A stretch of 64,000 bases of DNA from positions 1 through 64,000 of the IMG/VR virus record IMGVR_UViG_3300017963_000192; one strand, given 5' to 3'. Numbering within the stretch: position 1 is the first letter of the stretch; the number at the start of each line of letters is the position of its first letter. A model generated the notes under the pieces. The model was not told the origin of the DNA. It was given only the letters and a program-made list of their open reading frames with translations, and made no database searches. This document shows positions 1-64,000 of this stretch, one piece after another. Both the position numbers and the translations under genes were made by a program.

Positions 1-141
1 GACTTGATCTGAAAATCGAAACAGCGGACAACAGCACCTTTCCAAAACAGGTCTTAATATAAAAATCATACTTGACATTTAAAGATACTTACAGTAAAAT
101 TTATCCACAGCAGTAGTCCTGCTTCGGAAAGCTGCGGGACG
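1..141 (+). mobile_element. 3' part of an attC-like integron recombination site (start lies outside the window)
   Basis: Ends in hairpin GTCCTGC..GCGGGAC followed by core site G|TTGTGC at 141. Resembles long spirochaete-type attC ends (recalled, not searched). Confidence 0.55.
72..100 (+). promoter_or_regulatory. sigma70-type promoter pointing into the cassette
   Basis: TTGACA (72-77), 17-bp spacer, TAAAAT (95-100). Confidence 0.65.
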
Positions 142-170
142 TTGTGCGCAATTTCGAGCAAAAACTTAAA

Positions 171-193
171 AAGCCGCACGTCCTGTGCGGCTT
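171..193 (-). terminator. intrinsic terminator after vsr
   Basis: Perfect 9-bp stem AAGCCGCAC/GTGCGGCTT, followed by a T-rich run on the minus strand. Confidence 0.7.
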
Positions 194-572
194 ATTGATC
201 AAATATATTATCTAAAACCATTTTCTTCAATTTTTTTAATTTATTTTCATTTATTTCACATTCCCAAATAATTAAAACATTCCAACCAAGTTTTTTTAAT
301 TCTTTTTTATTTCTTTTATCTCTTTCAATATTTTTTTGAAATTTATCTTCCCAATATTTACTATTAGTGGCTGGCATTGATGCTCTTTTACAATTTTTAT
401 GCCTATGCCAAAAACAACCATGAACAAATATAATAGTATTATATTTTTTTAATACAATATCAGGTTTTCCTGGTAAATTTTCTACATTTATTCTAAACCT
501 AAAACCTTCGCCATGTAACCATTTCCTAACAAGTTTTTCCGGTGTTGTGTTTGAAGAAGGTACTTTTGACAT
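192..572 (-). CDS. vsr: very-short-patch repair endonuclease; natural start probably 607, out of frame at an A10 tract
   Basis: TTPEKLVRKWL, LPGKPDIV, IFVHGCFWHRH, GWNVLIIWEC motifs. Confidence 0.95.
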   Translation of the reverse strand: MSKVPSSNTTPEKLVRKWLHGEGFRFRINVENLPGKPDIVLKKYNTIIFVHGCFWHRHKNCKRASMPATNSKYWEDKFQKNIERDKRNKKELKKLGWNVLIIWECEINENKLKKLKKMVLDNIFDQ

Positions 573-609
573 AATTTCCCTTCTTTTTTTTTTGAAAATT
601 TATCCATTA

Positions 610-858
610 TTACTTAGTAAATTCTTTGTAAAGTAATACTGACCGTTTTAACTGTGATTTAACTGAAGGTGAAAGCTCTTTAAATTTGTCATTACTTGAG
701 ACATCAAATATTATTTTATCAATAGATTTATTAAAGTTTACATTAAATAAACTTGAAACACGTTTTAATCTTGATAAAACATCTCTTGCGGATTTAATTT
801 CAAACCCTTTTTCATCGATTAACCATTCTTGAAAATTTGATTTGTCTTTCTCATCCAT
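610..858 (-). CDS. small helical protein of the C5-MTase operon
   Basis: 82 aa, abuts both the MTase stop and the vsr start. Confidence 0.7.
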   Translation of the reverse strand: MDEKDKSNFQEWLIDEKGFEIKSARDVLSRLKRVSSLFNVNFNKSIDKIIFDVSSNDKFKELSPSVKSQLKRSVLLYKEFTK

Positions 859-1779
859 TTATTTTGCCTTTTTAAAAATTATTGTATTTTGCATATCTAT
901 ATATTCATTTATACACTTTGCAATAAATTCAGCCATTTTGACAGGTACTGCATTCCCTATCATTTGCTCTAATTCCGTTTTGCTACCTTCCCAATAAAAA
1001 TCTTTTGGAAATGTCTGAATTCTTGCTCTTTCAATAGTTGTTAAAGGCCTTAATTTGCTTGATTTTTTTATTGGGTCACCGGGATGTCCAGGATAACCTT
1101 TAGGGACAGGCCTATTTACACCTCGTATTGTTGGCGAAGGCTCATCAATTGAAAATATTCCCCTCCTATTGTAGTTCCTAGGATGACGATAAAAATATTC
1201 AATATCAAGTTCTTCTCCAAAATAATCTCTTACAGTCATAGGTTTTGTTGAGAGGTTGTTTTGTATTATTTCATCTAAAAATCCATCTTCTGCATTTTTA
1301 ACACCCACGCAGAAAAATCTTTTTCTTTTTTGTGGAACACCACAATAACTTGAATCAATAACCTTTTCTGTCAGCCCATAATACGATTCTTTAAATATTT
1401 TTCTAGCCTTTATATAACTATTACTCTTAACAATTCTATCCACATTTTCCATTACAAACCACTCTGGCTTGACCTCTTGAATTATCTTTGCAAAAGATAT
1501 AGTTAAATCAGCTCTATCGCCCTCTTTTCTCTTCCCGGCATGTGAAAAATCTTGACATGGAGGTCCACCAATGATTATAAAAGGTTTATGTTTTGAAATA
1601 ATTTTCGCAGAATTTTCATGATTCGATAAATCAATATCTGAAATATCATGTTTAAAGTTAGTTTTATATATATTTATTGCTTTTTCCCAGTTATCAAATG
1701 CATGAGCAACATTAAAACCTTCATTCATAAATCCCAAGGACATTCCACCACAGCCAGCAAAGATATCTATTGTTTTCAT
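859..1779 (-). CDS. C5-cytosine DNA methyltransferase, M.HgiDI-like (predicted GRCGYC)
   Basis: Motifs FAGCGG, GGPPCQDFS, ENV, QxRxR, GNAV. TRD YRHPRNYNRRGIFSIDEPSPTIRGVNRP resembles M.HgiDI from memory. Start set at MKTID. Confidence 0.92.
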   Translation of the reverse strand: MKTIDIFAGCGGMSLGFMNEGFNVAHAFDNWEKAINIYKTNFKHDISDIDLSNHENSAKIISKHKPFIIIGGPPCQDFSHAGKRKEGDRADLTISFAKIIQEVKPEWFVMENVDRIVKSNSYIKARKIFKESYYGLTEKVIDSSYCGVPQKRKRFFCVGVKNAEDGFLDEIIQNNLSTKPMTVRDYFGEELDIEYFYRHPRNYNRRGIFSIDEPSPTIRGVNRPVPKGYPGHPGDPIKKSSKLRPLTTIERARIQTFPKDFYWEGSKTELEQMIGNAVPVKMAEFIAKCINEYIDMQNTIIFKKAK

Positions 1780-1807
1780 ATATTTCTTCCGATATTTAAT
1801 ATATGAC

Positions 1808-1857
1808 ATAATAATCATATTACAACAATGACGTCAAGTATTTGACGCCTTTATTAT
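1808..1857. promoter_or_regulatory. divergent M/R promoter region containing two GRCGYC sites
   Basis: Minus-strand TTGACG(1837-1832)-18-TATTAT(1813-1808); GACGTC at 1830-1835; GACGCC at 1844-1849. Confidence 0.6.
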
Positions 1858-1878
1858 AAAATTTTGAGGTGTTTTTTT

Positions 1879-2928
1879 ATGCCAGAAGAACCTAGCCTTT
1901 ACGGAATAATTAATTCAAATCGAACAGGGGATGATCTTTGGGGAAAAAATCAATTTAATAGTTCATTCCCTGTTTCTTTGGCATGCTACATGAGAGACAA
2001 TGACATTAATGCTATATATTTATCTTTGAATGAAAATCTTGAAGTTGTTGCAAATGAACTACATTTTAATGAAGTTTTTAATACATCTTTAGACTCAAAT
2101 GATATATATTTTTCTTTTGAATCAAAATTTGATCCGTATCAAGTTTATTCGTACGATGATATTTCAGGAATTGATCTTGTTGTTAAAGATACTTCAGGCA
2201 ACTTTTTACAACCACTGGAAATTAAATTAACCGTAATACCTGATAATAGTACATATCAAAACAATGAAAGTGAATGGGGTTCAGAAATTGTAATTAGACC
2301 TCCTACTACAAAATATTGTGGCTTAGGCATGGTACATTCCTGTATAAATCAATTAGAGGAAATAAGAAATATATTTGAACCTGTTTGCCATGATGTAAGA
2401 CACTGGGACAGTATTCCCGAAATAAATTCAAAGATGGATGATTTTATTGATGCATTAAATATTTTTGAAAGTCAGTATATTCAATTTCAAAAACCATTAT
2501 TATTACAGCCAATATGGAAAACGCAAGGTAAAAGCCCTTTATTAGCAGAGAATGCATTTGATATTTTTGTATGGAGTGATTTTGCTTTAAGCAGACTTTT
2601 TATTGATGCTTCAAACAATAGAAATGATAATGTAACTCGCTTGATGAGAAGTACTGCTCGTTTAACAAGATTTCTTTATGAAATAAGTACACGTAGAATT
2701 ACTCATTTGAATCATATTTACACAGAAATGACATTCGGTCATCAAACTGATAAAGAATTTTCAGTGAATGGTTCAAAAACTGTTCCATATATGAATCATG
2801 TTAGACGTTTCAATCCCATATTACCCCAAAGTGTTCTTTCTAATATTATTCTTGGTGGTGGTGAAGAAAAATTAAGTCCTGAAAGAAGATTTGACCAAAC
2901 GATATACTATACAATTGCAAATAGATAG
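1879..2928 (+). CDS. type II restriction endonuclease, HindVP/HgiDI-like
   Basis: SNR..LWGKNQFNSSFP, EIKLTVIPD, QPIWKT and LSPERRFD motifs; SD GAGGTG at 1866; divergent from the C5 MTase. Confidence 0.8.
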   Translation: MPEEPSLYGIINSNRTGDDLWGKNQFNSSFPVSLACYMRDNDINAIYLSLNENLEVVANELHFNEVFNTSLDSNDIYFSFESKFDPYQVYSYDDISGIDLVVKDTSGNFLQPLEIKLTVIPDNSTYQNNESEWGSEIVIRPPTTKYCGLGMVHSCINQLEEIRNIFEPVCHDVRHWDSIPEINSKMDDFIDALNIFESQYIQFQKPLLLQPIWKTQGKSPLLAENAFDIFVWSDFALSRLFIDASNNRNDNVTRLMRSTARLTRFLYEISTRRITHLNHIYTEMTFGHQTDKEFSVNGSKTVPYMNHVRRFNPILPQSVLSNIILGGGEEKLSPERRFDQTIYYTIANR

Positions 2929-2991
2929 TTTTTCAATCAGCCTCCGCCCTCCTTGGCTCCGGCTGACTAAATGTAAGAAGCTCGAAACTGC

Positions 2992-3070
2992 GCACAACAC
3001 GGCGTAATGCGTTGCGCTCCCTGCGGTCGCTTGGGCTTCACCACATTTTCACCTCCGCTATCGCTACGGT
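2992..3070 (+). mobile_element. 5' part of an attC-like site, truncated
   Basis: Starts GCACAAC (R''), then GC-rich CGCTCCCTGCGGTCGCTTGGGCTTCACCACATTT. No matching R' found downstream. Confidence 0.55.
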
Positions 3071-3916
3071 ATAATTTGTTATAATTAATTCATTGCCAAT
3101 TTTTCTGGTACCATTTTTACAATTTGAAGTATTATATAACCATGAACGCTCATATATCTGTGCCCAGTTGTATAGATCTCTAATTTCAGGACAGTCATCA
3201 TATGATAAGCAGAAATAAAAACTTGTTTTTTTTAAAATATTTGCTAAGCGATGGTGATCATTTTCCACGAAAGATTTTTGATATGCTCGTTTTTGGTCTG
3301 CATGATAGTACGGTGGGTCTAAATATATCAATACACTTTTACCTTTTTGAGGAGTGTTTATAACATACTCAAAATCTAAACTAGTAAGCTCAACATTATG
3401 AAGTTTGTTGCCAGCATTTTCAATAAATTTACCCCAATTTTGAGGCGGAGAGCTTTTACCTTCTTTATAACCCCAAGCCGGCTTATGTATAATGCCTGAG
3501 TATGAGGTACGATTTAAATAATAAATTTTAAATGCGTTTTCAAGTAATGATTCCGGTGAAAAATTTTTTATTTCGGCATGCCTTTCTTTTGTAGCAATTT
3601 CTTTTGAAATTAACTTCTGAAGTTTATGACGATTATCATTGCAAGCAATAATATTATAAACATCTATTATATCTTTATCAATATCATTGAGCCAATTATA
3701 TTGTGATTTATTTTTCCCAAAAAAAATATTTCCACCACCTACAAACGGTTCTCTAAATTCGTCATGTGGGACACAATTAATGAAAGGTAGAATATATTTA
3801 AGAGCATAAAATTTACCCCCTGGATATCTAAAAGGTGATGCAACAAAATCGCTTGACTTAATGTAACTACCATCAGAATCAAATTCGATTATATTATTGT
3901 GAAATATTTTATTCAT
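3038..3916 (-). CDS. D12-class (Dam family) N6-adenine DNA methyltransferase
   Basis: RYPGGK, EPFVGGG, NDID, LNRTSYSG, YLDPPY, ELIITNY. Confidence 0.92.
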   Translation of the reverse strand: MNKIFHNNIIEFDSDGSYIKSSDFVASPFRYPGGKFYALKYILPFINCVPHDEFREPFVGGGNIFFGKNKSQYNWLNDIDKDIIDVYNIIACNDNRHKLQKLISKEIATKERHAEIKNFSPESLLENAFKIYYLNRTSYSGIIHKPAWGYKEGKSSPPQNWGKFIENAGNKLHNVELTSLDFEYVINTPQKGKSVLIYLDPPYYHADQKRAYQKSFVENDHHRLANILKKTSFYFCLSYDDCPEIRDLYNWAQIYERSWLYNTSNCKNGTRKIGNELIITNYTVAIAEVKMW

Positions 3917-3936
3917 GAAAAAGCCTGTTATCGTTA

Positions 3937-4740
3937 TTATATTTCATAATTGGTGATAATTAATTCAAAGCCTAATCTTCTTTTTCCCTTTTGAATATGT
4001 GAATTGTCAACTCTATAGAAAAAATTAGCCTCATGTATATTTGCCCATTTGTACATATCTCTTACTTCAGGAACATCATCATATGTTAAGAAAAAACTAT
4101 ATTTTGTTTCTTTTAATAGGGATAATAGTCTGTAGTGATCGTCAATGCTAAAACCATTCCTATAATGTTTGTTTTTTGGTGGAGAAAAATATGGAGGATC
4201 AACATATAATAAAACTTTTGAAGTATTAGTTTGCTTTTTAATTACTTTTTCAAAATCATAGTTTGTCAATTTAATATTTTCAAGTTTTTCACCACAAGGT
4301 ATGATTCTTTCATGCCATCTTTCAGGTGGTAAACTTCTTTTAGGTCTATAACCCCAAGCAGCTGAGGCAAGTTTGCCGCTAAATGATGTCCTATTTAAAT
4401 AATAATATTTGAATGCAATTTCCATTTCATTATTTGGGTTGAAATCATATATTTCTTTCCATCTTTCTTTTGATGCAATTTCTTGAGATAATTGATTGAT
4501 TAATTTTGTTCTTTTATTTGGATCGCTCATTATTTTAAAAGTAGTGATTAATTCATTATCAATATCATTGAGCCAATTTTGATTAGATTTAGGTTTATTG
4601 AAAAAAACAGAACCTCCACCTACAAACGGTTCTCTGTATTCTTCGTGTAAAATATTGCTCCAAAAAGGTCTTAAAATATTCAATGCATAATATTTTCCAC
4701 CAGGATATCTTAATGGTATTGGATGTCTTTTAAGTGTCAT
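3937..4740 (-). CDS. second D12-class N6-adenine DNA methyltransferase
   Basis: Same motifs with YVDPPY. Start set at MTLKRHP after SD AAAGGA; upstream TTGACA-16-TACATT. Confidence 0.92.
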   Translation of the reverse strand: MTLKRHPIPLRYPGGKYYALNILRPFWSNILHEEYREPFVGGGSVFFNKPKSNQNWLNDIDNELITTFKIMSDPNKRTKLINQLSQEIASKERWKEIYDFNPNNEMEIAFKYYYLNRTSFSGKLASAAWGYRPKRSLPPERWHERIIPCGEKLENIKLTNYDFEKVIKKQTNTSKVLLYVDPPYFSPPKNKHYRNGFSIDDHYRLLSLLKETKYSFFLTYDDVPEVRDMYKWANIHEANFFYRVDNSHIQKGKRRLGFELIITNYEI

Positions 4741-4811
4741 AATCTTATCCTTTTCAATACGTAACAAATGTATAGCTGTATGAAAAATTGTCAAGTAAAA
4801 AATTCCATTTA

Positions 4812-4988
4812 TTATAACATAACTACTTCTGAATACATACAGTTTTCTTTGCAAAACTTTGTTTGTTTTATTGTTTCATTGTTTTGTAAAGCTAACTCCT
4901 TTTTTGATATAGAACAATTAATAAAAATACATAATGATAAAATAATAATTTTTTTCCTTTTATTTTCCTTTACGATTTGTGTCTTCAT
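4812..4988 (-). CDS. 58-aa putative lipoprotein (not in the ORF track)
   Basis: Hand translation MKTQIVKENKRKKIIILSLCIFINCSISKK...: basic N-region, hydrophobic core, lipobox-like IFINC. Confidence 0.4.
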   Translation of the reverse strand: MKTQIVKENKRKKIIILSLCIFINCSISKKELALQNNETIKQTKFCKENCMYSEVVML

Positions 4989-4993
4989 TTTAT

Positions 4994-5263
4994 TTAATGT
5001 TTAAAGTCTTTTGTTTCATTTTTATTTAAAAGTTCACTAGATACTGCTATATAATTGAGAATAATATTAGCCATTGCTCCTCTATTGCTTTCACAAATTT
5101 TCATTAATTCTCCCATTAGTGAAAATACATCGTTTTTTATCATAGCTTCTTTTATTAAAGCCTCACCTTTTTCTATCTCTTCACCAGTAACATTTAAAGA
5201 TTCCAAAATTCTAAAATAGTTTTCCTCTTTTTTTGTTTTTATCCTATTGTTTTTATTCCCCAA
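4994..5263 (-). CDS. hypothetical phage protein
   Basis: Tightly packed minus-strand ORF. Confidence 0.55.
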   Translation of the reverse strand: MGNKNNRIKTKKEENYFRILESLNVTGEEIEKGEALIKEAMIKNDVFSLMGELMKICESNRGAMANIILNYIAVSSELLNKNETKDFKH

Positions 5264-5658
5264 GAAGTGCTTTCTTCATTTTCGTGGCGACATTTATCTG
5301 TATTCATATATTTACAATCAATAGGACGAGGCTCATTATCAATTGGTTTAAGGGGTTTCTTTTCATAGTCTTTAAATACAGATTCTAAAATATTGGTTAC
5401 TTTGTTGTAAATATAATGGCTACCTTCTCCGCATTTGAAATAATCCTCTATACATCTTTTTATTTTATCGTCTATTTCTCTTCTTACTATCATTTCTATT
5501 GTGCCATCTAGTCCACTAAGATTTTTAGCAAGTTCCTCCTTAACTCTTTGCTCTATGACTTCCCCTAATTCTGAACCATTTATTCCGAGATGATGTTTTA
5601 TTTCGTGAACCATATAGTCAAGTGTTAATGTTACAGTAGGTACTGCTCTAGCATCCAT
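5239..5658 (-). CDS. hypothetical phage protein
   Basis: Tightly packed minus-strand ORF. Confidence 0.6.
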   Translation of the reverse strand: MDARAVPTVTLTLDYMVHEIKHHLGINGSELGEVIEQRVKEELAKNLSGLDGTIEMIVRREIDDKIKRCIEDYFKCGEGSHYIYNKVTNILESVFKDYEKKPLKPIDNEPRPIDCKYMNTDKCRHENEESTSWGIKTIG

Positions 5659-5659
5659 A

Positions 5660-5935
5660 TTAAACCTCCTCTTTATATTTTTCTAATAGTTCTTTTTTTA
5701 TTCTTAATCCTTCTGTTCCAAAAGTGTGCTTTATGTTTTCATCTTTAGCACGTTCCAATAAAGCCATTAAAATATTTATATTTTCATCAAAAACTTTAGT
5801 GTGACGTTTGTATCTTTTAAAAGCCTCTTCACCCGCATCGGTAAGTATTCTTAAACAAGTATCACAAATATCGAGTCCATCATCTATTTCTTTTTCACAG
5901 TATTCACATACATTGAGTTCAATTATCTTTTTCAT
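5660..5935 (-). CDS. Zn-finger hypothetical protein
   Basis: CEYC..CDTC. Confidence 0.6.
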   Translation of the reverse strand: MKKIIELNVCEYCEKEIDDGLDICDTCLRILTDAGEEAFKRYKRHTKVFDENINILMALLERAKDENIKHTFGTEGLRIKKELLEKYKEEV

Positions 5936-6063
5936 TATCTTCCTCCATTTCTCTTTTTTGATTTAAAACACACTCAAAACAAAGATTAATTTTGTCTTTT
6001 CCGTAGGATCTTACTTTTTCTACACTTCCGCAACAATCACAAGTTTCTTTTTCTTTTTTCATA

Positions 6064-6645
6064 TCAACACCATACCCTACTTATCGGACTTTTCTCATAT
6101 GTAATCATAATTCTTGAATCTTTAGGTGGTTTTTTTGTTAAATGTAAAACATCTCCATTAGTAGTGCGAATCCCACCAAAACTAGAATCAATTATTTTAA
6201 ATTCATTTTCAGTTATAATACATCCATTAATATATACTGCTCTAACATTTTTAACAACGTATTCTAAATAATAATTACTACTTCTAAAAAATCCTGATCC
6301 AGTAGTGAATGTTTCGGTTCTTATTTCTTTTTTATTACCATCCTTATAACTATCCTTTTCAACACCATCACTAATTAATACACACCTTTCATTAGAAGTC
6401 CAAGATTTCTTTTTCTTCTTCTTTATATATTTGGGGCGACCACAATATTCACAAACATCGGAATTCAAACTATAAGGTGCTCCACAACTCTTGCATTCAG
6501 TAAGGTCATATTTCTCTTTAGATTCTTTATGTTGTACTTGGGCATCAACATAAGCCTTGTTTACTGCGGGGTATAATTCTGGAGGACTTAATTCAACAAA
6601 TCCCGTAGATGTTGAAAGAATTTTTAAAAGATCTGCTTGAGTCAT
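6064..6645 (-). CDS. Zn-ribbon hypothetical protein
   Basis: CKSCGA..CEYCG. Confidence 0.65.
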   Translation of the reverse strand: MTQADLLKILSTSTGFVELSPPELYPAVNKAYVDAQVQHKESKEKYDLTECKSCGAPYSLNSDVCEYCGRPKYIKKKKKKSWTSNERCVLISDGVEKDSYKDGNKKEIRTETFTTGSGFFRSSNYYLEYVVKNVRAVYINGCIITENEFKIIDSSFGGIRTTNGDVLHLTKKPPKDSRIMITYEKSPISRVWC

Positions 6646-6655
6646 TTTGTTCTCC

Positions 6656-7953
6656 TTAAATATCCGTAATTTTTCTATGATGTCTGTATTCTAGTTCTCT
6701 TTTTTTTATTTCGTCCTCATCTAAAATAATTCCTTGAAAAACTTTTTTAACTCGCCACCCATTTTCCCATTTACCATAATCATCTTTTATTTTTAACAAT
6801 TTATCTTGTTTAGCAAATTTTTCTGGTATCCAGGAAATTACATTTATTATTCCGTATTTACTCGTTTTTATTAATTTACATTGTTTATACTTCATCTTCT
6901 TCCTCATCATAAAATTCTAAAGCTTCTTTATAGCAATTGGGACAAAGACTATAACAATCACCGTGATAATCTTCGTAAGGAAAGAGGTGTTCTCCACAAA
7001 AATACCCCTCACAATGAAATTCTCCACTACCATGCATAGGCCCACATTTATACGCTAAACCTCTGTCAATCTTGTTATTGCATCCCTCATAGTCACATAC
7101 AGCTTCTATACCATATCCTATATCTCTTCCTTTAGAATCTTTTCCACAATAAGCCCAACCCATTATTTTATTCTCCAATTTAGAAATCTCGTATCCGAGA
7201 CGGTTATTAATCATCATCAAAGATAATTGTTTCTATTGGTTTTAATCTTAAACCATAATATGTTTTACATTTATTACATGTAACTTCTATTACAAGACTA
7301 TCGTTATCAATATACATAGATTCACCATCTAAAAACAAGTCAGTTGATCCACACCCACATTTGAATCCATTCTTCATATATGGCTCTAACCATTCATTAC
7401 TAGGCATTATGTATCTTTATCTCCTATTAATCTAAAAACATAATCTTTCTTTTGCACTTCTTTTTCAAGTGATTTTTCTAAATCAATTATTTCTTCTTCA
7501 AGACCATTAACATAAGAATCCTTTCTATGTATAATTTTAATTATCTCTTTTCTTGTATATCCTAATGATAGCAACAGTCTAAAAAAATCGTCCATTATTC
7601 GGGATAATGGTACTTTTTTATTTCTTTTTATACATATAGTTTTATTTTCATCTTCTATGATTATTTTCATATTATTCATCACTGTTTATAAATTTGTCTT
7701 TGTTCCATCTATCTCGATAGGATCCTATTTCGAATTTTTTAATAAAACCTTTAGGATCAAGATGTAATAGCATAGAATCAGCGTGTGTAACTTTAACGAC
7801 TTGTTCTAATTGATCTATTCTATTAAGAATATCTTCTTGTTTTTCCATTATTTGAATATTTTCAAAATGGATTTGAAGATGCTTTAAAATCAAGAGAGAC
7901 ACCATTATTGTTATTCCTAACATTAAAAAGAAGTAGCTTTTTACAGATGTCAT
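6656..7953 (-). CDS. five small overlapping phage ORFs (6656-6910, 6885-7220, 7207-7407, 7407-7682, 7672-7953)
   Basis: Overlapping stop/start codons; two are Cys-rich and one has a TM helix. Confidence 0.6.
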
Positions 7954-7954
7954 A

Positions 7955-8962
7955 TTAATTCTCCTCGTAGTATTTTATCCATTTTTTTATAGTTGCGTCT
8001 GAAACATTATACATCTTTGAAATAGCTTTTATACTATATCCAAAATTGATAAGTTCTTTAAGTTCGTTTCTGGATGCTGGTGGTATATTAAACATTTTTA
8101 GTTTGTTTTTGTATTTGATGTAATCTTTTATGGGTTCTATTTTTTCGTGATAATTGTCTGGTTTTTTTGTTATTTGATACTCATATTTTAATGCGTGATT
8201 TCCTGTTTTTGGAGGTGTTACATAATATGCACAAATCTCATTATGATTAATCATTTTCATAAAATCATTTTGTATTTTCATTATAATTTCATAAACTGCA
8301 TAATAACTGACATCAACTTCATCAGCAATTTCTTGACATGTTTTTGCACCAAACATGTATTCATCACAAACCTTTTTAGTTGTTTCTGTTTTGGCTCTTT
8401 TTTTATAATAATTTAGAATTCTCATCATATGTTTCATAATTTCTTTTGTTATGAAATACTCATGTACTGAATTCTTTCCACCATATTTCCTATCCCTTGC
8501 TTGAGAATTAGCTACCATACTAATAGGAGTTTTTTTTAAGTGAATAATTTCTGTCTTTATTTGAGAATATAAATTTTTCTTTACTTTTATATTGATAAAA
8601 TAAGGAAATGATGCCATTTTTGAGTCATATTCTATTAAACCTTTTTCAAATAAAATGTATGATTGTTGAAATAAATCTTTAATATCTATTCTATTAGAAT
8701 AGCGTCTACAATATTTTTCATATGTAATAGATGTTGCTCTTTTTAATAAGGGAAGAAATATTACTAATAGAATATTTTTGACATCACTATTTCCTTTTTT
8801 AACAAGCTCTACTAAATAATTAATGTTTTTACAAAGTACTACCATTTCTTTATCAGATTTATTCCTCTTTCTTGCTAAAGATAATGTTTCTATTACTAAT
8901 CTGTTATACTTCGTTAATTTATATATAGTTCTTTCTATTTCTTTTTTGCTATATTTTATCAT
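7955..8962 (-). CDS. sigma70-family RNA polymerase sigma factor with an extra C-terminal HTH
   Basis: Region 2-like DLFQQSYILFEKGLIEYD..SFPYFI; region 4-like KTCQEIADEVDVSYYAV; second HTH GYSIKAISKMYNVSDATIKKWI. Confidence 0.7.
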   Translation of the reverse strand: MIKYSKKEIERTIYKLTKYNRLVIETLSLARKRNKSDKEMVVLCKNINYLVELVKKGNSDVKNILLVIFLPLLKRATSITYEKYCRRYSNRIDIKDLFQQSYILFEKGLIEYDSKMASFPYFINIKVKKNLYSQIKTEIIHLKKTPISMVANSQARDRKYGGKNSVHEYFITKEIMKHMMRILNYYKKRAKTETTKKVCDEYMFGAKTCQEIADEVDVSYYAVYEIIMKIQNDFMKMINHNEICAYYVTPPKTGNHALKYEYQITKKPDNYHEKIEPIKDYIKYKNKLKMFNIPPASRNELKELINFGYSIKAISKMYNVSDATIKKWIKYYEEN

Positions 8963-9623
8963 TTATATCTTAATAAATTTTATTCTAATCAGTTTCATTT
9001 TCTTCAAAATTTCTACTACACATTACTGAATATGAATCTAAAGATAAAGATCTTAAAATCTCTTTTATCCTCTCATCCATAGCCTCAAGAGCACCATTAT
9101 CTAATTCTTCACTAGTTTTAATAGTAAATGTAAGTGTAACCATTTAATTCTCCTTTTTACAAGTACAGACATTTATAGACAAAGAATGATCTGACTCGCC
9201 TAAAACTATTTTATTATGTATGACACACATATGCCATTCGTGACCATTTTCACAAATTCTATCTGATCTAGGACACCTACAAGATATTTGATAAGGTGCG
9301 TTACAGATTGGACAATAATCAAAATTTTTCATGTCGTATCATTTTCTTCCTTTTCTTTTTGTTTAATAATTTCTTCAACAGCTTTTGTATAACCACATCC
9401 TTTATCTATAAATGATAAATAATGTTTCCATAATTTTTTAACCGACATTCTTTTTAATTGTTTTTCAGTATAAAATTTCACTTATTCTTTTTTCTTTTAT
9501 ATTTATAGCATACATCATCTTCTAATATTAATATTCCTTGACCATCTCCTTCCCGTTTAAAACAAATATTCTCTGGTGTTGCATATTTACAATTTTTACA
9601 GCAAGGTTTTTCTTTTTTGTCCA

Positions 9624-10073
9624 CTATTTTCTCCAATAAGCATAATGTTTCCTAATACAAAGATAGTCCATATTTTCTTCATTTTGTTTAGCTTCAACTT
9701 CGAAAATTATTTCTCTATAAGAAATCCAGAAAATATCTTTGAAAAATTGTAGCCAAGTTTTTTCTTTAGATTTACTTGGTATCATTTTAAATAAATTTAT
9801 AACATATCTTATTAAAAAATGACCTACATAAAGAATGTACCATAAAATAATGCCCCATTCTCGTGCTTGTGCAAAATGAATACATTCGTGATTTTCTATA
9901 ATGTTTCCATAATCAGTATTTAAATATTCTTGTTTTATTAGAAACAAGAATCCTAAATGAGATTGAGCACTTACACCACAGGCAGTTAAATACTTATCAG
10001 TTATGTCTCCAGATATTGTAATAAATTTCATCACAGCACCTCCTTGCTTAAAATTTCTACTGCTATTTGACAT
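9624..10073 (-). CDS. hypothetical protein with metallopeptidase-like HExxH
   Basis: IENHECIHFAQARE; hydrophobic segment. Confidence 0.55.
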   Translation of the reverse strand: MSNSSRNFKQGGAVMKFITISGDITDKYLTACGVSAQSHLGFLFLIKQEYLNTDYGNIIENHECIHFAQAREWGIILWYILYVGHFLIRYVINLFKMIPSKSKEKTWLQFFKDIFWISYREIIFEVEAKQNEENMDYLCIRKHYAYWRK

Positions 10074-10147
10074 ACTAATAGAAAAGTTAGTACATCAAAA
10101 AGATTTGCATTGTGTTCTGCAAATCATAACTAAATTTAAAACATGTT

Positions 10148-10342
10148 TTATCTTTGTTTTTCTTCGTATTCTCTTTGTTGTTCTTCTTCCATTCTTTCTC
10201 TTTCTTGTCGTTCATACTCTTGTTCCATCCATCTTCTATAATATCCATCTTTTCCGTGATCGATATCTCCATAACACATAGAACAAGTAGTAGAACCCTG
10301 ATCATCTGGTATCCAGGAACCACACATTACACAAGTAGCCAT
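10148..10342 (-). CDS. small Cys-rich hypothetical protein
   Basis: CVMCG..CSMC, SD GGGG upstream. Confidence 0.55.
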   Translation of the reverse strand: MATCVMCGSWIPDDQGSTTCSMCYGDIDHGKDGYYRRWMEQEYERQERERMEEEQQREYEEKQR

Positions 10343-10359
10343 TATTAAACCCCCTTAAA

Positions 10360-10884
10360 TTAAAAATAATCATCCTGTTTAAAATACCCATCAGGAAGAG
10401 CTTCTCTAAAATCATCTTTCCAAACTAAATTAAATTCTTTATTATACTTATCATAAAAATCGTGAGCTGACTTTGATCTACCTTTTCTATATAATGTTTT
10501 CCAATTGTTTGGTTCGCAAACATTAACGAGATAATGCATATTTGGTAAAGCTGGTAATTGTTCAGAATGATAAATCTTGAAAATATTAGCCAATGCATCT
10601 ATGTCAAAAGATGATTTAAATTCTATATCTATCCATAAATGTACATCTGGGTATTGCATACATTCTTCATAAATTGGTTGAAGATAAAGTTCTTGAAAGT
10701 CTCCACATTTTTTCTGCCATATTGAATGAGCAAGATAAAATTTATCGCAAGTATATATTAAATCAGCTTCAAAACAATTACAATCATGTTGAGTATAAGC
10801 ATCTACAAATGGTCTTAAACACCAATAATCATTATGTGAATTTTTAATAGGTATATCCAAAGGCATATTCTTTGTTAAAGACAT
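10360..10884 (-). CDS. PLC-like phosphodiesterase (AIM6-like), short
   Basis: SHNDY..RP, EADL, LAH, LYLQP motifs. Confidence 0.6.
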   Translation of the reverse strand: MSLTKNMPLDIPIKNSHNDYWCLRPFVDAYTQHDCNCFEADLIYTCDKFYLAHSIWQKKCGDFQELYLQPIYEECMQYPDVHLWIDIEFKSSFDIDALANIFKIYHSEQLPALPNMHYLVNVCEPNNWKTLYRKGRSKSAHDFYDKYNKEFNLVWKDDFREALPDGYFKQDDYF

Positions 10885-10899
10885 ATTTTATAACCCCCT

Positions 10900-11223
10900 T
10901 TATATTATGTCGTCTTCAGTCTCATAGATTTTAAAGTATCTATCCAATGTAGCAAGTTTTAAAATATTTAAAACATCATTTTGAATATTTACTAATGCGA
11001 ATTCCCCACCATGAGCTTTCATTTTTTTATTACCAGCAACTAACGCTCCTATTCCAGAAGAATCCATATAAGTTACTTTGCTTAAATCAACAAGCACATA
11101 TTTATGAGTTCCATCAGTAACAGTAAACATACTTTTCTTCAACTCACTTACATTGTATAAGTCAACTTCTCCTATAGGCTCTATGACTTTCCAGTCCATA
11201 TAATCCCTAAATGTTATTCTCAT
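10900..11223 (-). CDS. anti-sigma factor antagonist (STAS, RsbV/SpoIIAA-like)
   Basis: GEVDLYN, VDLSKVTYMDSSGIGALV with the phospho-acceptor Ser. Confidence 0.92.
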   Translation of the reverse strand: MRITFRDYMDWKVIEPIGEVDLYNVSELKKSMFTVTDGTHKYVLVDLSKVTYMDSSGIGALVAGNKKMKAHGGEFALVNIQNDVLNILKLATLDRYFKIYETEDDII

Positions 11224-11557
11224 AACATCCCCCTAATATATTTAACGCTTTCATATCATATTATTTAGCCAACTCTTTTTTTCTCCATTAATTCAACATC
11301 CCAAGCATTATTAGATATTGATTTTTCATCAACAATACAATCATGGTAAGTACAATTAAAACAATCCTCACAACAAACTTTTAAGTGTTGCCAAAGACAA
11401 TGTTTATCGTTACATACTAGGGTAGAATAACTATTTTTTTTAGTGAGCTTTCTACCACAAAATTTACAATTCATTTTTCCTTCTTCGAGACATTTTCTAA
11501 ACGTTTAACTCTCTTGTTTTAATTGTTCAAAGAGTCTTTTATCGCAGTTAATATCAT

Positions 11558-11965
11558 TTAGCACTCCTTTTTACCGTAATTAACCTTATAAAATAATGCC
11601 ATTTTTATAGCAGTATTTAAGGATTCTACAGAAAAAGGTTTAGATAAAAATCCACAAGGTTTTAGATTTTTAAATCTATCTACGGTTAATTTTTCTGGGA
11701 ATGCTGTTACAAAAATTATTGAAGTATCAATAATTTTTTGTATTTCTATTGCTGTTTCTACACCATCACGATTTCCTATAATTGAAATGTCCATAAGAAC
11801 AATGTTTGGTTCGTGTTTGATTGCTAAATCAATTGCATCTTCACAATTACTAGCAATTCCCACAACATTATAATTAAAACTGTCTAAAATAGCTTGTATA
11901 TTTAAAGCTATAATATTTTCATCTTCTACTACTAATATTTTTTTATGATTGTTTTCTCCATCCAT
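11558..11965 (-). CDS. stand-alone response-regulator receiver (CheY-like)
   Basis: ILVVEDE, LMDI (phospho-Asp), FVTA, SKPF. Confidence 0.92.
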   Translation of the reverse strand: MDGENNHKKILVVEDENIIALNIQAILDSFNYNVVGIASNCEDAIDLAIKHEPNIVLMDISIIGNRDGVETAIEIQKIIDTSIIFVTAFPEKLTVDRFKNLKPCGFLSKPFSVESLNTAIKMALFYKVNYGKKEC

Positions 11966-12309
11966 CTTGGTACCTCCTGTGTTTTATTTCACTCTCACTA
12001 TACCCTATTTGATATATATTGGTTAGAAAATGTCGAATATATTTAACTTGTTCAATTTCATTTTCTGAATTTTTTATCTTGTTTAATAATTCTTCAGATT
12101 TTTTATCAAAATTAATTGCCATATGACGGTTTTATCTCCTATTAACTATATACTTCCTATGAATTTGGAGAATCTTGTTCTTTTGATTCTCCGTAAGTTC
12201 ATAGTCTTGAGTATACACACTATTCATAAAATCAGATTCCCATTCATTAAGTTCGTCCGACTTCAAATTTATAATCCTTTCTATTATCGCATCAAAATCA
12301 TATCTCATA

Positions 12310-12534
12310 TTAACCTTTTTTACATTTATATCTTTCTACAGGACTAATAACAGCTTCTGCCCATTCTACTGTTTCTAAAAGAAAAAACCTCTCACCTGGT
12401 TTTTTCTTCGCAAGCTCCAACATGTCAGTAATAGCTTCATTCCTATCAGCATAAACTTTAGATGGGTTGTGGTCGCTACTGGTATTTCCTTTTTTTATCA
12501 TCCAAAATTTCATCTCAATAACCCTATCAAGCAT
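12310..12534 (-). CDS. hypothetical phage protein
   Basis: 74-aa minus-strand ORF. Confidence 0.5.
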   Translation of the reverse strand: MLDRVIEMKFWMIKKGNTSSDHNPSKVYADRNEAITDMLELAKKKPGERFFLLETVEWAEAVISPVERYKCKKG

Positions 12535-12651
12535 CTAATAAATATTACTATGCCATAGACTATTCCTACTGAACCAATAAGAACCAGTAGGAAAAATCCA
12601 GCAGATTCTACCCATTCAAAATTAAGTAGAGATTTTTTTCTATAAGCCATT

Positions 12652-13758
12652 CTATGATAGTTTATCCTTTATCTTTTTTGTCAAATCATTCATTCTTTTT
12701 TTAACTGTTTCTTGAGTTTTCTTTGCTTTTGGATATAAACCATCAACATAATCCTTTGCCAATTTCTTAACTTTTTTACTACCCTCTAATACTTTTGGTA
12801 ATTTAGGAAGATAAGATTTGTCCTCTTCTTTCATTAAATCTTTATAATTATTTACATTAGTTTTTTTCAAACGAGTATGCCTTCCTCTAACTTCTGAAAC
12901 TAATTTCTGAAGAAGTTCTTCATCCATCTCTTCAAGAGTATCCAATTCATACTCCGCATCGTCTTTTTTAATAGTATCAACAAACTTATCTAAAGTTAAG
13001 TCACAATACTCATCTATCCAATCAACTATAAAATAAAGTTTGTCTGGCATATATTCTTGAACACCAAAACAAATAGGATCTTTTTCTTTAATCTTTTCCT
13101 TATTTGTTTTTAGTTTCTTCTCTTTTTTCTTTGTGCCGTCAACATCTGTCTTTTCTTTATAGTTGAGATACAATACCCAGATTTCATCAAAAAGTTTAAG
13201 CTTTTTAAATCTATCTATTCTTTTTTTGACGTTTGTAGGTATAGGTCTATCATAATGCTCAATCTTACTAAAGCCTATTTCAACATCTTTAACCTTATCT
13301 CTATACTTGTTAACAACAGATTTATCAACGAAATATTCAACACCACAAACCCCAAGTTCTTGCTCTCTTACAATTATAGCAATCTTTCTAGACAATTCCT
13401 CGTACAATGCTGTTTGACCTAAATCTTTGGCTTGTACAACTAACTTTTGAAGTTTAAGCAGTCTTTCATTAAGAAGTCTCTGCTCTAATTTTGAGAGTTT
13501 AGATTTTACGAATTTAAAGTAAAGTCTTGGGTGTATGACTTTCTTATTGTTCACCTTTTCTTCTGCCATATCGAAATGAATCTGTGTTCCGACATCCGTT
13601 ATATAATTACTATATGTTGAAGATGTCCAGGCAATGATTGCAGCAGAAGAATTCTGAATATAAAAAGTATCTCCTGTACCAGCAGAAAGACCAGTAATAC
13701 TAGAAGTCCCAGTATCATAATAAGTACCTTGAGTACTATCAGTTGTTGCCCAAGCCAT
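12652..13758 (-). CDS. conserved large-phage hypothetical protein
   Basis: KDPICFG..LYFIVDWIDEYCDLTLD motif; S/T/G-rich N-terminus. Confidence 0.7.
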   Translation of the reverse strand: MAWATTDSTQGTYYDTGTSSITGLSAGTGDTFYIQNSSAAIIAWTSSTYSNYITDVGTQIHFDMAEEKVNNKKVIHPRLYFKFVKSKLSKLEQRLLNERLLKLQKLVVQAKDLGQTALYEELSRKIAIIVREQELGVCGVEYFVDKSVVNKYRDKVKDVEIGFSKIEHYDRPIPTNVKKRIDRFKKLKLFDEIWVLYLNYKEKTDVDGTKKKEKKLKTNKEKIKEKDPICFGVQEYMPDKLYFIVDWIDEYCDLTLDKFVDTIKKDDAEYELDTLEEMDEELLQKLVSEVRGRHTRLKKTNVNNYKDLMKEEDKSYLPKLPKVLEGSKKVKKLAKDYVDGLYPKAKKTQETVKKRMNDLTKKIKDKLS

Positions 13759-14360
13759 TATTTACCTCCTGGATTCAGATTAGCCAAGAAAAATCCAGAC
13801 ATAAGAAGTCCGAAATCATCTATTTCAATAAGAGATTTAAGAAGTTCTTCAATTTCTATTTTATTGGCAATTCTTATAGAAGTAATATGGGTATTAGAGA
13901 AGTAATTACTTGATTGTTCACCCTTCATAGAAACAGTTCGACCTTTCTCATCCTTAACCAATCTAGGTTTACCTAATTCAAACTCATTACCAACAGGATC
14001 AGATAAAGGTACTAAAACTATTCCGTGTTTGTAGGTAATATTATTTATTTTGCTTTTGCTCTCTGGAAGTTTCTCGTTAATTACTTCACTAATTATTTTC
14101 CTTACGTGTGGTTCTCTACAATCAAAACCAGCATTAGCAATTAATTTATCTAATTTTATTGCTTTATCGGAATATTTACTTTTCTTTTTTATCTTTTTTA
14201 TTTTTTCTCCTTTAGGATATAATTCATATTCCGCTCCCCATTCAACGGTTCTTTTATACAAAAGCTCTGCCATGTTCTTTATTTGAGTATTTTTAGATTT
14301 CTCCTTTTTAGGAGCAGTATTTTTTTTAGACTTTACAGTCTTTTTATCTTTGGTTGCCAT
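13758..14360 (-). CDS. Lys-rich hypothetical protein
   Basis: 200 aa, overlaps the next start codon. Confidence 0.65.
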   Translation of the reverse strand: MATKDKKTVKSKKNTAPKKEKSKNTQIKNMAELLYKRTVEWGAEYELYPKGEKIKKIKKKSKYSDKAIKLDKLIANAGFDCREPHVRKIISEVINEKLPESKSKINNITYKHGIVLVPLSDPVGNEFELGKPRLVKDEKGRTVSMKGEQSSNYFSNTHITSIRIANKIEIEELLKSLIEIDDFGLLMSGFFLANLNPGGK

Positions 14361-14379
14361 TGTAATGGTCCTCCCTTTT

Positions 14380-14589
14380 TTAATCTTTGTTTTTATCTAC
14401 ATAATATTGTATAGCCTTTTGTAAAAAATCGAAAGTTGTTGTGTCATACTTTCCAGTTAATTCCTTTAAAGTTTTTCTTAAAGTTTCCTTATCTTCATTT
14501 GAAGGGCAATTAATTGATAGAATCGACCTATTTTCTTTTGTATCCATATTTTCTCCATTTAAAAGGTAAGCATCATATATGTATGACAT
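14380..14589 (-). CDS. small putative ribbon-helix-helix regulator
   Basis: SILSINCP..TLRKTLKEL..TTFDFLQKAIQYYV pattern. Confidence 0.5.
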   Translation of the reverse strand: MSYIYDAYLLNGENMDTKENRSILSINCPSNEDKETLRKTLKELTGKYDTTTFDFLQKAIQYYVDKNKD

Positions 14590-14596
14590 ATATTAC

Positions 14597-14625
14597 AATA
14601 TAATAATGCCACATAATAAAATCAA
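14597..14625 (-). promoter_or_regulatory. sigma70-type promoter directly upstream of the 14589 ATG
   Basis: TTGATT-17-TATATT, then 7 nt to ATG. Confidence 0.5.
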
Positions 14626-14659
14626 TAACTTTTTTTATTAATAATAAAAAACTCTCTTT

Positions 14660-15253
14660 TTAAGAGAGTTTTTTTATGTTATACTTATTTGTTATGATAT
14701 AGTCTGATTTTGTTTTGCTTTCTATGAAGTCACTTATAACACCTGTAGCAAATCCTGTTACAAATGTTATAAATGGTACAGCCTCACGCATTTCACATAT
14801 ATCATCTTGTTCCTCTGGTATATCGTTAGGAACAGAATAATTTTCGTGCCAAATTATTTCTGCTGTATATTGAGGAGAAAATCCTATATGAAGAATATCA
14901 GGATTCCACCCATTTGCAGATTCAAAAAGTTTTCTTGATTCACTATTATCAAAACAATCAATCATAAGATGTTCTTCTTTAATATTTTTAAGATTTGCTA
15001 CGTGCTTTTTATGGGTCATTTTCATATCTAATGGAGAATATTTAAATTTCCTAAGATTAAGACCTAGTACACCTTGCATAGCAAGAACTTTTTTAATTCC
15101 AATATGAGGAATTAGGTATGCTTGTGTCATGATATTTCTTTCTTCAACTACATCATAATCTATACCCATAAATTCAATATTTGGGTATTTCTTTGCTAAT
15201 TGAAGTAATAGATTTGATCCTATAGCACCTAATCCAAATATATCTATCTTCAT
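14660..15253 (-). CDS. ThiF/MoeB/E1-like adenylyltransferase
   Basis: GLGAIGS, IDYDVVEERN..Q, IDCFDN..SR; single Cys in DDICE. Confidence 0.85.
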   Translation of the reverse strand: MKIDIFGLGAIGSNLLLQLAKKYPNIEFMGIDYDVVEERNIMTQAYLIPHIGIKKVLAMQGVLGLNLRKFKYSPLDMKMTHKKHVANLKNIKEEHLMIDCFDNSESRKLFESANGWNPDILHIGFSPQYTAEIIWHENYSVPNDIPEEQDDICEMREAVPFITFVTGFATGVISDFIESKTKSDYIITNKYNIKKLS

Positions 15254-15660
15254 TTCATCTCTCCATATGATAAATATTTTAAAAATAAGAGTTCGTTATG
15301 TAATAAACGTCTTTTAGCATCTTCCTCAATTTCAACATAGCCTTCTTTTTGTTGTGTAAACCATATCATTTTATAATATGTATTAAACATATCAATCTCA
15401 CTTGCTAAAAATGTTATCACATAAAAATTAATATCCATACCAAAAGCTAATCTTAAACCTTTCATACAGTTCTTGTCTGTTTCACTTAAAAATAATGAAT
15501 CAGTTGGATGTACATGATAAAAATGATACAAATCAGAGCAAAGAGAAGTGTTTTTACTGTATTTCCAAATACGCTCAAAATTAAATTCTACAGATGTAGG
15601 AGTTCCTCTACTGAAATCTATTATCTTGTCATTAAATATTGTTATAGATGATTCTATCAT
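15250..15660 (-). CDS. JAB/MPN metallo-isopeptidase-like protein
   Basis: FYHVHP-x5-LSETD (HxH..S..D). Confidence 0.7.
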   Translation of the reverse strand: MIESSITIFNDKIIDFSRGTPTSVEFNFERIWKYSKNTSLCSDLYHFYHVHPTDSLFLSETDKNCMKGLRLAFGMDINFYVITFLASEIDMFNTYYKMIWFTQQKEGYVEIEEDAKRRLLHNELLFLKYLSYGEMK

Positions 15661-15663
15661 TTT

Positions 15664-16257
15664 TTACCTCGATACTTTATGAATCCTTTTCGGTATATCA
15701 TATAAAGCATCTATTAATTCCTCGTTTGCTATTCTTACTTCATCGGTAAGATTTTCAGCAACTTTGTTATAGTAGTCACTATTTATCCAAGTAATATAAT
15801 CATCATTCCCTCTTTTCTTGTTGCACTTTTTACAAGCAGCAACAAGATTTTCTTCTATTGATAGTCCACCCTCTTCCCATAATATTAAGTGGTCAACAGT
15901 TAAAGGAACATCATCATTTCCACAATATCTACATCTATACCTATCCCTTTTAAAAACTTTCCAGGAGACTCCTTGGTCTATTTGACGAGCGGATTTTCTT
16001 ACAATAATCTTTTTTAGCCCGTTTTCATCTTCTGCTAATACTTCAGTCTCCATAATATCGGTTTGACGTATGAATTTTTTCCATTCCTCTAAATTCATAT
16101 TAAGAATCTTAAATTCATTTCCAGAAGTTTTTTCAAATTCACTTGGGAAGAAACAAAAATAATCACATCCATTTCCTGACCATATTGCCCCAGAAATTTG
16201 AATAGTATTACCTACATCTAAAATATTGATATCATCTAATGTAATTGCTTCATTCAT
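15664..16257 (-). CDS. HNH nuclease with N-terminal extension
   Basis: VFKRDRYRCRYCG..LTVDHL..GG..ENLVAACKKCN. Confidence 0.9.
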   Translation of the reverse strand: MNEAITLDDINILDVGNTIQISGAIWSGNGCDYFCFFPSEFEKTSGNEFKILNMNLEEWKKFIRQTDIMETEVLAEDENGLKKIIVRKSARQIDQGVSWKVFKRDRYRCRYCGNDDVPLTVDHLILWEEGGLSIEENLVAACKKCNKKRGNDDYITWINSDYYNKVAENLTDEVRIANEELIDALYDIPKRIHKVSR

Positions 16258-16533
16258 GTTTATTAATCTCCTTTAATATATGCATTAATTGTCCTCCGTC
16301 TTTTTCTATAAGAAGTTCATCTGAAGCGAGCAACATAACTCCTTGAGTCATATCTATATTTCCATTACATCAATCTATAACTCTTTCACGCATTATTCTA
16401 ATTTTTTCAAGATGTGTATACATATCAGAACTACATTTTTCTTCAACCATTTTAAAAAAGGTTTTTTTGATAGAATCTTTATTAGTCATATTGGTTGCAG
16501 GAATAAATCCACTGTTAAGAACAAGTACGTCAG

Positions 16534-16761
16534 TCATTTCTTTTTCCTCCTGTTTAATATTTTTTTAACCAATTCCCACACATCTTTGTCTCTATCGTGG
16601 TTCTTGATTATAACTTCCTCTTTACCATCTATGATTGCTCTGTAGTTACCAAAGTCTGGACGATGTTTACAATCTTTCGTATTGATTATTTCAATCGCTG
16701 CTATTTGTTCTTTTCTATACTCACTTCCGTGAGGATGGAATTCTACTATTATTTTTAACAT
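16534..16761 (-). CDS. hypothetical phage protein
   Basis: 75 aa, SD GGGG. Confidence 0.55.
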   Translation of the reverse strand: MLKIIVEFHPHGSEYRKEQIAAIEIINTKDCKHRPDFGNYRAIIDGKEEVIIKNHDRDKDVWELVKKILNRRKKK

Positions 16762-16844
16762 AATAACCCCCTTATGTTAAAAATTAACAATATTCTTAAC
16801 ATATTTAAGTTTGTGTCTCCGACATTGATGTCGGTCAGTTAATG

Positions 16845-17515
16845 CCTGCCCGAAGGGATTCGAACCTACATCTACCAACTTAGCATCCAGCATTATGTTT
16901 CCATAACCACCTTAAAGGCTTGCTGGCTGGACCATATCTTCATCATCACAGATGGAGGGCGTATGGCCTCTACGCATCCCAATTATCGATGGTTTGCTCG
17001 GAATTGTCGTGAAATCTTTTAAAGATTCTTACGATGTTCTCCGAGACAGCCCTCTCCAGTTCTATGGTTCTTTCATTCCTTAATGCATAGCTAAAAGATG
17101 TTCCGCACGATTTAGAACAAGCCCTAAATTTTTTACCAAATCTTGTAGAAAGTTTATTAAAGGGTAATTCAAATAACTTTTTACAATTAGGACATTTTAG
17201 TAATACCATCTTTTTACCTTGTTCTTTACTGCGGAGTTTGTTATGTTCTTTACTATTCATAACTTCAAGATTTTCTATTCTATTATCAAACCTATCTCCA
17301 TTTTTGTGATGCACTATTTCATTAGAATTGAGAAGTCTTTTTAAATGATTTTCAATTATTATTCTATGTAACAAAACATATCCATACTTGCTTGCATATG
17401 GATGATTCTTTACAACAGCATAAAGATAATCACCTTTATTGATAATCTTCTCAATTTTCCACATAGAACGCTCCTTATTTGAAGGATGGTGCTCATCCAC
17501 TTGAGCTACTAGGAC
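16845..17515 (-). tRNA. trnR: tRNA-Arg(UCU) split by a group I intron (exon 1 17515-17482, exon 2 16883-16845); 3' end does not match the 5' end
   Basis: Exon 1 GTCCTAG TA GCTC AAGTGGAT GAGC A CCATC CTT; exon 2 CTAA GTTGG TAGAT GTAGG TTCGAAT CCCTT CGGGCAG G; joined loop CT-TCT-AA; A20. Confidence 0.8.
16884..17481 (-). ncRNA. group I self-splicing intron (598 nt) with HNH ORF in L2
   Basis: P1 CUU/GAG; P2 GTTCTATG/CATAGAAC; P3 GAGGGC/GCCCTC; P4 CTCGGA/TCCGAG; P7 GGCCATA/TATGGTC with J8/7 AAGA; terminal G at 16884. Confidence 0.9.
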
Positions 17516-17776
17516 ATTATTTTCTTCAAATCTTTTTAATTGCTCTAATTTGTTTGCTAAATCTCTTTCCTCCTTAATTTTACGTAATCTATCTATTTTC
17601 GATTTTTTTATTTTATTTAAATAATCTGATTTTAATTTATGATGTTCTGGTAATTTTTGTAACCACAAACTAACAGAACTTTTAGATACATTTAACTCTT
17701 TTGCTATTTTATTAATAGTAAATCCTTGTTTTCTTAAATTAATAGCTTTATTTTTTTCTATTATCTTCTTTTTCAT
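16970..17776 (-). CDS. HTH + HNH homing endonuclease fusion; intron-internal HNH start at 17464 (MWKIEK, 164 aa)
   Basis: N-terminal HTH GFTINKIAKELNVSKSSVSLW; LLHR..VHHKNGDRFDNRIENL; C-terminal CPNC..CSKSC. Confidence 0.85.
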   Translation of the reverse strand: MKKKIIEKNKAINLRKQGFTINKIAKELNVSKSSVSLWLQKLPEHHKLKSDYLNKIKKSKIDRLRKIKEERDLANKLEQLKRFEENNVLVAQVDEHHPSNKERSMWKIEKIINKGDYLYAVVKNHPYASKYGYVLLHRIIIENHLKRLLNSNEIVHHKNGDRFDNRIENLEVMNSKEHNKLRSKEQGKKMVLLKCPNCKKLFELPFNKLSTRFGKKFRACSKSCGTSFSYALRNERTIELERAVSENIVRIFKRFHDNSEQTIDNWDA

Positions 17777-17794
17777 TTATTCCTCCAATAAATG

Positions 17795-17868
17795 TGACTC
17801 CACTGAGAATCGAACTCAGTACCTCGACCTTAAAAGGGTCTTGCTGCTACCAATTGAGCTATGGAGTC
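17795..17868 (-). tRNA. trnK: tRNA-Lys(UUU) copy 1
   Basis: Acceptor GACTCCA/TGGAGTC, loop CTTTTAA, T-arm CTGAG TTCGATT CTCAG. Confidence 0.85.
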
Positions 17869-17874
17869 ATTATG

Positions 17875-17949
17875 TGCCAAGGGGCAGAATCGAACTGCCG
17901 ACACACGGATTTTCAGTCCGCTGCTCTACCGAAATTGAGCTACCTTGAC
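17875..17949 (-). tRNA. trnF: tRNA-Phe(GAA)
   Basis: GCGGA CTGAAAA TCCGT; full cloverleaf. Confidence 0.92.
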
Positions 17950-17955
17950 ATAATG

Positions 17956-18453
17956 TTATCTTTCAAATTCTCCTATTATTTCATATTTATCCTTATCTAT
18001 TTTTATATTTTTCCTATAAAAGCGATAAAACATTCCATGTAGAAAATAAGGTCTAAGTTTGTGTTCTGTTATATGCCTGTCTATGGGACGCTTATTATTT
18101 TCATCATAATCTGTATGCGTTCCTACGTACTTTCTAAAGTATTCGTGTTGTCTATCAAGTTGTTTTAAAAGTTTTTCTGGTATTCTATACACTTTATAAA
18201 ACCACTGGTATTCGTAATCAAAGAGTTCACCCTCTTCAAACTCCCATCCTTCTCTTTCGCAAACTTGTCTCCACTCTTCTTTCTCTTCCTTATTAAACGG
18301 TATTTCATGTACAATTTCTTTATCAAATGCAAAATAAACTCTCTCTCCTTCCCACAACATAATTCCTGTTAATGGACCATCCCAGTAAGCTAGATGGTAC
18401 AGAAATCTCGTTTGTCCATTAGTTTCTTTTGTTAGTTCATCAAGAGTTTTCAT
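17956..18453 (-). CDS. hypothetical phage protein
   Basis: 165 aa; YWDGPLTG motif. Confidence 0.65.
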   Translation of the reverse strand: MKTLDELTKETNGQTRFLYHLAYWDGPLTGIMLWEGERVYFAFDKEIVHEIPFNKEEKEEWRQVCEREGWEFEEGELFDYEYQWFYKVYRIPEKLLKQLDRQHEYFRKYVGTHTDYDENNKRPIDRHITEHKLRPYFLHGMFYRFYRKNIKIDKDKYEIIGEFER

Positions 18454-18456
18454 TTT

Positions 18457-18756
18457 TTATCCTGCATATTTCATTTTATCTCTGTATTCCTCTAAAATAG
18501 AAATTAACTTTTCTACCCCTTTTTTCTTTAGTACAAAAGCATCCGAATACGGGGAACCATAGGTCAGTATTCTCCATATTTGCCTTAACCTATTTCTTAA
18601 ACTTGGTTTACCAGTTATATTCCCATATTGATAAACTGAAAAATACAATAGAGATGGTTTCCCTTCTATTTCGAAATCCTCATCAAGAACTATTTGAATA
18701 AGTTCTGTATGACAATCACATTCAATATATTTTGGTTCAAACATTTGACAACTCAT
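18457..18756 (-). CDS. hypothetical phage protein
   Basis: 99 aa; SD AAGGAGG. Confidence 0.65.
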   Translation of the reverse strand: MSCQMFEPKYIECDCHTELIQIVLDEDFEIEGKPSLLYFSVYQYGNITGKPSLRNRLRQIWRILTYGSPYSDAFVLKKKGVEKLISILEEYRDKMKYAG

Positions 18757-18774
18757 ATCTATAACCTCCTTATG

Positions 18775-18848
18775 TGCGTCCTCTGAGAATCGAACTCAGT
18801 ACCTCGACCTTAAAAGGGTCTTGCTGCTACCAATTGAGCTATGGACGC
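18775..18848 (-). tRNA. trnK: tRNA-Lys(UUU) copy 2 (different acceptor stem)
   Basis: Body identical to copy 1; acceptor GCGTCCA/AGGACGC. Confidence 0.8.
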
Positions 18849-19083
18849 TTTAATAATCTAATAGAAAAACTTAATTCAAACTTGATAAGTTTTAATTTCA
18901 AGACCCATCCTAAAGTTTTAGATTCTATCCAAGTTTCAATACCGATATTAAATATAAAATCTTTATAGATTCCAGCAAATAATAAAATGTGTTCTCCATC
19001 AATTAAAGGATTTCTTGTTTTGTATGTAAAGAATCTCTTACTTTTACATTTGTACCATATGTCATTCATATTAATCTCCTATT

Positions 19084-19156
19084 TCCGCTCGACCGGAATC
19101 GAACCGATTGCCTCTCAGTTATCAGCCGAGTGCTCTACCTATTGAGCTACGAGCGG
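19084..19156 (-). tRNA. trnI: tRNA-Ile(GAU)
   Basis: CTCGG CTGATAA CTGAG. Confidence 0.9.
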
Positions 19157-19335
19157 TTAAGCAACATATTTTATATTTTTTCTCAAATCATAAAATATTG
19201 CAAACTGTAACCATCTAAAACAACCTATTTTCCACCCGTATGTTTTGAGTTTAGGAATTACTTCAAATCTGTATAACAGTATCCCTGGTACAGTATTCTT
19301 TGCTAATCCAATATTAATTATCATAGTTCCTCCTT

Positions 19336-19411
19336 TGGCGAGAGTGGGAGTCGAACCCACAGATTACAGAGTTTTTGGGACTCCAGCCTTTTCCAATTTA
19401 GCCATCTCGCC
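19336..19411 (-). tRNA. trnL: atypical tRNA-Leu(CAA): C33, 7-nt variable region
   Basis: GGAGT CCCAAAA ACTCT; Leu-type D-arm; A73. Confidence 0.6.
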
Positions 19412-19769
19412 TTAATTTGTTTCTTTTTGCTTGGTATGATCTATGACCTTCTCTACAAAGATCACATCTACATCCATGAGCATATTTGCTATGTGTTCCA
19501 TGATTTTCTTTTTTAAGTAAATTATGATGATAGTCACTATGACATTTTCTACACCATACAACACATTTTTTTAATTCTTTTTCTCTTCTCTCTTCAGACC
19601 AAGACCATATTTTATGATCTTCCTTTTCCTTTGGATTTTTATGATGTAATTCCAACTTTTCTATCGAACCACATTTTTCACATACTTTGTCTTTAAAAAA
19701 TTCTAATCTTCTTTTCCTTACCCATAATTTAGCATATTCTCTTTGTTTGTTAACATCCTTATAAGACAT
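19398..19769 (-). CDS. free-standing HNH endonuclease
   Basis: CEKCGS..LELHHK..CVVWCRKCH; C-terminal HGT..Y..GCRCDLC. Confidence 0.85.
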   Translation of the reverse strand: MSYKDVNKQREYAKLWVRKRRLEFFKDKVCEKCGSIEKLELHHKNPKEKEDHKIWSWSEERREKELKKCVVWCRKCHSDYHHNLLKKENHGTHSKYAHGCRCDLCREGHRSYQAKRNKLRRDG

Positions 19770-19790
19770 ACTAATACTCCTTCAATTAAT

Positions 19791-19872
19791 TAGGAGCGAA
19801 GGGAGTTGAACCCTTACACCTTTCGGCATTGGAGCTTAAATCCAATGTGTCTACCAGTTCCACCACGCTCCC
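19791..19872 (-). tRNA. trnL: tRNA-Leu(UAA)
   Basis: TTGGA TTTAAGC TCCAA, long variable arm. Confidence 0.92.
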
Positions 19873-19877
19873 ATATG

Positions 19878-19956
19878 TGCCCCACCTCCGATTCGAACGG
19901 AGACGCTTACGCACAGGGCCTAAACCTGTTGACTAGACCAATTCGTCTAATGGGGC
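19878..19956 (-). tRNA. trnL: tRNA-Leu(UAG)
   Basis: ACAGG TTTAGGC CCTGT, variable arm GCGTAAGCGT. Confidence 0.88.
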
Positions 19957-20063
19957 TTACTTAATTTTAAAAGACCTCTACATTCAGGACATTGCCAAGA
20001 ATGTACAATATCAGTCATTATTTCAAAGACCTTTAAACATTTAAAACATACAAATCTTTTCAT
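19947..20063 (-). CDS. 38-aa Zn-ribbon peptide (not in the ORF track)
   Basis: MKRFVCFKC..WQCPECRG, SD GGAGAGG. Confidence 0.5.
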   Translation of the reverse strand: MKRFVCFKCLKVFEIMTDIVHSWQCPECRGLLKLSKPH

Positions 20064-20078
20064 ATACCTCTCCTTATT

Positions 20079-20154
20079 TCCCCATGACAGGATTCGAACC
20101 TGTAAAGATTTAGTCCCTCAAACTAACGCCTCTACCAGATCGGGCTACATGGGG
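20079..20154 (-). tRNA. trnL: tRNA-Leu(GAG) with 6-nt variable region
   Basis: TTAGT TTGAGGG ACTAA; acceptor CCCCATG/CATGGGG. Confidence 0.75.
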
Positions 20155-20160
20155 TTTTAT

Positions 20161-20553
20161 TTAATTTCTTATAACAACTTGCCTGCCAAACCATGTTTTA
20201 AGAGGGTCAAATCCTCCTTTTATTAAAGTTTCTACATAACCCTGACTTCTTCGTACTTCATCATATTCTTTTCTTTCTTGTTCTTCTCTGTCATTTAATT
20301 CTTGTTGTTCATCTTCCAATTCAACTTCTTTATATATCATATCGAGGTCCATTTCAACAATTTCATTTATTTCATAAAGTTCGGCGTGTTCAAGCTGATT
20401 ATCTCCAGTATAATATTCTTTAATAACTTTGATAAGTTCTACTTTAGCAGATTCTAGTGTTTTTGAATCCAAGTCAATAACATTAAGTCCACATCCTATT
20501 GTGTAATCACATCCTTCCGCTTCTTGAACTATGTGTGCCTTATAAACTTTCAT
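20161..20553 (-). CDS. hypothetical phage protein
   Basis: 130 aa, acidic. Confidence 0.6.
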   Translation of the reverse strand: MKVYKAHIVQEAEGCDYTIGCGLNVIDLDSKTLESAKVELIKVIKEYYTGDNQLEHAELYEINEIVEMDLDMIYKEVELEDEQQELNDREEQERKEYDEVRRSQGYVETLIKGGFDPLKTWFGRQVVIRN

Positions 20554-21251
20554 TTTATTTATCCCCCTTTCTATTCTCTCTTAACTCTATGCAAATAGAG
20601 CTATTACACTCTTCTCCAAAATTAACTTTGCAATCGCATACGCTACATCTCCAACCCTTAATATATTCATTTATTTCGAAAAATTCTAAATCTACACCTG
20701 TAGCTTTCATCTCTTACTTCCTTCAAATATATTTAATGACCTTCTAATGCCAATCTAATTAAATCCCCTTTAACTGTTTTCATTATACCTTCCTTATGGT
20801 TGAATCACTTCATCTTCTTTCAACTCTTTAATATCTTTATCGAATTCTCCATTAGCAAACTTTTGAAGCACTTCAAGATTATCAAGAACCGCTTTAACTT
20901 TATTCTTGCTGAGATTAAATCCACCTCTATAGAAATTCCCTTTAATCTTTACCATTGGAACTCCAGAGCCAAGTTTAGGAAGACCTTCCTTATCTTTTGG
21001 GACAAATTTGTAGAAGTGTTCGATGGTACTTGGTATTACTTCTTCGCCAGTTTCATCTTTTTCTAATTTAACTTTCTTCATTTCAATCTCCTTTTTTAAT
21101 TTTTTCTTTAAATTTTTCCAGTCTTTCTTTACTCTTTTTTTTAGCTTCTTCGCTTCTTTCTTTAAGAAGACCTTTCTTTGTAACATTAGATAGTATATAA
21201 TCTTGGATATCTATTTTATCTTTCTTCATCTTAATCTCCTTAATTTTAATG

Positions 21252-21324
21252 CGGGGCTGACGAGTTTTGATCTCGCTACCTCTTGCGTGACAGGCAAGCA
21301 CTCTCCCAATTGAGCTACAGCCAC
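21252..21324 (-). tRNA. trnD: tRNA-Asp(GUC), degenerate T-loop
   Basis: CTTGC CTGTCAC GCAAG; G73; T-loop ATCAAAA; 2:71 mismatch. Confidence 0.75.
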
Positions 21325-21360
21325 CATAAAAGTTATACCACAGCCCCATTATAAATTAGA

Positions 21361-21717
21361 TTATCTTTCATCTTTTTCCAAACCCAAGCATTGCTTTAAG
21401 TAAGCTGCTAAATCTGCATCTTCTTCATTAGCCTCTTCTTTGTATTCTTCTAGTAGTTCTATAATTCTTTCTTTTAATGATTGGAATTTGAATTCTTTCT
21501 TTTTGCCTGGTTCTAAATGAACATTATACCAGTTATCCCTCATTTTTGTAGCTTGGTCAAACGCATCTAAAGCATTTAATAGATACTCTGCTAAAATGTG
21601 GTCTGGTGTGTTACTGCCATTCTCTGCACTTGAAATATTAATTGCTTCCTTAATTTTCTCTCTTAAATCCATACATACCTCCCTTACTCCTTGTTCTTTT
21701 TTATAAATTTTATACAT
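21361..21717 (-). CDS. hypothetical phage protein
   Basis: NGSNTPDHILAEYL..RDNWY motif. Confidence 0.6.
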   Translation of the reverse strand: MYKIYKKEQGVREVCMDLREKIKEAINISSAENGSNTPDHILAEYLLNALDAFDQATKMRDNWYNVHLEPGKKKEFKFQSLKERIIELLEEYKEEANEEDADLAAYLKQCLGLEKDER

Positions 21718-22203
21718 TCTTGAAAACCTGCAACAAAGTATGATTGTTCAGTTGCAGTCATATTTAATTTATCACTTATCTTTATTGCAATGATTCCAGC
21801 TTCTTCTATATTTGGTAATAAATTATCTAACGTATCCATTTATCTTTACTCCTTTTGTGTATTGATATCCTTCATTTCATTTCTCTTTATAAGTTATTTT
21901 ATTTAAATATATCTTTTAATATTTAAATTTATACCTCTCATATTTATTAAAATCACAATAATATGCATCACCATCTTCCCATACCCACGTTTTTAGATGA
22001 TTACATTGCCCTTCCCCTTTTCTTACGATGCAACTCGTAGGACCAAGTATATTTAAGCAGAAATCTACTCCCATTATCACATCATATAAAGGGCAATAGG
22101 TAGGATGGGCTGATTTAGCATTTTCACTTGTTATCATAACAATTCTATTTATTTTACCAGTACCTTTACAATTAAGCATCTCCCTTACTCCTTGTTCTTT
22201 TTT
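21679..22203. repeat. 24-bp direct repeat containing two SD motifs (21679-21702, 22180-22203)
   Basis: Minus strand AAAAAAGAACAAGGAGTAAGGGAG, followed closely by ATG in both copies. Confidence 0.75.
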
Positions 22204-22476
22204 TATCTGGTCTTGTAACCAAAAATAGAGCTTATCTATGGTGAACTTTTCATTATAGAACGGAAGTGTTACTTCCCAATCAATCTTCTTTTCTGAAAGA
22301 TATTCAATCATATATCCAACAAGCATCCTTTCATCCAGTTCAATCTCCCCATAACTCCCCATTCCAGCTACAATAGATATCCCTTCTTCTGACAGTTCTA
22401 TTTGTTTGTATCCTTTAGTTTCTTCTCCATATATGGTGTTGTTGTTTTCTCTCATCCAATTCCAAAATTCTTTCAT
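21916..22476 (-). CDS. hypothetical protein, probably a fusion of two small genes
   Basis: Internal SD repeat and ATG at 22179 (MLNCKG..). Confidence 0.55.
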   Translation of the reverse strand: MKEFWNWMRENNNTIYGEETKGYKQIELSEEGISIVAGMGSYGEIELDERMLVGYMIEYLSEKKIDWEVTLPFYNEKFTIDKLYFWLQDQIKKEQGVREMLNCKGTGKINRIVMITSENAKSAHPTYCPLYDVIMGVDFCLNILGPTSCIVRKGEGQCNHLKTWVWEDGDAYYCDFNKYERYKFKY

Positions 22477-22505
22477 ACTCCCCCTCTACCGACAAACATA
22501 ATTAT

Positions 22506-22595
22506 TTGAACTAACATAGCCTAAAGGCTATGGATTCCTGATCTGAGCTTATTACATCTACACTCATATCTCTCAAACTGTTTCACAGTTTCGCT
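22506..22595 (-). mobile_element. orphan IS200/IS605 (tnpB)-type right end / omegaRNA-like remnant
   Basis: GGAATC CATAGCC TTTA GGCTATG T TAGTTCAA; upstream hairpin AAACTG TGAAA CAGTTT; no transposase or tnpB nearby. Confidence 0.6.
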
Positions 22596-22618
22596 TATTC
22601 TCCATAAGTTAAGTGAAA

Positions 22619-23293
22619 TTACTCGCTTAATTCTTCTATGCTATAAATTTCCATATCTTCATATTTATCAGGCTTCAACCCAGAAGATGTTAAAGCGTTC
22701 CATAAAGCTTCTGCTTCAATTTCTAATTCTTTTCTTGATGTACTTTCACTCTCAAAAATAAATCTGTATTCTTCTTGAGGTTCATCAACACGCATCAGTT
22801 CTTCAACTTCATCGTCTATTTTATAGCCCTTTCTCTCCAGCATTTCTGCTAAATCAGAAAGTTTACTAAAAAATTGTTTCATCGTTCCCGCAGTTTTCGT
22901 TACTTGTTCAGAGGTTAGCCCTAGTTCTTTTGCAATTTCTATTATTCTATTTCTATAAGGCTTGTATATTTCGTAGGCTTTTTTATATCTCTTTATCTTA
23001 TCTCTTAATTCTGTGTTTTCTTTAGAGAAATTGTCTATTATCTCGTTCTTTTCTTTTAATAACTCTTTGTATTTCTCTAATCTTTTCTTGCTTTTTAATT
23101 TACTCTCTTTATAACTTTCTTCTTTTATTTCTTCTATTTGTTTATAATGATTATCACAAATCTCTTTTATTTTATTTTCATAATATTCTCTTAACTCATC
23201 TTCTTTTTCTTTATAAATCTTCTCAACTTTTGTTTTTTGAGCACTTAAAATCTTATCAAGTTTTTCTTTAGTCATCCGATAAGTTTTCGACAT
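22619..23293 (-). CDS. coiled-coil hypothetical protein
   Basis: 224 aa, K/E-rich heptads; SD AAGGAG. Confidence 0.7.
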   Translation of the reverse strand: MSKTYRMTKEKLDKILSAQKTKVEKIYKEKEDELREYYENKIKEICDNHYKQIEEIKEESYKESKLKSKKRLEKYKELLKEKNEIIDNFSKENTELRDKIKRYKKAYEIYKPYRNRIIEIAKELGLTSEQVTKTAGTMKQFFSKLSDLAEMLERKGYKIDDEVEELMRVDEPQEEYRFIFESESTSRKELEIEAEALWNALTSSGLKPDKYEDMEIYSIEELSE

Positions 23294-23368
23294 ATTCTTA
23301 TCTCCTTAATATAACATTAATAATTATATAAAAATATGTCTCATTTAAAGTCAATAAAAAAATACAAT

Positions 23369-23439
23369 TTGCGGGTGACAGAATTGAACTGTCCTGGGCG
23401 GCTTATGAGACCGTTGAGTAACCACTACTCTAACCCGCA
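23369..23439 (-). tRNA. trnM: tRNA-Met(CAU), initiator-like
   Basis: ACGGT CTCATAA GCCGC; fMet-like GCGGG acceptor, A11:U24, TTCAA T-loop; lacks the 3 G-C anticodon pairs. Confidence 0.75.
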
Positions 23440-23442
23440 ATG

Positions 23443-23716
23443 TGTCAGTTTCTAATAGTGAGGATTCATCGGGTAGCTAATCCCTCCACCACACGTTCGG
23501 CTTCACTGACAAGCTCGGTTGCACAGAGGAGTCCTGTTTAGGACACTGGTGTCCGTCCTCTCTTTACCTATAAAGGGTTAATTTAAAAGTTTTTGATATC
23601 GCTGTGCCAACGATAAAAGAGTTATATAGTACCCTATTTCTCTTGAATATTCAATGACTCTAGTTGTCTCAGTTCCTTTCGGTCACTGTTTAGAATATTC
23701 TGCTATATAACCCAAG
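23443..23716 (-). ncRNA. unidentified multi-domain structured RNA
   Basis: Several long stems, a kink-turn motif and no ORF; see findings. Confidence 0.6.
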
Positions 23717-23719
23717 ATG

Positions 23720-23771
23720 AAGAGGCGGAAAGGATCGAAAACCCATTGTACTGCCATTGTACTACGCCTCT
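23720..23771 (-). pseudogene. internally deleted tRNA (Gln-like)
   Basis: Acceptor AGAGGCG/CGCCTCT and D-arm GTAC AATGGCA GTAC intact; anticodon-to-T-arm segment reduced to 19 nt. Confidence 0.65.
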
Positions 23772-23953
23772 ATATTATTTAATTTCTCAATAATTTCCTT
23801 TTTGTTTTCTACAATTACTTGTGATAATTTTAATATCCCATAAAAACCTAATCTGTCTAAATCATTATGGTAATTTCTATAAAGCTTGTCAAGAAATTTA
23901 GCGAATTCTTTGTCTTTATCGCTAAAGAAATACTCCCAATTTTGTTTACTCAT
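23762..23953 (-). CDS. hypothetical phage protein
   Basis: 63 aa, SD GGGGG. Confidence 0.55.
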   Translation of the reverse strand: MSKQNWEYFFSDKDKEFAKFLDKLYRNYHNDLDRLGFYGILKLSQVIVENKKEIIEKLNNIEA

Positions 23954-23967
23954 AAAAACCCCCTATT

Positions 23968-24040
23968 TGACGCTAGGGGGAGTTGAACCCGCCATTACAG
24001 AGTTGAAAGCCCTGTGGCCTAACCATTAGCCGATAGCGCC
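23968..24040 (-). tRNA. trnE: tRNA-Glu(UUC)
   Basis: CAGGG CTTTCAA CTCTG. Confidence 0.88.
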
Positions 24041-24045
24041 TTATG

Positions 24046-24117
24046 TGGAGCCGAGGGGAATCGAACCCTCGTCTTTTTGCTTGCAAAGCAAACGCCTTCC
24101 CAGTTGGCTACGACCCC
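24046..24117 (-). tRNA. trnA: tRNA-Ala(UGC)
   Basis: TTTGC TTTGCAA GCAAA; G3:U70. Confidence 0.92.
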
Positions 24118-24178
24118 ATAAATAATGTTATTGTTGAATTTAAGTCAATGAATTTTTTATAATTATTAATAAAAAATG

Positions 24179-24263
24179 TAGGTCAGGAGGGATTCGAACC
24201 CCCATCGGTTTTACCCTACACTTCATTAGCAGTGAAGCCTCTTACCAGTTAGAGTACCTTTCC
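24179..24263 (-). tRNA. trnS: tRNA-Ser(GCU) with non-matching 3' acceptor strand (chimera)
   Basis: CTTCA CTGCTAA TGAAG, long variable arm; 5' GGAAAGG vs 3' CTGACCT. Confidence 0.65.
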
Positions 24264-24267
24264 AAAA

Positions 24268-24368
24268 AGTTAACCCACAAAACAGCAATTGTCCACCATT
24301 TGTGGGTTAACTGTGATTTACATTTAACCTGTTCAAGAAATCCCCTGCCTTTAGGCGGGGGTAGTTCA
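24268..24368 (+). mobile_element. second orphan IS200/IS605-type right end (MITE-like)
   Basis: 14-bp hairpin 24268-24312, then GAAATC CCCTGCC TTTA GGCGGGG G TAGTTCA. Confidence 0.6.
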
Positions 24369-24766
24369 CTTATTATTAATTTTATTTCTTTTTTCTAAAG
24401 AGTATCTCAATCATCTTTGCAAATGCTTTTATTGTCGTTGTCCAAAGTTTCCAAATCATTTGGAATCCTTCTTTGTTTGCCATAATCGACCTCCAATTCA
24501 ATAGATGGTAATGAAGTAATTGCACTTTCTACATACATTTTTCCGTCCATTTTTTTGTACCAAATAGTTGTATTTAATCCTTTCCAATGTGTAGTAGTAA
24601 CTTTTGATTTTTTGAATTTTAGTCTTATTCTTTTTTTTAATGGTTGATTCTCTATCCATAATTTTGGATTCTTCCACCATTCATTAGGAACTACAAGTGC
24701 AATCATATATTTCCCCCATATAAGTAATTTATATGGGGGAGCAATATATGTAAAGTAAAATTTAAA

Positions 24767-25060
24767 TTACTTATTCTTTTTTAACATTACAAGAATAAGG
24801 GCGATAATTATAAGTTGCCATCCACCAGCTTTTAATACATTTGCAATAGCAGTTAGTATTATTTTAGCTTGATCGACAGTAAATCCTATAACTCCTACAG
24901 AACCTTTCAAAAGGATATCTGCAACTACTACGATAATTATTAGTAAAGTTACAGCACCTTTTGAAGTGCTTACTTGATTTGCAATCCCATCAATAAACTT
25001 TGTTAAAATATCAAGCAGTTTAGATGGAAGAGCTTTAAGTTTTACAAGAACCTCATTCAT
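24767..25060 (-). CDS. small membrane protein (holin-like)
   Basis: 2-3 hydrophobic helices, basic C-terminus. Confidence 0.55.
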   Translation of the reverse strand: MNEVLVKLKALPSKLLDILTKFIDGIANQVSTSKGAVTLLIIIVVVADILLKGSVGVIGFTVDQAKIILTAIANVLKAGGWQLIIIALILVMLKKNK

Positions 25061-25347
25061 TTTAAGACCTCCATTAAAATTTATATTCTTAAAAGAATCC
25101 TTATAATTAATCTAAAAGGTATAAAGATATCTAATAGAATCTCTTTTTTTTCTGAATACATTCCAGAAGAATATTCCAAATAAACTAATATTAAATAAAC
25201 GATGTACGCTATTAATATGGTCATTATTATATGTTTTGTGTTGAGTTTTGAAATCTGATTTTAGATTTCGAATTTTCATCTGTAGATAAATCTTTAGATG
25301 GTTTCATTTTGGATGTAAGTTAAATAATAACGAATATTCAACTTATT

Positions 25348-25878
25348 TTAAGGATATTCTGATAGTATTTCTTTTAATTCTTTAATAGTTTGATCAGCAG
25401 ATTTATGTAAAATTCCAGTCCCGCCAGACTCTTTCCAGGCATTGATGTTTTTATCTCTATCATCTATTAGGATGGTATTTTTATTTTTTATAAAATCTTC
25501 TTTTTTATTAGAGAAATTTACTTTAATATCTCCTATTTCTCTTCTTGCCCACGCTTTTTTATCTTCTTTACAATTCTTAACAGAATTTGCGGGTGTTGTT
25601 AATAATTCTACATCATAATCTTTTAAAAAATTCCATAATTTTTTACCATCTGGCATCCAATCCATGTTCAACCAATAATGGTCAGTTTCTTTATTTATGG
25701 TTTTCCATAGTGCTGGTTCGCCTTTCTTTTTAGAGTATTCTCTTGGATTTTCATAGCCTAAATCCATAAAAGCTTTTTCGAAATCGGTAAGCACTCCGTC
25801 CATATCCACGTAAATTTTTCGTCTCGTATCCGAGACTTTGATTAAATCATTAATAGTTTTCATATTTCTAAAGTTCAT
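25348..25878 (-). CDS. 5'(3')-deoxyribonucleotidase (HAD) with MNF tag
   Basis: IYVDMDGVLTDF, ILIDDR..N. Confidence 0.88.
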   Translation of the reverse strand: MNFRNMKTINDLIKVSDTRRKIYVDMDGVLTDFEKAFMDLGYENPREYSKKKGEPALWKTINKETDHYWLNMDWMPDGKKLWNFLKDYDVELLTTPANSVKNCKEDKKAWARREIGDIKVNFSNKKEDFIKNKNTILIDDRDKNINAWKESGGTGILHKSADQTIKELKEILSEYP

Positions 25879-25886
25879 ATTGCATC

Positions 25887-26198
25887 CTAATGAGCAGTCT
25901 CTGTTTTAATAATATAATTTCTTGTATCATACATATCTTCATCATCATTATACAAAGGATGAATTATATCATTATATTTAAGTTCTTCTTCAATAACATC
26001 GGACGGTTTTATAAATGATTGAAGTTCTGATCCGTATGACCTATCCTCATTTCTTAATTCGTGATGTAAAGATTTCCATGTGTATTCAAGAGAACCGCCT
26101 TCATCTATAAGCTCATTTTTATTATATAATCTATATATGTTATCGCTATAAGCTTTTTTAATTAATTTATCAATATTATTTATTGATATAAAATTCAT
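25887..26198 (-). CDS. hypothetical protein with MNF tag
   Basis: MNFISINNIDKLIKKA. Confidence 0.7.
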   Translation of the reverse strand: MNFISINNIDKLIKKAYSDNIYRLYNKNELIDEGGSLEYTWKSLHHELRNEDRSYGSELQSFIKPSDVIEEELKYNDIIHPLYNDDEDMYDTRNYIIKTETAH

Positions 26199-26199
26199 A

Positions 26200-26901
26200 T
26201 TAATCCTCTTCTATATAATACTCTGGATTTTCAACATCCCTTTTTTCTAATTTATGATCAAAAGTAGTATAGTATGGTTTAACTTCTTTTTCAAAAGGTA
26301 ATTCAATTTCACCGATTAAGTTCAAATATTTATCTAAAACTTTATTTTTAATTTCTCTTATCTCATTAGGAGTCATATCGTAAGTTCTAATAAAGGGTTC
26401 TCCGTATTCTTGTTCATAAGCCCATTCAAAGAGTTTATCTATATCTTGATATTTGAAATATATATCCATCCAACCTTTAGGATATTCTTCAACTTTACTA
26501 TTGTTAACAACACCCCCGAAGTATTCAATTAGGTAAATATAAAAAAATCTATTGGGGTCAAGTGAATCTGATTCTCTGCTTATAATATAATGAATAATTT
26601 CTTCTTCGTTTTCTCCCGCTTCTGATTTAAAAGCTTCAATTTCACTCTTAAATGCTTTAACAACTTCTGCATTTATCATAGATTCTGTAATATCGTCTTC
26701 TTTTGTTAAGCCGTACTGCGTTTTTAACATAAGAGGTGTCATACCCTTAGTATAGTAATCTTTCCAGGCATTTTTGAAATCGTTTTTGAATTTTTCATTA
26801 TTTAGTAACGATTCTATAGCGTTATTGAAATTAGAGATAGTTATTTTTTTATTACTCTTTTTTAATAATTCATTTATATTAATTATTTTTCTAAAATTCA
26901 T
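26200..26901 (-). CDS. hypothetical protein with MNF tag
   Basis: Start set at MNFRK (TAATG overlap with the upstream stop). Confidence 0.7.
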   Translation of the reverse strand: MNFRKIININELLKKSNKKITISNFNNAIESLLNNEKFKNDFKNAWKDYYTKGMTPLMLKTQYGLTKEDDITESMINAEVVKAFKSEIEAFKSEAGENEEEIIHYIISRESDSLDPNRFFYIYLIEYFGGVVNNSKVEEYPKGWMDIYFKYQDIDKLFEWAYEQEYGEPFIRTYDMTPNEIREIKNKVLDKYLNLIGEIELPFEKEVKPYYTTFDHKLEKRDVENPEYYIEED

Positions 26902-28613
26902 TATTCTCCCCAAATCTCATTAAGGATTTCATATATTAAATAAATTTGATCATCGTTAAATTTCCATCTTACATTTACGTTTTTATCTGCCCATTCCATT
27001 GGAGTATTTGTACCTTTTTCTTCACTCATAGCACACCAATCGGTACAATTATGTAAAAAAATTCCTGATGTGATTGCAAAGTTATGATGAACGTCAACTG
27101 TCATATCAAAAACATCTTTTTTTATGTCTTGTTTTTTTATGCTTATTATTTTATGGTTAACTGTATTATTTTTATGGGTTTTCATATGATTTCCTAAACC
27201 ACCAGAGTTTCCGCAAATTTTACCACAAACAGAACATTCTATTGGCGTAGTGGCGTTTTTAATAGATGTTTTTCTCATTTTTTCTTTGTATTTAGGGTTT
27301 TTCCAAATTTCTGAATTTCGGTTGGATTGTTTTTGTCTCCAATCAGGTATTACTTCGTGAAAACTTTTTATATGATTGGACAATGCTCCAACATTTCCAA
27401 AAATTTTACCACAATAATTACATTTTTTACTTTTTTTATTTAATTCAATCATATTTTTAGACGCTGTTTTTTTGTGTTTTTTTGATTTGTTGTAATTAGT
27501 TAAATTTTTTGGTCCAGTTGTTTTACCTATAATTCCAACTCTTGTTTTTTGTTTTTTTCTAAATGCAGGATTTTCCCATAATTTTTTAAGAACAGTACTT
27601 CCTACTTTTTTTTGTTTTTCAGAATGAATTTTGTAGTGGTTTTCTTTAGTCATTATTTCTAAATTAGAGGGGTCATTGTTTTTTTTATTATTTTCATCCA
27701 TAAAATTTTTATGGTGACAAACTAATTGGTTTGTTCCAAATTTTTTTGTATAATATTGATAACCACCAAAATACTCATCTACCATCATTCTATGTGTTAA
27801 CTTCCATTTATTGACATTTAAGTTGTATATTTGTTCATAACCATCTTTATCTTTCCTATATAGAGGCATAAGACTGTCTCCAACAACTAAATCTTTAACT
27901 TCTTTATAAGTACCATCTCTCATCATAAATTTGTGATTATCAGTACAATCTACATATAAATCGTTATCTAGCGTGATTCTATATACCGTTGCATTTTTTT
28001 TAGTTTTTCTTACACTATGCCCTTTTCCAGGTACTATTTTACCTTCTGTTGTACAAGAATATACCCAAAATTCTTTTTCATTTACTAAATCTTTTATTTG
28101 TGTCTCTTTTCCATTTAATAAGGAAATTTTAGTATCTCCTGTTAAACACATTTCAGCTATATCTAAATCTTCCATAGCAGTAGCATCTATAATCTCATCT
28201 GGTATTTCATCTCTGTTTTCTCTATTAATTTTACCTTTATTCTTACAATGAAATTCAGGGTGATGTCTATTATTATTAACGTGATGTTCTGTAGCATTGT
28301 TCATTAATTCTCTAACATCATCTGAAATATCAAAAGTGACGCCATCGTCTTTACACTTATAATCCCATGTTACTAAAATATAAGGTTCAAGTTCTGGATC
28401 TTTATATTTGCTTTGGTCGTGATCTTCCCCTCTTTCGATTATACCCTCAAATCTATTACCAAATCTATTGTGAATTCTTTTACAGTATTTCTTTGTTAAG
28501 TCAATATGGTTTTTAGTTCTTTTATCAAAGAAATCTTTCATACCTTGAGTAATATTAAGTCCCATTGCTTGTCTAATCAATTCGTTTATGCTATCTGCTA
28601 ATTTAAAATTCAT
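26901..28613 (-). CDS. DUF5662/HD-like protein with MNF tag, interrupted by an intein
   Basis: HDQSK, HH..NRHHPE, DIAEM|CTDW. Confidence 0.75.
   Translation of the reverse strand: MNFKLADSINELIRQAMGLNITQGMKDFFDKRTKNHIDLTKKYCKRIHNRFGNRFEGIIERGEDHDQSKYKDPELEPYILVTWDYKCKDDGVTFDISDDVRELMNNATEHHVNNNRHHPEFHCKNKGKINRENRDEIPDEIIDATAMEDLDIAEMCLTGDTKISLLNGKETQIKDLVNEKEFWVYSCTTEGKIVPGKGHSVRKTKKNATVYRITLDNDLYVDCTDNHKFMMRDGTYKEVKDLVVGDSLMPLYRKDKDGYEQIYNLNVNKWKLTHRMMVDEYFGGYQYYTKKFGTNQLVCHHKNFMDENNKKNNDPSNLEIMTKENHYKIHSEKQKKVGSTVLKKLWENPAFRKKQKTRVGIIGKTTGPKNLTNYNKSKKHKKTASKNMIELNKKSKKCNYCGKIFGNVGALSNHIKSFHEVIPDWRQKQSNRNSEIWKNPKYKEKMRKTSIKNATTPIECSVCGKICGNSGGLGNHMKTHKNNTVNHKIISIKKQDIKKDVFDMTVDVHHNFAITSGIFLHNCTDWCAMSEEKGTNTPMEWADKNVNVRWKFNDDQIYLIYEILNEIWGE
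27048..28148 (-). mobile_element. 367-aa intein with HNH domain and two C2H2 zinc fingers
   Basis: CLTGDT start; DMTVDVHHNF..LHN|C end; THR..VCHHKN..NN..NL. Confidence 0.92.
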
Positions 28614-28623
28614 CTAAAAATTC

Positions 28624-29136
28624 CTATATTTTATTAAATTTATCAAATAATCTTTTACCTTCTTCAGTTTGTGGTCCTATAATATGTATACTCGTTTTAT
28701 TTGTAATATCCATAGCAAATTGTATCATAGCTTCTCCTATACCCATATTTTGATATTCAGGATTAACCTCAATTGCATTAATACTCTCTCCCCATATTAT
28801 TAAAACGTTATGTTTTGTATATTTTGCTGTATTATAATCATCCCAAACAAACCAACCGATTATTTTATTTTCATTTAAATGTATTGTTTGTATTTTAGGT
28901 TTATTGACAAGTCTTTGCAAATAACATAATTCTCCATTAGGTAGTGTTAGTGGTCTAATATAATTATTTATTTCTTCATCTGATAATCCCCATTGCCTTT
29001 TTAATCTATTAACACTGTATTGATAATTGGGACTATCTTCGTATGTTTTTTGATTTTCTAAATATTCTTCTTCATCAAATTCTTCGGAAATTTTTCTAAA
29101 AAAACCATCTATGTTATTTACCTTTCTAAAGTTCAT
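28624..29136 (-). CDS. GNAT-fold acetyltransferase-like protein with MNF tag
   Basis: IEVNPEYQNMGIGEAM..QTEEG. Confidence 0.65.
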   Translation of the reverse strand: MNFRKVNNIDGFFRKISEEFDEEEYLENQKTYEDSPNYQYSVNRLKRQWGLSDEEINNYIRPLTLPNGELCYLQRLVNKPKIQTIHLNENKIIGWFVWDDYNTAKYTKHNVLIIWGESINAIEVNPEYQNMGIGEAMIQFAMDITNKTSIHIIGPQTEEGKRLFDKFNKI

Positions 29137-30132
29137 TTAAAAAACTCCCATCTTTGCTAAATCTTCATCCCATTCAGTAGTGTCTTTATTAGACAATTCG
29201 TCTAAAAGAAACTTATCAACATTATAATGTTCTTCTTCAATATAGTCAAGCATACTTCCTGTTTGATGTGACGTATTTAATGCTATATTAATAGTTACAA
29301 TTTTATCTTTAAGTGATTTATTTTTTAAGTTTTTAAGTTCGTAATCTATTTCTTCTATTGTTTCTCTTGTTTCTACAATTCCTTGCTGTTCCCAATAATC
29401 AAACCACAGAGGAAAAACTCTTTTCTCATAAAAATTTTTAATCATTTCTTGTATGTCGGGGTGTTCTTTTATTATTGGATCAAGATTTTCAGAATCAAAA
29501 TACCAATATGTGTCAATATATTCTTCTAATTCTTGAGGATTATCTAGATTTAAATTTTCAAGATATTCAATATTTTCTTTTGTGTTTTTATAAGATTCTT
29601 CGTCTTCTGTTTCTTTAAAATAATCCAACTCTTCATTTAGACTTTGAATAGTATATTCTATTTCTTCTTCAAAAATATTTTTGAAATATTTTAGATTGTC
29701 TAAAAAAAATTCTTTTTTAAAATCGTGCTGATCTTTTTCTCCTATTTCATCTAAATATCTGTAGTATTCGTCTTCAACCATATTTAAAGAAAATTCTTCA
29801 TCATGTGAATCTATTAATCTACTTCTAGCCCAAGTTTCGGCAGAGAGAAGAGCGTGTGTTTCTAACCACTTATCAAAGACTTTTAATAAATCTTCTCCAA
29901 CTTTATTCAATACTTTATTAAGATTGACTTCTATTATGGAGAGTATGTTATCTTTTCTTTTTGGGTTTATACCTAAAGATTGTTCGATTTTGTATTTCTT
30001 ATATTCCCATTCATATATAGTTTCTAGATTTTCTGCCATATCTTCAGATACATCTATACCTAAATTTGATGTTTCTATAAATTTAGATAATTTAATTAAA
30101 TCAAATATGTTTTTAATACTTTTAAAATTCAT
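29137..30132 (-). CDS. acidic hypothetical protein with MNF tag
   Basis: MNFKSIKNIFDLIKLS. Confidence 0.7.
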   Translation of the reverse strand: MNFKSIKNIFDLIKLSKFIETSNLGIDVSEDMAENLETIYEWEYKKYKIEQSLGINPKRKDNILSIIEVNLNKVLNKVGEDLLKVFDKWLETHALLSAETWARSRLIDSHDEEFSLNMVEDEYYRYLDEIGEKDQHDFKKEFFLDNLKYFKNIFEEEIEYTIQSLNEELDYFKETEDEESYKNTKENIEYLENLNLDNPQELEEYIDTYWYFDSENLDPIIKEHPDIQEMIKNFYEKRVFPLWFDYWEQQGIVETRETIEEIDYELKNLKNKSLKDKIVTINIALNTSHQTGSMLDYIEEEHYNVDKFLLDELSNKDTTEWDEDLAKMGVF

Positions 30133-30133
30133 A

Positions 30134-30574
30134 TTAAAACTTTTTTGTAAATCCTATTTTAGTTTCAAAGCTGTCATCAGAATGTAATCCATCTCTACAT
30201 ATTTTATAAGGTTTTCCTTTAATAGAAACATAAAAATCAACATCTTCAATTTTACCTTCATATTTTAGTTCGACTTTTGTTTCACCCATAATATCGTGGT
30301 CATCACCTTTAATTGCTTTTCCTATTTCGCCAAATTTTGGTTTTATTTTATAACTTAATTTTCCACCCTCTTCAAAGTCAAATGTTTGTTTATCTGGTCT
30401 ATATTTTTTACCATATCTTAAAACACGCCTACCAGTTTTTTTCAACCAGTTATATTTTTTATCTTCTTCCCATAATTCTCTATCAGATTTTTTAAATTCA
30501 TCCACCCTAAAATTAGGATCATATTTGCTTTCTTCTTCAAGATATTTTAGATTATCTTTTTTATTCTTACTCAT
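30134..30574 (-). CDS. hypothetical protein
   Basis: 146 aa, coupled to neighbours. Confidence 0.6.
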   Translation of the reverse strand: MSKNKKDNLKYLEEESKYDPNFRVDEFKKSDRELWEEDKKYNWLKKTGRRVLRYGKKYRPDKQTFDFEEGGKLSYKIKPKFGEIGKAIKGDDHDIMGETKVELKYEGKIEDVDFYVSIKGKPYKICRDGLHSDDSFETKIGFTKKF

Positions 30575-30588
30575 AGATTATTTTCCTA

Positions 30589-31377
30589 TTATAAAAATAG
30601 TCTTAAACTCACATCTACTATTGAGTCTGTAGAATTAACATTTACTGGTGGATTTGATGTATATTCTCTTCTAAATCCAATCTTAAATCCTATTCCGCTT
30701 TTCTTTGTCCATTTTAAATCAAGAAAATCAAAACTCAAAGATGTTTCAAGTATAAATCTATATTCAGAAAAATCGTACAAAGGAATGTAATAACAAAAGA
30801 ATTGATATTTGATTACTTTAAAAAAGAATATGTCTATTCTATATCTAAAAGAATGGACAAAAGTATTAACAACATTTCTTGTTTTATAATCTTCATATTG
30901 ATATGTTGGAGCATAACTAATATCCATTAATAAATAGGGGTTATTAAATATAATTAATTTAGGACCTATTCCAGTATTATTTCTGTATACGAGCTGTTCC
31001 ATTTCGCTGTATTTGTTAAATGAAAAGAAAAACAATTCAAATCTTTTATGTAGTAAATAGTCTAAGTTAACTTTTCCAAAACCTTCATTAGAATGTATTT
31101 CAGATCCATCTGATTTTTCTTTGCTATATGAAAAATTAAAAGATGTTTTGTACGTGAAAATACCATTAAAATACATTATGCTGGTACTACCACTTATCCC
31201 TATTGCGTCTATATTTCCAGTTTGGTTTTTAAAAGAAAAGTCAAGAGTGTAGAACCACTTTTTGTCATCTTTCTCTTTCTTTTTTAAAGGTTGGGTTGTC
31301 CATAGTATATTACCAATATTAGCAAATACAGGTAATGTGAATAACATTATTATTGTTAATAATATTAGTTTCTTCAT
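30589..31377 (-). CDS. outer-membrane beta-barrel (DUF481-like)
   Basis: Signal peptide MKKLILL..VFA; QTGN motif; alternating beta pattern; terminal SLRLFL. Confidence 0.7.
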   Translation of the reverse strand: MKKLILLTIIMLFTLPVFANIGNILWTTQPLKKKEKDDKKWFYTLDFSFKNQTGNIDAIGISGSTSIMYFNGIFTYKTSFNFSYSKEKSDGSEIHSNEGFGKVNLDYLLHKRFELFFFSFNKYSEMEQLVYRNNTGIGPKLIIFNNPYLLMDISYAPTYQYEDYKTRNVVNTFVHSFRYRIDIFFFKVIKYQFFCYYIPLYDFSEYRFILETSLSFDFLDLKWTKKSGIGFKIGFRREYTSNPPVNVNSTDSIVDVSLRLFL

Positions 31378-31458
31378 AGAATAACCCACTAACTCTTAAA
31401 ATGTATTTAAAAGATAAAAATTTTTTAAGAATTTTTAAGGTTAGTGGGTTACAAAATA

Positions 31459-32127
31459 TTAATTAACAATTTCTTTAGAATCTTCTTCTAGTTCGTTTTT
31501 TATGTGAACAACTGGTTCTTTTTTTGCGTCATCTTTTCCGTTTCCGTTAGTTTTATCTTCCAAACTCTCAAATTTTGGTAGTTGTGGGGTTATTAGATGG
31601 CTGGTATCATCAGCTTCTGTTAATCTAATATCCGTTAAAGGTAGAATCTTTTTAATTAACTCATCAGCCTCAACTTTAATAGTTAATAAAATATCTTTAG
31701 ATGCTTTAACTCTTCCAGAAGATTTAATTATTGTATCATGTTCATCAACAACAAGATTTGCATGTTTATAAATCTTCATAAACACAACATTAAATTTTTG
31801 TATTAAATCTAATATTAGATTTTGATTTGTTCTTAATCTTTCTCTTTCTCTTTCCGTTACAGACATACATTCTTTGCATTGTTTTGTTCTTCTAGCCTCA
31901 AGTATGTCATTTCTTTCAGCATAAACAGATCGCAATTTCTCTTCCATTCTTAAATTTTCTTCTGTAAGTTCGCCTATCCTTTTCGTTAAGTTAGTTATTT
32001 TTTTTGACAAGCTTGCAGTCGTATCGTCAACTCCTCTTGAATAACCTTCCACTCTTGCCAAAGATGTATCTTTTTTTAACAAAAAATGTAAATGAATCTT
32101 TTCTTTGACTTTTTTAAAAATATTCAT
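31459..32127 (-). CDS. coiled-coil hypothetical protein
   Basis: 222 aa. Confidence 0.65.
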   Translation of the reverse strand: MNIFKKVKEKIHLHFLLKKDTSLARVEGYSRGVDDTTASLSKKITNLTKRIGELTEENLRMEEKLRSVYAERNDILEARRTKQCKECMSVTERERERLRTNQNLILDLIQKFNVVFMKIYKHANLVVDEHDTIIKSSGRVKASKDILLTIKVEADELIKKILPLTDIRLTEADDTSHLITPQLPKFESLEDKTNGNGKDDAKKEPVVHIKNELEEDSKEIVN

Positions 32128-32142
32128 AGCTTTTCCTCCTTG

Positions 32143-32346
32143 CTATTTTGAAGAATATCCATTACTTGCGTTTCCGCAATTGCCTACGTTAACTGAAAAA
32201 GGTAATGCGGAATATTTCCTTCTGGCCATCTCTCCACACTTTTTACATTTTATTTGTGGAGGAAATGGCTCGTTTCTTAGTTCATAAGGTTTATGATGTG
32301 TAAAAATATCACCACATTCACAAACGTAATCTGCCATCATAAACAA
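32143..32346 (-). CDS. FmdB-like Zn-ribbon protein
   Basis: YVCECG..CKKCGEMARRKYS. Confidence 0.6.
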   Translation of the reverse strand: MFMMADYVCECGDIFTHHKPYELRNEPFPPQIKCKKCGEMARRKYSALPFSVNVGNCGNASNGYSSK

Positions 32347-32700
32347 TATCCCCAGTAATTTTAAATTCGAATATTTTTTACAACTTCTTTTACCAATTCT
32401 TCAGATATTGATATCAATTTTCTTGAAATTATTAGTATTATAGATAGGGCAAGCCAACCAAAAGGTAAAAGCATACTAGGAATTACAATAATCCAATATT
32501 CTTTAGGATTGCTATAATCATATTTAGTAAACCTATTAGTTAGTAGGTGCAATGTTTCAGGGAAAACAAAGTTAAATATATTTGGTAAATACCCGAAACA
32601 GAATAAAAAACTATTTCCTAAAAATTCTATCATAATCTTAAATTGTTATGTCCCTTATTAAAAAATTAATAATTTTTATCAAGCATTTTTTTATAATAAT

Positions 32701-33297
32701 CTAAAAATTAAGTGAAATTCCTCCCCCAAAGCTTCTAGTACCTTTGTATGAAACCCCACTATAAAAATGTACTCTTGTATTTCCTAATACCTTTTTAAAA
32801 GGTCTCCATGATATAGAACCTCCAGCAGAGTATACTCCGACATATAAATGTGCTCCTAATCCTTCAATTATATTAATTTTTAGTGGTTCTAAACTAAAAA
32901 ATTGGACTCCTATTTTAGGATCAACGTAGCTATTTCCTATTCCACTCTCTACCATTGCTGCCATACTTATTGTAAAGGGAAAGTATCTTATTTTTTCTTT
33001 TTTAGTTAACACTTCAAATTTAATTTCGTATATTAAAGGTTTATCTCCTTCTATTTGAAATTCGACCTTTTGTATTACAACCTTTGTTTCATCAATAATT
33101 TTATAATGTATTTTTGGTATTGTATTTATAAGATTGTTCCATCTTTTAGCTTGCCATCTTATTATTGCTTTATCTTTTTCTAGTCTTTTATATAATTCTT
33201 CAGCCTCTTTTATTGAAAAACACACGTCACCCGTATCTCCTTTAGTAGATGTAGCAAATATAATCAAAGCTAATAAAACAAATATAATCTTTTTCAT
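32701..33297 (-). CDS. exported protein in the lysis module (spanin-like?)
   Basis: Signal peptide; 4-nt overlap with the upstream TM gene. Confidence 0.45.
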   Translation of the reverse strand: MKKIIFVLLALIIFATSTKGDTGDVCFSIKEAEELYKRLEKDKAIIRWQAKRWNNLINTIPKIHYKIIDETKVVIQKVEFQIEGDKPLIYEIKFEVLTKKEKIRYFPFTISMAAMVESGIGNSYVDPKIGVQFFSLEPLKINIIEGLGAHLYVGVYSAGGSISWRPFKKVLGNTRVHFYSGVSYKGTRSFGGGISLNF

Positions 33298-33629
33298 TTT
33301 TTTGTTCCTTTAATATGTTTTTTAATCTTATTCTTTATCATTTCTTGTTTTTTAGTTATATCTATTATATCGGATTTGTGAGACGGGGTGGACGGTTTGG
33401 AGTTATGTTTAATATCTTTTTGTTTTATTTTTATTGGACTGTTGCCGAGAGTTTTTAAATAATCTGTAACCCCTGTCCATTTCAATAAAACCAAAAACAT
33501 TATTAGAATCCCTAAAACAATTACGATTCTAATTATCAAAGCAGCAGACCACTTAACATTATTGTTAAGTACTTTTAACCAGGGTTTCATCTCTTTATTT
33601 AAATCAAATTTCATATCATATCTCCTCAA
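33294..33629 (-). CDS. single-TM protein in the lysis module (i-spanin-like?)
   Basis: One TM helix, basic tail. Confidence 0.45.
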   Translation of the reverse strand: MRRYDMKFDLNKEMKPWLKVLNNNVKWSAALIIRIVIVLGILIMFLVLLKWTGVTDYLKTLGNSPIKIKQKDIKHNSKPSTPSHKSDIIDITKKQEMIKNKIKKHIKGTKK

Positions 33630-33634
33630 GAGTG

Positions 33635-33676
33635 AACTCCAGCAGACAATTCTTATACAAACTGTCTGCTGGAGTT
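33635..33676. terminator. perfect 14-bp hairpin between holin-like and spanin-like genes
   Basis: AACTCCAGCAGACA / TGTCTGCTGGAGTT; the T-run is on the plus strand only. Confidence 0.45.
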
Positions 33677-33776
33677 TTTGGTTGTGAGTTCATAGATTTT
33701 GATTTGAGGTGAGTGTAAGTGAGTCTAAATCAAAAACTTTTCATATTATCTATATATTTATATAATATCCTCCTAT

Positions 33777-34148
33777 TTACTTTACGTTACCGTTTGACCA
33801 TTTAGTTTTAAGGGATCTGAGTGCTCCTATAACAACTGGTATAGCTCCACATATTGTTGCAACCATTGTTGCAATTGGACCGGCTGAATTTTTTACGGAT
33901 TCTATAAACACGTGTGCTTTTTTAAGCTCTAGTTCAGTATTGGCTTTCAATATCATATCAAAGCCTTTCTGAAACTCGTTTACCATTATGAATATAACTA
34001 CTACACCCACAACTTCTAGAAGATACATCCATAATCTTGTTGTCTTACTTAGTATTGTCTCATCAATCCAATCGAATATTTTTCCTATCCATCTGAATTT
34101 AAAAATGACTTTTAATATTTCTTTTAATTTATCTTTTTTTATCGTCAT
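33777..34148 (-). CDS. holin-like membrane protein
   Basis: Two TM helices, directly downstream of the endolysin. Confidence 0.55.
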   Translation of the reverse strand: MTIKKDKLKEILKVIFKFRWIGKIFDWIDETILSKTTRLWMYLLEVVGVVVIFIMVNEFQKGFDMILKANTELELKKAHVFIESVKNSAGPIATMVATICGAIPVVIGALRSLKTKWSNGNVK

Positions 34149-34182
34149 TATATTATACCTCTTTTTAATATTATTTTTTTAA

Positions 34183-34839
34183 TTAACTTAATTTTCCTGA
34201 ATTTTCTTTTTTAATCTTTTTAGCTAACCATTTAACAGGATTAACGGTTTTACCATTAATTCGAACCTCGAAGTGAAGGTGTGCTCCCATACTATATCCG
34301 TAATTTCCTATATCTGCAACCTTGTCTCCAGCATTTAGTCTTTGACCAATGGCTATTACTGTAGGATCTACATGCTTGTAATGAAATGTTACAGTACTAT
34401 CATAAATGGATTGAAGAACAACATAAGGAGTCCAAGCTCTACCACTAGGAATCCCTCTTATATAAACAAATTTCCCAATTCTGTTATCCCATTTAAATTT
34501 AACCGGATATTCTATGTCTGGTCCACGATATTTAACTACTACACTATCTGTAACTGCAAAACATTCCGTATTACGTCCTGTATAGTCTGTTCCACTGTGC
34601 CATGAACGTTTAGCTCCTTTTGCAGGTAACTTTCTCCAACCATAGGATGATGTTACACGTTGAATCTGAACTGGATGGACATGGATTGGATCTTCAAAGA
34701 CTACTTTTTCTTCTTCTATTACAGGTCCTTTATATCTAACTACATCCTTCTCTGTTTCGGTATCATTATACCAATTTTGATTTTCATCTAGTTTGTCTTG
34801 TGGTAGAAAACTTGTTATTAAATCCAGTATAGCTTTCAT
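34183..34839 (-). CDS. M23 peptidase (putative endolysin)
   Basis: HSGTDY (HxxxD), GNYGYSMGAHLHFEV (HxH). Confidence 0.88.
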   Translation of the reverse strand: MKAILDLITSFLPQDKLDENQNWYNDTETEKDVVRYKGPVIEEEKVVFEDPIHVHPVQIQRVTSSYGWRKLPAKGAKRSWHSGTDYTGRNTECFAVTDSVVVKYRGPDIEYPVKFKWDNRIGKFVYIRGIPSGRAWTPYVVLQSIYDSTVTFHYKHVDPTVIAIGQRLNAGDKVADIGNYGYSMGAHLHFEVRINGKTVNPVKWLAKKIKKENSGKLS

Positions 34840-34883
34840 ATTATACTCTACTCTCCTATTTCATATAATTCTTAATATAATTC

Positions 34884-35177
34884 TTAATTGTATCCATATT
34901 GAACATCATCGGATTTATTTAACCAAATCCAAGACTCTAACTTTGTTTTCAAATCTTTCTCAGTTTCTATTTTTTCTAAAACTTCCCAACTAAAACTCTT
35001 CCAACCAAATTTTAATAAAGCATCGTATAGTTTTAAGTACATTGGAATATTTCTTCCATTAATGGCATTATTTCTATGAGCAAGTCTTTCTCTTATAAGA
35101 CAACATTCTGCTGTTCCTATAAAACATTTGCCATTGTTGTTGTTAATAGCCTTATAGATAATCATAAAAACCTCCAA
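34884..35177 (-). CDS. minimal GIY-YIG nuclease domain, degenerate
   Basis: IIYKA..GKCFIG..R..H, LE, GYN; no DNA-binding tail. Confidence 0.7.
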   Translation of the reverse strand: MEVFMIIYKAINNNNGKCFIGTAECCLIRERLAHRNNAINGRNIPMYLKLYDALLKFGWKSFSWEVLEKIETEKDLKTKLESWIWLNKSDDVQYGYN

Positions 35178-35300
35178 AGATGTTTAATTACACACTATCT
35201 ATAAACCTTCTCCTGCTTATATATTATTCCTATCCTTCAAAACTTCGATTCTGTGTTCTAGTTCTATAATATTATTAAAGGAAGCAGTGATTGACATTAT

Positions 35301-35465
35301 TTACAATCTCCTATCTATTTGTTCTATAGCATCTTCCAGCTCTGATATTCTTTGATATAAGTCTTTTAGAGCTTCTTTAGTATTATTATTGGAGACAGAT
35401 TCTATTGAATCTTTAATTTCTTTTTTTGTTTTTTGTTTTTTAACTATCTTTTCTTTTGCCATCAT
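35301..35465 (-). CDS. 54-aa coiled-coil peptide (not in the ORF track)
   Basis: ..NNNTKEALKDLYQRISELEDAIEQIDRRL*. Confidence 0.7.
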   Translation of the reverse strand: MMAKEKIVKKQKTKKEIKDSIESVSNNNTKEALKDLYQRISELEDAIEQIDRRL

Positions 35466-35472
35466 AAACTCC

Positions 35473-38400
35473 TTATATCATCTCAACCGCATCATCGAGA
35501 AGTCTTACATTAACACCTAAATCTACATAAGATGCCCCATCGTTTGGTTGTTTCATTGTTCTCGTAACATAATATTTATCATATGTTGGTTGATATTTGA
35601 TTATTACGTTTCCAGTACCTGTTGCTGGAGGAGTATCAAAGCTTACTCCAAAGTACCCTGTTGAGGTATTAACTGTTTCGTCATCATAATCTGTAGCATT
35701 TGATCCCCAGGTTAATGTATAATCATATGGTAACAACCAATTAGTTCCACCATCTACACTAAAAGAAACTGGAGTATATGCATGGTTATTTCCAGACAGC
35801 ACAAATTCTGTTGTAGAATCATCGCCATTAAATGTTTGGGTTTCTTCTATATCTACAGTTGAGCCTGCTGTTAATGTATAATCTCTTGTAACAGATGTCC
35901 AATCTGTGTGCCACATTGTTGCAACAGTTTCAATTTCACTTTGTGCAAGTTCCTCTATTAAGAAATATTGCTGTATTCTTATATAATCGTTACTTCCACC
36001 ATTATTTTCACCAGAATGTTCTACTTTGATTTTATATTCATGTGTAGCATCTGGCAATGTTATCCAACAAACATAATCATCATCTACTGATGCCTCAGCA
36101 TGATAGATGCTTATATTTTCCTCATCCCAATCAGGGACAACGGTACTTGTAGTAACATCAGTAACAGTAACTTTAACACCACCGCTATCATCATCTTTAA
36201 TAAAATGAATTCCAGCCCCTACATAACCTGTAATATTTTCCCATTCTAGATATCCTTCTGTTGTACCATCTCTGTTTAGAGTCATTACATTGCCAGTGCT
36301 TGTCCATGTAGCTGTAGCACCATCAGTGTAGGTTATGTTAGCATCTCCAGTAGATGTTACTGTAACAACTTCCGATTCTGGCAATATAGCATTTTGTATA
36401 TAATGTGCTTGTGAAGGATTATCACAATCAAATGTTTCTGATACATGTATGCACTGATCCATATTAGGAAAGTGGAATATTTGATTAGGAACAGAAGCAG
36501 TCTTTTCTACAAATGAAAGAATTCCATGTTCTGGTGAGTATCTAACTTGATACTCACCAGGATTTATAGTGCTATATGCTATTGGCATCCTTGTAAACAT
36601 TGGTCTTGTTTTTTCAGTTATACCTGCGGGTTCAGTTGAACCATCAAATCCCCCAGAAGTTTTCATATGAGTCCATTGGTTTCGGTAGTAGGTGTCAAGC
36701 TCATCTCTAAATCTTAACTTTTTGAAAATGTCGAATCCTTGAAAAGATGATGTCAATCTTGCCCCAAATGCTAAATCTTCATAATTGTCTATTGATGTAT
36801 ACTCATATGATGTGGCGACTTCAACATTCCATATGTTTTCCAAGGTTTCATTCTCAACATCAACTATTTGAATTCCTCCTTTTGCAGAACCATCTCCGTC
36901 AGTACCAACAATTAATTGATGCCTATCATCTCCGCTTATAGTTTTCCAGTAACGAGAGTTGGGAGAAATGTCCACAACAACCCCTCCACATAGGTCAGAA
37001 TCTACTTCCGTAACATCCGCTCCTTGATCTTCATTAATTTCCCAAACAGGAATATTGTAATATTTAATAGATCCATTTACGGCATAATCACCCATAAAAA
37101 GTGTCCCGCTTGGTGCTATCCACACAGCACGTGCTCCCATAGAAACATCATTCGCAAGATTGTTCCAAATTCTAACAGGAGTTCTGTTATTATTATTTTC
37201 GTCCCAATCTATTCTTAATAATTCAGTTCCTCCATCAGTTCCCACAGCCACAAAAGTAGCCGGATTAGCTCCTTTATAATCTGACGGATCATCCTGTATA
37301 AATGTGCGGGCATGAAATTTTCTTGCAACACTTGATATATTTAACTCTGCATTATATGTTCCAGCCCATCCATTAGCATCGTTTCTTTCTGTTAGAGTTC
37401 CATCATAATACTGCCCGCTATAAACAGCAGAATGGCATACTGTTGTTTTCCCTGATTGTAAATCAATAATCGTAAGATAATAGCCATTGGAACCGACAAA
37501 AATCATATCCTTTTCAATATATATTGCATATACTACGCATGCGACAACTGCTATGAGATTATTAATAGAGCCTTCTTTATAATGCTGAACTCTTATTTTA
37601 CTCGGATCTCTTCTAGGAAGTCCACTGCTAGAAACATCAGAAAGAAATTCGTCTAAATGAAGAATAGATATTCCATTATCTCCATATCCAACAGCCATAT
37701 AGTTCATATCTGGCACATCTCTAATATCTGAAAAATCTTCAGGATCAAAATATCTTTTAACTATCGGAGTAGAACACCATACACTATTTGAAAGTAATAT
37801 GTTGTCTGTACTTAAAAACGAATGGAGTTGCATAACGTCTGGATCTTCTAGGATTTTCATTCTAGATATGATACCTGATGTTAGTCTCATAGCTAGTAGA
37901 TCATTTCCACTTACTGTTATGCAAGATTGTCCATTTGTAGCAAATACAGGACTCATATCTTGATAAATATGTTTTACATACCAGGCACTTGATGTTGATA
38001 ATGTTTTATCTAATGCATATACTTTTGAAGGACTAGTATTAGCAGTATAATCGTTTACATATAATGTTCCATTATTATATCCCATCCCCATCCAAACATT
38101 TGTAGGAGCAGGTAAATCGTATGCCGATGCATCATATGAAGTGGTTCCATCAGCACTAAACTTAACAATTTTATCTGTATATCCACAACATGCATACACT
38201 ACATCGTCATCAGCGTCGTATGCAAGACCATATTTATAATTAGTTTTATCCGCAGAATATCCAGTAGCACTAACCTCTATTCCTGACCAGCTTCCTCCTA
38301 TGGATATTAATTTATCTGCCATATCCGTTACAAAATCTGATAAGTAACCATAATATATAGATACCCCTGATCCGTTAGCGAACATCAAGTAAATAGTATC

Positions 38401-40002
38401 TGTGGATTCTTTAAATGTTATACCATATAATCCAGCATAAGATGCACCACTTACCTCTGCATATTCATAGTCACCAGTTATTGTATCATATCTAAATATT
38501 GTACCAGAACCTCCATCTCCTGTCCAATAATATCTATCTCCCTCTACTCCAATAACATATGGACTAGCAGGAAGGTTACTAGGAGCATATGATGCGGGAT
38601 TTACTACTTGAACTATCTGATTCTCAGCCCATTTTGCATTTTTGAGTGATCTCTTTGCTAAGAAACTGCCACTATCACTACCATCAGCATTACTAACAAC
38701 TTCTAAAATATCTCCTTCTTTTGAAATAGCAATACCTTCTTTTGAAACATTGTCTCCCCTTGCATCAGTATCTCTAGTAACTTCAAATCTTCCTGAAACT
38801 TTAATAGCATCTGGTGTCCCAGTTGATGTACTACCACTAAAGTCACCGCTATATGACCCGCCACTTTCTGATACATCAAACTTAAATATAAATCTTTCAT
38901 TTGCTCCTTGCTCATTAAGTTTTACCCATAAATCATTTCCGTTTTTACACATCCCAACACTACTTTGAGCACTAGAACCAATAGAAACAATATAATCTAT
39001 TCTTACAGAACTTCTTGGATTTCCTGTTTCAAATGAACCTGCACCATCATCTGCGATTTCATAAAATTCTAATTCTAATTGATAATTAGGTGTTAACCCT
39101 GTATTATATATAAGCTTTGACACAGCAACATGAGTATCATTCCACACAGTACAATCTGTATAGTAATGACCATCTGCTCTTCTGTCTAATTGTTCACATA
39201 CATGGAAGTCTCCATTAGAATCCCACACTTCTTGCCAAGTCAGTGTACCACCATTTGGAGTATCATTTTTACCAAGTGTTCCATCAGAATTAATTGATAT
39301 CTTACCTAATCCTACTGTTGAAACACCACTACTATCGTTAGTTATAGTTATAAATAAGTTTGTTCCGTCTAGAGTAACATCTATTCCTGAACAAAAAATA
39401 TTACTTCCTATAGCAGTTATATACCATCTTCCAAGAACCTCAACTCTTCCATCTTTCATAGAAGATGATAATTTAACAATTTCACCGATAGCATTCGCAC
39501 CATTATTGCTCATTAACCAATAACAATCATTTACTGAATCGTATCTACTAATACAATGTTTATATGATTGCCCAACACCTTCTAAATTAAACTCATCAAC
39601 AACCTCTAGCATATAGGATTGTTTCTGATTTCTAAGAAAAGCATTTTTAAATATGGGATCTTCCTCTCTATTTTTCCAGTTATTATTCCAATCGGTATCG
39701 TCCATAACTTCAGCAGGTTTATTTGATGAAGTTTCAAAATCTGCTGTTTGAGATTCGTCAAAGAAACATTCAATTATATGATCAGATGATTGACTTCTTC
39801 TTTGCTGTAGATAAGAAGTTTCTATAGACATTTCTATAAGTTTAAGCTCAGTCGCATCTTGCCTATCTAATAAAGGATTAACCTTACTGTCTACATTAAC
39901 AGTAATACGATTCTCAACATACTCATTGACACTATCGATGAGATTATCTTGAATATCATCCCAATCTATAACGATTTTACTGGCTTTTGTAAGTTCTGAC
40001 AT
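35473..40002 (-). CDS. large tail fibre/receptor-binding protein (beta-rich)
   Basis: 1509 aa, D/S/G/Y/W-rich with propeller-like blades, in the tail module. Confidence 0.7.
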   Translation of the reverse strand: MSELTKASKIVIDWDDIQDNLIDSVNEYVENRITVNVDSKVNPLLDRQDATELKLIEMSIETSYLQQRRSQSSDHIIECFFDESQTADFETSSNKPAEVMDDTDWNNNWKNREEDPIFKNAFLRNQKQSYMLEVVDEFNLEGVGQSYKHCISRYDSVNDCYWLMSNNGANAIGEIVKLSSSMKDGRVEVLGRWYITAIGSNIFCSGIDVTLDGTNLFITITNDSSGVSTVGLGKISINSDGTLGKNDTPNGGTLTWQEVWDSNGDFHVCEQLDRRADGHYYTDCTVWNDTHVAVSKLIYNTGLTPNYQLELEFYEIADDGAGSFETGNPRSSVRIDYIVSIGSSAQSSVGMCKNGNDLWVKLNEQGANERFIFKFDVSESGGSYSGDFSGSTSTGTPDAIKVSGRFEVTRDTDARGDNVSKEGIAISKEGDILEVVSNADGSDSGSFLAKRSLKNAKWAENQIVQVVNPASYAPSNLPASPYVIGVEGDRYYWTGDGGSGTIFRYDTITGDYEYAEVSGASYAGLYGITFKESTDTIYLMFANGSGVSIYYGYLSDFVTDMADKLISIGGSWSGIEVSATGYSADKTNYKYGLAYDADDDVVYACCGYTDKIVKFSADGTTSYDASAYDLPAPTNVWMGMGYNNGTLYVNDYTANTSPSKVYALDKTLSTSSAWYVKHIYQDMSPVFATNGQSCITVSGNDLLAMRLTSGIISRMKILEDPDVMQLHSFLSTDNILLSNSVWCSTPIVKRYFDPEDFSDIRDVPDMNYMAVGYGDNGISILHLDEFLSDVSSSGLPRRDPSKIRVQHYKEGSINNLIAVVACVVYAIYIEKDMIFVGSNGYYLTIIDLQSGKTTVCHSAVYSGQYYDGTLTERNDANGWAGTYNAELNISSVARKFHARTFIQDDPSDYKGANPATFVAVGTDGGTELLRIDWDENNNNRTPVRIWNNLANDVSMGARAVWIAPSGTLFMGDYAVNGSIKYYNIPVWEINEDQGADVTEVDSDLCGGVVVDISPNSRYWKTISGDDRHQLIVGTDGDGSAKGGIQIVDVENETLENIWNVEVATSYEYTSIDNYEDLAFGARLTSSFQGFDIFKKLRFRDELDTYYRNQWTHMKTSGGFDGSTEPAGITEKTRPMFTRMPIAYSTINPGEYQVRYSPEHGILSFVEKTASVPNQIFHFPNMDQCIHVSETFDCDNPSQAHYIQNAILPESEVVTVTSTGDANITYTDGATATWTSTGNVMTLNRDGTTEGYLEWENITGYVGAGIHFIKDDDSGGVKVTVTDVTTSTVVPDWDEENISIYHAEASVDDDYVCWITLPDATHEYKIKVEHSGENNGGSNDYIRIQQYFLIEELAQSEIETVATMWHTDWTSVTRDYTLTAGSTVDIEETQTFNGDDSTTEFVLSGNNHAYTPVSFSVDGGTNWLLPYDYTLTWGSNATDYDDETVNTSTGYFGVSFDTPPATGTGNVIIKYQPTYDKYYVTRTMKQPNDGASYVDLGVNVRLLDDAVEMI

Positions 40003-40005
40003 TAT

Positions 40006-40131
40006 TTACAATCTCCTATCTATTTTTTCAACAGCAGCCTCAAGCTCTGCGATTCTCTCGAAAAGATTTTTTAATGCATTTTTTGTATTACTGTCTAAAA
40101 CGTTACTTGTTATTTTGGTTAAATCTGCCAT
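40006..40131 (-). CDS. 41-aa coiled-coil peptide, paralog of 35301-35465
   Basis: ..DSNTKNALKNLFERIAELEAAVEKIDRRL*. Confidence 0.7.
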   Translation of the reverse strand: MADLTKITSNVLDSNTKNALKNLFERIAELEAAVEKIDRRL

Positions 40132-40146
40132 ATTCTAAAACCTCTT

Positions 40147-43100
40147 CTATGTAACATATATTTCAATAGTATTAGCATCTATAATCTGAGTAAGTACTCC
40201 AATTTTAGTAAATAATAATGGTGCAGCATATCCAGGTGTTGCTCCATTAAGTTCAGTAGGATTAAGGAGTAATCCACTTGAATAATATAAATAAAGAGCA
40301 TCACCTACTGTCCAAGTTCCGTTTCCTACTGGTGATGTGCTTACTCTTACTAGACCTTTTGCACATATATTAACTGGATTAGGTCGTCCGAGTTTATTGA
40401 CTGTTGGAATACTATGACACACTCCTATAACACTATAGTATCTTGAACTTGATGCAGTCCCATAAGGGAATGCATCTATTCTGCCAGTACCTCCAGATTC
40501 TATACATGCTATATTACCAGGTAAGACTGCACCCGTACTAGTACTTTCCATAGTAAACAAAATACTTTCGTGTTGCATCTTCCTAAATTTATCTTCAACA
40601 CTTTCATTTTCACCATGAAGTAGTATGGATTTAGCATCCATATCTGTTGTCATGTCTTTAAGATTAAATTCTATTAGATAATCATTTGCATTATATCCAC
40701 TAGGAAATTTGACTCTACCAGTTCTAACATCAACACCTATATAAGTTTCATATTCCCAAGTACTCCAAATAGAATCATTTGATAAATCAACTCCCATTAT
40801 ATCTAACACACTTTGATCATATCTTCCACCAGCAGGATCACCATTTGCTAATCTTTCACTAACTATCGAAGTTCCAGAAGTATTTGTTATGTTTACTATA
40901 TCACTACTTTTGTATTTACCAACATAAGGTTTATACATCTCAACAAAGTTAATAGCATTAGTTGTTACTTGTGCTCTTATTTCTGGAGGATCACCGCTCG
41001 TTCTATCTACAACTAAAATGTGATAATGATATGTTTCTCCTATTGTTAAATCTACGTCTATTTCAAAGTAATTCCAATCAGCATCAGTAATGTTTGCGTA
41101 TAATATAGTAGCAGTATCCCCTACTTGTTCATTAGATGAATTGTGTATGTAAACCTCTAAAGATACCCATCCAGATTTTTTATCTGATACATAAAAACCA
41201 ACTCTTTGATGTTGCTCCGATGCAAGCAACGTTGCTGTCGGAGTAAAATAAACTATCGTTGCAGTATTAGGATCTTCATTTATTACAACAGTTTTATCTG
41301 TTACAAGTCTAATAGCACCACCTATAGTTAATGAATTATCTGCTCTACTAACAGGATAAACTTGTTCAACATCCCAATAATTTAAACTATGTCCAGTAGA
41401 TGTACAAAGTTCTTTTGCATCGTCTAAATAAATCTCTGCTTGTCTATTTGCACTAGGTTGAGTATAAAATTTAAATAATGTATCTCTATAATTAGTAACT
41501 TTATAAGGTTCCGTTTCAGGTCTTCCATATAATAATTCATACGCATAATAAGTATCAAGTTTTCCTACAAGAACACTATAAAGAGTAAGATAATCTCTAA
41601 CTTCATCTACTGTTATTCTTACCGTATGGTATCCTTCAGAGAATCCCTTTGTTACAAATATTGGATAGTACTCTATTGTATCTTTACTTGACAAATCTAT
41701 AGTATGATATTCAGATAATGCAAGTTCTCCATCAACAGCAGATTCTATTGCAGTAAACCCAATTAGATGATTAAATAAGTCTGCATAATCAAAATCCAAT
41801 GCTACAGTAGATGAAGAACCAGTTGCAGTATTAGTTACTTTTATATCTTTACCTGTTTCAGGAAACGTGTTTGAAACAAGTGTAACTGTAAAACCATCAG
41901 ATACAACAGCAGCGTGCATTAAATCTTTTAAATTAGAATATGTTGGATTAGTACTTCCAGTAGTTATTGCATAACTAGTTCCATTTACTTTAAAATGATA
42001 ACTAGTATTTGTTGCTAATCCACATGGATCAGTCTCTGTTATTTCTAAATCTAATTGTTGATAACCAGAAGTTGGTGGAGAATCAGTACCATCAACAGCA
42101 GTATCAAATGCTATAAATCCTGTTATACTATTAAACAAATCTCCAACATTTGTATCACAATGGTCAATATTAATATAAGAATCTAATCCTTCATAGAGAG
42201 CATCTGTAATTCGAATATCACCACCAGTAACTTCCGCACCAAACCCGCTCGCTCTAATAGCAATTTCCATTAAAGCTGCAACATTTGAATATGTTGGATT
42301 AGCTCCAGAATTTATTTGATAAGTTGTACCGTTAACTTTAAAACTATAATTGGTATTTAATATTAATCCAGATTGATTATTTGTATTTACAACAAGTCCT
42401 AATTCTTGATAACCTGCAACAGTATTAAATTCAACCGTTACGGTATTTTCCCAAGGAGTTTTATCTACAAGCATCCAAAATTCATCATTATCCAAACAAC
42501 TTATTGTCGTTGTTATTCTAGTACCCGAAGTTGTAGTTCTTACTGCATCTCTATCATTAATAATAGATTGTGTCCATTGCTCTCCACTTACATCGATTTC
42601 TCCAGATGAAGTGTAATAAGTTAGTTTTCCTACAGTTCTTCTTTTATCACTATAATCGTCACTTTGAATTTCAAGCAAATTTCTTACATATTGAGCAAAC
42701 GTTCTATTGTCCGTAATATCTGCTGATGATATAGATGTATAAAATGGTTTAACTTGTATTTGTGCTAACGGAATATATCTTTCACTTTGGAATGGTGGAA
42801 GTTCATAAACATCTTCAGTACCAGTAATTACTCGGATATCATTTCCTTCTCCAACTTCTACTAAATCATATCTTGTATAACCCCATTCATAATAACAATG
42901 AATTTCCTCTAAAGCAATACGAGATTCTATAGTAGGTGGTATTGTAATAATACCCCTATCATAATCTACTGTATAATCAATTCCTTCTCTAAATCCGTCA
43001 GGATAAGGTTCTCCAAATTTATCTGTTATTTTTAAATTACCTATATTTTGATATGTCAAAGTTACTGTACTTGGAAGAGCTGGTACGATATGAACTTCTC

Positions 43101-44109
43101 CATTTCTTGTTTCCCAATCACCTACTTGAAAAGTTGTTTGAGGTTCTAATTGGAGTGTTAATTCTTCTCCTTGAAGAACGTGTGATATATCTCCTTGAAC
43201 AAGTGCTTTACCACTTTGAACAACGACAGCTAACCCTGTGCTCGCCGGAATAACTTCCATTTCATCCCATTCACCTTGTATAATACCGTTACCGTGAAGT
43301 TTATTAGCGGCAGAATCTGCGTCTAATAATGAAATGTTAGTAGATTCATCCCAAGTGCTTGTTCCTTTTAAATCTTTTATAACTGTTCTAATATTGTTTA
43401 GATTATCTTCTAAGTTATCAGGTGTTCCAGAATAGTCATCATTAATTGTTTGAGATTCTTGGACATTTAATTGAGGAAGGGTAAAACCTTCTGTTGCAAT
43501 CATTTCTGTTTGAATAGAACCTTCTTGAATGAATGATCTTACATATGTTCTTCCATTTTCTGTTACTGTTTCTATAGCACTTGTTCCATTTGCTATAAAA
43601 CTTCCAAGACAGACATGTTGAGAAACTTCTTCAGATGAAAGTGCAGTAACTTCAGCTTGAGTATAAACTTTAACTTCCCATTTATCAATTTCTCTATCAT
43701 AGATAGTTTGATAATCATATAAGTCTATATTTCTTTTAACACCTTCTTCTACTGTTTCAGAAGATTTATTAAAAGTTCCCTGAACTCTATATAAACGAAC
43801 ATATACAAAATTCTCAACACCACTAGTAGAATCTGATGCCGCAATAGGATCTAAAATATCTTGAGTTTCTATTATGTCAGCATTTTCAGATATTAATCCG
43901 CCCCAACCCCCTTCGTGATAAATCATAACTTTGGTTGCATCTGTAGTACTGACTGCAAGATTAAAACCTTTGATTATTGCCGCAACTCCAGGATTTTGAA
44001 TAATTTGTCGATACAATTTTTTTAATTCATCTTCTGTTGTATCTTGAAGATATTCGTAATCCGTGCTATATAGATTTTGTATTTTACCTTCGAATAGTAT
44101 CTTATTCAT
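40147..44109 (-). CDS. large tail protein with internal tandem repeat
   Basis: 1320 aa; two ~110-aa repeats (GYQ..FKVNGT.Y..NPTYSN..DLFN..GF..AVDG). Confidence 0.7.
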   Translation of the reverse strand: MNKILFEGKIQNLYSTDYEYLQDTTEDELKKLYRQIIQNPGVAAIIKGFNLAVSTTDATKVMIYHEGGWGGLISENADIIETQDILDPIAASDSTSGVENFVYVRLYRVQGTFNKSSETVEEGVKRNIDLYDYQTIYDREIDKWEVKVYTQAEVTALSSEEVSQHVCLGSFIANGTSAIETVTENGRTYVRSFIQEGSIQTEMIATEGFTLPQLNVQESQTINDDYSGTPDNLEDNLNNIRTVIKDLKGTSTWDESTNISLLDADSAANKLHGNGIIQGEWDEMEVIPASTGLAVVVQSGKALVQGDISHVLQGEELTLQLEPQTTFQVGDWETRNGEVHIVPALPSTVTLTYQNIGNLKITDKFGEPYPDGFREGIDYTVDYDRGIITIPPTIESRIALEEIHCYYEWGYTRYDLVEVGEGNDIRVITGTEDVYELPPFQSERYIPLAQIQVKPFYTSISSADITDNRTFAQYVRNLLEIQSDDYSDKRRTVGKLTYYTSSGEIDVSGEQWTQSIINDRDAVRTTTSGTRITTTISCLDNDEFWMLVDKTPWENTVTVEFNTVAGYQELGLVVNTNNQSGLILNTNYSFKVNGTTYQINSGANPTYSNVAALMEIAIRASGFGAEVTGGDIRITDALYEGLDSYINIDHCDTNVGDLFNSITGFIAFDTAVDGTDSPPTSGYQQLDLEITETDPCGLATNTSYHFKVNGTSYAITTGSTNPTYSNLKDLMHAAVVSDGFTVTLVSNTFPETGKDIKVTNTATGSSSTVALDFDYADLFNHLIGFTAIESAVDGELALSEYHTIDLSSKDTIEYYPIFVTKGFSEGYHTVRITVDEVRDYLTLYSVLVGKLDTYYAYELLYGRPETEPYKVTNYRDTLFKFYTQPSANRQAEIYLDDAKELCTSTGHSLNYWDVEQVYPVSRADNSLTIGGAIRLVTDKTVVINEDPNTATIVYFTPTATLLASEQHQRVGFYVSDKKSGWVSLEVYIHNSSNEQVGDTATILYANITDADWNYFEIDVDLTIGETYHYHILVVDRTSGDPPEIRAQVTTNAINFVEMYKPYVGKYKSSDIVNITNTSGTSIVSERLANGDPAGGRYDQSVLDIMGVDLSNDSIWSTWEYETYIGVDVRTGRVKFPSGYNANDYLIEFNLKDMTTDMDAKSILLHGENESVEDKFRKMQHESILFTMESTSTGAVLPGNIACIESGGTGRIDAFPYGTASSSRYYSVIGVCHSIPTVNKLGRPNPVNICAKGLVRVSTSPVGNGTWTVGDALYLYYSSGLLLNPTELNGATPGYAAPLLFTKIGVLTQIIDANTIEIYVT

Positions 44110-44112
44110 AAT

Positions 44113-46398
44113 TTAAGTTCCTTCTATGTCTGTAAATACAGGAATATAATAAACACTTGTTCCTATATATATTTTTAACCATCCAGCACTGTCCGATGTT
44201 GTCCCTGCTTGAGTAAGACGTATTGTTCCTATACCTGTGTTTATAGATGTGTTTGTAGTATTTGTTAAAGTTATACCTCCCACTTCTCCAAAACCAACAT
44301 CATCATATACTAGTAATCCAGAAACACCAGTTACTCCAGTAGATGTAACTACTTCCAACGAAACTCCAGTAGAAGTAATTACTTCTAATGCAATACCTTC
44401 GTTACTACTTATGGATAAGTTTCCATCTAAAGAAATATCTCCACCATAAATATTGTCCGTGTCTAAATGTTCTCTTCGTATACTTCCAGTAGGAGGCTCT
44501 ATCACATTTAAATTTCTAATATGTAGGACTCTCACAACATTTCCAGCAACTAAAGGTGTTGCAAATATAAGCACATCATCGACTAACGAGAATGCTGTGT
44601 TATTTTGAAGAGCACCATCAATTGAAACAATTATAAAATCTTTTGATATTGGAGAATAGCTTAATGTAAATTGAGTCTCCCCTGTAGATGTTACTGTAAA
44701 TTCATCACTATCTAAACTTGCCCCAGGATGTGCAAACATATTATGAACATACTGTAATCTTACTTCTTCTCCACCGTATAATGGAGTCACAAACGTTACT
44801 GTTGTGCCGTTCCATGTATACGCTGCTTTACTTTGAAGAACACCATCAATTGATACTATTAGATAATCTTGGTGTATTGGTGTTTCTGTTAAAGTGAATG
44901 CTGTTTGACTTACTGTTGCTGTGTACTCATCAACTTGCATTGCTGCACCAATAGCGGGACGATACGGTATAACAAAAGCCTCATTAGTAGTAATGGCATA
45001 TAGCATCGGATTTGATATTTGAGGCTCTGTTGCCGTAACTTCACCAGCAGTAGTGTCTGATAAGTAGTACCAAGAATTAGGAGTATAACCTACCGTATAA
45101 GTTAAATCCTCAAAGTATCCACCTGAACTTATTAGAAAATTGTCAGCATCAAGTACTCTTATTACAACAAATTGTCCAAGAGTATTTGGATCATCTGCTT
45201 TAGCTTTTACATATCCATCTGGATCGACTGTAGAATCCCATCTTAAAATATCGCCTGGAATGAATCCGTGTGCAGTCATGCTAACACGGTGAGTTGTTCC
45301 ACCACCACCGCCTATAGATTCCCAATTTGCTATATCATCAACAAAGTTAGCTGTTGAAGTGTGTCCGGTAATACATTTATAAATACCGTCTTCATAATAA
45401 ACAACTTCACCAACAGTATAGGCTAAACTGCTTCCCCAAGGAAACACCAGACCTTTCGCAGTTAGTTTGTTATATACTACTAAATCACCTCCACCAGATG
45501 CACTACCAATAGAGGCATCTCCCTTATTAACAGAAAAACTACCTTCTTCAACAGTTAAATCATTTGTTATTACTGAATTATCATCTACTGTTAAAGATCC
45601 CCCAACATTTAAGTCCTCAATATTCATATTAGCAGTTACTGTTAAATCTGGAATAGTTAAAGCTCCAGTCATTGTATCTCCAGTAACATTTACATATCTA
45701 ATATCATTATATCCCCTATCTCCAACTTCATTATCAGTTGTGGGATCTGCTACATCTGTTATTGAATTTCCTTGTAAACTTATATCAGAACCAAATGTTG
45801 AAGCTCCTTGTATTTCGGCAGTACCTGTAACTTGAAGATTTACTATTGCCTGACTATCAAATCTGTCTTGTCTTGATATATCTATATCACTAACTTGTAT
45901 AGAACCACTAGCATAAAGTGTAGTATCGTATAAAACGTCACATAGAAGGACAGCATTTGTTGGTATTGTTGGTCGTACAGCACTTCCTATATTTGCTATC
46001 GTACCTTGAATAGTAGAAATATTATAGCTATTTTGATAATCTTTATAATAAACAACGTCATCAATGTCAGTATCTTGTTCAGATGTTTGATAAGTATATT
46101 CAACATAAGCTGTTACATATACTTCTTTTCCAGCAGTAGGGTCAACTGATGGTTTCATAAAAATATTAGTATTGGTAGGTACGTATATTCTTTCTCCAAG
46201 ATAGCTTCTTGCAATCAAATTTTGAAGTGTAATTGTATGTTCTAATGTTAAGTGTGGTTGAAATGTTCCGCCAGATATAATACCTTTTATATTACCATCT
46301 AAAGCTATCTCTCTCAAATTATATTCAATATAATCTTGAGCGAGATTATGCTCGCTTGCTACTACTTCTCTACCTTTACCAAATTGTCTTTTTCTCAT
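44113..46398 (-). CDS. tail fibre-like protein
   Basis: N-terminus similar to that of 40147-44109; CBM5/12-like W..Y..GEVVYY..Y.C..HTS; two FTL..P..LIVSIDG.LQ modules. Confidence 0.7.
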   Translation of the reverse strand: MRKRQFGKGREVVASEHNLAQDYIEYNLREIALDGNIKGIISGGTFQPHLTLEHTITLQNLIARSYLGERIYVPTNTNIFMKPSVDPTAGKEVYVTAYVEYTYQTSEQDTDIDDVVYYKDYQNSYNISTIQGTIANIGSAVRPTIPTNAVLLCDVLYDTTLYASGSIQVSDIDISRQDRFDSQAIVNLQVTGTAEIQGASTFGSDISLQGNSITDVADPTTDNEVGDRGYNDIRYVNVTGDTMTGALTIPDLTVTANMNIEDLNVGGSLTVDDNSVITNDLTVEEGSFSVNKGDASIGSASGGGDLVVYNKLTAKGLVFPWGSSLAYTVGEVVYYEDGIYKCITGHTSTANFVDDIANWESIGGGGGTTHRVSMTAHGFIPGDILRWDSTVDPDGYVKAKADDPNTLGQFVVIRVLDADNFLISSGGYFEDLTYTVGYTPNSWYYLSDTTAGEVTATEPQISNPMLYAITTNEAFVIPYRPAIGAAMQVDEYTATVSQTAFTLTETPIHQDYLIVSIDGVLQSKAAYTWNGTTVTFVTPLYGGEEVRLQYVHNMFAHPGASLDSDEFTVTSTGETQFTLSYSPISKDFIIVSIDGALQNNTAFSLVDDVLIFATPLVAGNVVRVLHIRNLNVIEPPTGSIRREHLDTDNIYGGDISLDGNLSISSNEGIALEVITSTGVSLEVVTSTGVTGVSGLLVYDDVGFGEVGGITLTNTTNTSINTGIGTIRLTQAGTTSDSAGWLKIYIGTSVYYIPVFTDIEGT

Positions 46399-46401
46399 AT
46401 C

Positions 46402-48591
46402 TTATGAATATACCTCGTTATTATCATAGTACGATTCATCATAAATAGCATAGTTTAAAGGGGGTTCTGATAAATCTATCTCTTCTCCTTCAGGATATAG
46501 AATTACTTTATCATCGTTAGCAAATATTACTCGGTACAATATCTCTGGAGGAATAAACTTTTCAAAAAGTAATAAAAGTCTCTCAATATTGTAATCTTCT
46601 ATAGTACTTGAACTTTTACCATATAAAATAATAACTAATGATGTGGATTTTTTAAGTCTCATAAATAGATTATTTATACTGTATTTATCATATAATATTA
46701 GATTTTCAGGCTTTTCTAAACTAGTATAATTGTATAATCTTGGATATATAGAAGTGTTCGGAGAAAACCCACCAATATCTACAAAAAAGTTTGTTTCAGT
46801 AGAAGTTAAAAAATACATATTATCTAAAGATGTCCCTCTATATATCTTATAAAAATCAGTATCAAAAGCATAATCCCACATTAAAACATTTACACCAGTA
46901 TAAACATTAGGCCACCATCTTCTATCCACTCTCAATGATTGAATATCTGTTTCCGCACCATCATTTGTACACGATGAAATCCCGTAATAATAATCATTTC
47001 TAGTTAATCCGGTTGATGTTGATGCAAAGATATAGGAGGTTCTATGGGTGTTATATAAGTCGTCTCTATAGTAAATATAATAATCATCAAAAGATTCGAG
47101 ATTGTTTTTAAAAGCATCTAATAATAATTCTAAACTCCTTTCATAAGACGCATATTCAAATGCTTTAAATACTTCAGAAGCTATAGCTCTAAATATTGTT
47201 TCACTTTCATCCCCTTGTTTATATAATTCAATTAATGGTGCATACATATCAACAAAAGAAGAATATCTCGCTTCAGAAATTGATACGTCTGTTTGAATAG
47301 CTTCAGCCTCTGTTTCAACCTCATCATATTGAACACCTAAAGAATAAAACCAAGAATAAAGATTAATTGTTCTTATACTGTACGGTGCTGATTGTCTTGA
47401 AAATTTTATATTATATTTATCCCTTGCTTGAAATGATACTAACGTTTCTCCTTTATTAAAAGAGTAATTTAAATCAAATTCCCCATAATTTCCTGTTGAA
47501 GTAGTAAAAGAGTAGATATCATTTATAAAAACATCTAATTTACTATTAGATACTCCTAAATATCCTTTTAAATTGTATGGTTGATCCTTAAAATAAGGAA
47601 TTGCGTATGCTGTTTTATCATAGTAATTAGAATCAATAAGAGCTGCTTTTAAAAGTTTCCATTGAGTTTGTTGTAAAACAGCATTATCGGAATTACCTGC
47701 CGATCTTAAATAAGGGTACGCTTGTAGAAAGTCAACAGTATATAAAAAGTATTTTACTTCTTCGCTTGTTTTAGAACCAGTTCCGTTTGATACAACTGTA
47801 TAAATGTATCTCGTATCCGAAACGTAAGTAGTATCAATGTAGCTATTAACAAATGAGTTTCCAACTAAAACAGAACTTGAAGTATCTTCTATGAAATATT
47901 GTAAATTATCCTCTAATATTGAATATTCCTCTGAATTATCACTTGCTTGAGTAACCTTATTAGAATCACTCATAACAAATTCGCCTTCAGTTGTTATTTC
48001 ACCAAACCATATACATCTTTTTATCCTATCTGTAATCCAAAAAGCTTTGCCAACTTCTAGGCTAGAATGAGTTAAAGTACCATCGTCATATGTAACATCA
48101 GAAAGTTGCGTTATATTTTTTCTATAAACAGAAAAGTCAACAAGAGATGAATTTCTTCCTGTACTAGTACTTAATTCATCCCAAGATAGCATTGCATCAT
48201 ATCCATCATATCTTATCATTAAATTTGACGGTTTTGTTGGAGCAATATAAGTAGAGATTACATCAGAATAATTAGACATGTCGTTAGCTACTGAAATGCC
48301 TATCATTTTGATGTAAATCATTCTTCCGTCAGATGCACCAGATGGAATTGAATATGTAAAATAAACAGTACTTCCAGATTCTGTAGTGTAATTGCTTTGG
48401 GTATCTCCTGGCTCATAATGAACAAAGTCTATTAAAAAAGAATCCTCTTCATAAGTAATATCATCATAGCTTTTATAAAGGTAATAACCGCCTATATCTC
48501 CAGTAGGTTTATCAAAAGAAATTACGATAGTTGTAGTTCCGTTCAATAAATCTTGAGAATATAGTGCAATGTTATTAATATCACCTATCAC
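46402..48591 (-). CDS. baseplate wedge-like structural protein
   Basis: FN3-like segments; C-terminal IERLL..FIPP; position in the tail module. Confidence 0.5.
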   Translation of the reverse strand: MIGDINNIALYSQDLLNGTTTIVISFDKPTGDIGGYYLYKSYDDITYEEDSFLIDFVHYEPGDTQSNYTTESGSTVYFTYSIPSGASDGRMIYIKMIGISVANDMSNYSDVISTYIAPTKPSNLMIRYDGYDAMLSWDELSTSTGRNSSLVDFSVYRKNITQLSDVTYDDGTLTHSSLEVGKAFWITDRIKRCIWFGEITTEGEFVMSDSNKVTQASDNSEEYSILEDNLQYFIEDTSSSVLVGNSFVNSYIDTTYVSDTRYIYTVVSNGTGSKTSEEVKYFLYTVDFLQAYPYLRSAGNSDNAVLQQTQWKLLKAALIDSNYYDKTAYAIPYFKDQPYNLKGYLGVSNSKLDVFINDIYSFTTSTGNYGEFDLNYSFNKGETLVSFQARDKYNIKFSRQSAPYSIRTINLYSWFYSLGVQYDEVETEAEAIQTDVSISEARYSSFVDMYAPLIELYKQGDESETIFRAIASEVFKAFEYASYERSLELLLDAFKNNLESFDDYYIYYRDDLYNTHRTSYIFASTSTGLTRNDYYYGISSCTNDGAETDIQSLRVDRRWWPNVYTGVNVLMWDYAFDTDFYKIYRGTSLDNMYFLTSTETNFFVDIGGFSPNTSIYPRLYNYTSLEKPENLILYDKYSINNLFMRLKKSTSLVIILYGKSSSTIEDYNIERLLLLFEKFIPPEILYRVIFANDDKVILYPEGEEIDLSEPPLNYAIYDESYYDNNEVYS

Positions 48592-49589
48592 CTTTTCTTT
48601 CTCCTCTTACGTCTTTTGCTTTTTGGCATTGCAAAAACATCTATCTTATCTATTTTATCTTTACAGTAATGGTATAAGCTATCTTTTAATTTCATATTTG
48701 GCATTCCTGTTAATATACCACCTTCAGTAGAATTGACAGCATCAACTTTTAGTTTTTTTATTAAATCTAAAAAACTATTTCTATAAAAAATGAATGTTTT
48801 ACTTGTCTTTACGAGGTTTCTATTAACGTCTTTTATTTCTGAATCAGACTTGATTTCCATAGCCTTTAATTTTTCTATATGTTCTATCTGTTCAGGACTT
48901 CCAGGTTCAAGAGTATCGTCATATATTTTTCTGTCTAAGAACCCATCACAATAAGCTTTTCCATCAGTATAAGCAAAATCGTATCCCATTAATATTACTT
49001 TACTTGGATTGAAATGAGATACTACCTGTAACATTGTTGCTCCTATAAAAAATCTATTAAAAATAGTTCCAAAAGCCCCAGTAGATTTTGTAAGTTTTTT
49101 CAAAGCATTCCCTTTACTTGAATTTGGTACATCGGCTTGATTAAAGAAAAATATTTTTCCTTTCCAACAATCAAGTATGTCTGGATGGGCTGATGTAGGA
49201 CATATTAGATTTATCTCCGATGTTTCCAAATCATTCCAAAATCTAACAAACATATCTGATGGGTCGATATTTACTACAAAATCTGGTTTAATATCATATT
49301 CTAATAGTTTATATAGTGTAACATCACACGATAAAATAATAACATTTTTTTCATATTTTTTAAGGATATTCACGTTTTTATCTAGTGACGGACCACCTAC
49401 TACAAGGACAAAAGGCTTATTCCTATAAGGCATTGTTCTCTGTAAAAAAGAGAAAGGTCTTGAATTTTCTGAAACAAAAATCTTACTATTTAGATTAGCT
49501 AAATAATTTTTTGTCCACTTTTCTATTATAGGATCATTTCTCGTTACAGTATTTTCTATTCTAACTTCTTTAATATTATTTAAATTCAT
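48588..49589 (-). CDS. Maf/DUF115 (MptE-like) putative nonulosonate transferase
   Basis: VVGGPSLDKN..ILSCD..L..IKPDFVVNID, ILMGYDFAY. Confidence 0.78.
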   Translation of the reverse strand: MNLNNIKEVRIENTVTRNDPIIEKWTKNYLANLNSKIFVSENSRPFSFLQRTMPYRNKPFVLVVGGPSLDKNVNILKKYEKNVIILSCDVTLYKLLEYDIKPDFVVNIDPSDMFVRFWNDLETSEINLICPTSAHPDILDCWKGKIFFFNQADVPNSSKGNALKKLTKSTGAFGTIFNRFFIGATMLQVVSHFNPSKVILMGYDFAYTDGKAYCDGFLDRKIYDDTLEPGSPEQIEHIEKLKAMEIKSDSEIKDVNRNLVKTSKTFIFYRNSFLDLIKKLKVDAVNSTEGGILTGMPNMKLKDSLYHYCKDKIDKIDVFAMPKSKRRKRRKKR

Positions 49590-49604
49590 TTAGTTTTATC
49601 TCCT

Positions 49605-51896
49605 TTAATTGTGTATAAATAAAGTCTTTGGTACTTTTGATATTGCCCCCCTTCCATAAATTTTTAACATTTCTTTTATAAATAACCAATCAGCTTCGTG
49701 AACCCTATGTTTCCATCCTATTTTACGAGCAATCGGTGTTCTTACCATAAAACAACCACAATCAATACTACCAAAAACTAAACGAGTATTTATAAGATTC
49801 CAATCCCAATAGTTATGAAGGCAGTTGCAGTACGCCCCAAGTACTTTACTATTGGTAAAAGGTAGTACCATATATTCCAAGAACTTTGGAATGTAATAAT
49901 TATCAGCACCAGTAAATACTATTAAATCACTCTTTTCAGATACTCTAGTCAATCCATAACTTCTGGGGGTATGACCAACATCGTTATATCTTTTATCTGT
50001 TTTCATTACTTTAATTTTGTTGCTGTGCTTTCTAAAATCATCTAACATTTCTTCTGTTTTTATAGACATTGGACCATCATGAATTAGTAATATTTCATAA
50101 TTAGGATACGTTTGGGAAAGAATTGAGGCTACAGCAACAGGATAACAATCATATATTGGAATTATAAAAGATACTAAACGGGATGTGTCTACAACATCAC
50201 TTTTTTTATTAGCTGATTCAAGTAATGCATTTCTCTGTTGTATGTTAGGTCTTTCTCCTCTAATTTGATTAATATTATTGCGTGTTTCATTACTTATTGC
50301 TGATATTATTTTATTATTATCCATACTTAATGCCGGATAAGAAAAAACAGGAGAAAGATTAAAATTGATATTGTAAAAAGGATCACCCTTTTTTAATATT
50401 TCAGAATGTCTTTGTAGCATATATCTCTTATCTTGTTGTTTTATTTCATTTCTTTCTCTTACTGAAATTATAGAACCTTTATTTTTACTTTCTTTGTGAG
50501 TTCCTCGACATAAAGGAGTAAACACATTATAATATCCTTTCTCGTACAATCTTAAACAAAAATCAACATCAGCAAAATCGATTATTAACTCTTTATCATT
50601 AAATTTATCAATCTCTTCATAAACACTTTTTTTAAACATCATACAAGCATCAGAAACAGAACTTACATTTTGAATATTTATGGCTCTGTTATAATATCCT
50701 GCATAAGAAGATGATTGATTTTTGTATGGGTATATAACTATTTCTGGACCTTTTACAAAATAATTTGTGTGTTGTATGGTATTATTTGGAAATAATAGTT
50801 TACCTCCAACAGCACCTACTTCTGATCTTTGAGAATGATCTAATAAACATTCAATCCAATTTTCATTGATAGGTTCGAAATCATCATGAGTTATTATTAT
50901 GTGTTCTCCTTGAGCAACGTCAACACCAGCATTTAGAAATTTCCCGTAGTTAAAACCTTCATTAGTATAAACTATTTTAGCTTTTCCACTAATTCTATTT
51001 AGCTTATTTTGAGTATCTTCAACATTGCTAACAACAATTAATTCAACATTTCTATAAGTTGATTTTATTAATATTTCTCTAATACATTTTTCTAAATTTA
51101 TTATGTTATCTTTATAAGGAATGATTATACTAACTATAGGATTGCCAATAACATCTCTTTTTAAAGAGTAGTTCCCAAAAGATTTGCCAAAGTCTACTGA
51201 ACCTCCACCATGTCTTCTTTTTAAAGCTGTTTCTATGCAACTTTTCCCTCTCTCCCATACTGCATTTTTAGAGGAATTGTCATGTGTTATAGAAGATTGA
51301 ACGATTCTCCATAGATATAAAACTTTTGAGATATGTGCTACTTTATCAGTTTTTTCAACAACTCTTAATAAGAAATCATGATCCTGTGCTCCATCATAAC
51401 CCCCTCTTAAACCTCCAGCTTGTTCATATAATTCCCTTTTTAACATTACAAAATGGCATATATAATTTTGAGATAATAGCATATCTGGAGAGAAGTCTGG
51501 TTTATAATGCACACCAGATAATTTTCCGTCCATTGACAACAAAGCCTCATCTGAATAAACCATATCAGAATTTGTTTCTCTTAAAGTTTTAACAGATAAT
51601 TCAAGGGCATCTGCGGTGAGTTCGTCATCACTATCTATAAATGCAATATATTCCCCTTTTGAAATCTCAAAAGCTCTTTGTGTAGCCTCGCCAATTCCTA
51701 CATTGGTAGGTAAATTAATTATTTTTATTTTAGGATGGTCAATTGAATTTAAGAAGTTTATAGTAGCATTGTCTGTAGAACCGTCATTTGTAATACACCA
51801 TTCCCATTCCTCATATGTCTGATTCTTTACGGATTCAAGACACATCGCTAACAAGGCTACGTTAGTGTTGTGTATTGGTGTTAAAATAGAAACCAT
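49605..51896 (-). CDS. three-domain GT2 glycosyltransferase
   Basis: Three xSIxxP..D..DxD repeats. Confidence 0.9.
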   Translation of the reverse strand: MVSILTPIHNTNVALLAMCLESVKNQTYEEWEWCITNDGSTDNATINFLNSIDHPKIKIINLPTNVGIGEATQRAFEISKGEYIAFIDSDDELTADALELSVKTLRETNSDMVYSDEALLSMDGKLSGVHYKPDFSPDMLLSQNYICHFVMLKRELYEQAGGLRGGYDGAQDHDFLLRVVEKTDKVAHISKVLYLWRIVQSSITHDNSSKNAVWERGKSCIETALKRRHGGGSVDFGKSFGNYSLKRDVIGNPIVSIIIPYKDNIINLEKCIREILIKSTYRNVELIVVSNVEDTQNKLNRISGKAKIVYTNEGFNYGKFLNAGVDVAQGEHIIITHDDFEPINENWIECLLDHSQRSEVGAVGGKLLFPNNTIQHTNYFVKGPEIVIYPYKNQSSSYAGYYNRAINIQNVSSVSDACMMFKKSVYEEIDKFNDKELIIDFADVDFCLRLYEKGYYNVFTPLCRGTHKESKNKGSIISVRERNEIKQQDKRYMLQRHSEILKKGDPFYNINFNLSPVFSYPALSMDNNKIISAISNETRNNINQIRGERPNIQQRNALLESANKKSDVVDTSRLVSFIIPIYDCYPVAVASILSQTYPNYEILLIHDGPMSIKTEEMLDDFRKHSNKIKVMKTDKRYNDVGHTPRSYGLTRVSEKSDLIVFTGADNYYIPKFLEYMVLPFTNSKVLGAYCNCLHNYWDWNLINTRLVFGSIDCGCFMVRTPIARKIGWKHRVHEADWLFIKEMLKIYGRGAISKVPKTLFIHN

Positions 51897-51898
51897 TA

Positions 51899-52333
51899 TT
51901 ATTCCTTTTTATATAAATTAATAATATCACTACAAATACCTGAACATTTTATGGTAGGAAAAGATATTCTTGATTCTTCTGGAAGAACGCATATAGATTT
52001 TTTTGTTAGACTTTTTCCTGGGAATGTCCAAATATATCCGTTTGATGTTAAGGTAACTTCATCAGTATCGTGAAAAAAACAAATCGTGTTTAATTCAAGA
52101 AGACGGTGTAACGCAATGCTGGTTTTTGCATGACACCATATCCTAGAATCTTTAAGAAAGTCTTCATCAATATCATATTCTGGTCTATCGTGTCCAAGGT
52201 AAAATGTTTTAGTATCATACCAAACATCTACCTCAACATTATATCCAATATCCAGAGCTTCTTTTATATAATCTGGATGATTTTCTCTATCAGATTTTCC
52301 GTTTATGTTTCCTCTATGGGCGATAAGTATCAT
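51899..52333 (-). CDS. GDPD/PI-PLC-like phosphodiesterase
   Basis: IAHRGN, VEVDVW, LGHD, WCHAK. Confidence 0.8.
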   Translation of the reverse strand: MILIAHRGNINGKSDRENHPDYIKEALDIGYNVEVDVWYDTKTFYLGHDRPEYDIDEDFLKDSRIWCHAKTSIALHRLLELNTICFFHDTDEVTLTSNGYIWTFPGKSLTKKSICVLPEESRISFPTIKCSGICSDIINLYKKE

Positions 52334-52904
52334 CTTTAGGCTCCAATATTAGAAATCCCTGGTGTCGGTAATCTTTAATAAAGTTGTGTGTATCAAAATA
52401 TTTATCATAAATAAATTCGTTTGACATTCTAAATCTATCAATGAAATCTTGTTCCCATTTAAGTTCGTAATCACCATCTTCATATAATTGAAGATCATCT
52501 ATTATAAAAACATCTTTACACTTTTTTCTTGTTTCATAAATTAAGTTGATTTCCCATTCTAAAGGGAATTTTAGATTAAATTCGATATTGTCATAATAGC
52601 TCCCTAATTGGAAATCAGCACCAGGAAAATGGGCATCAAGCCAAAATAAAATAGTATCATTTTTATCTGTTTCTTTAAGTATCTTTTTGAGACCATCGAT
52701 AGAAGTTGCATTAATTAGTTTAAGTCTGTTTGATGCAAATTTGTTTTTACACTCATTATATAGTTGAGTATGTATCTCGATAGAATAAAGTTTATCGAAC
52801 CTGTATTTCAAAGCGTGTTCTATTCCAGTTCCTTTTCCTGTTCCAGTTTCTACAAAGATATTACAATTATACTTTGATAAATCATGTAGATATAATTCAC
52901 CCAT
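52314..52904 (-). CDS. SAM methyltransferase-like protein
   Basis: FVETGTGKG, SIEI, FWLDAH, IIDD. Confidence 0.75.
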   Translation of the reverse strand: MGELYLHDLSKYNCNIFVETGTGKGTGIEHALKYRFDKLYSIEIHTQLYNECKNKFASNRLKLINATSIDGLKKILKETDKNDTILFWLDAHFPGADFQLGSYYDNIEFNLKFPLEWEINLIYETRKKCKDVFIIDDLQLYEDGDYELKWEQDFIDRFRMSNEFIYDKYFDTHNFIKDYRHQGFLILEPKDDTYRP

Positions 52905-53985
52905 CTAAATACTTATCCCCTATCACAGATGGTATTTTTACTACTGTTATTATAGCATCAGTAATTGCTTTAAAATCAGTTGAATCACCTGGTTCTAGAT
53001 AAATTATATCATCTTCTTTATATCTAATACCATCCATTTCAACCTCACCAGATACTATTACACTTATTTCAACTGCTACTTTATGAATATGTCTCGCCTC
53101 AATATCTTCAGCTTTGTATCTTTGAATACCAACTTCGAATTTGTTATTTATAAACAATGATGGTAGAAATGCACCTAAAATCCATCCTCTTGTAAAATCT
53201 TTGACATTATGTATTTTTTTTGTTTTTATTTTTTCCCATTTTCGTTTAAGATGATACGTATCGGTTGATTTTAATATATTTCCAAAATATTCTGCGTTTT
53301 TACCATACAACGACCATCTGTAGATTGATTTTTGTTTGTGTATTAATCCCTTTCCTATTTTATTTGGGTTTATTTCTTTAAAGATATGTCTTATCCATTC
53401 TAGTAAATTTTTTGTACCATTAAAATCTATTGCTACTTTCCCTCTACTATTTAATTTGATAGATCCATCACCGTCACAATAACCTTTAATATACGATAAT
53501 GTGTTAATACCTTCAATATTAGGTGGTTTTAATATTAATGATTTGTTATTGACAATATTAAAATTATTTTTCAGATCATCTATTATTTTACGGCATTTAA
53601 TTAACAATCTTACTTGATCACTTCCTTTTTTAATTTTTCTTTTTTTAATAAACCCATCATATTTTATAGATTTTTTAAAAGATAACAATAAATCCGAATC
53701 TTTTTCAGATATACTTATTTCTAAAGTTTTCCCATCTTTTCTTATATAACCATCAGCAGCGATAAAACCTGCCCAATACGAATTTTCTATGTTTGGTTTC
53801 TCAAAAAAACAAGTATCTAAATTATATATTCTATAAGGTTTGTATTCTAAACCTAACTCAACTATTTTAGTTCGTATAGATCGCCAACCTCTTTCTAATT
53901 TGTTAATTAAAAACAATCTGTCTTTCATATTATTCTTTTTAAGAAAGTCTATCTCAAAATTTGACCATCTTTTATATTTCCTCAC
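52897..53985 (-). CDS. LAGLIDADG homing endonuclease fused to a cupin
   Basis: YWAGFIAADG and YIKGYCDGDG; C-terminal DFTRGW..H.HKVA.E..GD..D. Confidence 0.85.
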   Translation of the reverse strand: MRKYKRWSNFEIDFLKKNNMKDRLFLINKLERGWRSIRTKIVELGLEYKPYRIYNLDTCFFEKPNIENSYWAGFIAADGYIRKDGKTLEISISEKDSDLLLSFKKSIKYDGFIKKRKIKKGSDQVRLLIKCRKIIDDLKNNFNIVNNKSLILKPPNIEGINTLSYIKGYCDGDGSIKLNSRGKVAIDFNGTKNLLEWIRHIFKEINPNKIGKGLIHKQKSIYRWSLYGKNAEYFGNILKSTDTYHLKRKWEKIKTKKIHNVKDFTRGWILGAFLPSLFINNKFEVGIQRYKAEDIEARHIHKVAVEISVIVSGEVEMDGIRYKEDDIIYLEPGDSTDFKAITDAIITVVKIPSVIGDKYLDG

Positions 53986-53986
53986 A

Positions 53987-54754
53987 TCAAACTCCTAATT
54001 CTAGATACTCCTCTAAATCTTCTGGTGTTCCTAGTCCATGCATAGCACAAGTTGGGACTGGGAAAGCCGCAACCTTTTTATTTTTTGGTATAATCAACTC
54101 GTTATATGTTGGGCAAACATAAAATTCGTTATTTACCCTTAAATTTTTATGTATCATTTCATCTGCTGCCCATACATAATCAGAGCCTTTGGCAAACCAA
54201 TACAATCCGATAGTTGCATACGTTGATATTGGTTCTTTTTCTCTAACTCTTATAACATTACCATCTTCATCTAGTTCAGCGTAAGACCACTTAGGATGTG
54301 TTGCGTGAAATACTGGAATCGCTCCATCTGATTTAGTTATTTCTATACTCTTCATAAATAAATCAATACTCCAATCTACTAATTGATCACTGTTTGCTAT
54401 TAGTAGTTGTGTATCATTATTTATTAAATCTCTCGCTTTTAAAACAGTACAAGCAGCTCCCTCGGTAATATAATCTATTTGTATTATGTCTGAAGATATG
54501 GCTACTTTTTTGCCATACGAATTTTCTATTGCCTCTCTTATTTTTACATCAAAATTAAATTGTTCGCAATGTTTCTTTTGAACAATAAAGATAAATCTCA
54601 TACCGTATTTTGCAAAATCCAAATTTTCTATAACTCTTTGTATCATTGGTTTGCCGTTTACTGGTATAAAAGGTTTCGGAACTTCATATCCAGCGTCTTT
54701 AAATCTTTTTCCTTCCCCCGCCATAGGAATGCAAATATTAATCGTTTTATTCAT
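53987..54754 (-). CDS. sugar-phosphate nucleotidyltransferase-like protein
   Basis: IPMAGEGKRF..PKP, EK..S..ATIGLY, NNEFYVCP, GLGTPEDL. Confidence 0.85.
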   Translation of the reverse strand: MNKTINICIPMAGEGKRFKDAGYEVPKPFIPVNGKPMIQRVIENLDFAKYGMRFIFIVQKKHCEQFNFDVKIREAIENSYGKKVAISSDIIQIDYITEGAACTVLKARDLINNDTQLLIANSDQLVDWSIDLFMKSIEITKSDGAIPVFHATHPKWSYAELDEDGNVIRVREKEPISTYATIGLYWFAKGSDYVWAADEMIHKNLRVNNEFYVCPTYNELIIPKNKKVAAFPVPTCAMHGLGTPEDLEEYLELGV

Positions 54755-54758
54755 ATCA

Positions 54759-55406
54759 TTACTCCTTTCTTATTTTCTCACAAAACCATAACGCTCTTTG
54801 TCCAGATTCCCAATGACCATTATTTTTTTCTTTCCAATCATAAACGTGTGGACCAGAATTACATGAATTATCCTTTATTCTTTTAAATTTAAAATTATAT
54901 GTATTTAATATATGTTCAATCATTCCTACAGACATTCTTGCTCCTACCCCATGAAGAGATTGATCGTATTCTTTTTGATTTTCATCAATGTAAGTTATAT
55001 CCGAGATGTTCCTACTATCAACAACTTCAGTTTCAAGTATTATATAATTACATAACATACATGTTTCTATTAAAAGTTTTGATGGATTTTTTAAATGATA
55101 AAGTACTCCCATATTTATTATAATATCAACATATTCAATATCAAGAGATTCAATATCAAAATCTTTTTTAATTGTTTTTATATTTTTAAAATTATTTTTA
55201 ATGTAGGAGACATTATCTTGTCTACCCTCAATACAAACAACATTAGCTCCTATTCCATTAAAATAATTTCCTACATCACCATGCCCTGCACCAAGTTCAA
55301 CAATTGATTTATCTTTAAAGAAATCAATAGTATAATGCTTTATTATTGCATTAATTCTTTTTTCTCTCCATTCTATATAATGCCCAATAAACTTATCTTG
55401 TTCCAT
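54759..55406 (-). CDS. class I SAM methyltransferase
   Basis: VELGAGHG, GVLYHL. Confidence 0.8.
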   Translation of the reverse strand: MEQDKFIGHYIEWREKRINAIIKHYTIDFFKDKSIVELGAGHGDVGNYFNGIGANVVCIEGRQDNVSYIKNNFKNIKTIKKDFDIESLDIEYVDIIINMGVLYHLKNPSKLLIETCMLCNYIILETEVVDSRNISDITYIDENQKEYDQSLHGVGARMSVGMIEHILNTYNFKFKRIKDNSCNSGPHVYDWKEKNNGHWESGQRALWFCEKIRKE

Positions 55407-56112
55407 AAATCCAAATCCATTTTGGGTGATGGTCTTCTACTGTTTCAGAAAATTCAGTACAGATGTATTTAAACCCTATATTTGCAAAATCTTCCATCAC
55501 CTCATTTATATTATCAACACGACAGTCAGCTCTCCCATTAGTAACGTCAGCATCATAAAAATCTTCGTAATAACCATATGTTGGAGTGTTATTAATTGAC
55601 ACTCCAAAAGCTAACTGAATACAAATGCTTCCACCATCCTTTAAGCTTTCATACATATTATCTAATATTTTTCTTCTAATCGAATAAGAAGGTATGTGTT
55701 GAAGACATATTACAGAATAACAAAAATCATACTTATCATTAAGTGGCACACTCGTTCCATCATTTTCAACAAGTATTCCATTGTAGTTATAACCTATATA
55801 ATCCTTAGCATTTTCTAAATTCTTTTTTGATATATCTACACCATCTACTCTATTAAAATGTGGTAACATCCTACGTATCTGTCTACCAGGTCCACAACCA
55901 TACTCATAACAAATATGATCAGGTTTAGGTTCATAGTGTTTAAACAACCAAGATTCATATGGAAACTTTTCTTGATGAGGAAAGTTTCCTACTATTGCGT
56001 CTATTATGCATACACCGTCTCCGTATTTACTATTGTTTGCATTTCCCTCGTACCAATCTTTTTGCATACTAGTGTATTTCTTTTCTTCTTCTGTTTGACT
56101 CATTTCAAACAC
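55393..56112 (-). CDS. class I SAM methyltransferase
   Basis: EYGCGPGR, GVDIS, ICLQHI. Confidence 0.85.
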   Translation of the reverse strand: MFEMSQTEEEKKYTSMQKDWYEGNANNSKYGDGVCIIDAIVGNFPHQEKFPYESWLFKHYEPKPDHICYEYGCGPGRQIRRMLPHFNRVDGVDISKKNLENAKDYIGYNYNGILVENDGTSVPLNDKYDFCYSVICLQHIPSYSIRRKILDNMYESLKDGGSICIQLAFGVSINNTPTYGYYEDFYDADVTNGRADCRVDNINEVMEDFANIGFKYICTEFSETVEDHHPKWIWIYGTR

Positions 56113-56740
56113 TCCTTTTGTCTAACGAATCAATTTTATTAATAACATTTTCTATTGTAACTTCTGTTGGGTCAGCTACCTCTAAAACATTAGCTCCAGA
56201 CATTCTAGCAGAGATTATCCCTTTTTCAGAATCTTCTACAATTAAGGTTTCATTTTTTTCTAGGTTTAATTTATTCATTGCCAAAGTATAACAGTAAGGA
56301 TTGGGTTTTGGTTTATCTTTGAATATTTCGTTACCAAGAACTAAATCCATATATTCAAGTTGTCCTGTTACTTTCAACGCTAGGTTTATAGTTTTTATTA
56401 TTGAATTAGAAACACAAGCCAATAAGTACCCTTTCTTTTTTAGAAATTTATGCAATTCAATCTTTTGTTCATCAATACTTAAATTGGTTTCTATTCTAAT
56501 AAAAGTTTTATCTTGTTTATAAGACCAAACTTTTTCAACATCATTGGGATGTATTATACCACGATTGACTAACATTGCTAATTTTGTTCTAGTAGGTAAA
56601 CCGTTATAGTATTTCCAAAACTCGTTCCCAACAACTTTATAGTCACAAACCTCCGCTAATGCATCATTAAAAGAATCTCGATGAACTTCTACTAATTCGC
56701 AAAGAACTCCATCCATATCGAATATAACACACTTAATCAT
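56105..56740 (-). CDS. HAD-family sugar phosphatase/mutase
   Basis: IFDMDGVL, KP.P, IVEDS..G. Confidence 0.88.
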   Translation of the reverse strand: MIKCVIFDMDGVLCELVEVHRDSFNDALAEVCDYKVVGNEFWKYYNGLPTRTKLAMLVNRGIIHPNDVEKVWSYKQDKTFIRIETNLSIDEQKIELHKFLKKKGYLLACVSNSIIKTINLALKVTGQLEYMDLVLGNEIFKDKPKPNPYCYTLAMNKLNLEKNETLIVEDSEKGIISARMSGANVLEVADPTEVTIENVINKIDSLDKRSV

Positions 56741-57404
56741 TTTTATTATATTCTATTCCATCACCATAATCATATGCATTTTTTGCTAAAATAAAAACAT
56801 CTCTACTAAAAGGTTCTCCTACATATTTTGACAACTCATCTCCCAAACACTGTTCTGTACAAAAATCATTTGTTACTTCTATGTTGTAAAATACCCTATT
56901 TCTAAAAGCAAATTCCCCATCAATTATAAAGAATTGGGGCATAAAGTCGCTTATACCCTCATATTGAAGTCTCCCTTCAACAACATCTGGCGGATTGTCT
57001 ATTGTTGCATGGAATCTCTGACCAATTGCTTGTGAAACACCTGCAACTTTTTTCTCTCTTATCATCCTTGTATAAAGTCTTTCCAATCCTAGTATGTCTG
57101 AAATGTAAGTATCACCTGTTAAAGCTACGACATATTTAAACTCATTAGGCTGTTCATATAAAATAGTGAAAGCACGATTATAGTTTCTTGTAACGGAATT
57201 TGCTGCTAATTTATATGGGTTAATAGTACCGCCTAAATTAGGGAAAACTTCGAACACGTCATATCCAGTAATTGTTTGACCAGAATCTGATTGGATAACA
57301 ATAACAAAACTGTCATCTCTGTAATGATGTTTAATCATATTAATGTTATGTTGCACAACATCTTTTTCATTATACATTGTTATACAAAAAGCTACTTTTT
57401 TCAC
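56733..57404 (-). CDS. glycosyltransferase-like protein
   Basis: FCITMYN.., ALTGD; cluster context. Confidence 0.5.
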   Translation of the reverse strand: MKKVAFCITMYNEKDVVQHNINMIKHHYRDDSFVIVIQSDSGQTITGYDVFEVFPNLGGTINPYKLAANSVTRNYNRAFTILYEQPNEFKYVVALTGDTYISDILGLERLYTRMIREKKVAGVSQAIGQRFHATIDNPPDVVEGRLQYEGISDFMPQFFIIDGEFAFRNRVFYNIEVTNDFCTEQCLGDELSKYVGEPFSRDVFILAKNAYDYGDGIEYNKND

Positions 57405-57414
57405 AAACGTCCCT

Positions 57415-58491
57415 CTACAAATACAAATTTGATAATAAATCTTTATTATCTTTAATCCACGCTATTATTTTTTCATATCCTTCTTCTAAAGTAATAGAAG
57501 GTTTCCACCCTAATACATTTTGAATTTTTCTGATGTCGGATATGTAAATACATTGATCAGATTTTCTTGGTTCTTGTATTTGTTTTGTTTTTAATTTTTT
57601 ATTATACATTTTTTCCATAAGATTGGTTGCTTCAATAAGAGACATTGTACATTCGTGACCACCACCAATATTAAAAACCTCTCCAGCAATTTTATCAATA
57701 TTATTTATCTCCATTTCAATCAACTTGCAAATGTCGTCTATGAACAAAACGTCTCTGACTTGTTTTCCTTTCCATCCAATATATGTTATAGGCAAATCAA
57801 ATTCTGTAGCTATTGCCCACCAAGCTACCCATCCTTGAGCGACTTTGCCCCACTGTCTTGAACCCGCCAAGCAGGAGAACCTGTTGACAACAGTTTTTAC
57901 ACCAAAGGCATCACTGTATTCTTGGCAAGCTAAGTCTGACATGACTTTACTCATACCATAGACGGAATGTTGTCCCCCATCTATACTAAACTCTTCTGAA
58001 AAACCAAATTTTGGATTCCAACCTTTAAAATCTAATTTTTTAGCCTGATCTTCCGTCATTTCATCCGCCCACTCATAACGAGTATCTGTTTCGTTCATTG
58101 GATATGCGTTTACTTTTTCACCGCTATAGACTTTGTTTGTTGACCAGAATATAACAGTAGCATTGTTTTCTCTTGCTATTTCTAACACGTTTACTAAACC
58201 CAACGTATTATTTGAGAAATCATAATAAGGATTGTCGTAACCATCTATAGCAGATGGTTGGGCACTACATTCACATATAGCATCTATGTTTTCAATTCCT
58301 ACAAAATCCTCTTTGCATCTTATATCTCCGTGTAAGAACTTTATACCTTTCTTTTTAAAATCGTTTAAGTTGTACTCAGCACCTCTTCTTACAAGATTGT
58401 CCATTGCAATTATTTCGTGACCTTTATCACGTAGATAGAAAGCCAAATTAGCTCCAATAAAACCTGCTCCACCAGTAATTAATATTTTCAT
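57415..58491 (-). CDS. NDP-sugar epimerase (CDP-paratose 2-epimerase-like SDR)
   Basis: TGGAGFIG, STNKVY, YGMSK, QWG..QGW, QVRD. Confidence 0.88.
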   Translation of the reverse strand: MKILITGGAGFIGANLAFYLRDKGHEIIAMDNLVRRGAEYNLNDFKKKGIKFLHGDIRCKEDFVGIENIDAICECSAQPSAIDGYDNPYYDFSNNTLGLVNVLEIARENNATVIFWSTNKVYSGEKVNAYPMNETDTRYEWADEMTEDQAKKLDFKGWNPKFGFSEEFSIDGGQHSVYGMSKVMSDLACQEYSDAFGVKTVVNRFSCLAGSRQWGKVAQGWVAWWAIATEFDLPITYIGWKGKQVRDVLFIDDICKLIEMEINNIDKIAGEVFNIGGGHECTMSLIEATNLMEKMYNKKLKTKQIQEPRKSDQCIYISDIRKIQNVLGWKPSITLEEGYEKIIAWIKDNKDLLSNLYL

Positions 58492-59057
58492 TTTATAACT
58501 CCTATTAATATTTTGTTAGCACACCCAAAAGGATTATCATAATAACCAGCAATCATATCTGGATCAAAATCCTGTTCCCATACGCTGAGTGATATTCTTT
58601 TCATAAAATATTTTTCATCTATTTTAAAATTCTCATTCATCATTTGTTCATCTAATATTTTATTAAATCCTAAAGGTATTGTGAATACAAATTCACCACC
58701 TTCCTTTAAAAGGTTTTGCTTTATATGGTGTACTGTTCTTATAACTTTAGTCTCATCCTTTTCTTCTGGAGGTTCATAACCTATATGCTCTAATGTTGAT
58801 ATGCTTACTATAAAATCATATTTACTAATAGAATGATAATTTATTATATCCTCATTAATACAATATTTAGCAGTATCGTATTTATCTACAATGTCGTGAT
58901 TTGATGAACAAAAATTTACCAATACATTACCTATCTCAAGAATGTTCTTTCCTTTATATTCACGTAAATACTCTTTAATTATAGGAATTTCTACTCTCCT
59001 ATCAGGATTTGGAGTATCAGCATATTCGTATTGTTTATTGTTAAATTTAAATATCAT
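58488..59057 (-). CDS. methyltransferase-like (DUF268-like) protein
   Basis: RRVEIP, LEIG, SISTLEHIG. Confidence 0.65.
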   Translation of the reverse strand: MIFKFNNKQYEYADTPNPDRRVEIPIIKEYLREYKGKNILEIGNVLVNFCSSNHDIVDKYDTAKYCINEDIINYHSISKYDFIVSISTLEHIGYEPPEEKDETKVIRTVHHIKQNLLKEGGEFVFTIPLGFNKILDEQMMNENFKIDEKYFMKRISLSVWEQDFDPDMIAGYYDNPFGCANKILIGVIK

Positions 59058-60010
59058 AACAACTTTTCATATTCCTCAACAATTCTATTAGCTATATTTT
59101 TATAAGACCATTTATCTAATGCAAACTGTCTTACTTCTTTTGACCTTTCCTCTAAAGATTCTGGATTGTCTTTGTATTTTCCAATACATTTATCTATATC
59201 TTCTTTAGTATTAACTACTTCAAATGGAAAGATGTCTGTTTGATGAAATTCTTTAAAGACTTGTTCAAAACAACCATCAGCACTTGTCATTGTTGGTATT
59301 CCGAGTGCTATGTTCTCTACTGTAGTCATTCCATGAAAACCTCTCCATAAAGCATCGAAACCCATAGTGCATTGTTTCTTTATCTCTATGATTCTTTTAT
59401 GAGGTACATCGGTAACGATATGATATTGAATAGCCATACCGTATTTACGCAAAGCCCATTTAAGCTCTTCGGTATTTTTATTATTACCACCACCAGTTGG
59501 AAAATGCCCTATGATTATTTGTTTTCTATCTATATCTGATGGTGTATAATCTTCTGATAATTCATTTACCACATCTGGTATATACACACAATCTTTATAT
59601 ATTTCAGTCGCTTGTGGTATAGAAGAAAATATTGCATTATATCCTGTATTTTCTCTTCTATTCCAAGTATCTTTTTTTTCAGCACGTTCACTCCATCTCC
59701 CCATAAAACTATTATAATCGTGAAATATTTTAACTTTATCTTTAACTAGTTCATTCCAATCAAAACTAAAATCGTGAGTGCTTATATAGTTATGGTCAGC
59801 AGAACAAAAATGAAGTATGTCAGATTCTTCTATTATACTAATAAATTCATCTTTATTATAATTTTCTGGACCTAAATCCAAATCATCATAAAATGTTTTT
59901 ACTGCTCTGAAATGTCTTGCATCCCAATCAGTATGCATATTAATAGCCTCTGCTTGCTTATAAGAACATCCCGCAGCATCCCAAGCCATATTAATAAAAA
60001 ATGTTTTCAT
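59054..60010 (-). CDS. GT-B fold glycosyltransferase
   Basis: GHFPT..K, HG..VE..ALG.P. Confidence 0.65.
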   Translation of the reverse strand: MKTFFINMAWDAAGCSYKQAEAINMHTDWDARHFRAVKTFYDDLDLGPENYNKDEFISIIEESDILHFCSADHNYISTHDFSFDWNELVKDKVKIFHDYNSFMGRWSERAEKKDTWNRRENTGYNAIFSSIPQATEIYKDCVYIPDVVNELSEDYTPSDIDRKQIIIGHFPTGGGNNKNTEELKWALRKYGMAIQYHIVTDVPHKRIIEIKKQCTMGFDALWRGFHGMTTVENIALGIPTMTSADGCFEQVFKEFHQTDIFPFEVVNTKEDIDKCIGKYKDNPESLEERSKEVRQFALDKWSYKNIANRIVEEYEKLL

Positions 60011-60900
60011 CCTAGTAACCCCTTAAATATTTCATATAGTTTTTCATTGAAATTTTCATAAGTTAAATTTATTACCTTATTCCTTCTTTTTAAATATTGA
60101 TTTTCTATATCTTTAAAGATTGCCATTAACGATGTTAGTGTTCCTGCGGAAAACATATATTCAATATTAAACTCTGGAATAAGTCCAACATCAGATGAAA
60201 TAATAGGAATACCACAAGACATAGCTTCAAGGGGTGCGACCGGTCCACCTTCCCACAAAGATGGAACTAAAAGATAATCTATTTTCTCATACAATACACG
60301 ATGTTCTACATTATGGTATTCCTCTGGAGTGTAATTGTAAGTCTCATACCTAATATTTTTTTCTTGTAATCGACTTATAACAGATTCCCACCCTCGTCCA
60401 CAGAAGATGAACTTGAAATTTTCAAGGTTTATTCCAGAGTCTACAAAATCTTCCATAAAGTGAAGCCCTTTACCTACAACTTCACCGTTTTGGAATATAC
60501 CGATAGATATCGTAGGCTTGAATTTGTGGACTTCAACAGGTGATGTTAGGTTAAAGTTCTTATCTTTTGGATAACCCATATCTAAGAATTGTTTTAAACT
60601 TCTTTTAGATTGATGAATCCAGGCATCTAGTTGTCTGAACTTATTAAAGTCGTGACCTATATCTATACTGTGACTTTCTGGACTGTTTTCGTGTATGTGT
60701 GTGACGTACCCAACATCTAAGGCGTTTGTTTTGTTGAAAGGAAGGAACGTGTTATAACAAACATAGAAATTAACATCAACATCATTTTTAGGTTCTAAAG
60801 ATATAGTTTGTTCCATTTCTGTTTTATTATATTCCACAATTTTATCTGACCAAAATTTCTTTATCCAATTACCTTCTGTTACTATATTAACTTTCATCAC
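60007..60900 (-). CDS. GT4 glycosyltransferase
   Basis: VPSLWEGGP..LEAMSCG.PIISSDVG. Confidence 0.88.
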   Translation of the reverse strand: MMKVNIVTEGNWIKKFWSDKIVEYNKTEMEQTISLEPKNDVDVNFYVCYNTFLPFNKTNALDVGYVTHIHENSPESHSIDIGHDFNKFRQLDAWIHQSKRSLKQFLDMGYPKDKNFNLTSPVEVHKFKPTISIGIFQNGEVVGKGLHFMEDFVDSGINLENFKFIFCGRGWESVISRLQEKNIRYETYNYTPEEYHNVEHRVLYEKIDYLLVPSLWEGGPVAPLEAMSCGIPIISSDVGLIPEFNIEYMFSAGTLTSLMAIFKDIENQYLKRRNKVINLTYENFNEKLYEIFKGLLG

Positions 60901-61573
60901 AATCTCCTAATTTTTCTATTAATGGATAAATCATTTTACCGTCTGGATGACCTTCATCACAATAATTGTAATGGTCAACTTCGGCTATTTCTTTTGATTC
61001 TTCTTCTAATACAGTAGCACCTAACTCTAACATATAATAATAAGAACCAATAGCAAAAGGATGTGCTATTGAAAGATTACGATATTTTACACTCTCTTCT
61101 ATAAATGAATCAAAATCTGGCATTACATCTTTGTTTATTTTTATTATTCTTATTTCTTGACCACTACCATTTAAACAATAATCATTTTCAGCATCAATTA
61201 ATGCTTTTAAATATTTTTCAGAACATATGCAATCTCCCTGGAATAGAAGAAAAGCCCCACCTTTTACTTCATCTAAACCTAATTTAAAAGAAACAAAAGG
61301 ATCGAAATCAACAAGTTGTGCCGTATCATTGTGTACAAATTTGACTTTTAGATTTTTTTCATCTATAAAATTTATAACTTTTTCTTTTTGATATCCAACA
61401 ACAACAATAATATTATCTATTCCAAATTTATTCAAAAGTTTTATATTTCTCTCTAAAATAACTTCACCATTGATATGGTGAAGACATTTAGGTTTGCCTC
61501 CAGTAGGAAACCCTGTCCAACTAACATTGGCAGTTATTCCTGCTACAAGAATTATTGCATATTTTGGTTTCAT
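60887..61573 (-). CDS. NTP transferase (LicC-like cytidylyltransferase)
   Basis: IILVAG..KPKCL..ILER..IIVVVGY. Confidence 0.75.
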   Translation of the reverse strand: MKPKYAIILVAGITANVSWTGFPTGGKPKCLHHINGEVILERNIKLLNKFGIDNIIVVVGYQKEKVINFIDEKNLKVKFVHNDTAQLVDFDPFVSFKLGLDEVKGGAFLLFQGDCICSEKYLKALIDAENDYCLNGSGQEIRIIKINKDVMPDFDSFIEESVKYRNLSIAHPFAIGSYYYMLELGATVLEEESKEIAEVDHYNYCDEGHPDGKMIYPLIEKLGDCDES

Positions 61574-62331
61574 TTAACACCACTAACAACAACGAATTTC
61601 CATCTCATAAAAACATCACCATCTTTTTCTTGTATCTTATATACTTTTTTAAATTCATCAGAAGCTTTTGTTGTATGTAAATTATAAATTTCTTCTATAT
61701 CATCTTCATATAAATCAGAATTATTTAACCAATTAAGAAGACTTACATCTTCCATTATAAAATATTTAATATGAACATCTTTAAATCCAGCATCTATGAA
61801 ATAATTAGACAATTCTTCTGCTGACATTATGTTTCTAACTGGTTCTTTTATTTTAAATATTTCTACATATTCATCTATTATATTATGAGAAAAAGGAACA
61901 CCCTCACAAATTAGCATTATTCCAGAATCATTAAGTATTTTATAACATGTTTTGAATACGTTTTCTAAATCATCTAAATGATGAAAACACATCCTAGAAT
62001 AAATAACATCAAATTTTATATAATCAAAATAGATTAACCCTTTCCCTGAACAATCAACTTTATGTAATTCAACATCCTTTGTATTTAAAAGATATTTACA
62101 TTTATTTAGCATTTCTTCACAATTATCAACACCATAATAATTATGTCTTTTATCAGTAGATTCTATTAATTGTTTTAGAACAATTCCAGTACCACATCCT
62201 ATATCCAAAAAGTTAAGTCTACCCAATGGTTTATTATCTATAATAGAATACAAAAAGAAACTTTCAAATTCTTTGTTTTTTATCCATTCCAACTTTTCAT
62301 AATTGGTTGATCTTACTTTCCAGTTAGTCAT
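61570..62331 (-). CDS. class I SAM methyltransferase
   Basis: LDIGCGTG, GVD, CFHHL. Confidence 0.85.
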   Translation of the reverse strand: MTNWKVRSTNYEKLEWIKNKEFESFFLYSIIDNKPLGRLNFLDIGCGTGIVLKQLIESTDKRHNYYGVDNCEEMLNKCKYLLNTKDVELHKVDCSGKGLIYFDYIKFDVIYSRMCFHHLDDLENVFKTCYKILNDSGIMLICEGVPFSHNIIDEYVEIFKIKEPVRNIMSAEELSNYFIDAGFKDVHIKYFIMEDVSLLNWLNNSDLYEDDIEEIYNLHTTKASDEFKKVYKIQEKDGDVFMRWKFVVVSGVK

Positions 62332-62907
62332 TTATCCTCTTGTTTCAGTAGTTGAATTATTAAAATCGTAATAATACAAAACTTTGTCTATTCTAACCTC
62401 ATTTTTTATATCTAAACAAGCTCGTTTGACCCAATCAATATCTTCACCATAATTCTTATCTATATATGTATGTTTCTTTGCTATAGAGGATTTCCAAACC
62501 ATTGTATGAGCGGGCTTACCTCTCCACTGATTTCCTGTTTGATTATATTCATAATTTATGCTATATTTAGAATAGGTTTGATTATCTTTATCTCCATCAA
62601 TTGTAGTTATACAATCAAACACAATACAATCCGCATCTGGATTTTTATTTATACAATCAAGGATACTAATTATATAATCATCTGCTATTCTATCATCATC
62701 ATCTACAAATGTTAAAAAATCTCCTTGTGCCAACTTCAATAATTCATTTCTTTTTTCACCAACAGTTCTCTTCTTGTTGTCATAAAATCCTATAATTTCA
62801 ACATCATCTCTATCTCTTATTTGTTTATTTATAGAATCAAGCAAATCTGGATAGAAGTTTCGTATCCGAGATGGAACTGTTGCGATAAGTATAGATAATT
62901 TAATCAT
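62332..62907 (-). CDS. GT2 glycosyltransferase
   Basis: LSILIAT..R, G.KRN, FVDDDD, GED. Confidence 0.85.
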   Translation of the reverse strand: MIKLSILIATVPSRIRNFYPDLLDSINKQIRDRDDVEIIGFYDNKKRTVGEKRNELLKLAQGDFLTFVDDDDRIADDYIISILDCINKNPDADCIVFDCITTIDGDKDNQTYSKYSINYEYNQTGNQWRGKPAHTMVWKSSIAKKHTYIDKNYGEDIDWVKRACLDIKNEVRIDKVLYYYDFNNSTTETRG

Positions 62908-63626
62908 TTTTTAAACAACTTCCCTGCTAAAGCATGAGCCTTGGCATCATATTCTTTTCCCATTCTTCCCTGAAAACCATAATCGCCATTGGTGGTTTGT
63001 TCTCCGTGTATTCTGTATGATGTCAAAACTTCTGGAACTTTATAGTATAAATAATACTGTGATATTCTAACAAGCATTTCGTAATCTTCGCAAGCGACAA
63101 ATTCCTCATTAAACATGCCAACTTTGTCAAATACGCTTTTATGAACCACCATATTACTCCACATCCCAAAGTAACTTCCTATAACAAATTGTTGTTGTTC
63201 CTCTAATGTGTTAAATACTGGTTCTACATAATGTGGATCACCTATTACATCATCTTCTCCAATAGTTTGCCAATCAGCATAAATAACCATTGCTTCAGGA
63301 TGTTCTTTAGCAAAAGCAACTTGCTTTTCTAATTTGTAAGATTTCCACATATCATCAGAACTTAATCCAGCCCACCAATCTCCAGTCATATTTCTAATTC
63401 CGGTATTTAGAGCACCGCAAGTTTTCTTGTTTTCCTGATGAATGATGGTTAGTCTTTCGTTCTTTTTAAATTCTTCTAAACAATCCAATGTTTCTTTTCT
63501 TGTAGAACCATCATCAACAACTATTATTTCATACGGCTTGTAGGACTGATTCAAAATACTGTTAATACTTTTTTCCAGAAAATCTGGACGAATATTGTAT
63601 ACTGGTGAAACTACTGATATTTTCAT
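62904..63626 (-). CDS. GT2 glycosyltransferase
   Basis: SVVSPVYN, VVDDGS, LSSDD, EDY. Confidence 0.9.
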   Translation of the reverse strand: MKISVVSPVYNIRPDFLEKSINSILNQSYKPYEIIVVDDGSTRKETLDCLEEFKKNERLTIIHQENKKTCGALNTGIRNMTGDWWAGLSSDDMWKSYKLEKQVAFAKEHPEAMVIYADWQTIGEDDVIGDPHYVEPVFNTLEEQQQFVIGSYFGMWSNMVVHKSVFDKVGMFNEEFVACEDYEMLVRISQYYLYYKVPEVLTSYRIHGEQTTNGDYGFQGRMGKEYDAKAHALAGKLFKK

Positions 63627-64000
63627 TATAAAAAATCCTCGTGTTTAATTTTTAATATTAGTTTATCCAATACAAAATTGTAATCATTATAGTAACATTT
63701 CACACACTGATTTCCATTAAAATATTTTTGTTTTTGATATATCTTTTTTAAATCTTGAATAGGCCCCATAGCCATACTATCACCACAACTTAAATCTGGT
63801 TCTTTTCTAGCATATTGCACACCGCAATTATGAAGAAGTATCCCAAATGAACTATAGAACATGTTTGTATTTTCAACTTGAATATCAAATAAGTCATCTG
63901 ACATTATTTTTTCAATTTTTTTAACTGGAACAAACATTAATCCATCTTTTTTATAAAACCCCAAAGCTCGTTTAGGACTTCGCCTAGTAACATCTAAATA
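63626..64000 (-). CDS. 3' end of an intein-containing radical SAM/SPASM-like protein (partial)
   Basis: Frame open to the window edge; FDIQV..LHN|CG intein end at 63827; CVKCYY. Confidence 0.7.
   Translation of the reverse strand, partial: YLDVTRRSPKRALGFYKKDGLMFVPVKKIEKIMSDDLFDIQVENTNMFYSSFGILLHNCGVQYARKEPDLSCGDSMAMGPIQDLKKIYQKQKYFNGNQCVKCYYNDYNFVLDKLILKIKHEDFL

What the first reader, a model, noticed from the sequence alone, without database searches (positions are those of the whole stretch)
141..3070. Integron-cassette-like R-M unit joined to phage genes in the middle of an attC site
Seen: vsr-orf-M(C5)-R is bracketed by an 18/19 inverted repeat with core GTT/AAC; attC-like sequence precedes it and restarts at 2992 but breaks at ~3070, where phage-style genes begin. 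No integrase is in the window. Inference: either a large phage captured an integron cassette array fragment, a prophage inserted into an attC, or the contig is chimeric.
Basis: partly seen in the sequence, partly recalled or inferred. Interest (0 to 1): 0.7.

Follow-up and report, generated by a model that had tools for sequence, protein, structure and literature searches.

The report
Integron-type restriction-modification cassette in jumbo phage
A complete restriction-modification gene set sits in a giant phage genome as one of three mobile-looking cassettes separated by integron-like hairpin sites with no integrase nearby, a rare but already described way for phages to pick up DNA-modification and defence genes.

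Summary
An 18/19 inverted repeat (141-159 / 2980-2998, outer ends GTT...AAC) brackets vsr, orf82, an m5C methylase and a HindVP-family endonuclease. GC-rich hairpin DNA flanks it and stops abruptly at 3070/3071.

The window is the first 64 kb of a 217.7-kb tailed-phage contig. Related assemblies continue past base 1, which abuts an IS21-family insertion. That explains the contig end.

These assemblies show a three-cassette array:
- a second R-M system (C protein, a 194-aa candidate endonuclease, an N4/N6 methylase);
- a single-gene cassette interrupted by the IS;
- this R-M unit.

The cassettes are separated by 110-122-nt hairpin sites running from AAC to GTT. Each R-M cassette has its own long terminal inverted repeat. 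Bona fide integron arrays show the same hallmark, only shorter (6-11 nt).

The last site is cut off after 72 nt (79 nt counting its AAC box) and fused to the 3' end of a phage Dam gene. Several assemblies share the junctions, so the contig is not chimeric.

Against full membership:
- no integrase in 217.7 kb;
- my home-made attC covariance models give only 8.9 bits (E 2.3);
- the spacer geometry is non-canonical.

The best reading is an integrase-less integron-type cassette cluster (CALIN) captured by a jumbo phage, like the methylase cassettes of Polaribacter phage P12002L.

The parts
1..13 (+). Tail of the middle cassette. Base 1 abuts the IS21-family insertion seen in relatives, so this is where the contig breaks.
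   Evidence: L031 1-10572 equals window 10572-1. The IS inverted repeat TGCGTATTCCGG starts at the next base. L034, from the same metagenome, overlaps window 1-123 and then runs into the IS.
14..32 (+). Extended R''-type arm of the middle cassette (AATCGAAACAGCGGACAAC). It matches the R-M cassette arm at 15 of 19 positions.
   Evidence: Read from the sequence. It lies in the same orientation as the arm at 2980-2998.
26..147 (+). attC-like site 'b' (122 nt). Layout: GGACAAC, then A, then L'' GCACCTTTCC, an AT-rich centre, L' GGAAAGCTGC, GGGAC, then GTTGTGC.
   Evidence: Recovered by an AAC...GTT hairpin scan that also recovers true attC sites. The bottom strand folds at -18.9 kcal/mol (z -4.0) against -9.7 kcal/mol (z -0.4) for the top strand. 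Neither covariance model detected it.
72..100 (+). Best sigma-70-like promoter match in 1-5000 (TTGACA-17-TAAAAT). It lies inside site b and points into the R-M cassette.
   Evidence: 11 of 12 positions. Its function is not shown.
141..159 (+). Left arm of the inverted repeat. This is the start of the R-M cassette (G|TTGTGCGC...), an extended R' box.
171..193 (-). Intrinsic terminator after vsr.
   Evidence: 9-bp stem followed by a T run. Also seen in the fold.
192..572 (-). Vsr very-short-patch repair endonuclease.
   Evidence: PF03852 1.8e-25; TIGR00632 3.8e-38.
610..858 (-). orf82, function unknown. An ORF of the same size follows the methylase in one bacterial homologue of the unit.
   Evidence: No family in Pfam, NCBIfam or PHROGs. 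An 82-aa ORF sits downstream of M in L041; its sequence was not compared.
859..1818 (-). C5 cytosine DNA methylase (306-319 aa, depending on the start codon).
   Evidence: PF00145 2.5e-67 covering the full profile; TIGR00675.
1830..1849 (.). Palindromic M-R intergenic element holding two GRCGYC sites (1830, 1844). Candidate control region.
   Evidence: The GRCGYC specificity of the HindVP family is taken from the family description, not tested here.
1864..2928 (+). HindVP-family Type II restriction endonuclease, full length.
   Evidence: PF09519 1.2e-100 covering profile positions 1-327 of 332. More than 3,000 homologues; the best non-self hit is 65% identical.
2937..2966 (+). GC-rich hairpin after the R gene (TCAGCC...GGCTGA). 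A related hairpin sits at the matching place in the second R-M cassette.
2980..2998 (+). Right arm of the inverted repeat. This is the cassette's own extended R'' box, ending in AAC.
2992..3070 (+). Truncated attC-like site 'a'. It comprises R'' GCACAAC, AC, L'' GGCGTAATGCG and the centre up to GCTACGGT. The 3' 31 nt, including L', GGGGAC and GTT, are missing.
   Evidence: 94.7% identical over 75 nt to the full 110-nt copy in L031/L034. The full copy continues GAAAACGTCGCATACGCCGGGGACGTT. Logan unitigs break here, with summed depth 27 against 10.
3038..3916 (-). Dam-b, a D12-class N6-adenine methylase. Its last 10 codons and its stop codon lie in the truncated site.
   Evidence: PF02086 1.2e-25. 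It is 292 aa here and 327 aa in relatives, where TGA reads CGA. Its paralogue ends two codons after the point of fusion.
3937..4854 (-). Dam-a, tandem paralogue of Dam-b (74-80% nucleotide identity in blocks).
   Evidence: PF02086 4.5e-27; repeats D1-D4.

Best explanation
Window 141-2998 is a 2.86-kb integron-type gene cassette carrying a self-contained Type II restriction-modification system: an m5C methylase, orf82 and Vsr on one strand, and a HindVP-family endonuclease on the other, with terminator hairpins at both ends.

The 18/19 inverted repeat is the cassette's own R'/R'' pair. The cassette begins at G|TT and ends in an AAC box complementary to its own start. All integron cassettes do this, but here the pairing is about twice as long.

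It is the last of three cassettes in an integrase-less array of the CALIN type inside a jumbo tailed phage of roughly 235 kb or more. In window orientation the array reads:
1. phage DNA ...TATATATA;
2. G|TT, then cassette 1 (C protein, a 194-aa candidate endonuclease, an N4/N6 methylase);
3. site a (110 nt);
4. cassette 2 (a single ORF, interrupted by an IS21-family element);
5. site b (122 nt);
6. cassette 3 (this R-M unit);
7. site a', truncated after 72 nt and fused to the 3' end of the phage Dam-b gene.

Inferred history, not shown: the cassettes were moved by an integron integrase supplied in trans by a host, entering the phage at a G|WT secondary site. A later deletion removed the end of the last site together with the last codons of Dam-b. 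The IS21 insertion, plus a 73-nt adjacent deletion in one variant, came after that.

Inferred function, not shown: the R-M systems protect phage DNA, act against co-infecting phages or host DNA, and behave as addictive modules.
For: 1. The inverted repeat is real and not due to chance.

2. Relatives extend the locus and show the array with conserved boundaries. Every cassette starts GTT and ends AAC. The 5' flank of each GTT is GGGAC or GGGGAC, and the 3' flank of each AAC is AC or A followed by an L'' stem.

3. The second R-M cassette has its own, different terminal inverted repeat, 22/23 (GTTAGGCGAARGACTTTGCCCCC).

4. Control on true integrons. In the Vibrio and Shewanella phage-borne integrons, every cassette start is complementary to its own R'' for a perfect run of 6-11 nt. 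The neighbouring cassette start matches for only 4-6 nt, with one exception between duplicated cassettes.

5. Site a has a canonical L box: 5 bp, one extrahelical base, then 3 bp (GGCGT-A-ATG / CAT-ACGCC). The extra base lies on the 5' half, as in the true sites.

6. A 17-nt stretch, CGCTCCCTGCGGTCGCT, is identical to a Shewanella integron attC at the same position after L''.

7. Model R2, built from 18 real attC sites, aligns site a end to end, from GCCTAAC to GTTGTAC. The orientation is the one that the single-ORF cassette independently favours.

8. Folding: site a z -3.0 and -3.2. For site b the bottom strand is much more stable than the top.

9. An independent sample (run X3) holds four contigs with the same core. 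At least three have different R'' boxes (ATATAAC twice, GCCCAAC) and variant L'' sequences, so this is a family of sites in different contexts.

10. Polaribacter phage P12002L, a published phage CALIN, has a methylase cassette bracketed by GTTAGGCAC...GTGCCTAAC and a site with the same asymmetric 3x6 spacer.

11. Assembly is sound. At least four assemblies (two JGI, two ENA) plus Logan unitigs share the junctions. Unitigs cross 2998/2999 and 3070/3071 at depth 10-11.

12. Phage identity: baseplate wedge, virion structural protein (1.7e-104), large terminase and 13 tRNA genes. Phage-type COOH.NH2 ligases lie on the far side of the array.
Against: - No tyrosine recombinase in the 217.7-kb record, and none among the called genes of the further 15 kb.
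- Model R1 gives no hit even with filters off.
- The R2 score for site a is only 8.9 bits, E 2.3 in 16.5 kb, and a trivial mini-hairpin scores higher. Site b is not detected.
- The unpaired spacer is 2x6 (site a) or 1x5 (site b), not the 3x3 of the true sites used here.
- In the integrated site a, the R''/R' pair matches at only 4 of 7 positions.
- The cassettes are large (2.4-2.9 kb), hold several genes and carry their own terminators.
- The 19-23-nt arms are longer than in any true cassette examined.
- No donor integron was found. The best endonuclease homologue is 65% identical, and site a has no match in cultured phages or plasmids.
- Only assembled contigs, not raw reads, were available. 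No excised circle or empty site could be looked for.
Confidence: 0.65

Rival explanations
1. A separate hairpin-bounded module system that resembles integrons but is not part of them. On this reading, phages exchange methylase and R-M modules through conserved GC-rich hairpins. The agent would be a recombinase other than IntI, or homologous or template-switch recombination at the shared hairpins, as proposed for the promoter-stem-loop cassettes of T4-type phages (recalled from the literature).
For: - No integrase, and the covariance models do not reach significance.
- The spacer geometry is shared with P12002L_attC1, the one phage site that IntI1 failed to recombine in Qi et al..
- The central hairpin (CACC-TCCGCTATCGCTACGG-GTG) also occurs alone in an unrelated AT-rich viral contig.
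- The arms are much longer than in true cassettes.
Against: - The AAC/GTT boundaries, the own-cassette complementarity, the L box with its extrahelical base and the 17-nt identity with a Shewanella attC are exactly the integron logic.
- No candidate alternative recombinase was found next to the array.
Confidence: 0.2
2. A non-autonomous transposon. On this reading the 19-bp arms are terminal inverted repeats mobilised by a transposase, for example the adjacent IS21-family element or the transposase at 12652-13758.
For: - Terminal inverted repeats flank the cargo.
- An IS21-family element lies 140 nt away in relatives.
Against: - There is no target-site duplication (left flank GGGAC, right flank ACGGC).
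- The IS21 ends are unrelated (TGCGTATTCCGG with TGCCACCC repeats).
- The second R-M cassette has different arms that share only the GTT/AAC ends. One transposase would need similar ends.
Confidence: 0.05
3. An invertible segment. A site-specific invertase would flip the R-M unit between the two arms to switch expression from the outside promoter at 72-100.
For: - Inverted repeats flank a unit with divergent operons.
- A strong promoter-like site points inward.
Against: - All assemblies show one orientation, and no strand-changing joints were seen.
- No tyrosine invertase was found; serine invertases were not specifically searched.
- Terminators sit inside both arms.
- The neighbouring cassette has different arms.
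Confidence: 0.03
4. An assembly chimera, or a prophage-host junction. On this reading the R-M unit and the GC-rich DNA belong to a bacterium and are joined to phage DNA only in silico or at a prophage end.
For: - The unit lies at a contig end.
- IMG/VR labels the relative G001 a 'provirus' trimmed exactly at the vsr stop.
- Logan unitigs break inside 2976-3070.
Against: - Independent assemblies give identical junctions.
- A unitig starting at 3041 crosses 3070/3071 at the phage's depth.
- The repeat is only 72-95 nt, and the two copies differ at 4 positions.
- DNA beyond the array is again AT-rich with phage-type genes.
- The contig end is explained by the IS.
Confidence: 0.03

Closest known systems
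CALINs (clusters of attC sites lacking an integrase) in phage genomes, especially Polaribacter phage P12002L (Qi et al. 2023, PMC9892861)
   Same: - An integrase-less array in an AT-rich virulent-type phage.
- The cargo is DNA methylases, encoded opposite to the site orientation.
- Each cassette is bracketed by its own GTT...AAC repeat (GTTAGGCAC...GTGCCTAAC around gp35).
- The site has R'' GCCTAAC, a short 5' spacer and a 6-nt 3' spacer.
   Different: - Here the cassettes carry complete R-M systems including endonucleases, and are 2.4-2.9 kb.
- The arms are 19-23 nt rather than 9.
- The sites are 110-122 nt with a branched centre.
- An IS21-family element has invaded the array.
- The host genome is a jumbo phage.
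- P12002L sites were called by HattCI/Infernal. Ours were not significant with my models.
Canonical integron gene cassettes and attC sites (for example the sedentary arrays of Vibrio and Shewanella carried by phages Va_90-11-286_p16 and M16-3)
   Same: - The crossover-type boundary G|TT.
- An R'' ending in AAC and complementary to the cassette's own start.
- An L box of 5 bp, an extrahelical base, then 3 bp.
- Site length of 57-141 nt.
- Near-identical sites within one array.
- A shared central motif.
   Different: - No intI, attI or Pc promoter.
- Spacer 2x6 instead of 3x3.
- Weak covariance-model score.
- Multi-gene cassettes with their own promoters and terminators.
Defence systems, including R-M, carried as integron cassettes in bacterial chromosomal and mobile integrons (bioRxiv 10.1101/2024.07.02.601686 and 10.1101/2024.07.02.601719; R-M cassettes as noted in Qi et al. 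2023)
   Same: A compact, self-contained defence module packaged as a cassette.
   Different: Those cassettes lie in bacterial integrons with an integrase. Here the array lies in a phage, next to phage methylases.
R-M gene pairs of large dsDNA viruses and phages (chlorella viruses, phage P1; from general knowledge)
   Same: A virus carries both the methylase and the endonuclease, plausibly to degrade unmodified competitor or host DNA.
   Different: Those are not known to be packaged between attC-like sites.

Membership tests
Integron gene cassette / attC site (CALIN) | The cassette boundary lies at G|TT of an R' box, and the site starts with an R'' box ending in AAC | tested here: met
   All three cassettes start GTT (GTTAGGC, GTTGTAC, GTTGTGC) and end AAC (GCCTAAC, GGACAAC, GCACAAC). 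Only one pair fits RYYYAAC/GTTRRRY perfectly.
Integron gene cassette / attC site (CALIN) | The cassette start is complementary to the R'' of its own site, not to that of its neighbour | tested here: met
   18/19 and 22/23 for the two R-M cassettes, 8/9 for the middle one. In true arrays the own-cassette perfect run is 6-11 nt, against 4-6 nt for the neighbour, with one exception between duplicated cassettes.
Integron gene cassette / attC site (CALIN) | An L''/L' stem with an extrahelical base, and an imperfect palindrome 57-141 nt long | tested here: met
   Site a has GGCGT-A-ATG / CAT-ACGCC, is 110 nt long and folds with z about -3. Site b is 122 nt and has a mismatch instead of a bulge.
Integron gene cassette / attC site (CALIN) | Canonical spacing between the R and L boxes (about 5-nt spacers; 3x3 unpaired in the true sites aligned here) | tested here: not met
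   2x6 in site a and 1x5 in site b. P12002L_attC1 has 3x6.
Integron gene cassette / attC site (CALIN) | A significant match to an attC covariance model | tested here: inconclusive
   Home-made models only. R1 gave nothing. R2 gave 8.9 bits, E 2.3, full length with correct ends and orientation. Both models recover untrained true sites at E of 0.15 or better; one training site, P12002L_attC1, scores only 18.9 bits. IntegronFinder's own model was not available.
Integron gene cassette / attC site (CALIN) | An integron integrase (intI) and attI beside the array. This is required for a complete integron but not for a CALIN. | tested here: not met
   No PF00589 in 217.7 kb. None among the called genes on the far side.
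Integron gene cassette / attC site (CALIN) | IntI-dependent recombination of the folded bottom strand | not testable with these tools
   This needs an attC x attI assay. Only assembled contigs were available, so excision products could not be sought.
Type II restriction-modification system, HindVP family | A cognate methylase and endonuclease, adjacent and intact | tested here: met
   PF00145 covers profile 1-322 of 324 and PF09519 covers 1-327 of 332. The same divergent M/R arrangement occurs in bacterial homologues. The specificity (GRCGYC expected) and the activity were not tested.
IS21 family insertion sequence (in relatives, abutting window base 1) | An IstA DDE transposase plus an IstB ATPase, ends of TG...CA with repeated subterminal sites, and a 4-8-bp target duplication | tested here: inconclusive
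   - IstA: rve plus Mu-transpos_C_2.
- IstB: PF01695, 4.5e-62.
- A homologue is named an IS21 family transposase.
- 12-bp inverted repeat TGCGTATTCCGG, plus 3 to 4 TGCCACCC repeats.
- No target duplication was found. A 73-nt adjacent deletion variant exists.

The most novel reading that the evidence does not exclude
The GC-rich hairpin sites may be a distinct class of recombination site. It would share ancestry and logic with attC, but have long cassette-specific arms, an asymmetric spacer and a conserved inner hairpin. Phages of AT-rich hosts would use such sites to trade whole restriction-modification and methylase modules, served by a recombinase that is not a classical IntI or is a very divergent one.
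Probability: 0.17. Interest if true: 0.75.

Novelty: new member of a known kind. Interest (0 to 1): 0.5.

Why it matters
Integrons are now seen as stores of anti-phage defence genes, and a few phages are known to carry integrase-less cassette clusters, mostly holding orphan methylases.

In this case a jumbo phage carries two complete restriction-modification systems, endonucleases included, each packaged as a cassette next to the phage's own methylases. That would be direct evidence that defence modules move from bacterial cassette pools into viruses. There they could be turned against competing phages or the host.

The sites are non-canonical and are shared with Polaribacter phage P12002L. 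They mark a class of sites that standard attC models may under-detect, so phage-borne cassette arrays may be commoner than surveys suggest.

Tried and rejected
- Exact 19-mer scans of metagenome and genome collections gave 10 and 8 hits. Apart from the window's own contig, their flanks are unrelated, and the number equals chance expectation (about 9 per 600 Gb by my estimate).
- Rfam: nothing near a gathering score in 1-5200.
- attC model R1, weighted towards Vibrio and Shewanella: no hit. A MAFFT alignment of short attC sites was too poor to model.
- Donor search. The best endonuclease homologue is 65% identical and lies in ordinary bacterial islands. The IS21 transposase is at most 69% identical to anything else, so it gives no host clue.
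- Site a has no match in 50,697 phage records. The one match in 72,556 plasmids is a chance hit.
- Empty-site relatives: the search for related loci with Dam-b and with the 152-aa flank protein found only the same lineage or nothing.
- Closing the genome. The far end of the record ends in a 12-nt tandem repeat and does not join the array. A look-up of the last protein found nothing.
- Reads. Only Logan contigs were served, so excision circles, empty sites and inversion could not be tested. The listed 'joints' have sides of 20-25 nt in AT-rich DNA, and I disregard them.
- Pfam Terminase_6N and Gp23 found nothing in the genome. PHROGs did identify structural and packaging genes.
- I first placed the IS edge 10 nt off and inferred a native stop codon for the middle ORF. 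After correcting the coordinates I withdraw that claim.

Full report
**1. What is in the window**

Positions 1-5000 are AT-rich (about 30% GC), with two GC-rich islands at about 100-165 and 2932-3073.

Between the islands lie four genes:
- Vsr, 192-572 on the minus strand (PF03852, 1.8e-25);
- an 82-aa ORF with no family, 610-858(-);
- a C5 cytosine methylase, 859-1818(-) (PF00145, 2.5e-67);
- a divergently transcribed HindVP-family endonuclease, 1864-2928(+) (PF09519, 1.2e-100).

An intrinsic terminator follows vsr (193-171, minus strand), and a GC hairpin follows the endonuclease gene.

Its arms are 141-159 and 2980-2998, and 18 of 19 positions pair. There is no other match with up to 3 mismatches in 64 kb, and none in 100 shuffles.

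The two genes after 3070 are tandem paralogous Dam-type methylases at 3038-3916 and 3937-4854 (PF02086).

**2. Where the window lies**

The window is the first 64 kb of a 217,703-bp virus record, which CheckV estimates to be 88% complete. The record is a tailed phage. It has:
- a baseplate wedge protein;
- a virion structural protein (phrog_1645, 1.7e-104);
- a large terminase and a DnaB-like helicase;
- 13 tRNA genes.

So there is no upstream window, and the finding sits at a contig end.

**3. Relatives extend the locus**

A look-up of the exact Vsr protein found contigs from other assemblies that continue beyond window base 1. These are ENA k141_2598056 (234,748 bp), JGI Ga0309773_1000182 and a Logan contig.

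Base 1 abuts a 2,581-bp IS21-family element. Its features are:
- a 527-aa IstA with rve and Mu-transposase C-terminal domains;
- an IstB (PF01695, 4.5e-62);
- a 12-bp terminal repeat, TGCGTATTCCGG;
- repeated TGCCACCC motifs.

A 17-kb contig of the same metagenome as the window overlaps window 1-123 and then runs into the IS. One relative has the IS abutting window 74, a 73-nt adjacent deletion. The contig end is therefore explained by the IS.

**4. An array of three cassettes**

Beyond the IS lie:
- a 267-aa ORF with a weak, sub-threshold GIY-YIG hit, whose last 20 or so codons are IS-derived;
- a 110-nt GC-rich element;
- a second R-M system, made of an N6_N4 methylase, a 194-aa candidate endonuclease and an HTH_3 controller protein;
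- AT-rich DNA with phage-type COOH.NH2 ligases.

In window orientation the order is:
1. phage ...GGATATATATA
2. GTTAGGCGAAAGACTTTGCCCCC [C, 194 aa, methylase] GGGGGCAAAGTCCTTCGCCTAAC
3. site a (110 nt), ending ...GGGGAC
4. GTTGTACGC... [267-aa ORF, IS21] ...CGAAACAGCGGACAAC
5. site b (window 26-147), ending ...GCGGGAC
6. GTTGTGCGCAATTTCGAGC [vsr, orf82, M, R] GCTCGAAACTGCGCACAAC
7. site a', of which 72 nt follow the AAC, ending at 3070
8. the 3' end of Dam-b.

The second R-M cassette is bracketed by its own, different inverted repeat (22/23). The outer ends are again GTT...AAC.

**5. The break at 3070**

The truncated site a' is 94.7% identical over 75 nt to the full site a. The full site continues GAAAACGTCGCATACGCCGGGGACGTT, whereas the window switches to ATAATTTG....

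Homology to the paralogue Dam-a begins exactly at 3071. Dam-a ends two codons later. Dam-b instead reads 10 codons into the remnant, to a TGA at 3038-3040. In relatives that codon is CGA, and the ORF runs on to 327 aa.

**6. Is this integron logic?**

I fetched phage records with published integrons or CALINs (Qi et al. 2023, PMC9892861).

*Hairpin scan.* An AAC...GTT hairpin scan recovered their true sites. The same scan recovered site a (110 nt) and site b (122 nt) at comparable energy densities.

*Own-cassette complementarity.* In the true Vibrio and Shewanella arrays, every cassette start is complementary to its own R'' for a perfect run of 6-11 nt. The next cassette's start matches for only 4-6 nt, apart from one pair of duplicated cassettes.

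*L box.* Site a has the canonical L box of 5 bp, one extrahelical base and 3 bp. The extra base is on the 5' half, as in the aligned true sites.

*Shared motif.* Site a shares 17 identical nucleotides with a Shewanella attC at the homologous position.

*Folding.* Site a folds with z about -3 on both strands. The bottom strand of site b folds far better than the top.

**7. Covariance models**

- R1 was built from 18 true sites, mostly Vibrio and Shewanella. It recovers untrained true sites but does not hit our elements, even with filters off.
- R2 was built from Shewanella, TJE1 and P12002L sites. It aligns site a end to end in window orientation.
- The R2 score is only 8.9 bits, E 2.3 in 16.5 kb, and a trivial mini-hairpin scores higher. 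Site b is not found.
- R2 finds no other candidate in the rest of the genome.

The main structural departure is the unpaired spacer. It is 2x6 or 1x5 nt here, against 3x3 in the true sites.

Model support is therefore inconclusive, and I could not run the published model.

**8. A wider family**

Laying Logan contigs of an independent sample on 2930-3110 showed four different contigs with the same core. At least three have different upstream boxes, ATATAAC (two contigs) or GCCCAAC. These are followed by AC or CC and variant L'' sequences. The same 3' continuation as full site a is also seen.

The inner hairpin also occurs alone in an unrelated AT-rich viral contig.

In Polaribacter phage P12002L the methylase gp35 is bracketed by GTTAGGCAC...GTGCCTAAC. 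Its attC1 has R'' GCCTAAC and a 3x6 spacer. Qi et al. report that this one site was not recombined by IntI1.

**9. Integrase, and how the array got there**

There is no PF00589 match in the 217.7-kb record, and none among the genes called on the far side.

The left boundary...TATATATA G|TTAGGC, is compatible with integrase-mediated insertion at a G|WT genomic site (attG; bioRxiv 10.1101/2022.09.11.507474). The right boundary is a truncation, so it is not a site-specific product.

All of this history is inference.

**10. Assembly**

At least four assemblies (two JGI, two ENA) and Logan unitigs share the junctions. Other points:
- One unitig runs from the IS to 3005.
- Another starts at 3041 and crosses 3070/3071.
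- Depths are 10 and 11.
- The short variant unitigs between them, with summed depth 27, reflect the two copies of site a, which differ at 4 of 75 positions.

The contig is not chimeric.

**11. Verdict**

The best explanation is an integron-type R-M cassette within a decayed, integrase-less three-cassette array captured by a jumbo phage (confidence 0.65).

The main rival is a related but IntI-independent module system (0.2). The transposon, invertible-segment and artefact readings are unlikely.

The category is already published: phage CALINs with methylase cassettes. New here are the two complete R-M systems, the jumbo-phage setting, the long cassette-specific arms and the IS21 invasion.

Noticed in passing
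window 1830-1849; whole record G000: GRCGYC, the specificity expected for the HindVP family, occurs only 4 times in 217.7 kb. A third-order Markov model expects 23 +/- 5.5. Two of the four sites lie in the M-R intergenic palindrome of the cassette itself. GCGC (10 sites) and GGCC (26 sites) are also very rare.
   Followed up: partly
L031 10573-13153; L032: The IS21-family element has no target-site duplication. One population (JGI Ga0309773_1000182) has a 73-nt deletion next to it that removes half of site b. This suggests the IS has been active in the phage lineage.
   Followed up: partly
L038 925-960 (IMGVR_UViG_3300033146_002863): The inner hairpin of site a (CACCTCCGCTATCGCTACGG followed by GTGAAAAT) occurs alone in an intergenic region of an unrelated, very AT-rich 10-kb viral contig. 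Its role is unknown.
   Followed up: no
G000 217,650-217,703 (L012 5950-6000): The other end of the record stops inside a tandem repeat of the 12-mer CGCCTAAACCTT. This is a likely cause of the assembly break there.
   Followed up: no
window 17794-24263: A cluster of 13 tRNA genes, all on the minus strand, including four tRNA-Leu and two tRNA-Lys.
   Followed up: no
window 12652-13758 (-): A 368-aa ORF matches a PHROGs transposase family (phrog_10081, 2.8e-20). This is a second mobile-element gene within 13 kb of the array.
   Followed up: no
G000 196753-199770 and 187261-189795: The large terminase candidate is 1,005 aa. An 844-aa DnaB-like helicase also matches terminase families over its N-terminal half. 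These may reflect inteins or fused domains.
   Followed up: no
window 3001-3045 compared with L003/L031: The truncated site in this contig differs from relatives by three changes, all from C or G to T or A (GCGCGGCGC to GCGTTGCGC; TTCGCC to TTCACC). One of them creates the Dam-b stop codon. This is consistent with decay of a non-functional remnant.
   Followed up: partly
G001 (IMGVR_UViG_3300017971_007915): IMG/VR labels this relative a 'provirus' and trims it exactly at the vsr stop. The cassette array and the IS were probably mistaken for host DNA.
   Followed up: partly

What the first reader, a model, noticed from the sequence alone, without database searches (positions are those of the whole stretch)
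14660..16257. Coupled HNH-JAB-ThiF(E1-like) operon with no visible Ubl or E2
Seen: 3-nt gap and 4-nt overlap link an HNH nuclease, a JAB protease (HxH..S..D) and a minimal ThiF lacking Zn-binding CxxC pairs, just downstream of the tRNA region. Established: E1+JAB pairs operate in bacterial ubiquitin-like conjugation (CBASS Cap2/Cap3, Bil) and sulfur transfer; the ThiF-family TcdA modifies tRNA t6A37. Inference: a phage-encoded (de)conjugation module, possibly counter-defence or tRNA modification, acting on an unknown or host substrate.
Basis: partly seen in the sequence, partly recalled or inferred. Interest (0 to 1): 0.72.

Follow-up and report, generated by a model that had tools for sequence, protein, structure and literature searches.

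The report
Phage E1–JAB enzyme pair with HNH neighbour
A jumbo phage carries an intact pair of ubiquitin-system-type enzymes (an E1-like activator and a JAB protease) without any ubiquitin-like protein; in most related phages this pair is the end of an apparently undescribed gene cassette that starts with a Ro60-like RNA-binding protein, and the HNH nuclease next to it is only a lineage-specific neighbour.

Summary
There are three intact minus-strand genes: HNH at 16257-15664, JAB at 15660-15250 and ThiF at 15253-14660. They are separated by a 3-nt gap and a 4-nt overlap, and a terminator-like hairpin sits at the ThiF stop. JAB has the full JAMM motif (E3, H49, H51, S59, D62) and an MPN fold (pLDDT 93.6). 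ThiF is a minimal, virus-restricted E1 adenylation domain with no CxxC. The 217.7-kb phage contig has no Ubl, E2 or CD-NTase.

Among 43 related phage loci, JAB lies upstream of ThiF in 33. An unknown 270-aa protein ("X270") is present in 33 and a Ro60-like TROVE+vWA protein in 26, in the order Ro60-like, X270, JAB, ThiF. tRNA genes are present in 26. The HNH family appears in only 10 loci, at varying positions, and also occurs alone.

The window holds a reduced version that lacks Ro60-like and X270. The likely mechanism, which is inferred, is ATP-dependent activation of a carboxylate by ThiF and amide hydrolysis by JAB on a substrate encoded elsewhere, in an RNA/tRNA-linked process. The substrate is unknown. 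I rate it a new variant of a known kind, interest 0.63.

The parts
15664..16257 (-). HNH nuclease, 197 aa. It has a conserved N-terminal domain of unknown fold (residues 1-95) and a Cas9/IscB-like HNH domain (97-193) with CxxC...DH...N...CxxCN and a basic C-terminal tail.
   Evidence: ORF. Pfam HNH E=2e-11. NCBIfam IscB HNH region E=4e-14. 637+ homologues at 50-65% identity. Invariant residues. AF2 model pLDDT 80. HNH-domain matches at Z 5.7, and none for residues 1-95.
15250..15660 (-). Minimal JAMM/MPN+ (JAB) metallopeptidase, 136 aa, with catalytic motif E3, H49-x-H51, S59, D62.
   Evidence: ORF. Invariant residues. Family of 250 clusters at 50% identity. AF2 pLDDT 93.6. Foldseek against PDB returns only JAMM proteins: Caldiarchaeum Rpn11 homologue E=2e-5, CSN5, BRCC36, PfJAMM1, BubCD, Cap3. 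AFDB cluster hits are all JAB/MPN. There are weak RadC and Prok-JAB Pfam hits in 7 of 64 family members.
14660..15253 (-). Minimal E1-like (ThiF-family) adenylyltransferase domain, 197 aa. It has GxGxxG, D32/D34/N40/Q44/K55, the DCxDN...R motif (D99-R107) and an invariant C153. It has no CxxC zinc site and no extra domain.
   Evidence: ORF. Pfam ThiF 30.2 bits. NCBIfam ThiF models E=4e-12, below cut-off. Invariant columns. PDB profile hits to UBA6, UBA5, UBA1, MoeB, SAE2, MccB, Uba4, ThiF, TcdA and Cap2. Atlas: virus-dominated clusters, TM 0.88 to short ThiFs and 0.83 to a ThiF-ThiS fusion.
14646..14674 (-). Terminator-like hairpin (13-bp stem, T-rich tail) overlapping the ThiF stop codon. It is the probable 3' end of the transcription unit.
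   Evidence: five terminator-like sites were found against 0.8 expected, and this is the longest stem.
17794..24263 (-). Context: a cluster of 13 tRNA genes lying transcriptionally upstream. It holds 13 of the 14 tRNAs of the whole contig.

Best explanation
The locus encodes a phage-specific two-enzyme module. One enzyme is a minimal E1-type adenylyltransferase (ThiF, 14660-15253). The other, just 5' of it and translationally coupled, is a minimal JAMM/MPN+ metallohydrolase (JAB, 15250-15660). The pair is the conserved 3' half of a jumbo-phage cassette with the order Ro60-like (TROVE+vWA) protein, X270, JAB, ThiF. That cassette sits in or beside the phage tRNA gene region, often with a tRNA(-like) gene directly in front of the Ro60-like gene. 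The window's phage carries a reduced form without Ro60-like and X270. The HNH nuclease (15664-16257) is probably co-transcribed. It is a separately conserved phage gene that neighbours the cassette in one sub-lineage, not a core component.

Mechanism (inferred). ThiF uses ATP to adenylate a carboxylate. This is most likely the C-terminal carboxylate of a protein not encoded in the operon, such as a host sulfur-carrier-type Ubl like ThiS/MoaD, or another phage or host protein. Activation may go through the invariant Cys153. JAB hydrolyses the resulting amide or isopeptide bond, or trims the precursor. Together they would form an E2-less, Ubl-less conjugation/deconjugation switch. The conserved context suggests this switch acts on RNA/tRNA surveillance or repair during infection.

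Shown: gene integrity, folds, catalytic motifs, pair and cassette conservation, tRNA association, and the absence of a Ubl or E2. Inferred: the chemistry on a protein substrate, the identity of that substrate, and the RNA-related role.
For: Folds and motifs.

Pair conservation: JAB was found in 33 of 43 non-redundant ThiF loci, and it was upstream on the same strand in 32 of 32 profile hits. Pairwise identities of JAB and ThiF co-vary with r=0.83.

Cassette: X270 is present in 33 of 43 loci and the Ro60-like protein in 26 of 43. Tight four-gene operons occur in L028, L030, L031, L032 and L047. The Ro60-like assignment rests on a profile hit to human Ro60 at E=3.8e-12, to D. radiodurans Rsr, and on a MIDAS motif.

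tRNA link: 26 of 43 loci plus the window carry tRNA genes, whereas only 17.7% of the window's own genome lies within 8 kb of a tRNA. A tRNA(-like) gene lies directly 5' of the Ro60-like or X270 gene in at least 10 loci.

Independence from Ro60/X270: the window's contig has neither, yet it keeps every invariant catalytic residue.

Kinship with Ubl-activating E1s rather than TcdA: 40-46 bits against 27 bits, and TM 0.83 to a ThiF-ThiS fusion.

The ThiF clade is essentially virus-restricted: one hit on a 3-kb contig among 185,579 species' genomes, and Atlas clusters that are 94-100% viral.
Against: No substrate has been identified. There is no Ubl, E2 or CD-NTase in the contig. No conserved small GG-ended protein was seen in the relatives' cassettes.

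The cassette association may partly reflect conserved synteny within one large phage group rather than a functional link, and the loci are phylogenetically non-independent.

The contig is only 88% complete, so the absence of Ro60-like and X270 is not absolute.

X270 has no recognisable fold or family.

JAMM enzymes acting outside protein substrates, or E1-like enzymes acting on non-protein carboxylates (TcdA, MccB-type), would fit the same sequence data.
Confidence: 0.5

Rival explanations
1. Counter-defence against host ubiquitin-like immunity. The phage JAB strips host conjugates (CBASS type II cGAS conjugates, Bil or Bub Ubl marks on virion proteins). The E1-like protein traps or mis-activates the host Ubl or CD-NTase C-terminus.
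For: The JAB model matches Cap3 and BubCD among JAMM structures. ThiF hits Cap2 and PADLOC E1-E2 models weakly. Relatives carry anti-defence-type genes nearby: an Acb2/Tad1-hairpin protein in L009, Gad2 in L010, NADAR x2 in L006, and NAPRTase/ARPP-1 in L005. The phage encodes neither a Ubl nor an E2, so a host substrate is plausible.
Against: A deconjugase alone would be enough, yet the E1 is strictly paired with it. The pair is usually joined to a Ro60-like RNA-binding protein and X270, and it sits among tRNA genes, which this model does not explain. The best structural matches are generic JAMM proteins (Rpn11 homologue, CSN5), not Cap3. No host is known.
Confidence: 0.18
2. RNA/tRNA nucleoside chemistry. 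The E1-like enzyme adenylates a carboxylate on a modified nucleoside, either for a TcdA-like cyclodehydration of t6A or for amide formation. JAB acts as an amidohydrolase on the same adduct. Together they would retune or repair phage or host tRNAs.
For: The locus lies 1.5 kb downstream of the tRNA cluster. tRNA genes occur in 26 of 43 related loci. It is linked to a Ro60-like protein, a known non-coding-RNA binder. TcdA is among the PDB hits.
Against: The TcdA matches are the weaker ones (27 bits, against 40-46 for UBA5, UBA6 and MoeB). From my own knowledge, no JAMM enzyme is known to act on nucleic-acid adducts. tRNA regions of large phages are general hotspots for accessory genes and homing endonucleases, for example 16970-17776.
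Confidence: 0.15
3. The HNH nuclease is itself the client. As with CD-NTase priming by Cap2/Cap3, ThiF would activate the HNH C-terminus for conjugation and JAB would reverse it, switching the nuclease on or off.
For: There is tight translational coupling in the window, L008 and L017. The HNH C-terminus is conserved as IPRxxHxxSR. HNH identities co-vary with ThiF (r=0.71). HNH keeps reappearing around the cassette at different positions.
Against: 33 of 43 ThiF loci have no HNH. The HNH family is larger than the ThiF family and occurs alone (L012, L014). Some members carry extra basic tails after the SR terminus, so the terminus is not fixed. The N-terminal domain shows no Ubl-like fold match.
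Confidence: 0.07
4. Sulfur-carrier chemistry. The enzyme is a ThiF/MoeB-type activator of a host ThiS/MoaD/CysO-like carrier, used for thiolation (a cofactor, thio-nucleoside or thio-DNA). JAB would release the carrier, as Mec+ does for CysO.
For: The best NCBIfam matches are short ThiS-adenylyltransferase models (PRK08644 at E=4e-12, thiF_fam2). The structure is similar to a ThiF-ThiS fusion. Known E1+JAB sulfur-transfer operons are described in PMC1779556.
Against: All scores are far below the model cut-offs (46 against 159 bits). The operon has no rhodanese, cysteine desulfurase, carrier or sulfur-acceptor enzyme, and the contig has no ThiS. This model does not explain the Ro60-like/X270 context.
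Confidence: 0.07
5. A decaying remnant. After loss of Ro60-like and X270, the remaining genes no longer have a function in this phage.
For: The window's contig lacks the two upstream cassette genes that most relatives have.
Against: All three ORFs are intact, and every family-invariant catalytic residue is kept. Several independent relatives also lack Ro60-like and X270 within their sampled flanks, yet keep the pair at 50-59% identity: L005 and L006 (5 kb upstream sampled) and L052 (10 kb sampled).
Confidence: 0.03

Closest known systems
Type II CBASS Cap2 (E1-E2 fusion) and Cap3 (JAB)
   Same: An E1-type adenylation domain is paired with a JAMM hydrolase, and no ubiquitin-like protein is present. 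In CBASS the activated carboxylate is the C-terminus of a partner enzyme. Cap2 and Cap3 both appear among the sequence and structure matches.
   Different: There is no E2 domain, no CD-NTase and no effector in the contig. The system is phage-encoded, not host-encoded. The E1 is about a third the size of Cap2. The matches to Cap2/Cap3 are weaker than those to generic E1 and JAMM proteins.
Bacterial Bil (BilABCD) and Bub ubiquitination-like operons
   Same: They contain E1 and JAB enzymes of the same superfamilies. BubCD and a 'THIF-type' E1 (9egc) are among the hits.
   Different: Those operons encode their own Ubl and E2, and neither is present here. They are host defence systems, whereas this is a virus-restricted clade.
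Sulfur-carrier systems: ThiF/MoeB with ThiS/MoaD, and CysO/Mec+ or QbsCDE with a JAB
   Same: They use a short single-domain E1 with the same nucleotide-binding motifs and a conserved Cys at the position of the E1 'PxCT' motif. E1+JAB operons of this kind are described in PMC1779556. The best NCBIfam hits are ThiF models.
   Different: Scores are far below the family cut-offs. There is no CxxC zinc site, no carrier protein and no sulfur-donor or sulfur-acceptor gene. The genomic context (Ro60-like, X270, tRNAs) is different.
Archaeal SAMP/UbaA/HvJAMM1 and Thermus TtuB/TtuC (E2-less conjugation linked to tRNA thiolation)
   Same: These work with an E1 and a JAMM enzyme but no E2, and they connect protein modification with tRNA chemistry (PMC4443979 and PMC2948915, listed). 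PfJAMM1 is among the structural matches.
   Different: Those systems depend on dedicated Ubls (SAMPs, TtuB), and none is encoded here.
Ro60/Rsr-Y RNA ribonucleoproteins and phage ROT/TROVE proteins
   Same: The cassette's first gene in relatives is a TROVE+vWA protein, often preceded by a tRNA(-like) gene. This recalls rsr next to the tRNA-like YrlA (that part is from my own knowledge). TROVE proteins in some jumbo phages are noted in PMC7824862. An archaeal-virus preprint reports Ro60 and three ThiF homologues in the same genomes (10.1101/2021.07.29.454249).
   Different: Neither paper links Ro60 to an E1/JAB pair. The window's phage has no Ro60-like gene. No Rfam Y RNA family was matched.
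TcdA/CsdL tRNA t6A dehydratase
   Same: It is an E1-like fold that adenylates a carboxylate on tRNA, and the window's genes lie near tRNA genes.
   Different: It is a weaker match than the Ubl E1s (27 against 40-46 bits). From my own knowledge, TcdA has no JAB partner.
PRTRC (ParB-related, ThiF-related) cassette
   Same: It is a ThiF-containing cassette on mobile elements, recently noted in Burkholderia prophages (PMC13366799).
   Different: The PRTRC ThiF model scores only 18 bits against a cut-off of 145. PRTRC has a ParB and its own accessory proteins (PRTRC system proteins A-F). No Prok_Ub or Prok-E2_B match was found here.

Membership tests
JAMM/MPN+ (JAB) metallopeptidases | Catalytic motif E ... 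H-x-H-x(7)-S-x-x-D | tested here: met
   E3, H49, H51, S59 and D62 are invariant in 12 close relatives and at least 90% conserved in 64 diverse relatives. The motif aligns to the Rpn11-homologue motif in the PDB profile search.
JAMM/MPN+ (JAB) metallopeptidases | MPN fold | tested here: met
   The AF2 model has pLDDT 93.6. All top Foldseek hits in PDB and AFDB clusters are JAMM/MPN/JAB proteins, with probability 1.00 and TM up to 0.61-0.70.
JAMM/MPN+ (JAB) metallopeptidases | Zinc-dependent (iso)peptidase activity | not testable with these tools
   This needs biochemistry.
E1-like / ThiF-family adenylyltransferases | Rossmann-type adenylation domain with GxGxxG, conserved Asp/Lys/Arg and the DxxDN Mg2+/ATP motif | tested here: met
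   Pfam ThiF scores above its cut-off. The invariant residues are G7/G9/G12, D32, N40, K55, D99, D102, N103 and R107. The profile hits E1 adenylation domains at E down to 4e-11. TM is 0.88 to ThiF-family models.
E1-like / ThiF-family adenylyltransferases | Zn-binding CxxC pairs, as in MoeB and E. coli ThiF | tested here: not met
   The only cysteines are C100 and C153. This is not required for superfamily membership, since short ThiF models of ~200 aa exist.
Complete prokaryotic Ubl-conjugation systems (Bil, Bub, PRTRC-type, E1/E2/JAB/Ubl operons) | An encoded ubiquitin-like protein with a C-terminal Gly | tested here: not met
   The 217.7-kb contig has no ThiS, ubiquitin or Prok_Ub match. The only 50-140-aa ORF ending in GG is a hydrophobic membrane-like peptide at contig 211667-211918.
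Complete prokaryotic Ubl-conjugation systems (Bil, Bub, PRTRC-type, E1/E2/JAB/Ubl operons) | An E2-like (UBC-fold) protein | tested here: not met
   The contig has no Prok-E2_B or UQ_con match. In relatives, X270 carries an invariant Cys motif, but its fold could not be determined.
Type II CBASS (Cap2/Cap3) | A CD-NTase (SMODS) whose C-terminus is the E1 substrate, plus an E1-E2 fusion | tested here: not met
   There is no SMODS match in the contig. The ThiF is a single 197-aa domain.
TcdA/CsdL t6A dehydratase | Specific sequence kinship with TcdA and activity on tRNA t6A37 | tested here: inconclusive
   TcdA chains are hit at 27 bits, below UBA5/UBA6/MoeB at 40-46 bits. Activity cannot be tested.
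HNH (beta-beta-alpha-Me) nucleases | HNH motif with a Cys4 zinc site and catalytic His/Asn | tested here: met
   Pfam HNH E=2e-11. The invariant residues are C109, C112, D122, H123, N137, C145 and the near-invariant C142 and N146. The structure matches Cas9/IscB HNH domains.
Ro60-like/X270/JAB/ThiF phage cassette (defined here) | All four genes in the order Ro60-like, X270, JAB, ThiF | tested here: not met
   Only JAB and ThiF are present. Profile searches of every ORF of at least 40 aa in the contig found no Ro60-like or X270 protein, and no TROVE or vWA domain. A 62%-identical relative, L051, has all four plus HNH.

The most novel reading that the evidence does not exclude
Large phages carry their own ubiquitin-like-system machinery, tied to an RNA-surveillance particle. 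In this reading the Ro60-like/X270/JAB/ThiF cassette is a virus-specific conjugation system. The minimal E1, possibly working with X270 as an unrecognised E2-like Cys enzyme, would attach a protein to or around a Ro60-type ribonucleoprotein built on a phage tRNA-like RNA. That protein could be a hijacked host ThiS/MoaD-type carrier or a cassette protein. The purpose would be to protect or repair the phage's translation resources against tRNA-targeting host defences. The window would then show the stripped-down E1/JAB core, able to work without the Ro60 part.
Probability: 0.2. Interest if true: 0.85.

Novelty: new variant of a known kind. Interest (0 to 1): 0.63.

Why it matters
E1 and JAB enzymes are the entry and exit points of ubiquitin-like signalling. 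In bacteria they have recently been tied to anti-phage immunity (CBASS type II, Bil). Here a large, essentially virus-only clade of minimal E1/JAB pairs exists with no Ubl or E2. It is habitually linked to a Ro60-like RNA-binding protein and to tRNA genes.

I found no description of that link in the searchable literature. One preprint reports Ro60 and ThiF homologues in the same archaeal viruses but treats them separately.

If the pair conjugates a host or phage protein in an RNA-repair context, it would be a new viral use of ubiquitin-type chemistry. It would also give a compact system (197 + 136 aa) for studying E2-less activation. If the enzyme instead acts on tRNA, it would extend the TcdA-type branch of E1 enzymes. 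Either outcome can be tested with simple biochemistry.

Tried and rejected
1. Ubl hidden in the HNH N-terminal domain. The AF2 model of residues 1-95 (strand-helix-strand-strand-helix-strand-helix-strand-strand) gave no beta-grasp or other convincing match in the ESM Atlas, VIA-wide PDB, AFDB clusters or BFVD. Rejected as unsupported.

2. HNH C-terminus as the E1 substrate. The C-terminus is conserved, but some members extend it with basic tails, and the HNH family is mostly independent of ThiF. Kept only as a low-probability rival.

3. Ubl, E2 or CD-NTase elsewhere in the phage. Seven family searches and a scan for GG-ended ORFs over the 217.7-kb contig found nothing.

4. Complex prediction on the L008 proteins (ThiF, JAB, HNH, X270; partner X270) returned 'no answer' with score 0.01. 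This is not evidence either way. I resent the job without those rows and without rows from annotated GenBank records.

5. X270 identity. There was no consistent Pfam, PHROG, PADLOC or PDB-profile hit, and no Atlas model. The resemblance of its invariant 'G-[IFY]-C-[LM]-S-G-x-D' motif to the UBC 'G-x-I-C-L' active site is by eye only and is not claimed.

6. Nucleotide-level relatives in GenBank phages. There were none beyond a 96-nt stretch. A single-protein pattern search of IMG/VR found only the window's own contig.

7. Rfam. Only tRNAs were found in the window and in nine relatives' loci, with no Y RNA family.

8. Cellular homologues. One 3-kb MAG contig was the only hit in 185,579 species' genomes.
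Full report
**What is in the window.**
The window is the first 64 kb of a 217.7-kb linear viral contig that CheckV rates 88% complete. The same proteins occur on contigs of up to 234.7 kb, so this is a jumbo phage. The finding's coordinates hold three consecutive minus-strand ORFs:
- 16257-15664, 197 aa (HNH)
- 15660-15250, 136 aa (JAB)
- 15253-14660, 197 aa (ThiF)

They are separated by a 3-nt gap and a 4-nt overlap. A 13-bp-stem terminator-like hairpin overlaps the stop codon of the last gene. Thirteen tRNA genes lie at 17794-24263 on the same strand. These are 13 of the 14 tRNAs in the whole contig. The description in the finding is therefore accurate.

**The three proteins.**
HNH: the first protein is an HNH nuclease (Pfam E=2e-11). 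Its C-terminal half (residues 97-193) superimposes on Cas9/IscB/McrA-type HNH domains (NCBIfam IscB region). Its N-terminal 95 residues are strongly conserved in more than 600 homologues, but they match no known fold.

JAB: the second protein has no Pfam hit of its own. It belongs to a family of about 250 clusters at 50% identity. In that family E3, H49, H51, S59 and D62 are invariant or nearly so, which is exactly the JAMM motif. The AF2 model (pLDDT 93.6) matches only JAMM/MPN proteins:
- from the PDB: Rpn11 homologue, CSN5, BRCC36, PfJAMM1, BubCD and Cap3
- from AFDB clusters: JAB/MPN entries only

ThiF: the third protein passes the Pfam ThiF cut-off narrowly (30.2 bits against 28.1). Its family profile hits E1 adenylation domains at E down to 4e-11, including UBA6, UBA5, UBA1, MoeB, SAE2, MccB, Uba4, ThiF, TcdA and Cap2. 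It keeps the glycine loop, the Asp/Asn/Gln/Lys set and the DCxDN...R motif, and it has an invariant Cys153. It has no CxxC. The ESM Atlas places it in virus-dominated ThiF clusters; the largest has 524 members, 97% viral. Its model has TM 0.88 to ~200-aa bacterial ThiF proteins and 0.83 to a ThiF-ThiS fusion. A pattern scan of one genome from each of 185,579 prokaryote species found a single 3-kb MAG contig, so this clade is essentially viral.

**No Ubl or E2.**
Searches of the whole contig with ThiS, ubiquitin, Prok_Ub, Prok-E2_B, UQ_con and SMODS models found nothing. There is only one ThiF. The only small ORF ending in GG is a hydrophobic peptide at contig 211667-211918.

**What the conserved unit really is.**
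I collected 43 non-redundant related loci: nine from metagenome contigs that encode ThiF homologues, 32 from an IMG/VR scan with a ThiF profile, and two from GenBank phages. I scored every ORF with profiles of the families. The results were:
- JAB is present in 33 loci. It was upstream on the same strand in all 32 profile hits, plus one more seen by eye in Rctr197k.
- A ~270-aa protein of unknown family ('X270') is present in 33 loci.
- A 500-600-aa protein ('Y600') is present in 26 loci.
- The gene order is always Y600, X270, JAB, ThiF. The only exception is L020, where JAB precedes X270.
- Compact four-gene operons occur in L028, L030, L031, L032 and L047.
- X270, Y600 and HNH were not sampled in every locus, because several upstream flanks were short (550 nt to 5 kb), so those counts are lower bounds.

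Y600 is a Ro60-like protein. Its profile hits human Ro60 (E=3.8e-12), Xenopus Ro60, D. radiodurans Rsr and 'TROVE domain' structures, and it has a vWA MIDAS motif. X270 has an invariant G...C...D...S motif near its C-terminus, but no hit in Pfam, PHROGs, PADLOC or the PDB.

**tRNA association.**
tRNA genes occur in 26 of the 43 loci and next to the window's genes. By comparison, only 17.7% of the window's own genome lies within 8 kb of a tRNA. In at least ten loci, one tRNA(-like) gene sits directly in front of the Ro60-like or X270 gene. From my own knowledge, this recalls the rsr-YrlA arrangement in bacteria. No Rfam Y RNA family was matched.

**Where the HNH gene fits.**
The HNH family is present in only 10 of the 43 loci. 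It lies between X270 and JAB in L008, L009, L017, L018 and L051, between JAB and ThiF in L022, and upstream of the Ro60-like gene in L037 and L039. Two of three loci retrieved through HNH homologues have no JAB or ThiF within 5 kb (L012, L014).

Where both are present, HNH identity tracks ThiF identity (r=0.71; JAB against ThiF gives r=0.83). The HNH gene therefore looks like a vertically inherited resident of this genomic arm rather than a recently mobile homing endonuclease. The data do not make it a component of the E1/JAB module, however.

**The window's version.**
Profile searches of all ORFs of at least 40 aa in the contig, and TROVE and vWA searches, found no Ro60-like or X270 gene. The syntenic position upstream of HNH holds small ORFs, an HNH_3/HTH homing endonuclease (16970-17776) and the tRNAs.

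A relative whose ThiF is 62% identical (L051) has all five families. Another at 55% (L052) has only JAB-ThiF within 10 kb. L005 and L006 have HNH-JAB-ThiF with inserted genes between them. The E1/JAB pair therefore persists, with all catalytic residues, in lineages where Ro60-like and X270 are absent from the sampled flanks. This argues that the pair's substrate is not necessarily either of those proteins, and that the window's copy is not a dead remnant. The caveat is that the contig is 88% complete.

**Mechanism.**
Shown: an intact E1-type adenylation domain and an intact JAMM hydrolase, translationally coupled and co-evolving.

Inferred from the established chemistry of the two superfamilies: ThiF adenylates a carboxylate with ATP, and JAB hydrolyses an amide or isopeptide involving that carboxylate, or trims the precursor.

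I favour a protein C-terminus as the substrate, for three reasons:
- The profile scores higher against Ubl-activating E1s than against TcdA (40-46 bits against 27).
- The fold resembles a ThiF-ThiS fusion.
- From my own knowledge, every characterised JAMM enzyme acts on peptide or isopeptide bonds.

Because the phage encodes no Ubl or E2, the substrate must come from elsewhere. Host ThiS/MoaD-type carriers are the obvious universally available candidates. This is an inference, not a result.

The recurrent Ro60-like and tRNA context points to RNA surveillance or repair as the process served. That is plausibly a response to host tRNA-targeting defences, but shared synteny could produce the same pattern.

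The rivals are listed with their evidence: counter-defence against CBASS or Bil conjugation, TcdA-like nucleoside chemistry, HNH as the client, sulfur transfer, and a decaying remnant.

**Comparison with the literature.**
- The 2006 survey of prokaryotic Ubl systems describes E1/JAB operons with Ubls, and lambda-type tail-assembly JAB/Ubl genes. It does not describe this arrangement.
- The jumbo-phage overview mentions ROT/TROVE proteins in a few phages and does not mention JAB, E1 or ThiF.
- A preprint on Asgard-archaeal viruses reports a Ro60 (TROVE+vWA) protein and three ThiF/E1-like proteins in the same viral genomes. It interprets them separately, as hijacking of host ubiquitin systems and as RNA binding.
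- PRTRC ThiF cassettes in Burkholderia prophages are a different system.
- Searches combining ThiF, JAB, TROVE, vWA and phage terms found no paper on the cassette.

The literature search covers open-access papers only.

**Verdict.**

The most useful new fact is the conserved Ro60-like/X270/JAB/ThiF cassette, of which this locus is a reduced member. I rate it a new variant of a known kind, with interest 0.63.

Noticed in passing
G000:C1:123400-123473 (outside the window); L039:3386-3460; L044:2145-2216; L014:1578-1651, 2779-2853 and 3299-3705: Suppressor-type tRNAs. The window's own contig has a tRNA with anticodon CTA, which reads TAG (ARAGORN labels it 'Pyl'). Relatives carry tRNAs with anticodons TTA (reads TAA) and TCA (reads TGA, labelled 'SeC'). 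L014 also has a tmRNA. This may hint at stop-codon suppression or recoding in this phage group. All genes studied here read normally in table 11.
   Followed up: no
window 23720-23771 (-): Rfam reports a weak, short tRNA match (30 bits, just over the gathering score) that ARAGORN does not call. It may be a tRNA fragment or pseudogene inside the tRNA cluster.
   Followed up: no
window 16970-17776 (-) and 19398-19769 (-): Two further HNH-type genes sit in the tRNA region. One is a 268-aa HTH + HNH_3 protein of homing-endonuclease type (Pfam E=3e-10). The other is a 123-aa Cys/His-rich protein; by eye, its homologues sit directly after ThiF in L005 (5599-5961) and L006 (5659-5970).
   Followed up: partly
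window 12652-13758 (-): A 368-aa lysine-rich protein matches PHROG 10081, annotated 'transposase' (E=2.8e-20). It lies about 900 nt downstream of the ThiF gene.
   Followed up: no
window 10900-11223 (-) and 11558-11965 (-): By eye, these are a STAS/anti-sigma-antagonist-like protein (107 aa) and a response-regulator receiver-like protein (135 aa) downstream of the operon. The relative L052 has a Pfam STAS protein at the corresponding place after ThiF (11289-11618). I did not run these through Pfam myself.
   Followed up: no
L023:4874-5539 and 8001-8579; L034:3799-4467 and 8001-8579: Two relatives carry two ThiF paralogues each. A divergent 221-222-aa copy follows JAB, and the family-typical 192-aa copy lies 3-4 kb further on.
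   Followed up: no
L051:9507-10004: In the relative closest to the window that has the full cassette, a P-loop kinase (AAA_33/KTI12/Zeta_toxin hits) overlaps the ThiF start codon by 4 nt. This suggests a further accessory activity coupled to the E1 in that phage.
   Followed up: no
L009:7592-7804; L010:7675-8391; L006:4080-4995; L005:6051-8644: Genes of anti-defence or NAD/ADP-ribose type lie next to the cassette in relatives: an Acb2/Tad1-hairpin protein, Gad2, two NADAR proteins, and ARPP-1 plus NAPRTase. None was found next to the window's copy.
   Followed up: no
L001 (Virus Rctr197k, KX853510.1) 5956-8582 compared with window 19336-20154: The distant relative Rctr197k has the same run of four tRNA-Leu genes (anticodons gag, tag, taa, caa) near its ThiF as the window does. 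Its gene order relative to ThiF is inverted (tRNAs downstream).
   Followed up: no

What the first reader, a model, noticed from the sequence alone, without database searches (positions are those of the whole stretch)
16845..17515. Phage tRNA-Arg(UCU) interrupted by a complete group I intron carrying an HNH gene in P2
Seen: a tRNA 5' half ends CCUU at 17482 and a 3' half starts CUAA at 16883. Between them lie 598 nt with all core pairings (P1 with U.G, P2 8 bp, P3, P4, P7 with compensatory GGCCAUA/UAUGGUC, terminal G). The HNH ORF opens in the P2 5' strand and runs over P3-P6. Established: the cyanobacterial tRNA-Leu(UAA) intron also sits between positions 34 and 35; I recall it starting AAAUAAUUGAG, versus CAAAUAAGGAG here. 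Known tRNA-Arg introns are in Arg(CCU) after position 36. Inference: an unusual intron site in a phage tRNA, invisible to ordinary tRNA callers because exon 1 hides inside an ORF.
Basis: partly seen in the sequence, partly recalled or inferred. Interest (0 to 1): 0.85.

Follow-up and report, generated by a model that had tools for sequence, protein, structure and literature searches.

The report
Group I intron splitting phage tRNA-Arg
A tRNA-Arg(UCU) gene in a large phage-like genome is split in its anticodon by a self-splicing-type group I intron that carries an HNH homing-endonuclease gene. It belongs to a widespread family that standard RNA databases miss, and in this copy the tRNA itself looks damaged.

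Summary
On the minus strand, 17515-17482 and 16883-16845 are the two halves of a tRNA-Arg(UCU). They are split between U34 and C35 by a 598-nt insert (17481-16884).

The insert has every group I element: a 4-bp P1 with U.G at the 5' splice site, an 8-bp P2, P3-P9, and a terminal G. Rfam RF00028 misses it at its gathering score. It scores 21.4 bits on the core alone, and 39.6 bits over the full model (E 7e-9) on an ORF-less homolog.

I recovered about 25 distinct homologous introns from metagenomes, IMG/VR and bacterial MAGs. All sit at the same CUU|CUAA site of tRNA-Arg(UCU). On their alignment 95% of cells pair, against 32-44% in slid controls, and 29 of 42 pairs show changes on both sides. 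A model built without the window finds the window at 201 bits.

The 164-aa HNH_3 ORF starts in the P2 5' strand, with the P1 guide GGAG placed as its likely ribosome-binding site. It ends in J6/7.

This copy's tRNA has a mismatched acceptor stem (4/7) and T stem (3/5). The ORF also stays open upstream through exon 1 into an HTH domain (268 aa), borrowed from free-standing HTH-HNH genes of phage tRNA arrays.

The parts
17482..17515 (-). tRNA-Arg(UCU) exon 1 (tRNA positions 1-34, ends C32 U33 U34)
   Evidence: Sequence. ARAGORN calls tRNA-Arg(tct) on the spliced sequence. It is 31/34 identical to exon 1 of L006.
16884..17481 (-). Group I intron, 598 nt
   Evidence: RF00028 scores 21.4 bits, E 0.0012, on the core. 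Family model R1 scores 200.9 bits. All helices are intact.
16845..16883 (-). tRNA-Arg(UCU) exon 2 (positions 35-73). Its last ~13 nt (16845-16857) match a different tRNA-Arg lineage.
   Evidence: The first 28 nt are 26/28 identical to L006. The last 13 nt are 11/13 to L010/L017 but 8/13 to L006.
17471..17484 (-). P1 hairpin: C32 U33 U34 | C+1 (17484-17481) pairs with GGAG (17474-17471). U34.G is at the 5' splice site. GGAG is also placed as the Shine-Dalgarno for the ATG 6 nt downstream.
   Evidence: all four pairs are kept in 23/23 family members (+1 is U.G in 19, C-G in 4). The SD role is inference.
17462..17469 (-). P2 5' strand GUUCUAUG, containing the HNH start codon (ATG 17464-17462)
   Evidence: P2 covaries across the family (e.g. 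GUUUCGUG/CACGGAAC, GUUUUGGG/CCCCAGAAC).
17059..17066 (-). P2 3' strand CAUAGAAC
16887..17054 (-). Catalytic core and P9 domain. P3 17054-17049/16960-16955; P4 17044-17039/17003-16998; P5 17034-17031/17010-17007; P6 16992-16990/16981-16979; P7 16968-16963/16935-16930; P8 16954-16951/16944-16941; P9 16926-16922/16891-16887; P9a 16918-16916/16912-16910; P9b 16906-16902/16897-16893 with a GAAA loop.
   Evidence: Covariation count: 95.4% of cells paired, and 29/42 pairs change on both sides. The window copy pairs 42/42.
16884..16884 (-). Terminal (omega) G, the last intron nucleotide
   Evidence: Invariant G before CTAA in all family members
16970..17464 (-). HNH_3 homing-endonuclease ORF, 164 aa (short form). 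It overlaps P2', P3-P6 and stops in J6/7.
   Evidence: Pfam PF13392 scores 40.9 bits against a cut-off of 24.8. About 100 homologs are 160-190 aa. The HH/N/N/H residues and four Cys are invariant.
16970..17776 (-). 268-aa open frame: HTH domain + linker + exon 1 + P1 + HNH (long form)
   Evidence: It has the same architecture as L006/L009.
17516..17776 (-). Upstream HTH-plus-linker coding segment (aa 1-87), between tRNA-Lys (17794-17868) and exon 1
   Evidence: Pfam HTH_23 scores 28.2 and HTH_7 28.4, both above cut-off. It is 56% identical, E 5e-19, to the N-terminus of the free-standing HTH-HNH protein P0104. pN 0.34 against pS 0.56 versus L006.

Best explanation
The region is a tRNA-Arg(UCU) gene in the minus-strand tRNA cluster of a large (about 218-235 kb) phage-like genome. 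It is split between anticodon nucleotides U34 and C35 by a mobile group I intron.

The precursor RNA should fold into P1-P9. An external guanosine bound at P7 attacks after U34, which is held in a U.G pair by the guide sequence GGAG. The freed U34 3'-OH then attacks after the terminal G (16884), joining CUU to CUAA and restoring the anticodon loop. P1 is only 4 bp and there is no P10, so the exons are probably aligned by the tRNA anticodon stem, as shown for the Anabaena tRNA-Leu intron.

The P2 loop holds an HNH_3 homing-endonuclease gene. Its start codon is inside P2 and its likely ribosome-binding site is the P1 guide, so folding for splicing and translation should exclude each other. The enzyme presumably cuts intron-less tRNA-Arg(UCU) genes of co-infecting relatives, and repair copies the intron in.

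Shown here: the anatomy, the family, the covariation, and the intact catalytic residues. Inferred: actual splicing, cleavage and homing.

Two features are specific to this copy:
1. The tRNA's 3' 13 nt look swapped in from another tRNA-Arg lineage. This leaves the acceptor stem at 4/7 and the T stem at 3/5, so the spliced product is probably a poor or dead tRNA and the element persists mainly as selfish DNA.
2. The endonuclease frame is open upstream through exon 1 into an HTH DNA-binding module, giving a possible 268-aa long form.
For: Anatomy.

tRNA identity after in-silico splicing.

RF00028: it is the best of 4227 families on the core, at 21.4 bits, E 0.0012, model positions 32-253. An ORF-less homolog matches the full model 1-253 at 39.6 bits, E 6.8e-9.

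Homologous loci: 29 metagenome hits (28 after dropping the spurious L031), 4 MAG loci and 3 IMG/VR loci share the R-element motif. All 22 distinct loci whose exon 1 could be located are tRNA-Arg(tct) split at CTT|CTAA. Intron lengths are 236-646 nt: ORF-less, decayed-ORF and full-ORF forms.

Covariation: 95.4% of cells pair, against 32-44% when partners are slid. 29/42 pairs and 199 cells change on both sides, and 0/500 shuffles reach this. P1 and P2 are also conserved or covary.

Independent model R1, built without the window: 200.9 bits, E 2.6e-60.

Spliced tRNAs of 18 other members have acceptor stems of 7/7 (one 6/7) and T stems of 5/5 in all but one (3/5), despite very different sequences. 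Selection on the spliced product therefore implies splicing in the family.

HNH: Pfam hit above cut-off, about 100 homologs of matching length, invariant catalytic residues.
Against: RF00028 does not reach its gathering score (50 bits) in the window or in any homolog. It gave no hit at all when 1.4 kb was searched.

No RNA or biochemical data exist, so splicing and cleavage are inferred.

The window's own tRNA is a structural outlier (4/7, 3/5, 4/5), so selection for a working spliced tRNA may have lapsed in this copy.

Calling the host a phage rests on IMG/VR membership of identical contigs, a one-strand gene layout, the tRNA cluster, and homing elements. Few PHROG hallmark hits were found in the window.
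Confidence: 0.87

Rival explanations
1. Relic element. The intron and tRNA in this phage are no longer functional as a gene. The tRNA is a pseudogene, splicing is irrelevant or lost, and only the endonuclease ORF is maintained.
For: The window tRNA has a 4/7 acceptor stem and a 3/5 T stem, while other members nearly all show 7/7 and 5/5. The family shows clear decay series: ORF-less, truncated-ORF and 3'-deleted copies (L008, L012, L020, L032, L038, L043).
Against: Every ribozyme pair is intact in the window copy, 54/54 counting P1 and P2. The HNH keeps all family-invariant residues. The same sequence occurs in at least two independent samples.
Confidence: 0.2
2. There is no intron. A free-standing 268-aa HTH-HNH gene simply sits on or between tRNA-like fragments.
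For: The 268-aa ORF is continuous. HTH-HNH_3 proteins with this domain order exist as free-standing genes in phage tRNA arrays.
Against: About 100 homologs are 160-190 aa and lack the N-terminal HTH domain, and most start at or just upstream of the P2 start codon. ORF-less copies keep the RNA structure. Covariation in P2-P9 is not explained by protein coding, since P7-P9 lie outside the ORF. The flanks reconstitute tRNA-Arg in every locus.
Confidence: 0.02
3. Assembly chimera or chance resemblance.
For: The window comes from a metagenome assembly.
Against: The identical sequence is present in contigs from two samples, 3300017963 and 3300017971. R1 E-value is 2.6e-60.
Confidence: 0.01

Closest known systems
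[quoted passage not shown]
   Same: It is inserted between anticodon positions 34 and 35 after ...CUU. P1 is very short, built on CUU/GAG with U.G at the splice site. There is no evident P10, so exon alignment likely relies on the anticodon stem (Zaug et al. 1993, cited in PMC3984707). The core is compact, with P2 and a P9 GNRA loop.
   Different: The host is tRNA-Arg(UCU), not Leu. This intron sits in a phage-like genome and carries an HNH ORF in P2. Sequence homology to the Leu intron could not be tested, because no reference sequence was available in the tools.
Putative group I introns in tRNA-Arg-TCT of Beggiatoa (BOGUAY) and Ca. Thiomargarita nelsonii (PMC4853749)
   Same: The same tRNA isoacceptor is interrupted. 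This shows that the site is used in bacteria.
   Different: Those are bacterial chromosomal genes and about 320 nt by the published coordinates. Homology to this family was not tested. This family does also occur in bacterial MAG chromosomes (L038, L041).
Synechocystis tRNA-fMet group I intron encoding I-SspI (Bonocora & Shub 2001, cited in PMC3984707)
   Same: It is a tRNA anticodon-loop group I intron that carries its own homing endonuclease aimed at the anticodon region.
   Different: The nuclease family is different (not HNH), as are the tRNA and the ORF position. The host is bacterial.
Agrobacterium tRNA-Arg(CCU) and Azoarcus tRNA-Ile(CAU) introns (Reinhold-Hurek & Shub 1992; own knowledge)
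   Same: They are small bacterial tRNA group I introns.
   Different: They are inserted 3' of the anticodon, have no ORF, and sit in different isoacceptors.
Phage group I introns with HNH endonucleases (e.g. SPO1 DNA polymerase intron / I-HmuI; own knowledge)
   Same: The host is a phage, and an HNH-type endonuclease sits in a peripheral loop.
   Different: [quoted passage not shown] No sequence or fold match to a solved HNH structure was obtained.
Free-standing endonuclease plus ORF-less intron ('collaborative homing', cyanophage psbA / F-CphI; Zeng, Bonocora & Shub 2009; own knowledge)
   Same: Relative L008 has a free-standing HNH gene directly upstream of a tRNA-Arg with an ORF-less intron. 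The window's upstream HTH segment derives from a free-standing HTH-HNH family.
   Different: In the window the upstream gene has lost its own nuclease domain and stop codon, and it reads through exon 1 into the intron ORF.

Membership tests
Group I intron (Rfam RF00028) | P1 helix pairing the 5' exon end with an internal guide, with U.G at the 5' splice site | tested here: met
   C32-G, U33-A, U34.G and +1(C)-G. All four pairs are kept in 23/23 family members.
Group I intron (Rfam RF00028) | Terminal G at the 3' splice site | tested here: met
   G at 16884. It is an invariant column in alignments A1 and A2.
Group I intron (Rfam RF00028) | Conserved core P3-P8 with the P3/P7 pseudoknot order and R/S-type consensus elements | tested here: met
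   The helix order is as in RF00028. Paired cells: P3 100%, P4 97.5%, P6 97%, P7 98%, P8 99%, with compensatory changes. S-like element: GAAGAUAUGGUCC.
Group I intron (Rfam RF00028) | Score at or above Rfam's gathering threshold (50 bits) | tested here: not met
   No hit at gathering. Window core: 21.4 bits. ORF-less homolog: 39.6 bits, E 6.8e-9.
Group I intron (Rfam RF00028) | Guanosine-dependent self-splicing | not testable with these tools
   This needs in-vitro transcription and a splicing assay.
IC3-type tRNA anticodon-loop introns | Insertion in the anticodon loop of a bacterial-type tRNA, with the exons able to form the anticodon stem | tested here: met
   The site is 34/35. The anticodon stem pairs 4/5 in the window and 5/5 in nearly all relatives.
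IC3-type tRNA anticodon-loop introns | Subgroup-specific peripheral architecture and sequence homology to the tRNA-Leu/Ile/Arg(CCU) introns | not tested
   No subgroup models or reference sequences were available. The resemblance (short P1, P2, P9 with GNRA loop, no P5abc) is by eye only.
HNH_3 homing endonuclease (Pfam PF13392) | Profile match above the curated cut-off | tested here: met
   40.9 bits against 24.8. PHROG HNH families reach E 7e-17.
HNH_3 homing endonuclease (Pfam PF13392) | Catalytic His-His / Asn / Asn / His motif intact | tested here: met
   H52 is nearly invariant (at least 90%), and H53, N61, N65 and H74 are invariant in 22 aligned homologs. A four-Cys zinc ribbon is also invariant. 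The window copy has all of them.
HNH_3 homing endonuclease (Pfam PF13392) | Site-specific cleavage of the intron-less allele, and homing | not testable with these tools
   This needs a cleavage assay. The presence/absence and ORF-decay pattern in the family is consistent with a homing cycle.
Functional tRNA-Arg(UCU) | Seven-nt anticodon loop with UCU after splicing | tested here: met
   CUUCUAA. ARAGORN calls tRNA-Arg(tct).
Functional tRNA-Arg(UCU) | Intact cloverleaf stems | tested here: not met
   Window: acceptor 4/7, T stem 3/5, anticodon stem 4/5, D stem 4/4. Among 18 relatives, 17 have a 7/7 acceptor (one 6/7) and 17 have a 5/5 T stem (one 3/5). ARAGORN needs a register shifted by one nt and a 2-bp T stem.

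The most novel reading that the evidence does not exclude
The homing endonuclease of this element may be a split-location gene. Its DNA-binding HTH module is encoded outside the intron, upstream of the tRNA. It would be joined to the intron-encoded HNH nuclease only by ribosomes reading straight through tRNA exon 1 and the P1 hairpin on the unspliced precursor.

The module was captured from a free-standing HTH-HNH gene of the kind that lives between phage tRNA genes. This would be a natural intermediate between a free-standing endonuclease next to an intron and an intron-encoded endonuclease. It would also be the first case of a tRNA exon serving as a protein linker.

Support:
- The frame is open for 104 codons in 30% GC DNA.
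- The same fusion is kept in L006/L009 at about 53% amino-acid identity, with pN below pS.
- An independent fusion to a different N-terminal module exists in L007. There the internal start codon is lost and the loss is compensated in P2.
- 13 of the 17 loci with an intact ORF close the frame at or near the 5' splice site.
Probability: 0.35. Interest if true: 0.8.

Novelty: new member of a known kind. Interest (0 to 1): 0.6.

Why it matters
The 2014 review of bacterial group I introns states that all phage introns seen so far are in protein-coding genes, despite the many phage tRNA genes (PMC3984707). My literature searches found no later report of one in a phage tRNA gene.

This locus and its roughly 25 relatives show that tRNA-Arg(UCU) genes in phage tRNA arrays, and in some bacteria, are a common home for a mobile group I intron. 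tRNA finders and Rfam's threshold both miss it, so phage tRNA-Arg(UCU) genes are under-annotated and their HNH ORFs are called as ordinary genes.

The family holds every stage of the homing cycle:
- full ORF
- decayed ORF
- ORF-less intron
- ORF-less intron next to a free-standing nuclease gene
- nuclease ORFs fused across the exon

That makes it a good natural system for asking how endonuclease genes enter introns.

The window copy also suggests a cost of homing between diverged alleles. Its 3' end appears to come from another tRNA lineage, and the resulting tRNA no longer pairs with itself.

Tried and rejected
- ARAGORN with intron mode (-i0,3000) on the unspliced region found nothing.
- Rfam found nothing at gathering on the window and on four homologous loci. 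At E<=10 on 1.4 kb there was no RF00028 hit. Only a 201-nt slice let the hit through the filters.
- BLAST of the region and of 24 kb against GenBank phages found only distant HNH genes and a tRNA-Ile. There are no close cultured relatives.
- An exact scan of IMG/VR for the spliced junction (an intron-less allele of this tRNA lineage) gave 0 hits.
- The S-element scan gave only the window's own contigs plus two chance matches in GC-rich contigs.
- L031 and L039 matched the R-element motif but are not tRNA introns, so I dropped them.
- A search for another exon 2 that would pair with the window's acceptor 5' strand found none.
- A PDB sequence search and AlphaFold2 plus Foldseek on the 164-aa HNH (pLDDT 84.7) gave no significant match, so no structural relative can be named.
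- The promoter/terminator scan gave nothing above shuffles.
- A protein search with the N-terminal 104 aa found only P0104, so the HTH fusion is rare.
- P0059 and P0087 were examined as further exon-spanning ORFs. L042 has a possible TTG start inside the intron. L043 is a decayed copy lacking P9 and the 3' splice site. Neither is clean support.
- The MacGregor 2013 paper on the Beggiatoa tRNA introns is not held.

Full report
**1. What is in the sequence**

Everything lies on the minus strand, in a run of tRNA genes (13 called at 17794-24263).
- Positions 17515-17482 read as tRNA positions 1-34, with a textbook D arm, ending in C32 U33 U34.
- Positions 16883-16845 begin CUAA, followed by an anticodon-stem 3' strand, a variable loop, a GGTTCGAATCC T loop and an acceptor 3' strand.
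- ARAGORN and the Rfam tRNA model do not call the gene in place.
- ARAGORN calls tRNA-Arg(tct) when the 598 nt between the halves are removed.

**2. Is the insert a group I intron?**

Rfam RF00028 gives no hit at its gathering score on the window. It gives nothing even at E<=10 when 1.4 kb is searched.

Restricted to 16875-17075, RF00028 is the best of 4227 families: 21.4 bits, E 0.0012, model positions 32-253. Its alignment places P3, P4, P6, the R element, P8 and the S element where I had placed them by hand. On its own that is weak, so I looked for relatives.

**3. The family**

The HNH protein has about 100 homologs of 160-190 aa in metagenomes. Three that I fetched (L005, L006, L007) each sit in a tRNA-Arg(UCU) split at the same place by a homologous insert.

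Scans with conserved intron motifs found:
- one ORF-less copy in IMG/VR (L008, 236 nt)
- 29 metagenome loci, one of them spurious
- 4 loci in bacterial MAGs

In every locus where exon 1 could be located, joining the flanks gives tRNA-Arg(tct) split at CTT|CTAA. Intron lengths fall into three classes: 236-260 nt (no ORF), 379-430 nt (decayed ORF) and about 590-646 nt (full HNH ORF).

The ORF-less L008 intron matches RF00028 over the whole model (1-253) at 39.6 bits, E 6.8e-9. That is still under the 50-bit threshold.

Identical copies of the window's locus occur in IMG/VR contigs of 217.7 kb and 111.7 kb from two samples.

**4. Covariation**

I aligned 27 distinct 3' portions, from the P2 3' strand to exon 2 (A1), and counted pairs for a structure with P3-P9 including the P3/P7 pseudoknot:
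- 95.4% of 1106 cells pair, against 32-44% when partners are slid by 1-3 columns.
- 29 of 42 pairs and 199 cells change on both sides.
- 0 of 500 shuffles reach these values.
- P3, P8, P9 and P9b are the most informative. Examples: P9 CCAGC/GCUGG, CCUAC/GUAGG, ACUAC/GUAGU; P6 CCA/UGG, CCG/CGG, CUG/CAG, CAG/CUG.

The columns of the search motif are invariant by construction and say nothing.

P2 covaries too, with the HNH start codon (AUG or GUG) always in its 5' strand.

I first mis-registered P1. The correct antiparallel register is C32-G, U33-A, U34.G and (+1)-G with the invariant GGAG. It is kept in 23/23 members. Position +1 is U (U.G) in 19 and C (C-G) in 4, including the window.

A covariance model built from 25 loci without the window (A2, R1) finds 16874-17076(-) at 200.9 bits, E 2.6e-60, and nothing else in the window. 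The window copy has every pair of every helix.

**5. The endonuclease**

The 164-aa ORF (17464-16970) matches Pfam HNH_3 at 40.9 bits against a cut-off of 24.8. It keeps the HH...N...N...H residues, which are invariant or nearly so, and an invariant four-Cys ribbon.
- Its ATG is inside the P2 5' strand.
- The GGAG guide lies 6 nt upstream, as a Shine-Dalgarno would.
- The ORF runs through P2', P3, P4, P5 and P6, and stops at the UAG of the conserved GCGUAGAG (J6/7).

Ribozyme folding and translation should therefore compete. This is inference.

No solved structure matched, either by sequence or by fold.

**6.

(a) The tRNA is defective in this copy.

In the standard register its acceptor stem pairs 4/7, its T stem 3/5 and its anticodon stem 4/5. 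Of 18 other family tRNAs of very different sequence, 17 have a 7/7 acceptor (one 6/7) and 17 have a 5/5 T stem (one 3/5).

Exon 1 (31/34) and the first 28 nt of exon 2 (26/28) match the L006 lineage. The last 13 nt match the L010/L017 lineage (11/13, against 8/13 for L006). The switch falls at the universal T loop.

My reading is that a recombination or co-conversion tract ended in the T loop during homing between diverged tRNA-Arg alleles, leaving 5' and 3' strands that no longer match. This is inference. No alternative exon 2 exists nearby.

(b) The ORF does not begin in the intron only.

The frame is open from ATG 17776, just after tRNA-Lys, through 87 codons of an HTH module, through exon 1 and P1, into the HNH, giving 268 aa.
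- Pfam scores HTH_23 and HTH_7 above their cut-offs.
- The module is 56% identical (E 5e-19) to the N-terminus of P0104.
- P0104 belongs to a family of free-standing HTH-HNH_3 genes that sit between tRNA genes in phage tRNA arrays.
- L006/L009 keep the same fusion. Between the window and L006, the HTH part shows pN 0.34 against pS 0.56. The exon-1/P1 part shows almost no change of either kind, as expected for RNA constraint.
- L007 has an independent fusion to a zinc-ribbon module homologous to the N-terminus of the free-standing HNH gene that lies upstream of the ORF-less intron in L008 (E 2e-13).
- In L007 the internal AUG has become GGG, with a compensating CAU-to-CCC change in P2. Its HNH can therefore only be translated from a start in or upstream of exon 1.
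- Of the 17 loci with an intact ORF, 13 close the frame at or near the 5' splice site, so the fusions are derived and rare.

**7. Distribution and the literature**

L038 (Anaerolineae MAG) has housekeeping neighbours. L041 (Blastocatellia, 1.3-Mb contig) lies beside tRNA-Pro and an integrase. The family therefore spans bacteria and phage-like contigs.

The 2014 review says all phage group I introns known then were in protein-coding genes (PMC3984707). My searches found no later report of one in a phage tRNA gene. These searches cover open-access text only.

**8. Verdict**

This is a real, complete group I intron with an HNH homing-endonuclease gene in P2, inserted at 34/35 of a tRNA-Arg(UCU). 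It belongs to a widespread family that current models under-detect.

It is a new member of a known kind. Its added interest lies in the phage tRNA host, the probably crippled chimeric tRNA, and the endonuclease frame that spans the tRNA exon.

Noticed in passing
window 26901-28613 (-): A 570-aa ORF is a DUF5662 protein interrupted by an intein (Pfam Intein_splicing, residues 163-522). The intein carries a C2H2 zinc finger and an HNH-like segment. This is a second kind of selfish element in the same genome.
   Followed up: partly
window 23720-23771 (-): A 52-nt tRNA-like hit (Rfam tRNA 30 bits, just above threshold) has an acceptor stem, D arm and T arm but no anticodon arm. It could be a deleted tRNA or a minihelix.
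   Followed up: no
window 15664-16257 (-); L005 2953-3504: A free-standing PF01844-type HNH gene lies two genes downstream of the intron-bearing tRNA-Arg. L005 has the same arrangement, which suggests the two are related phages.
   Followed up: no
L008 651-1270 (-) and 395-615 (-): A free-standing HNH gene with zinc ribbons ends a few nt before a tRNA-Arg(UCU) whose intron has no ORF. This is the arrangement described as collaborative homing for cyanophage psbA.
   Followed up: partly
L044 595-1275; L045 2501-3109; L046 1959-2567: Free-standing HTH-HNH_3 genes are inserted between tRNA genes of phage tRNA arrays of 25-30 tRNAs. One overlaps the start of tRNA-Lys by 10 nt. L046 comes from the same metagenome as the window.
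   Followed up: partly
L043 1553-2200: This is a decayed family member. The HNH ORF reads through exon 1 from an upstream ATG, but the intron has lost P9 and the 3' splice site, so the tRNA is dead.
   Followed up: partly
L022 (spliced tRNA): This intron-bearing tRNA with a UCU anticodon has a long, type-II-like variable arm (89 nt in all), which is unusual for tRNA-Arg.
   Followed up: no
L014 10728-11067: A tmRNA gene lies about 700 nt downstream of an intron-bearing tRNA-Arg(UCU) on a 75-162 kb phage-like contig.
   Followed up: no
window 12652-13758 (-): This ORF matches a PHROG transposase family (E 3e-20), a further mobile element near the tRNA cluster.
   Followed up: no
L006 837-1040; L008 about 1270-1400 (-): Both relatives seem to have a small membrane-protein gene with similar C-terminal sequence just upstream of the endonuclease/tRNA-Arg slot. 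This suggests a conserved insertion hot spot. I judged it by eye only.
   Followed up: no
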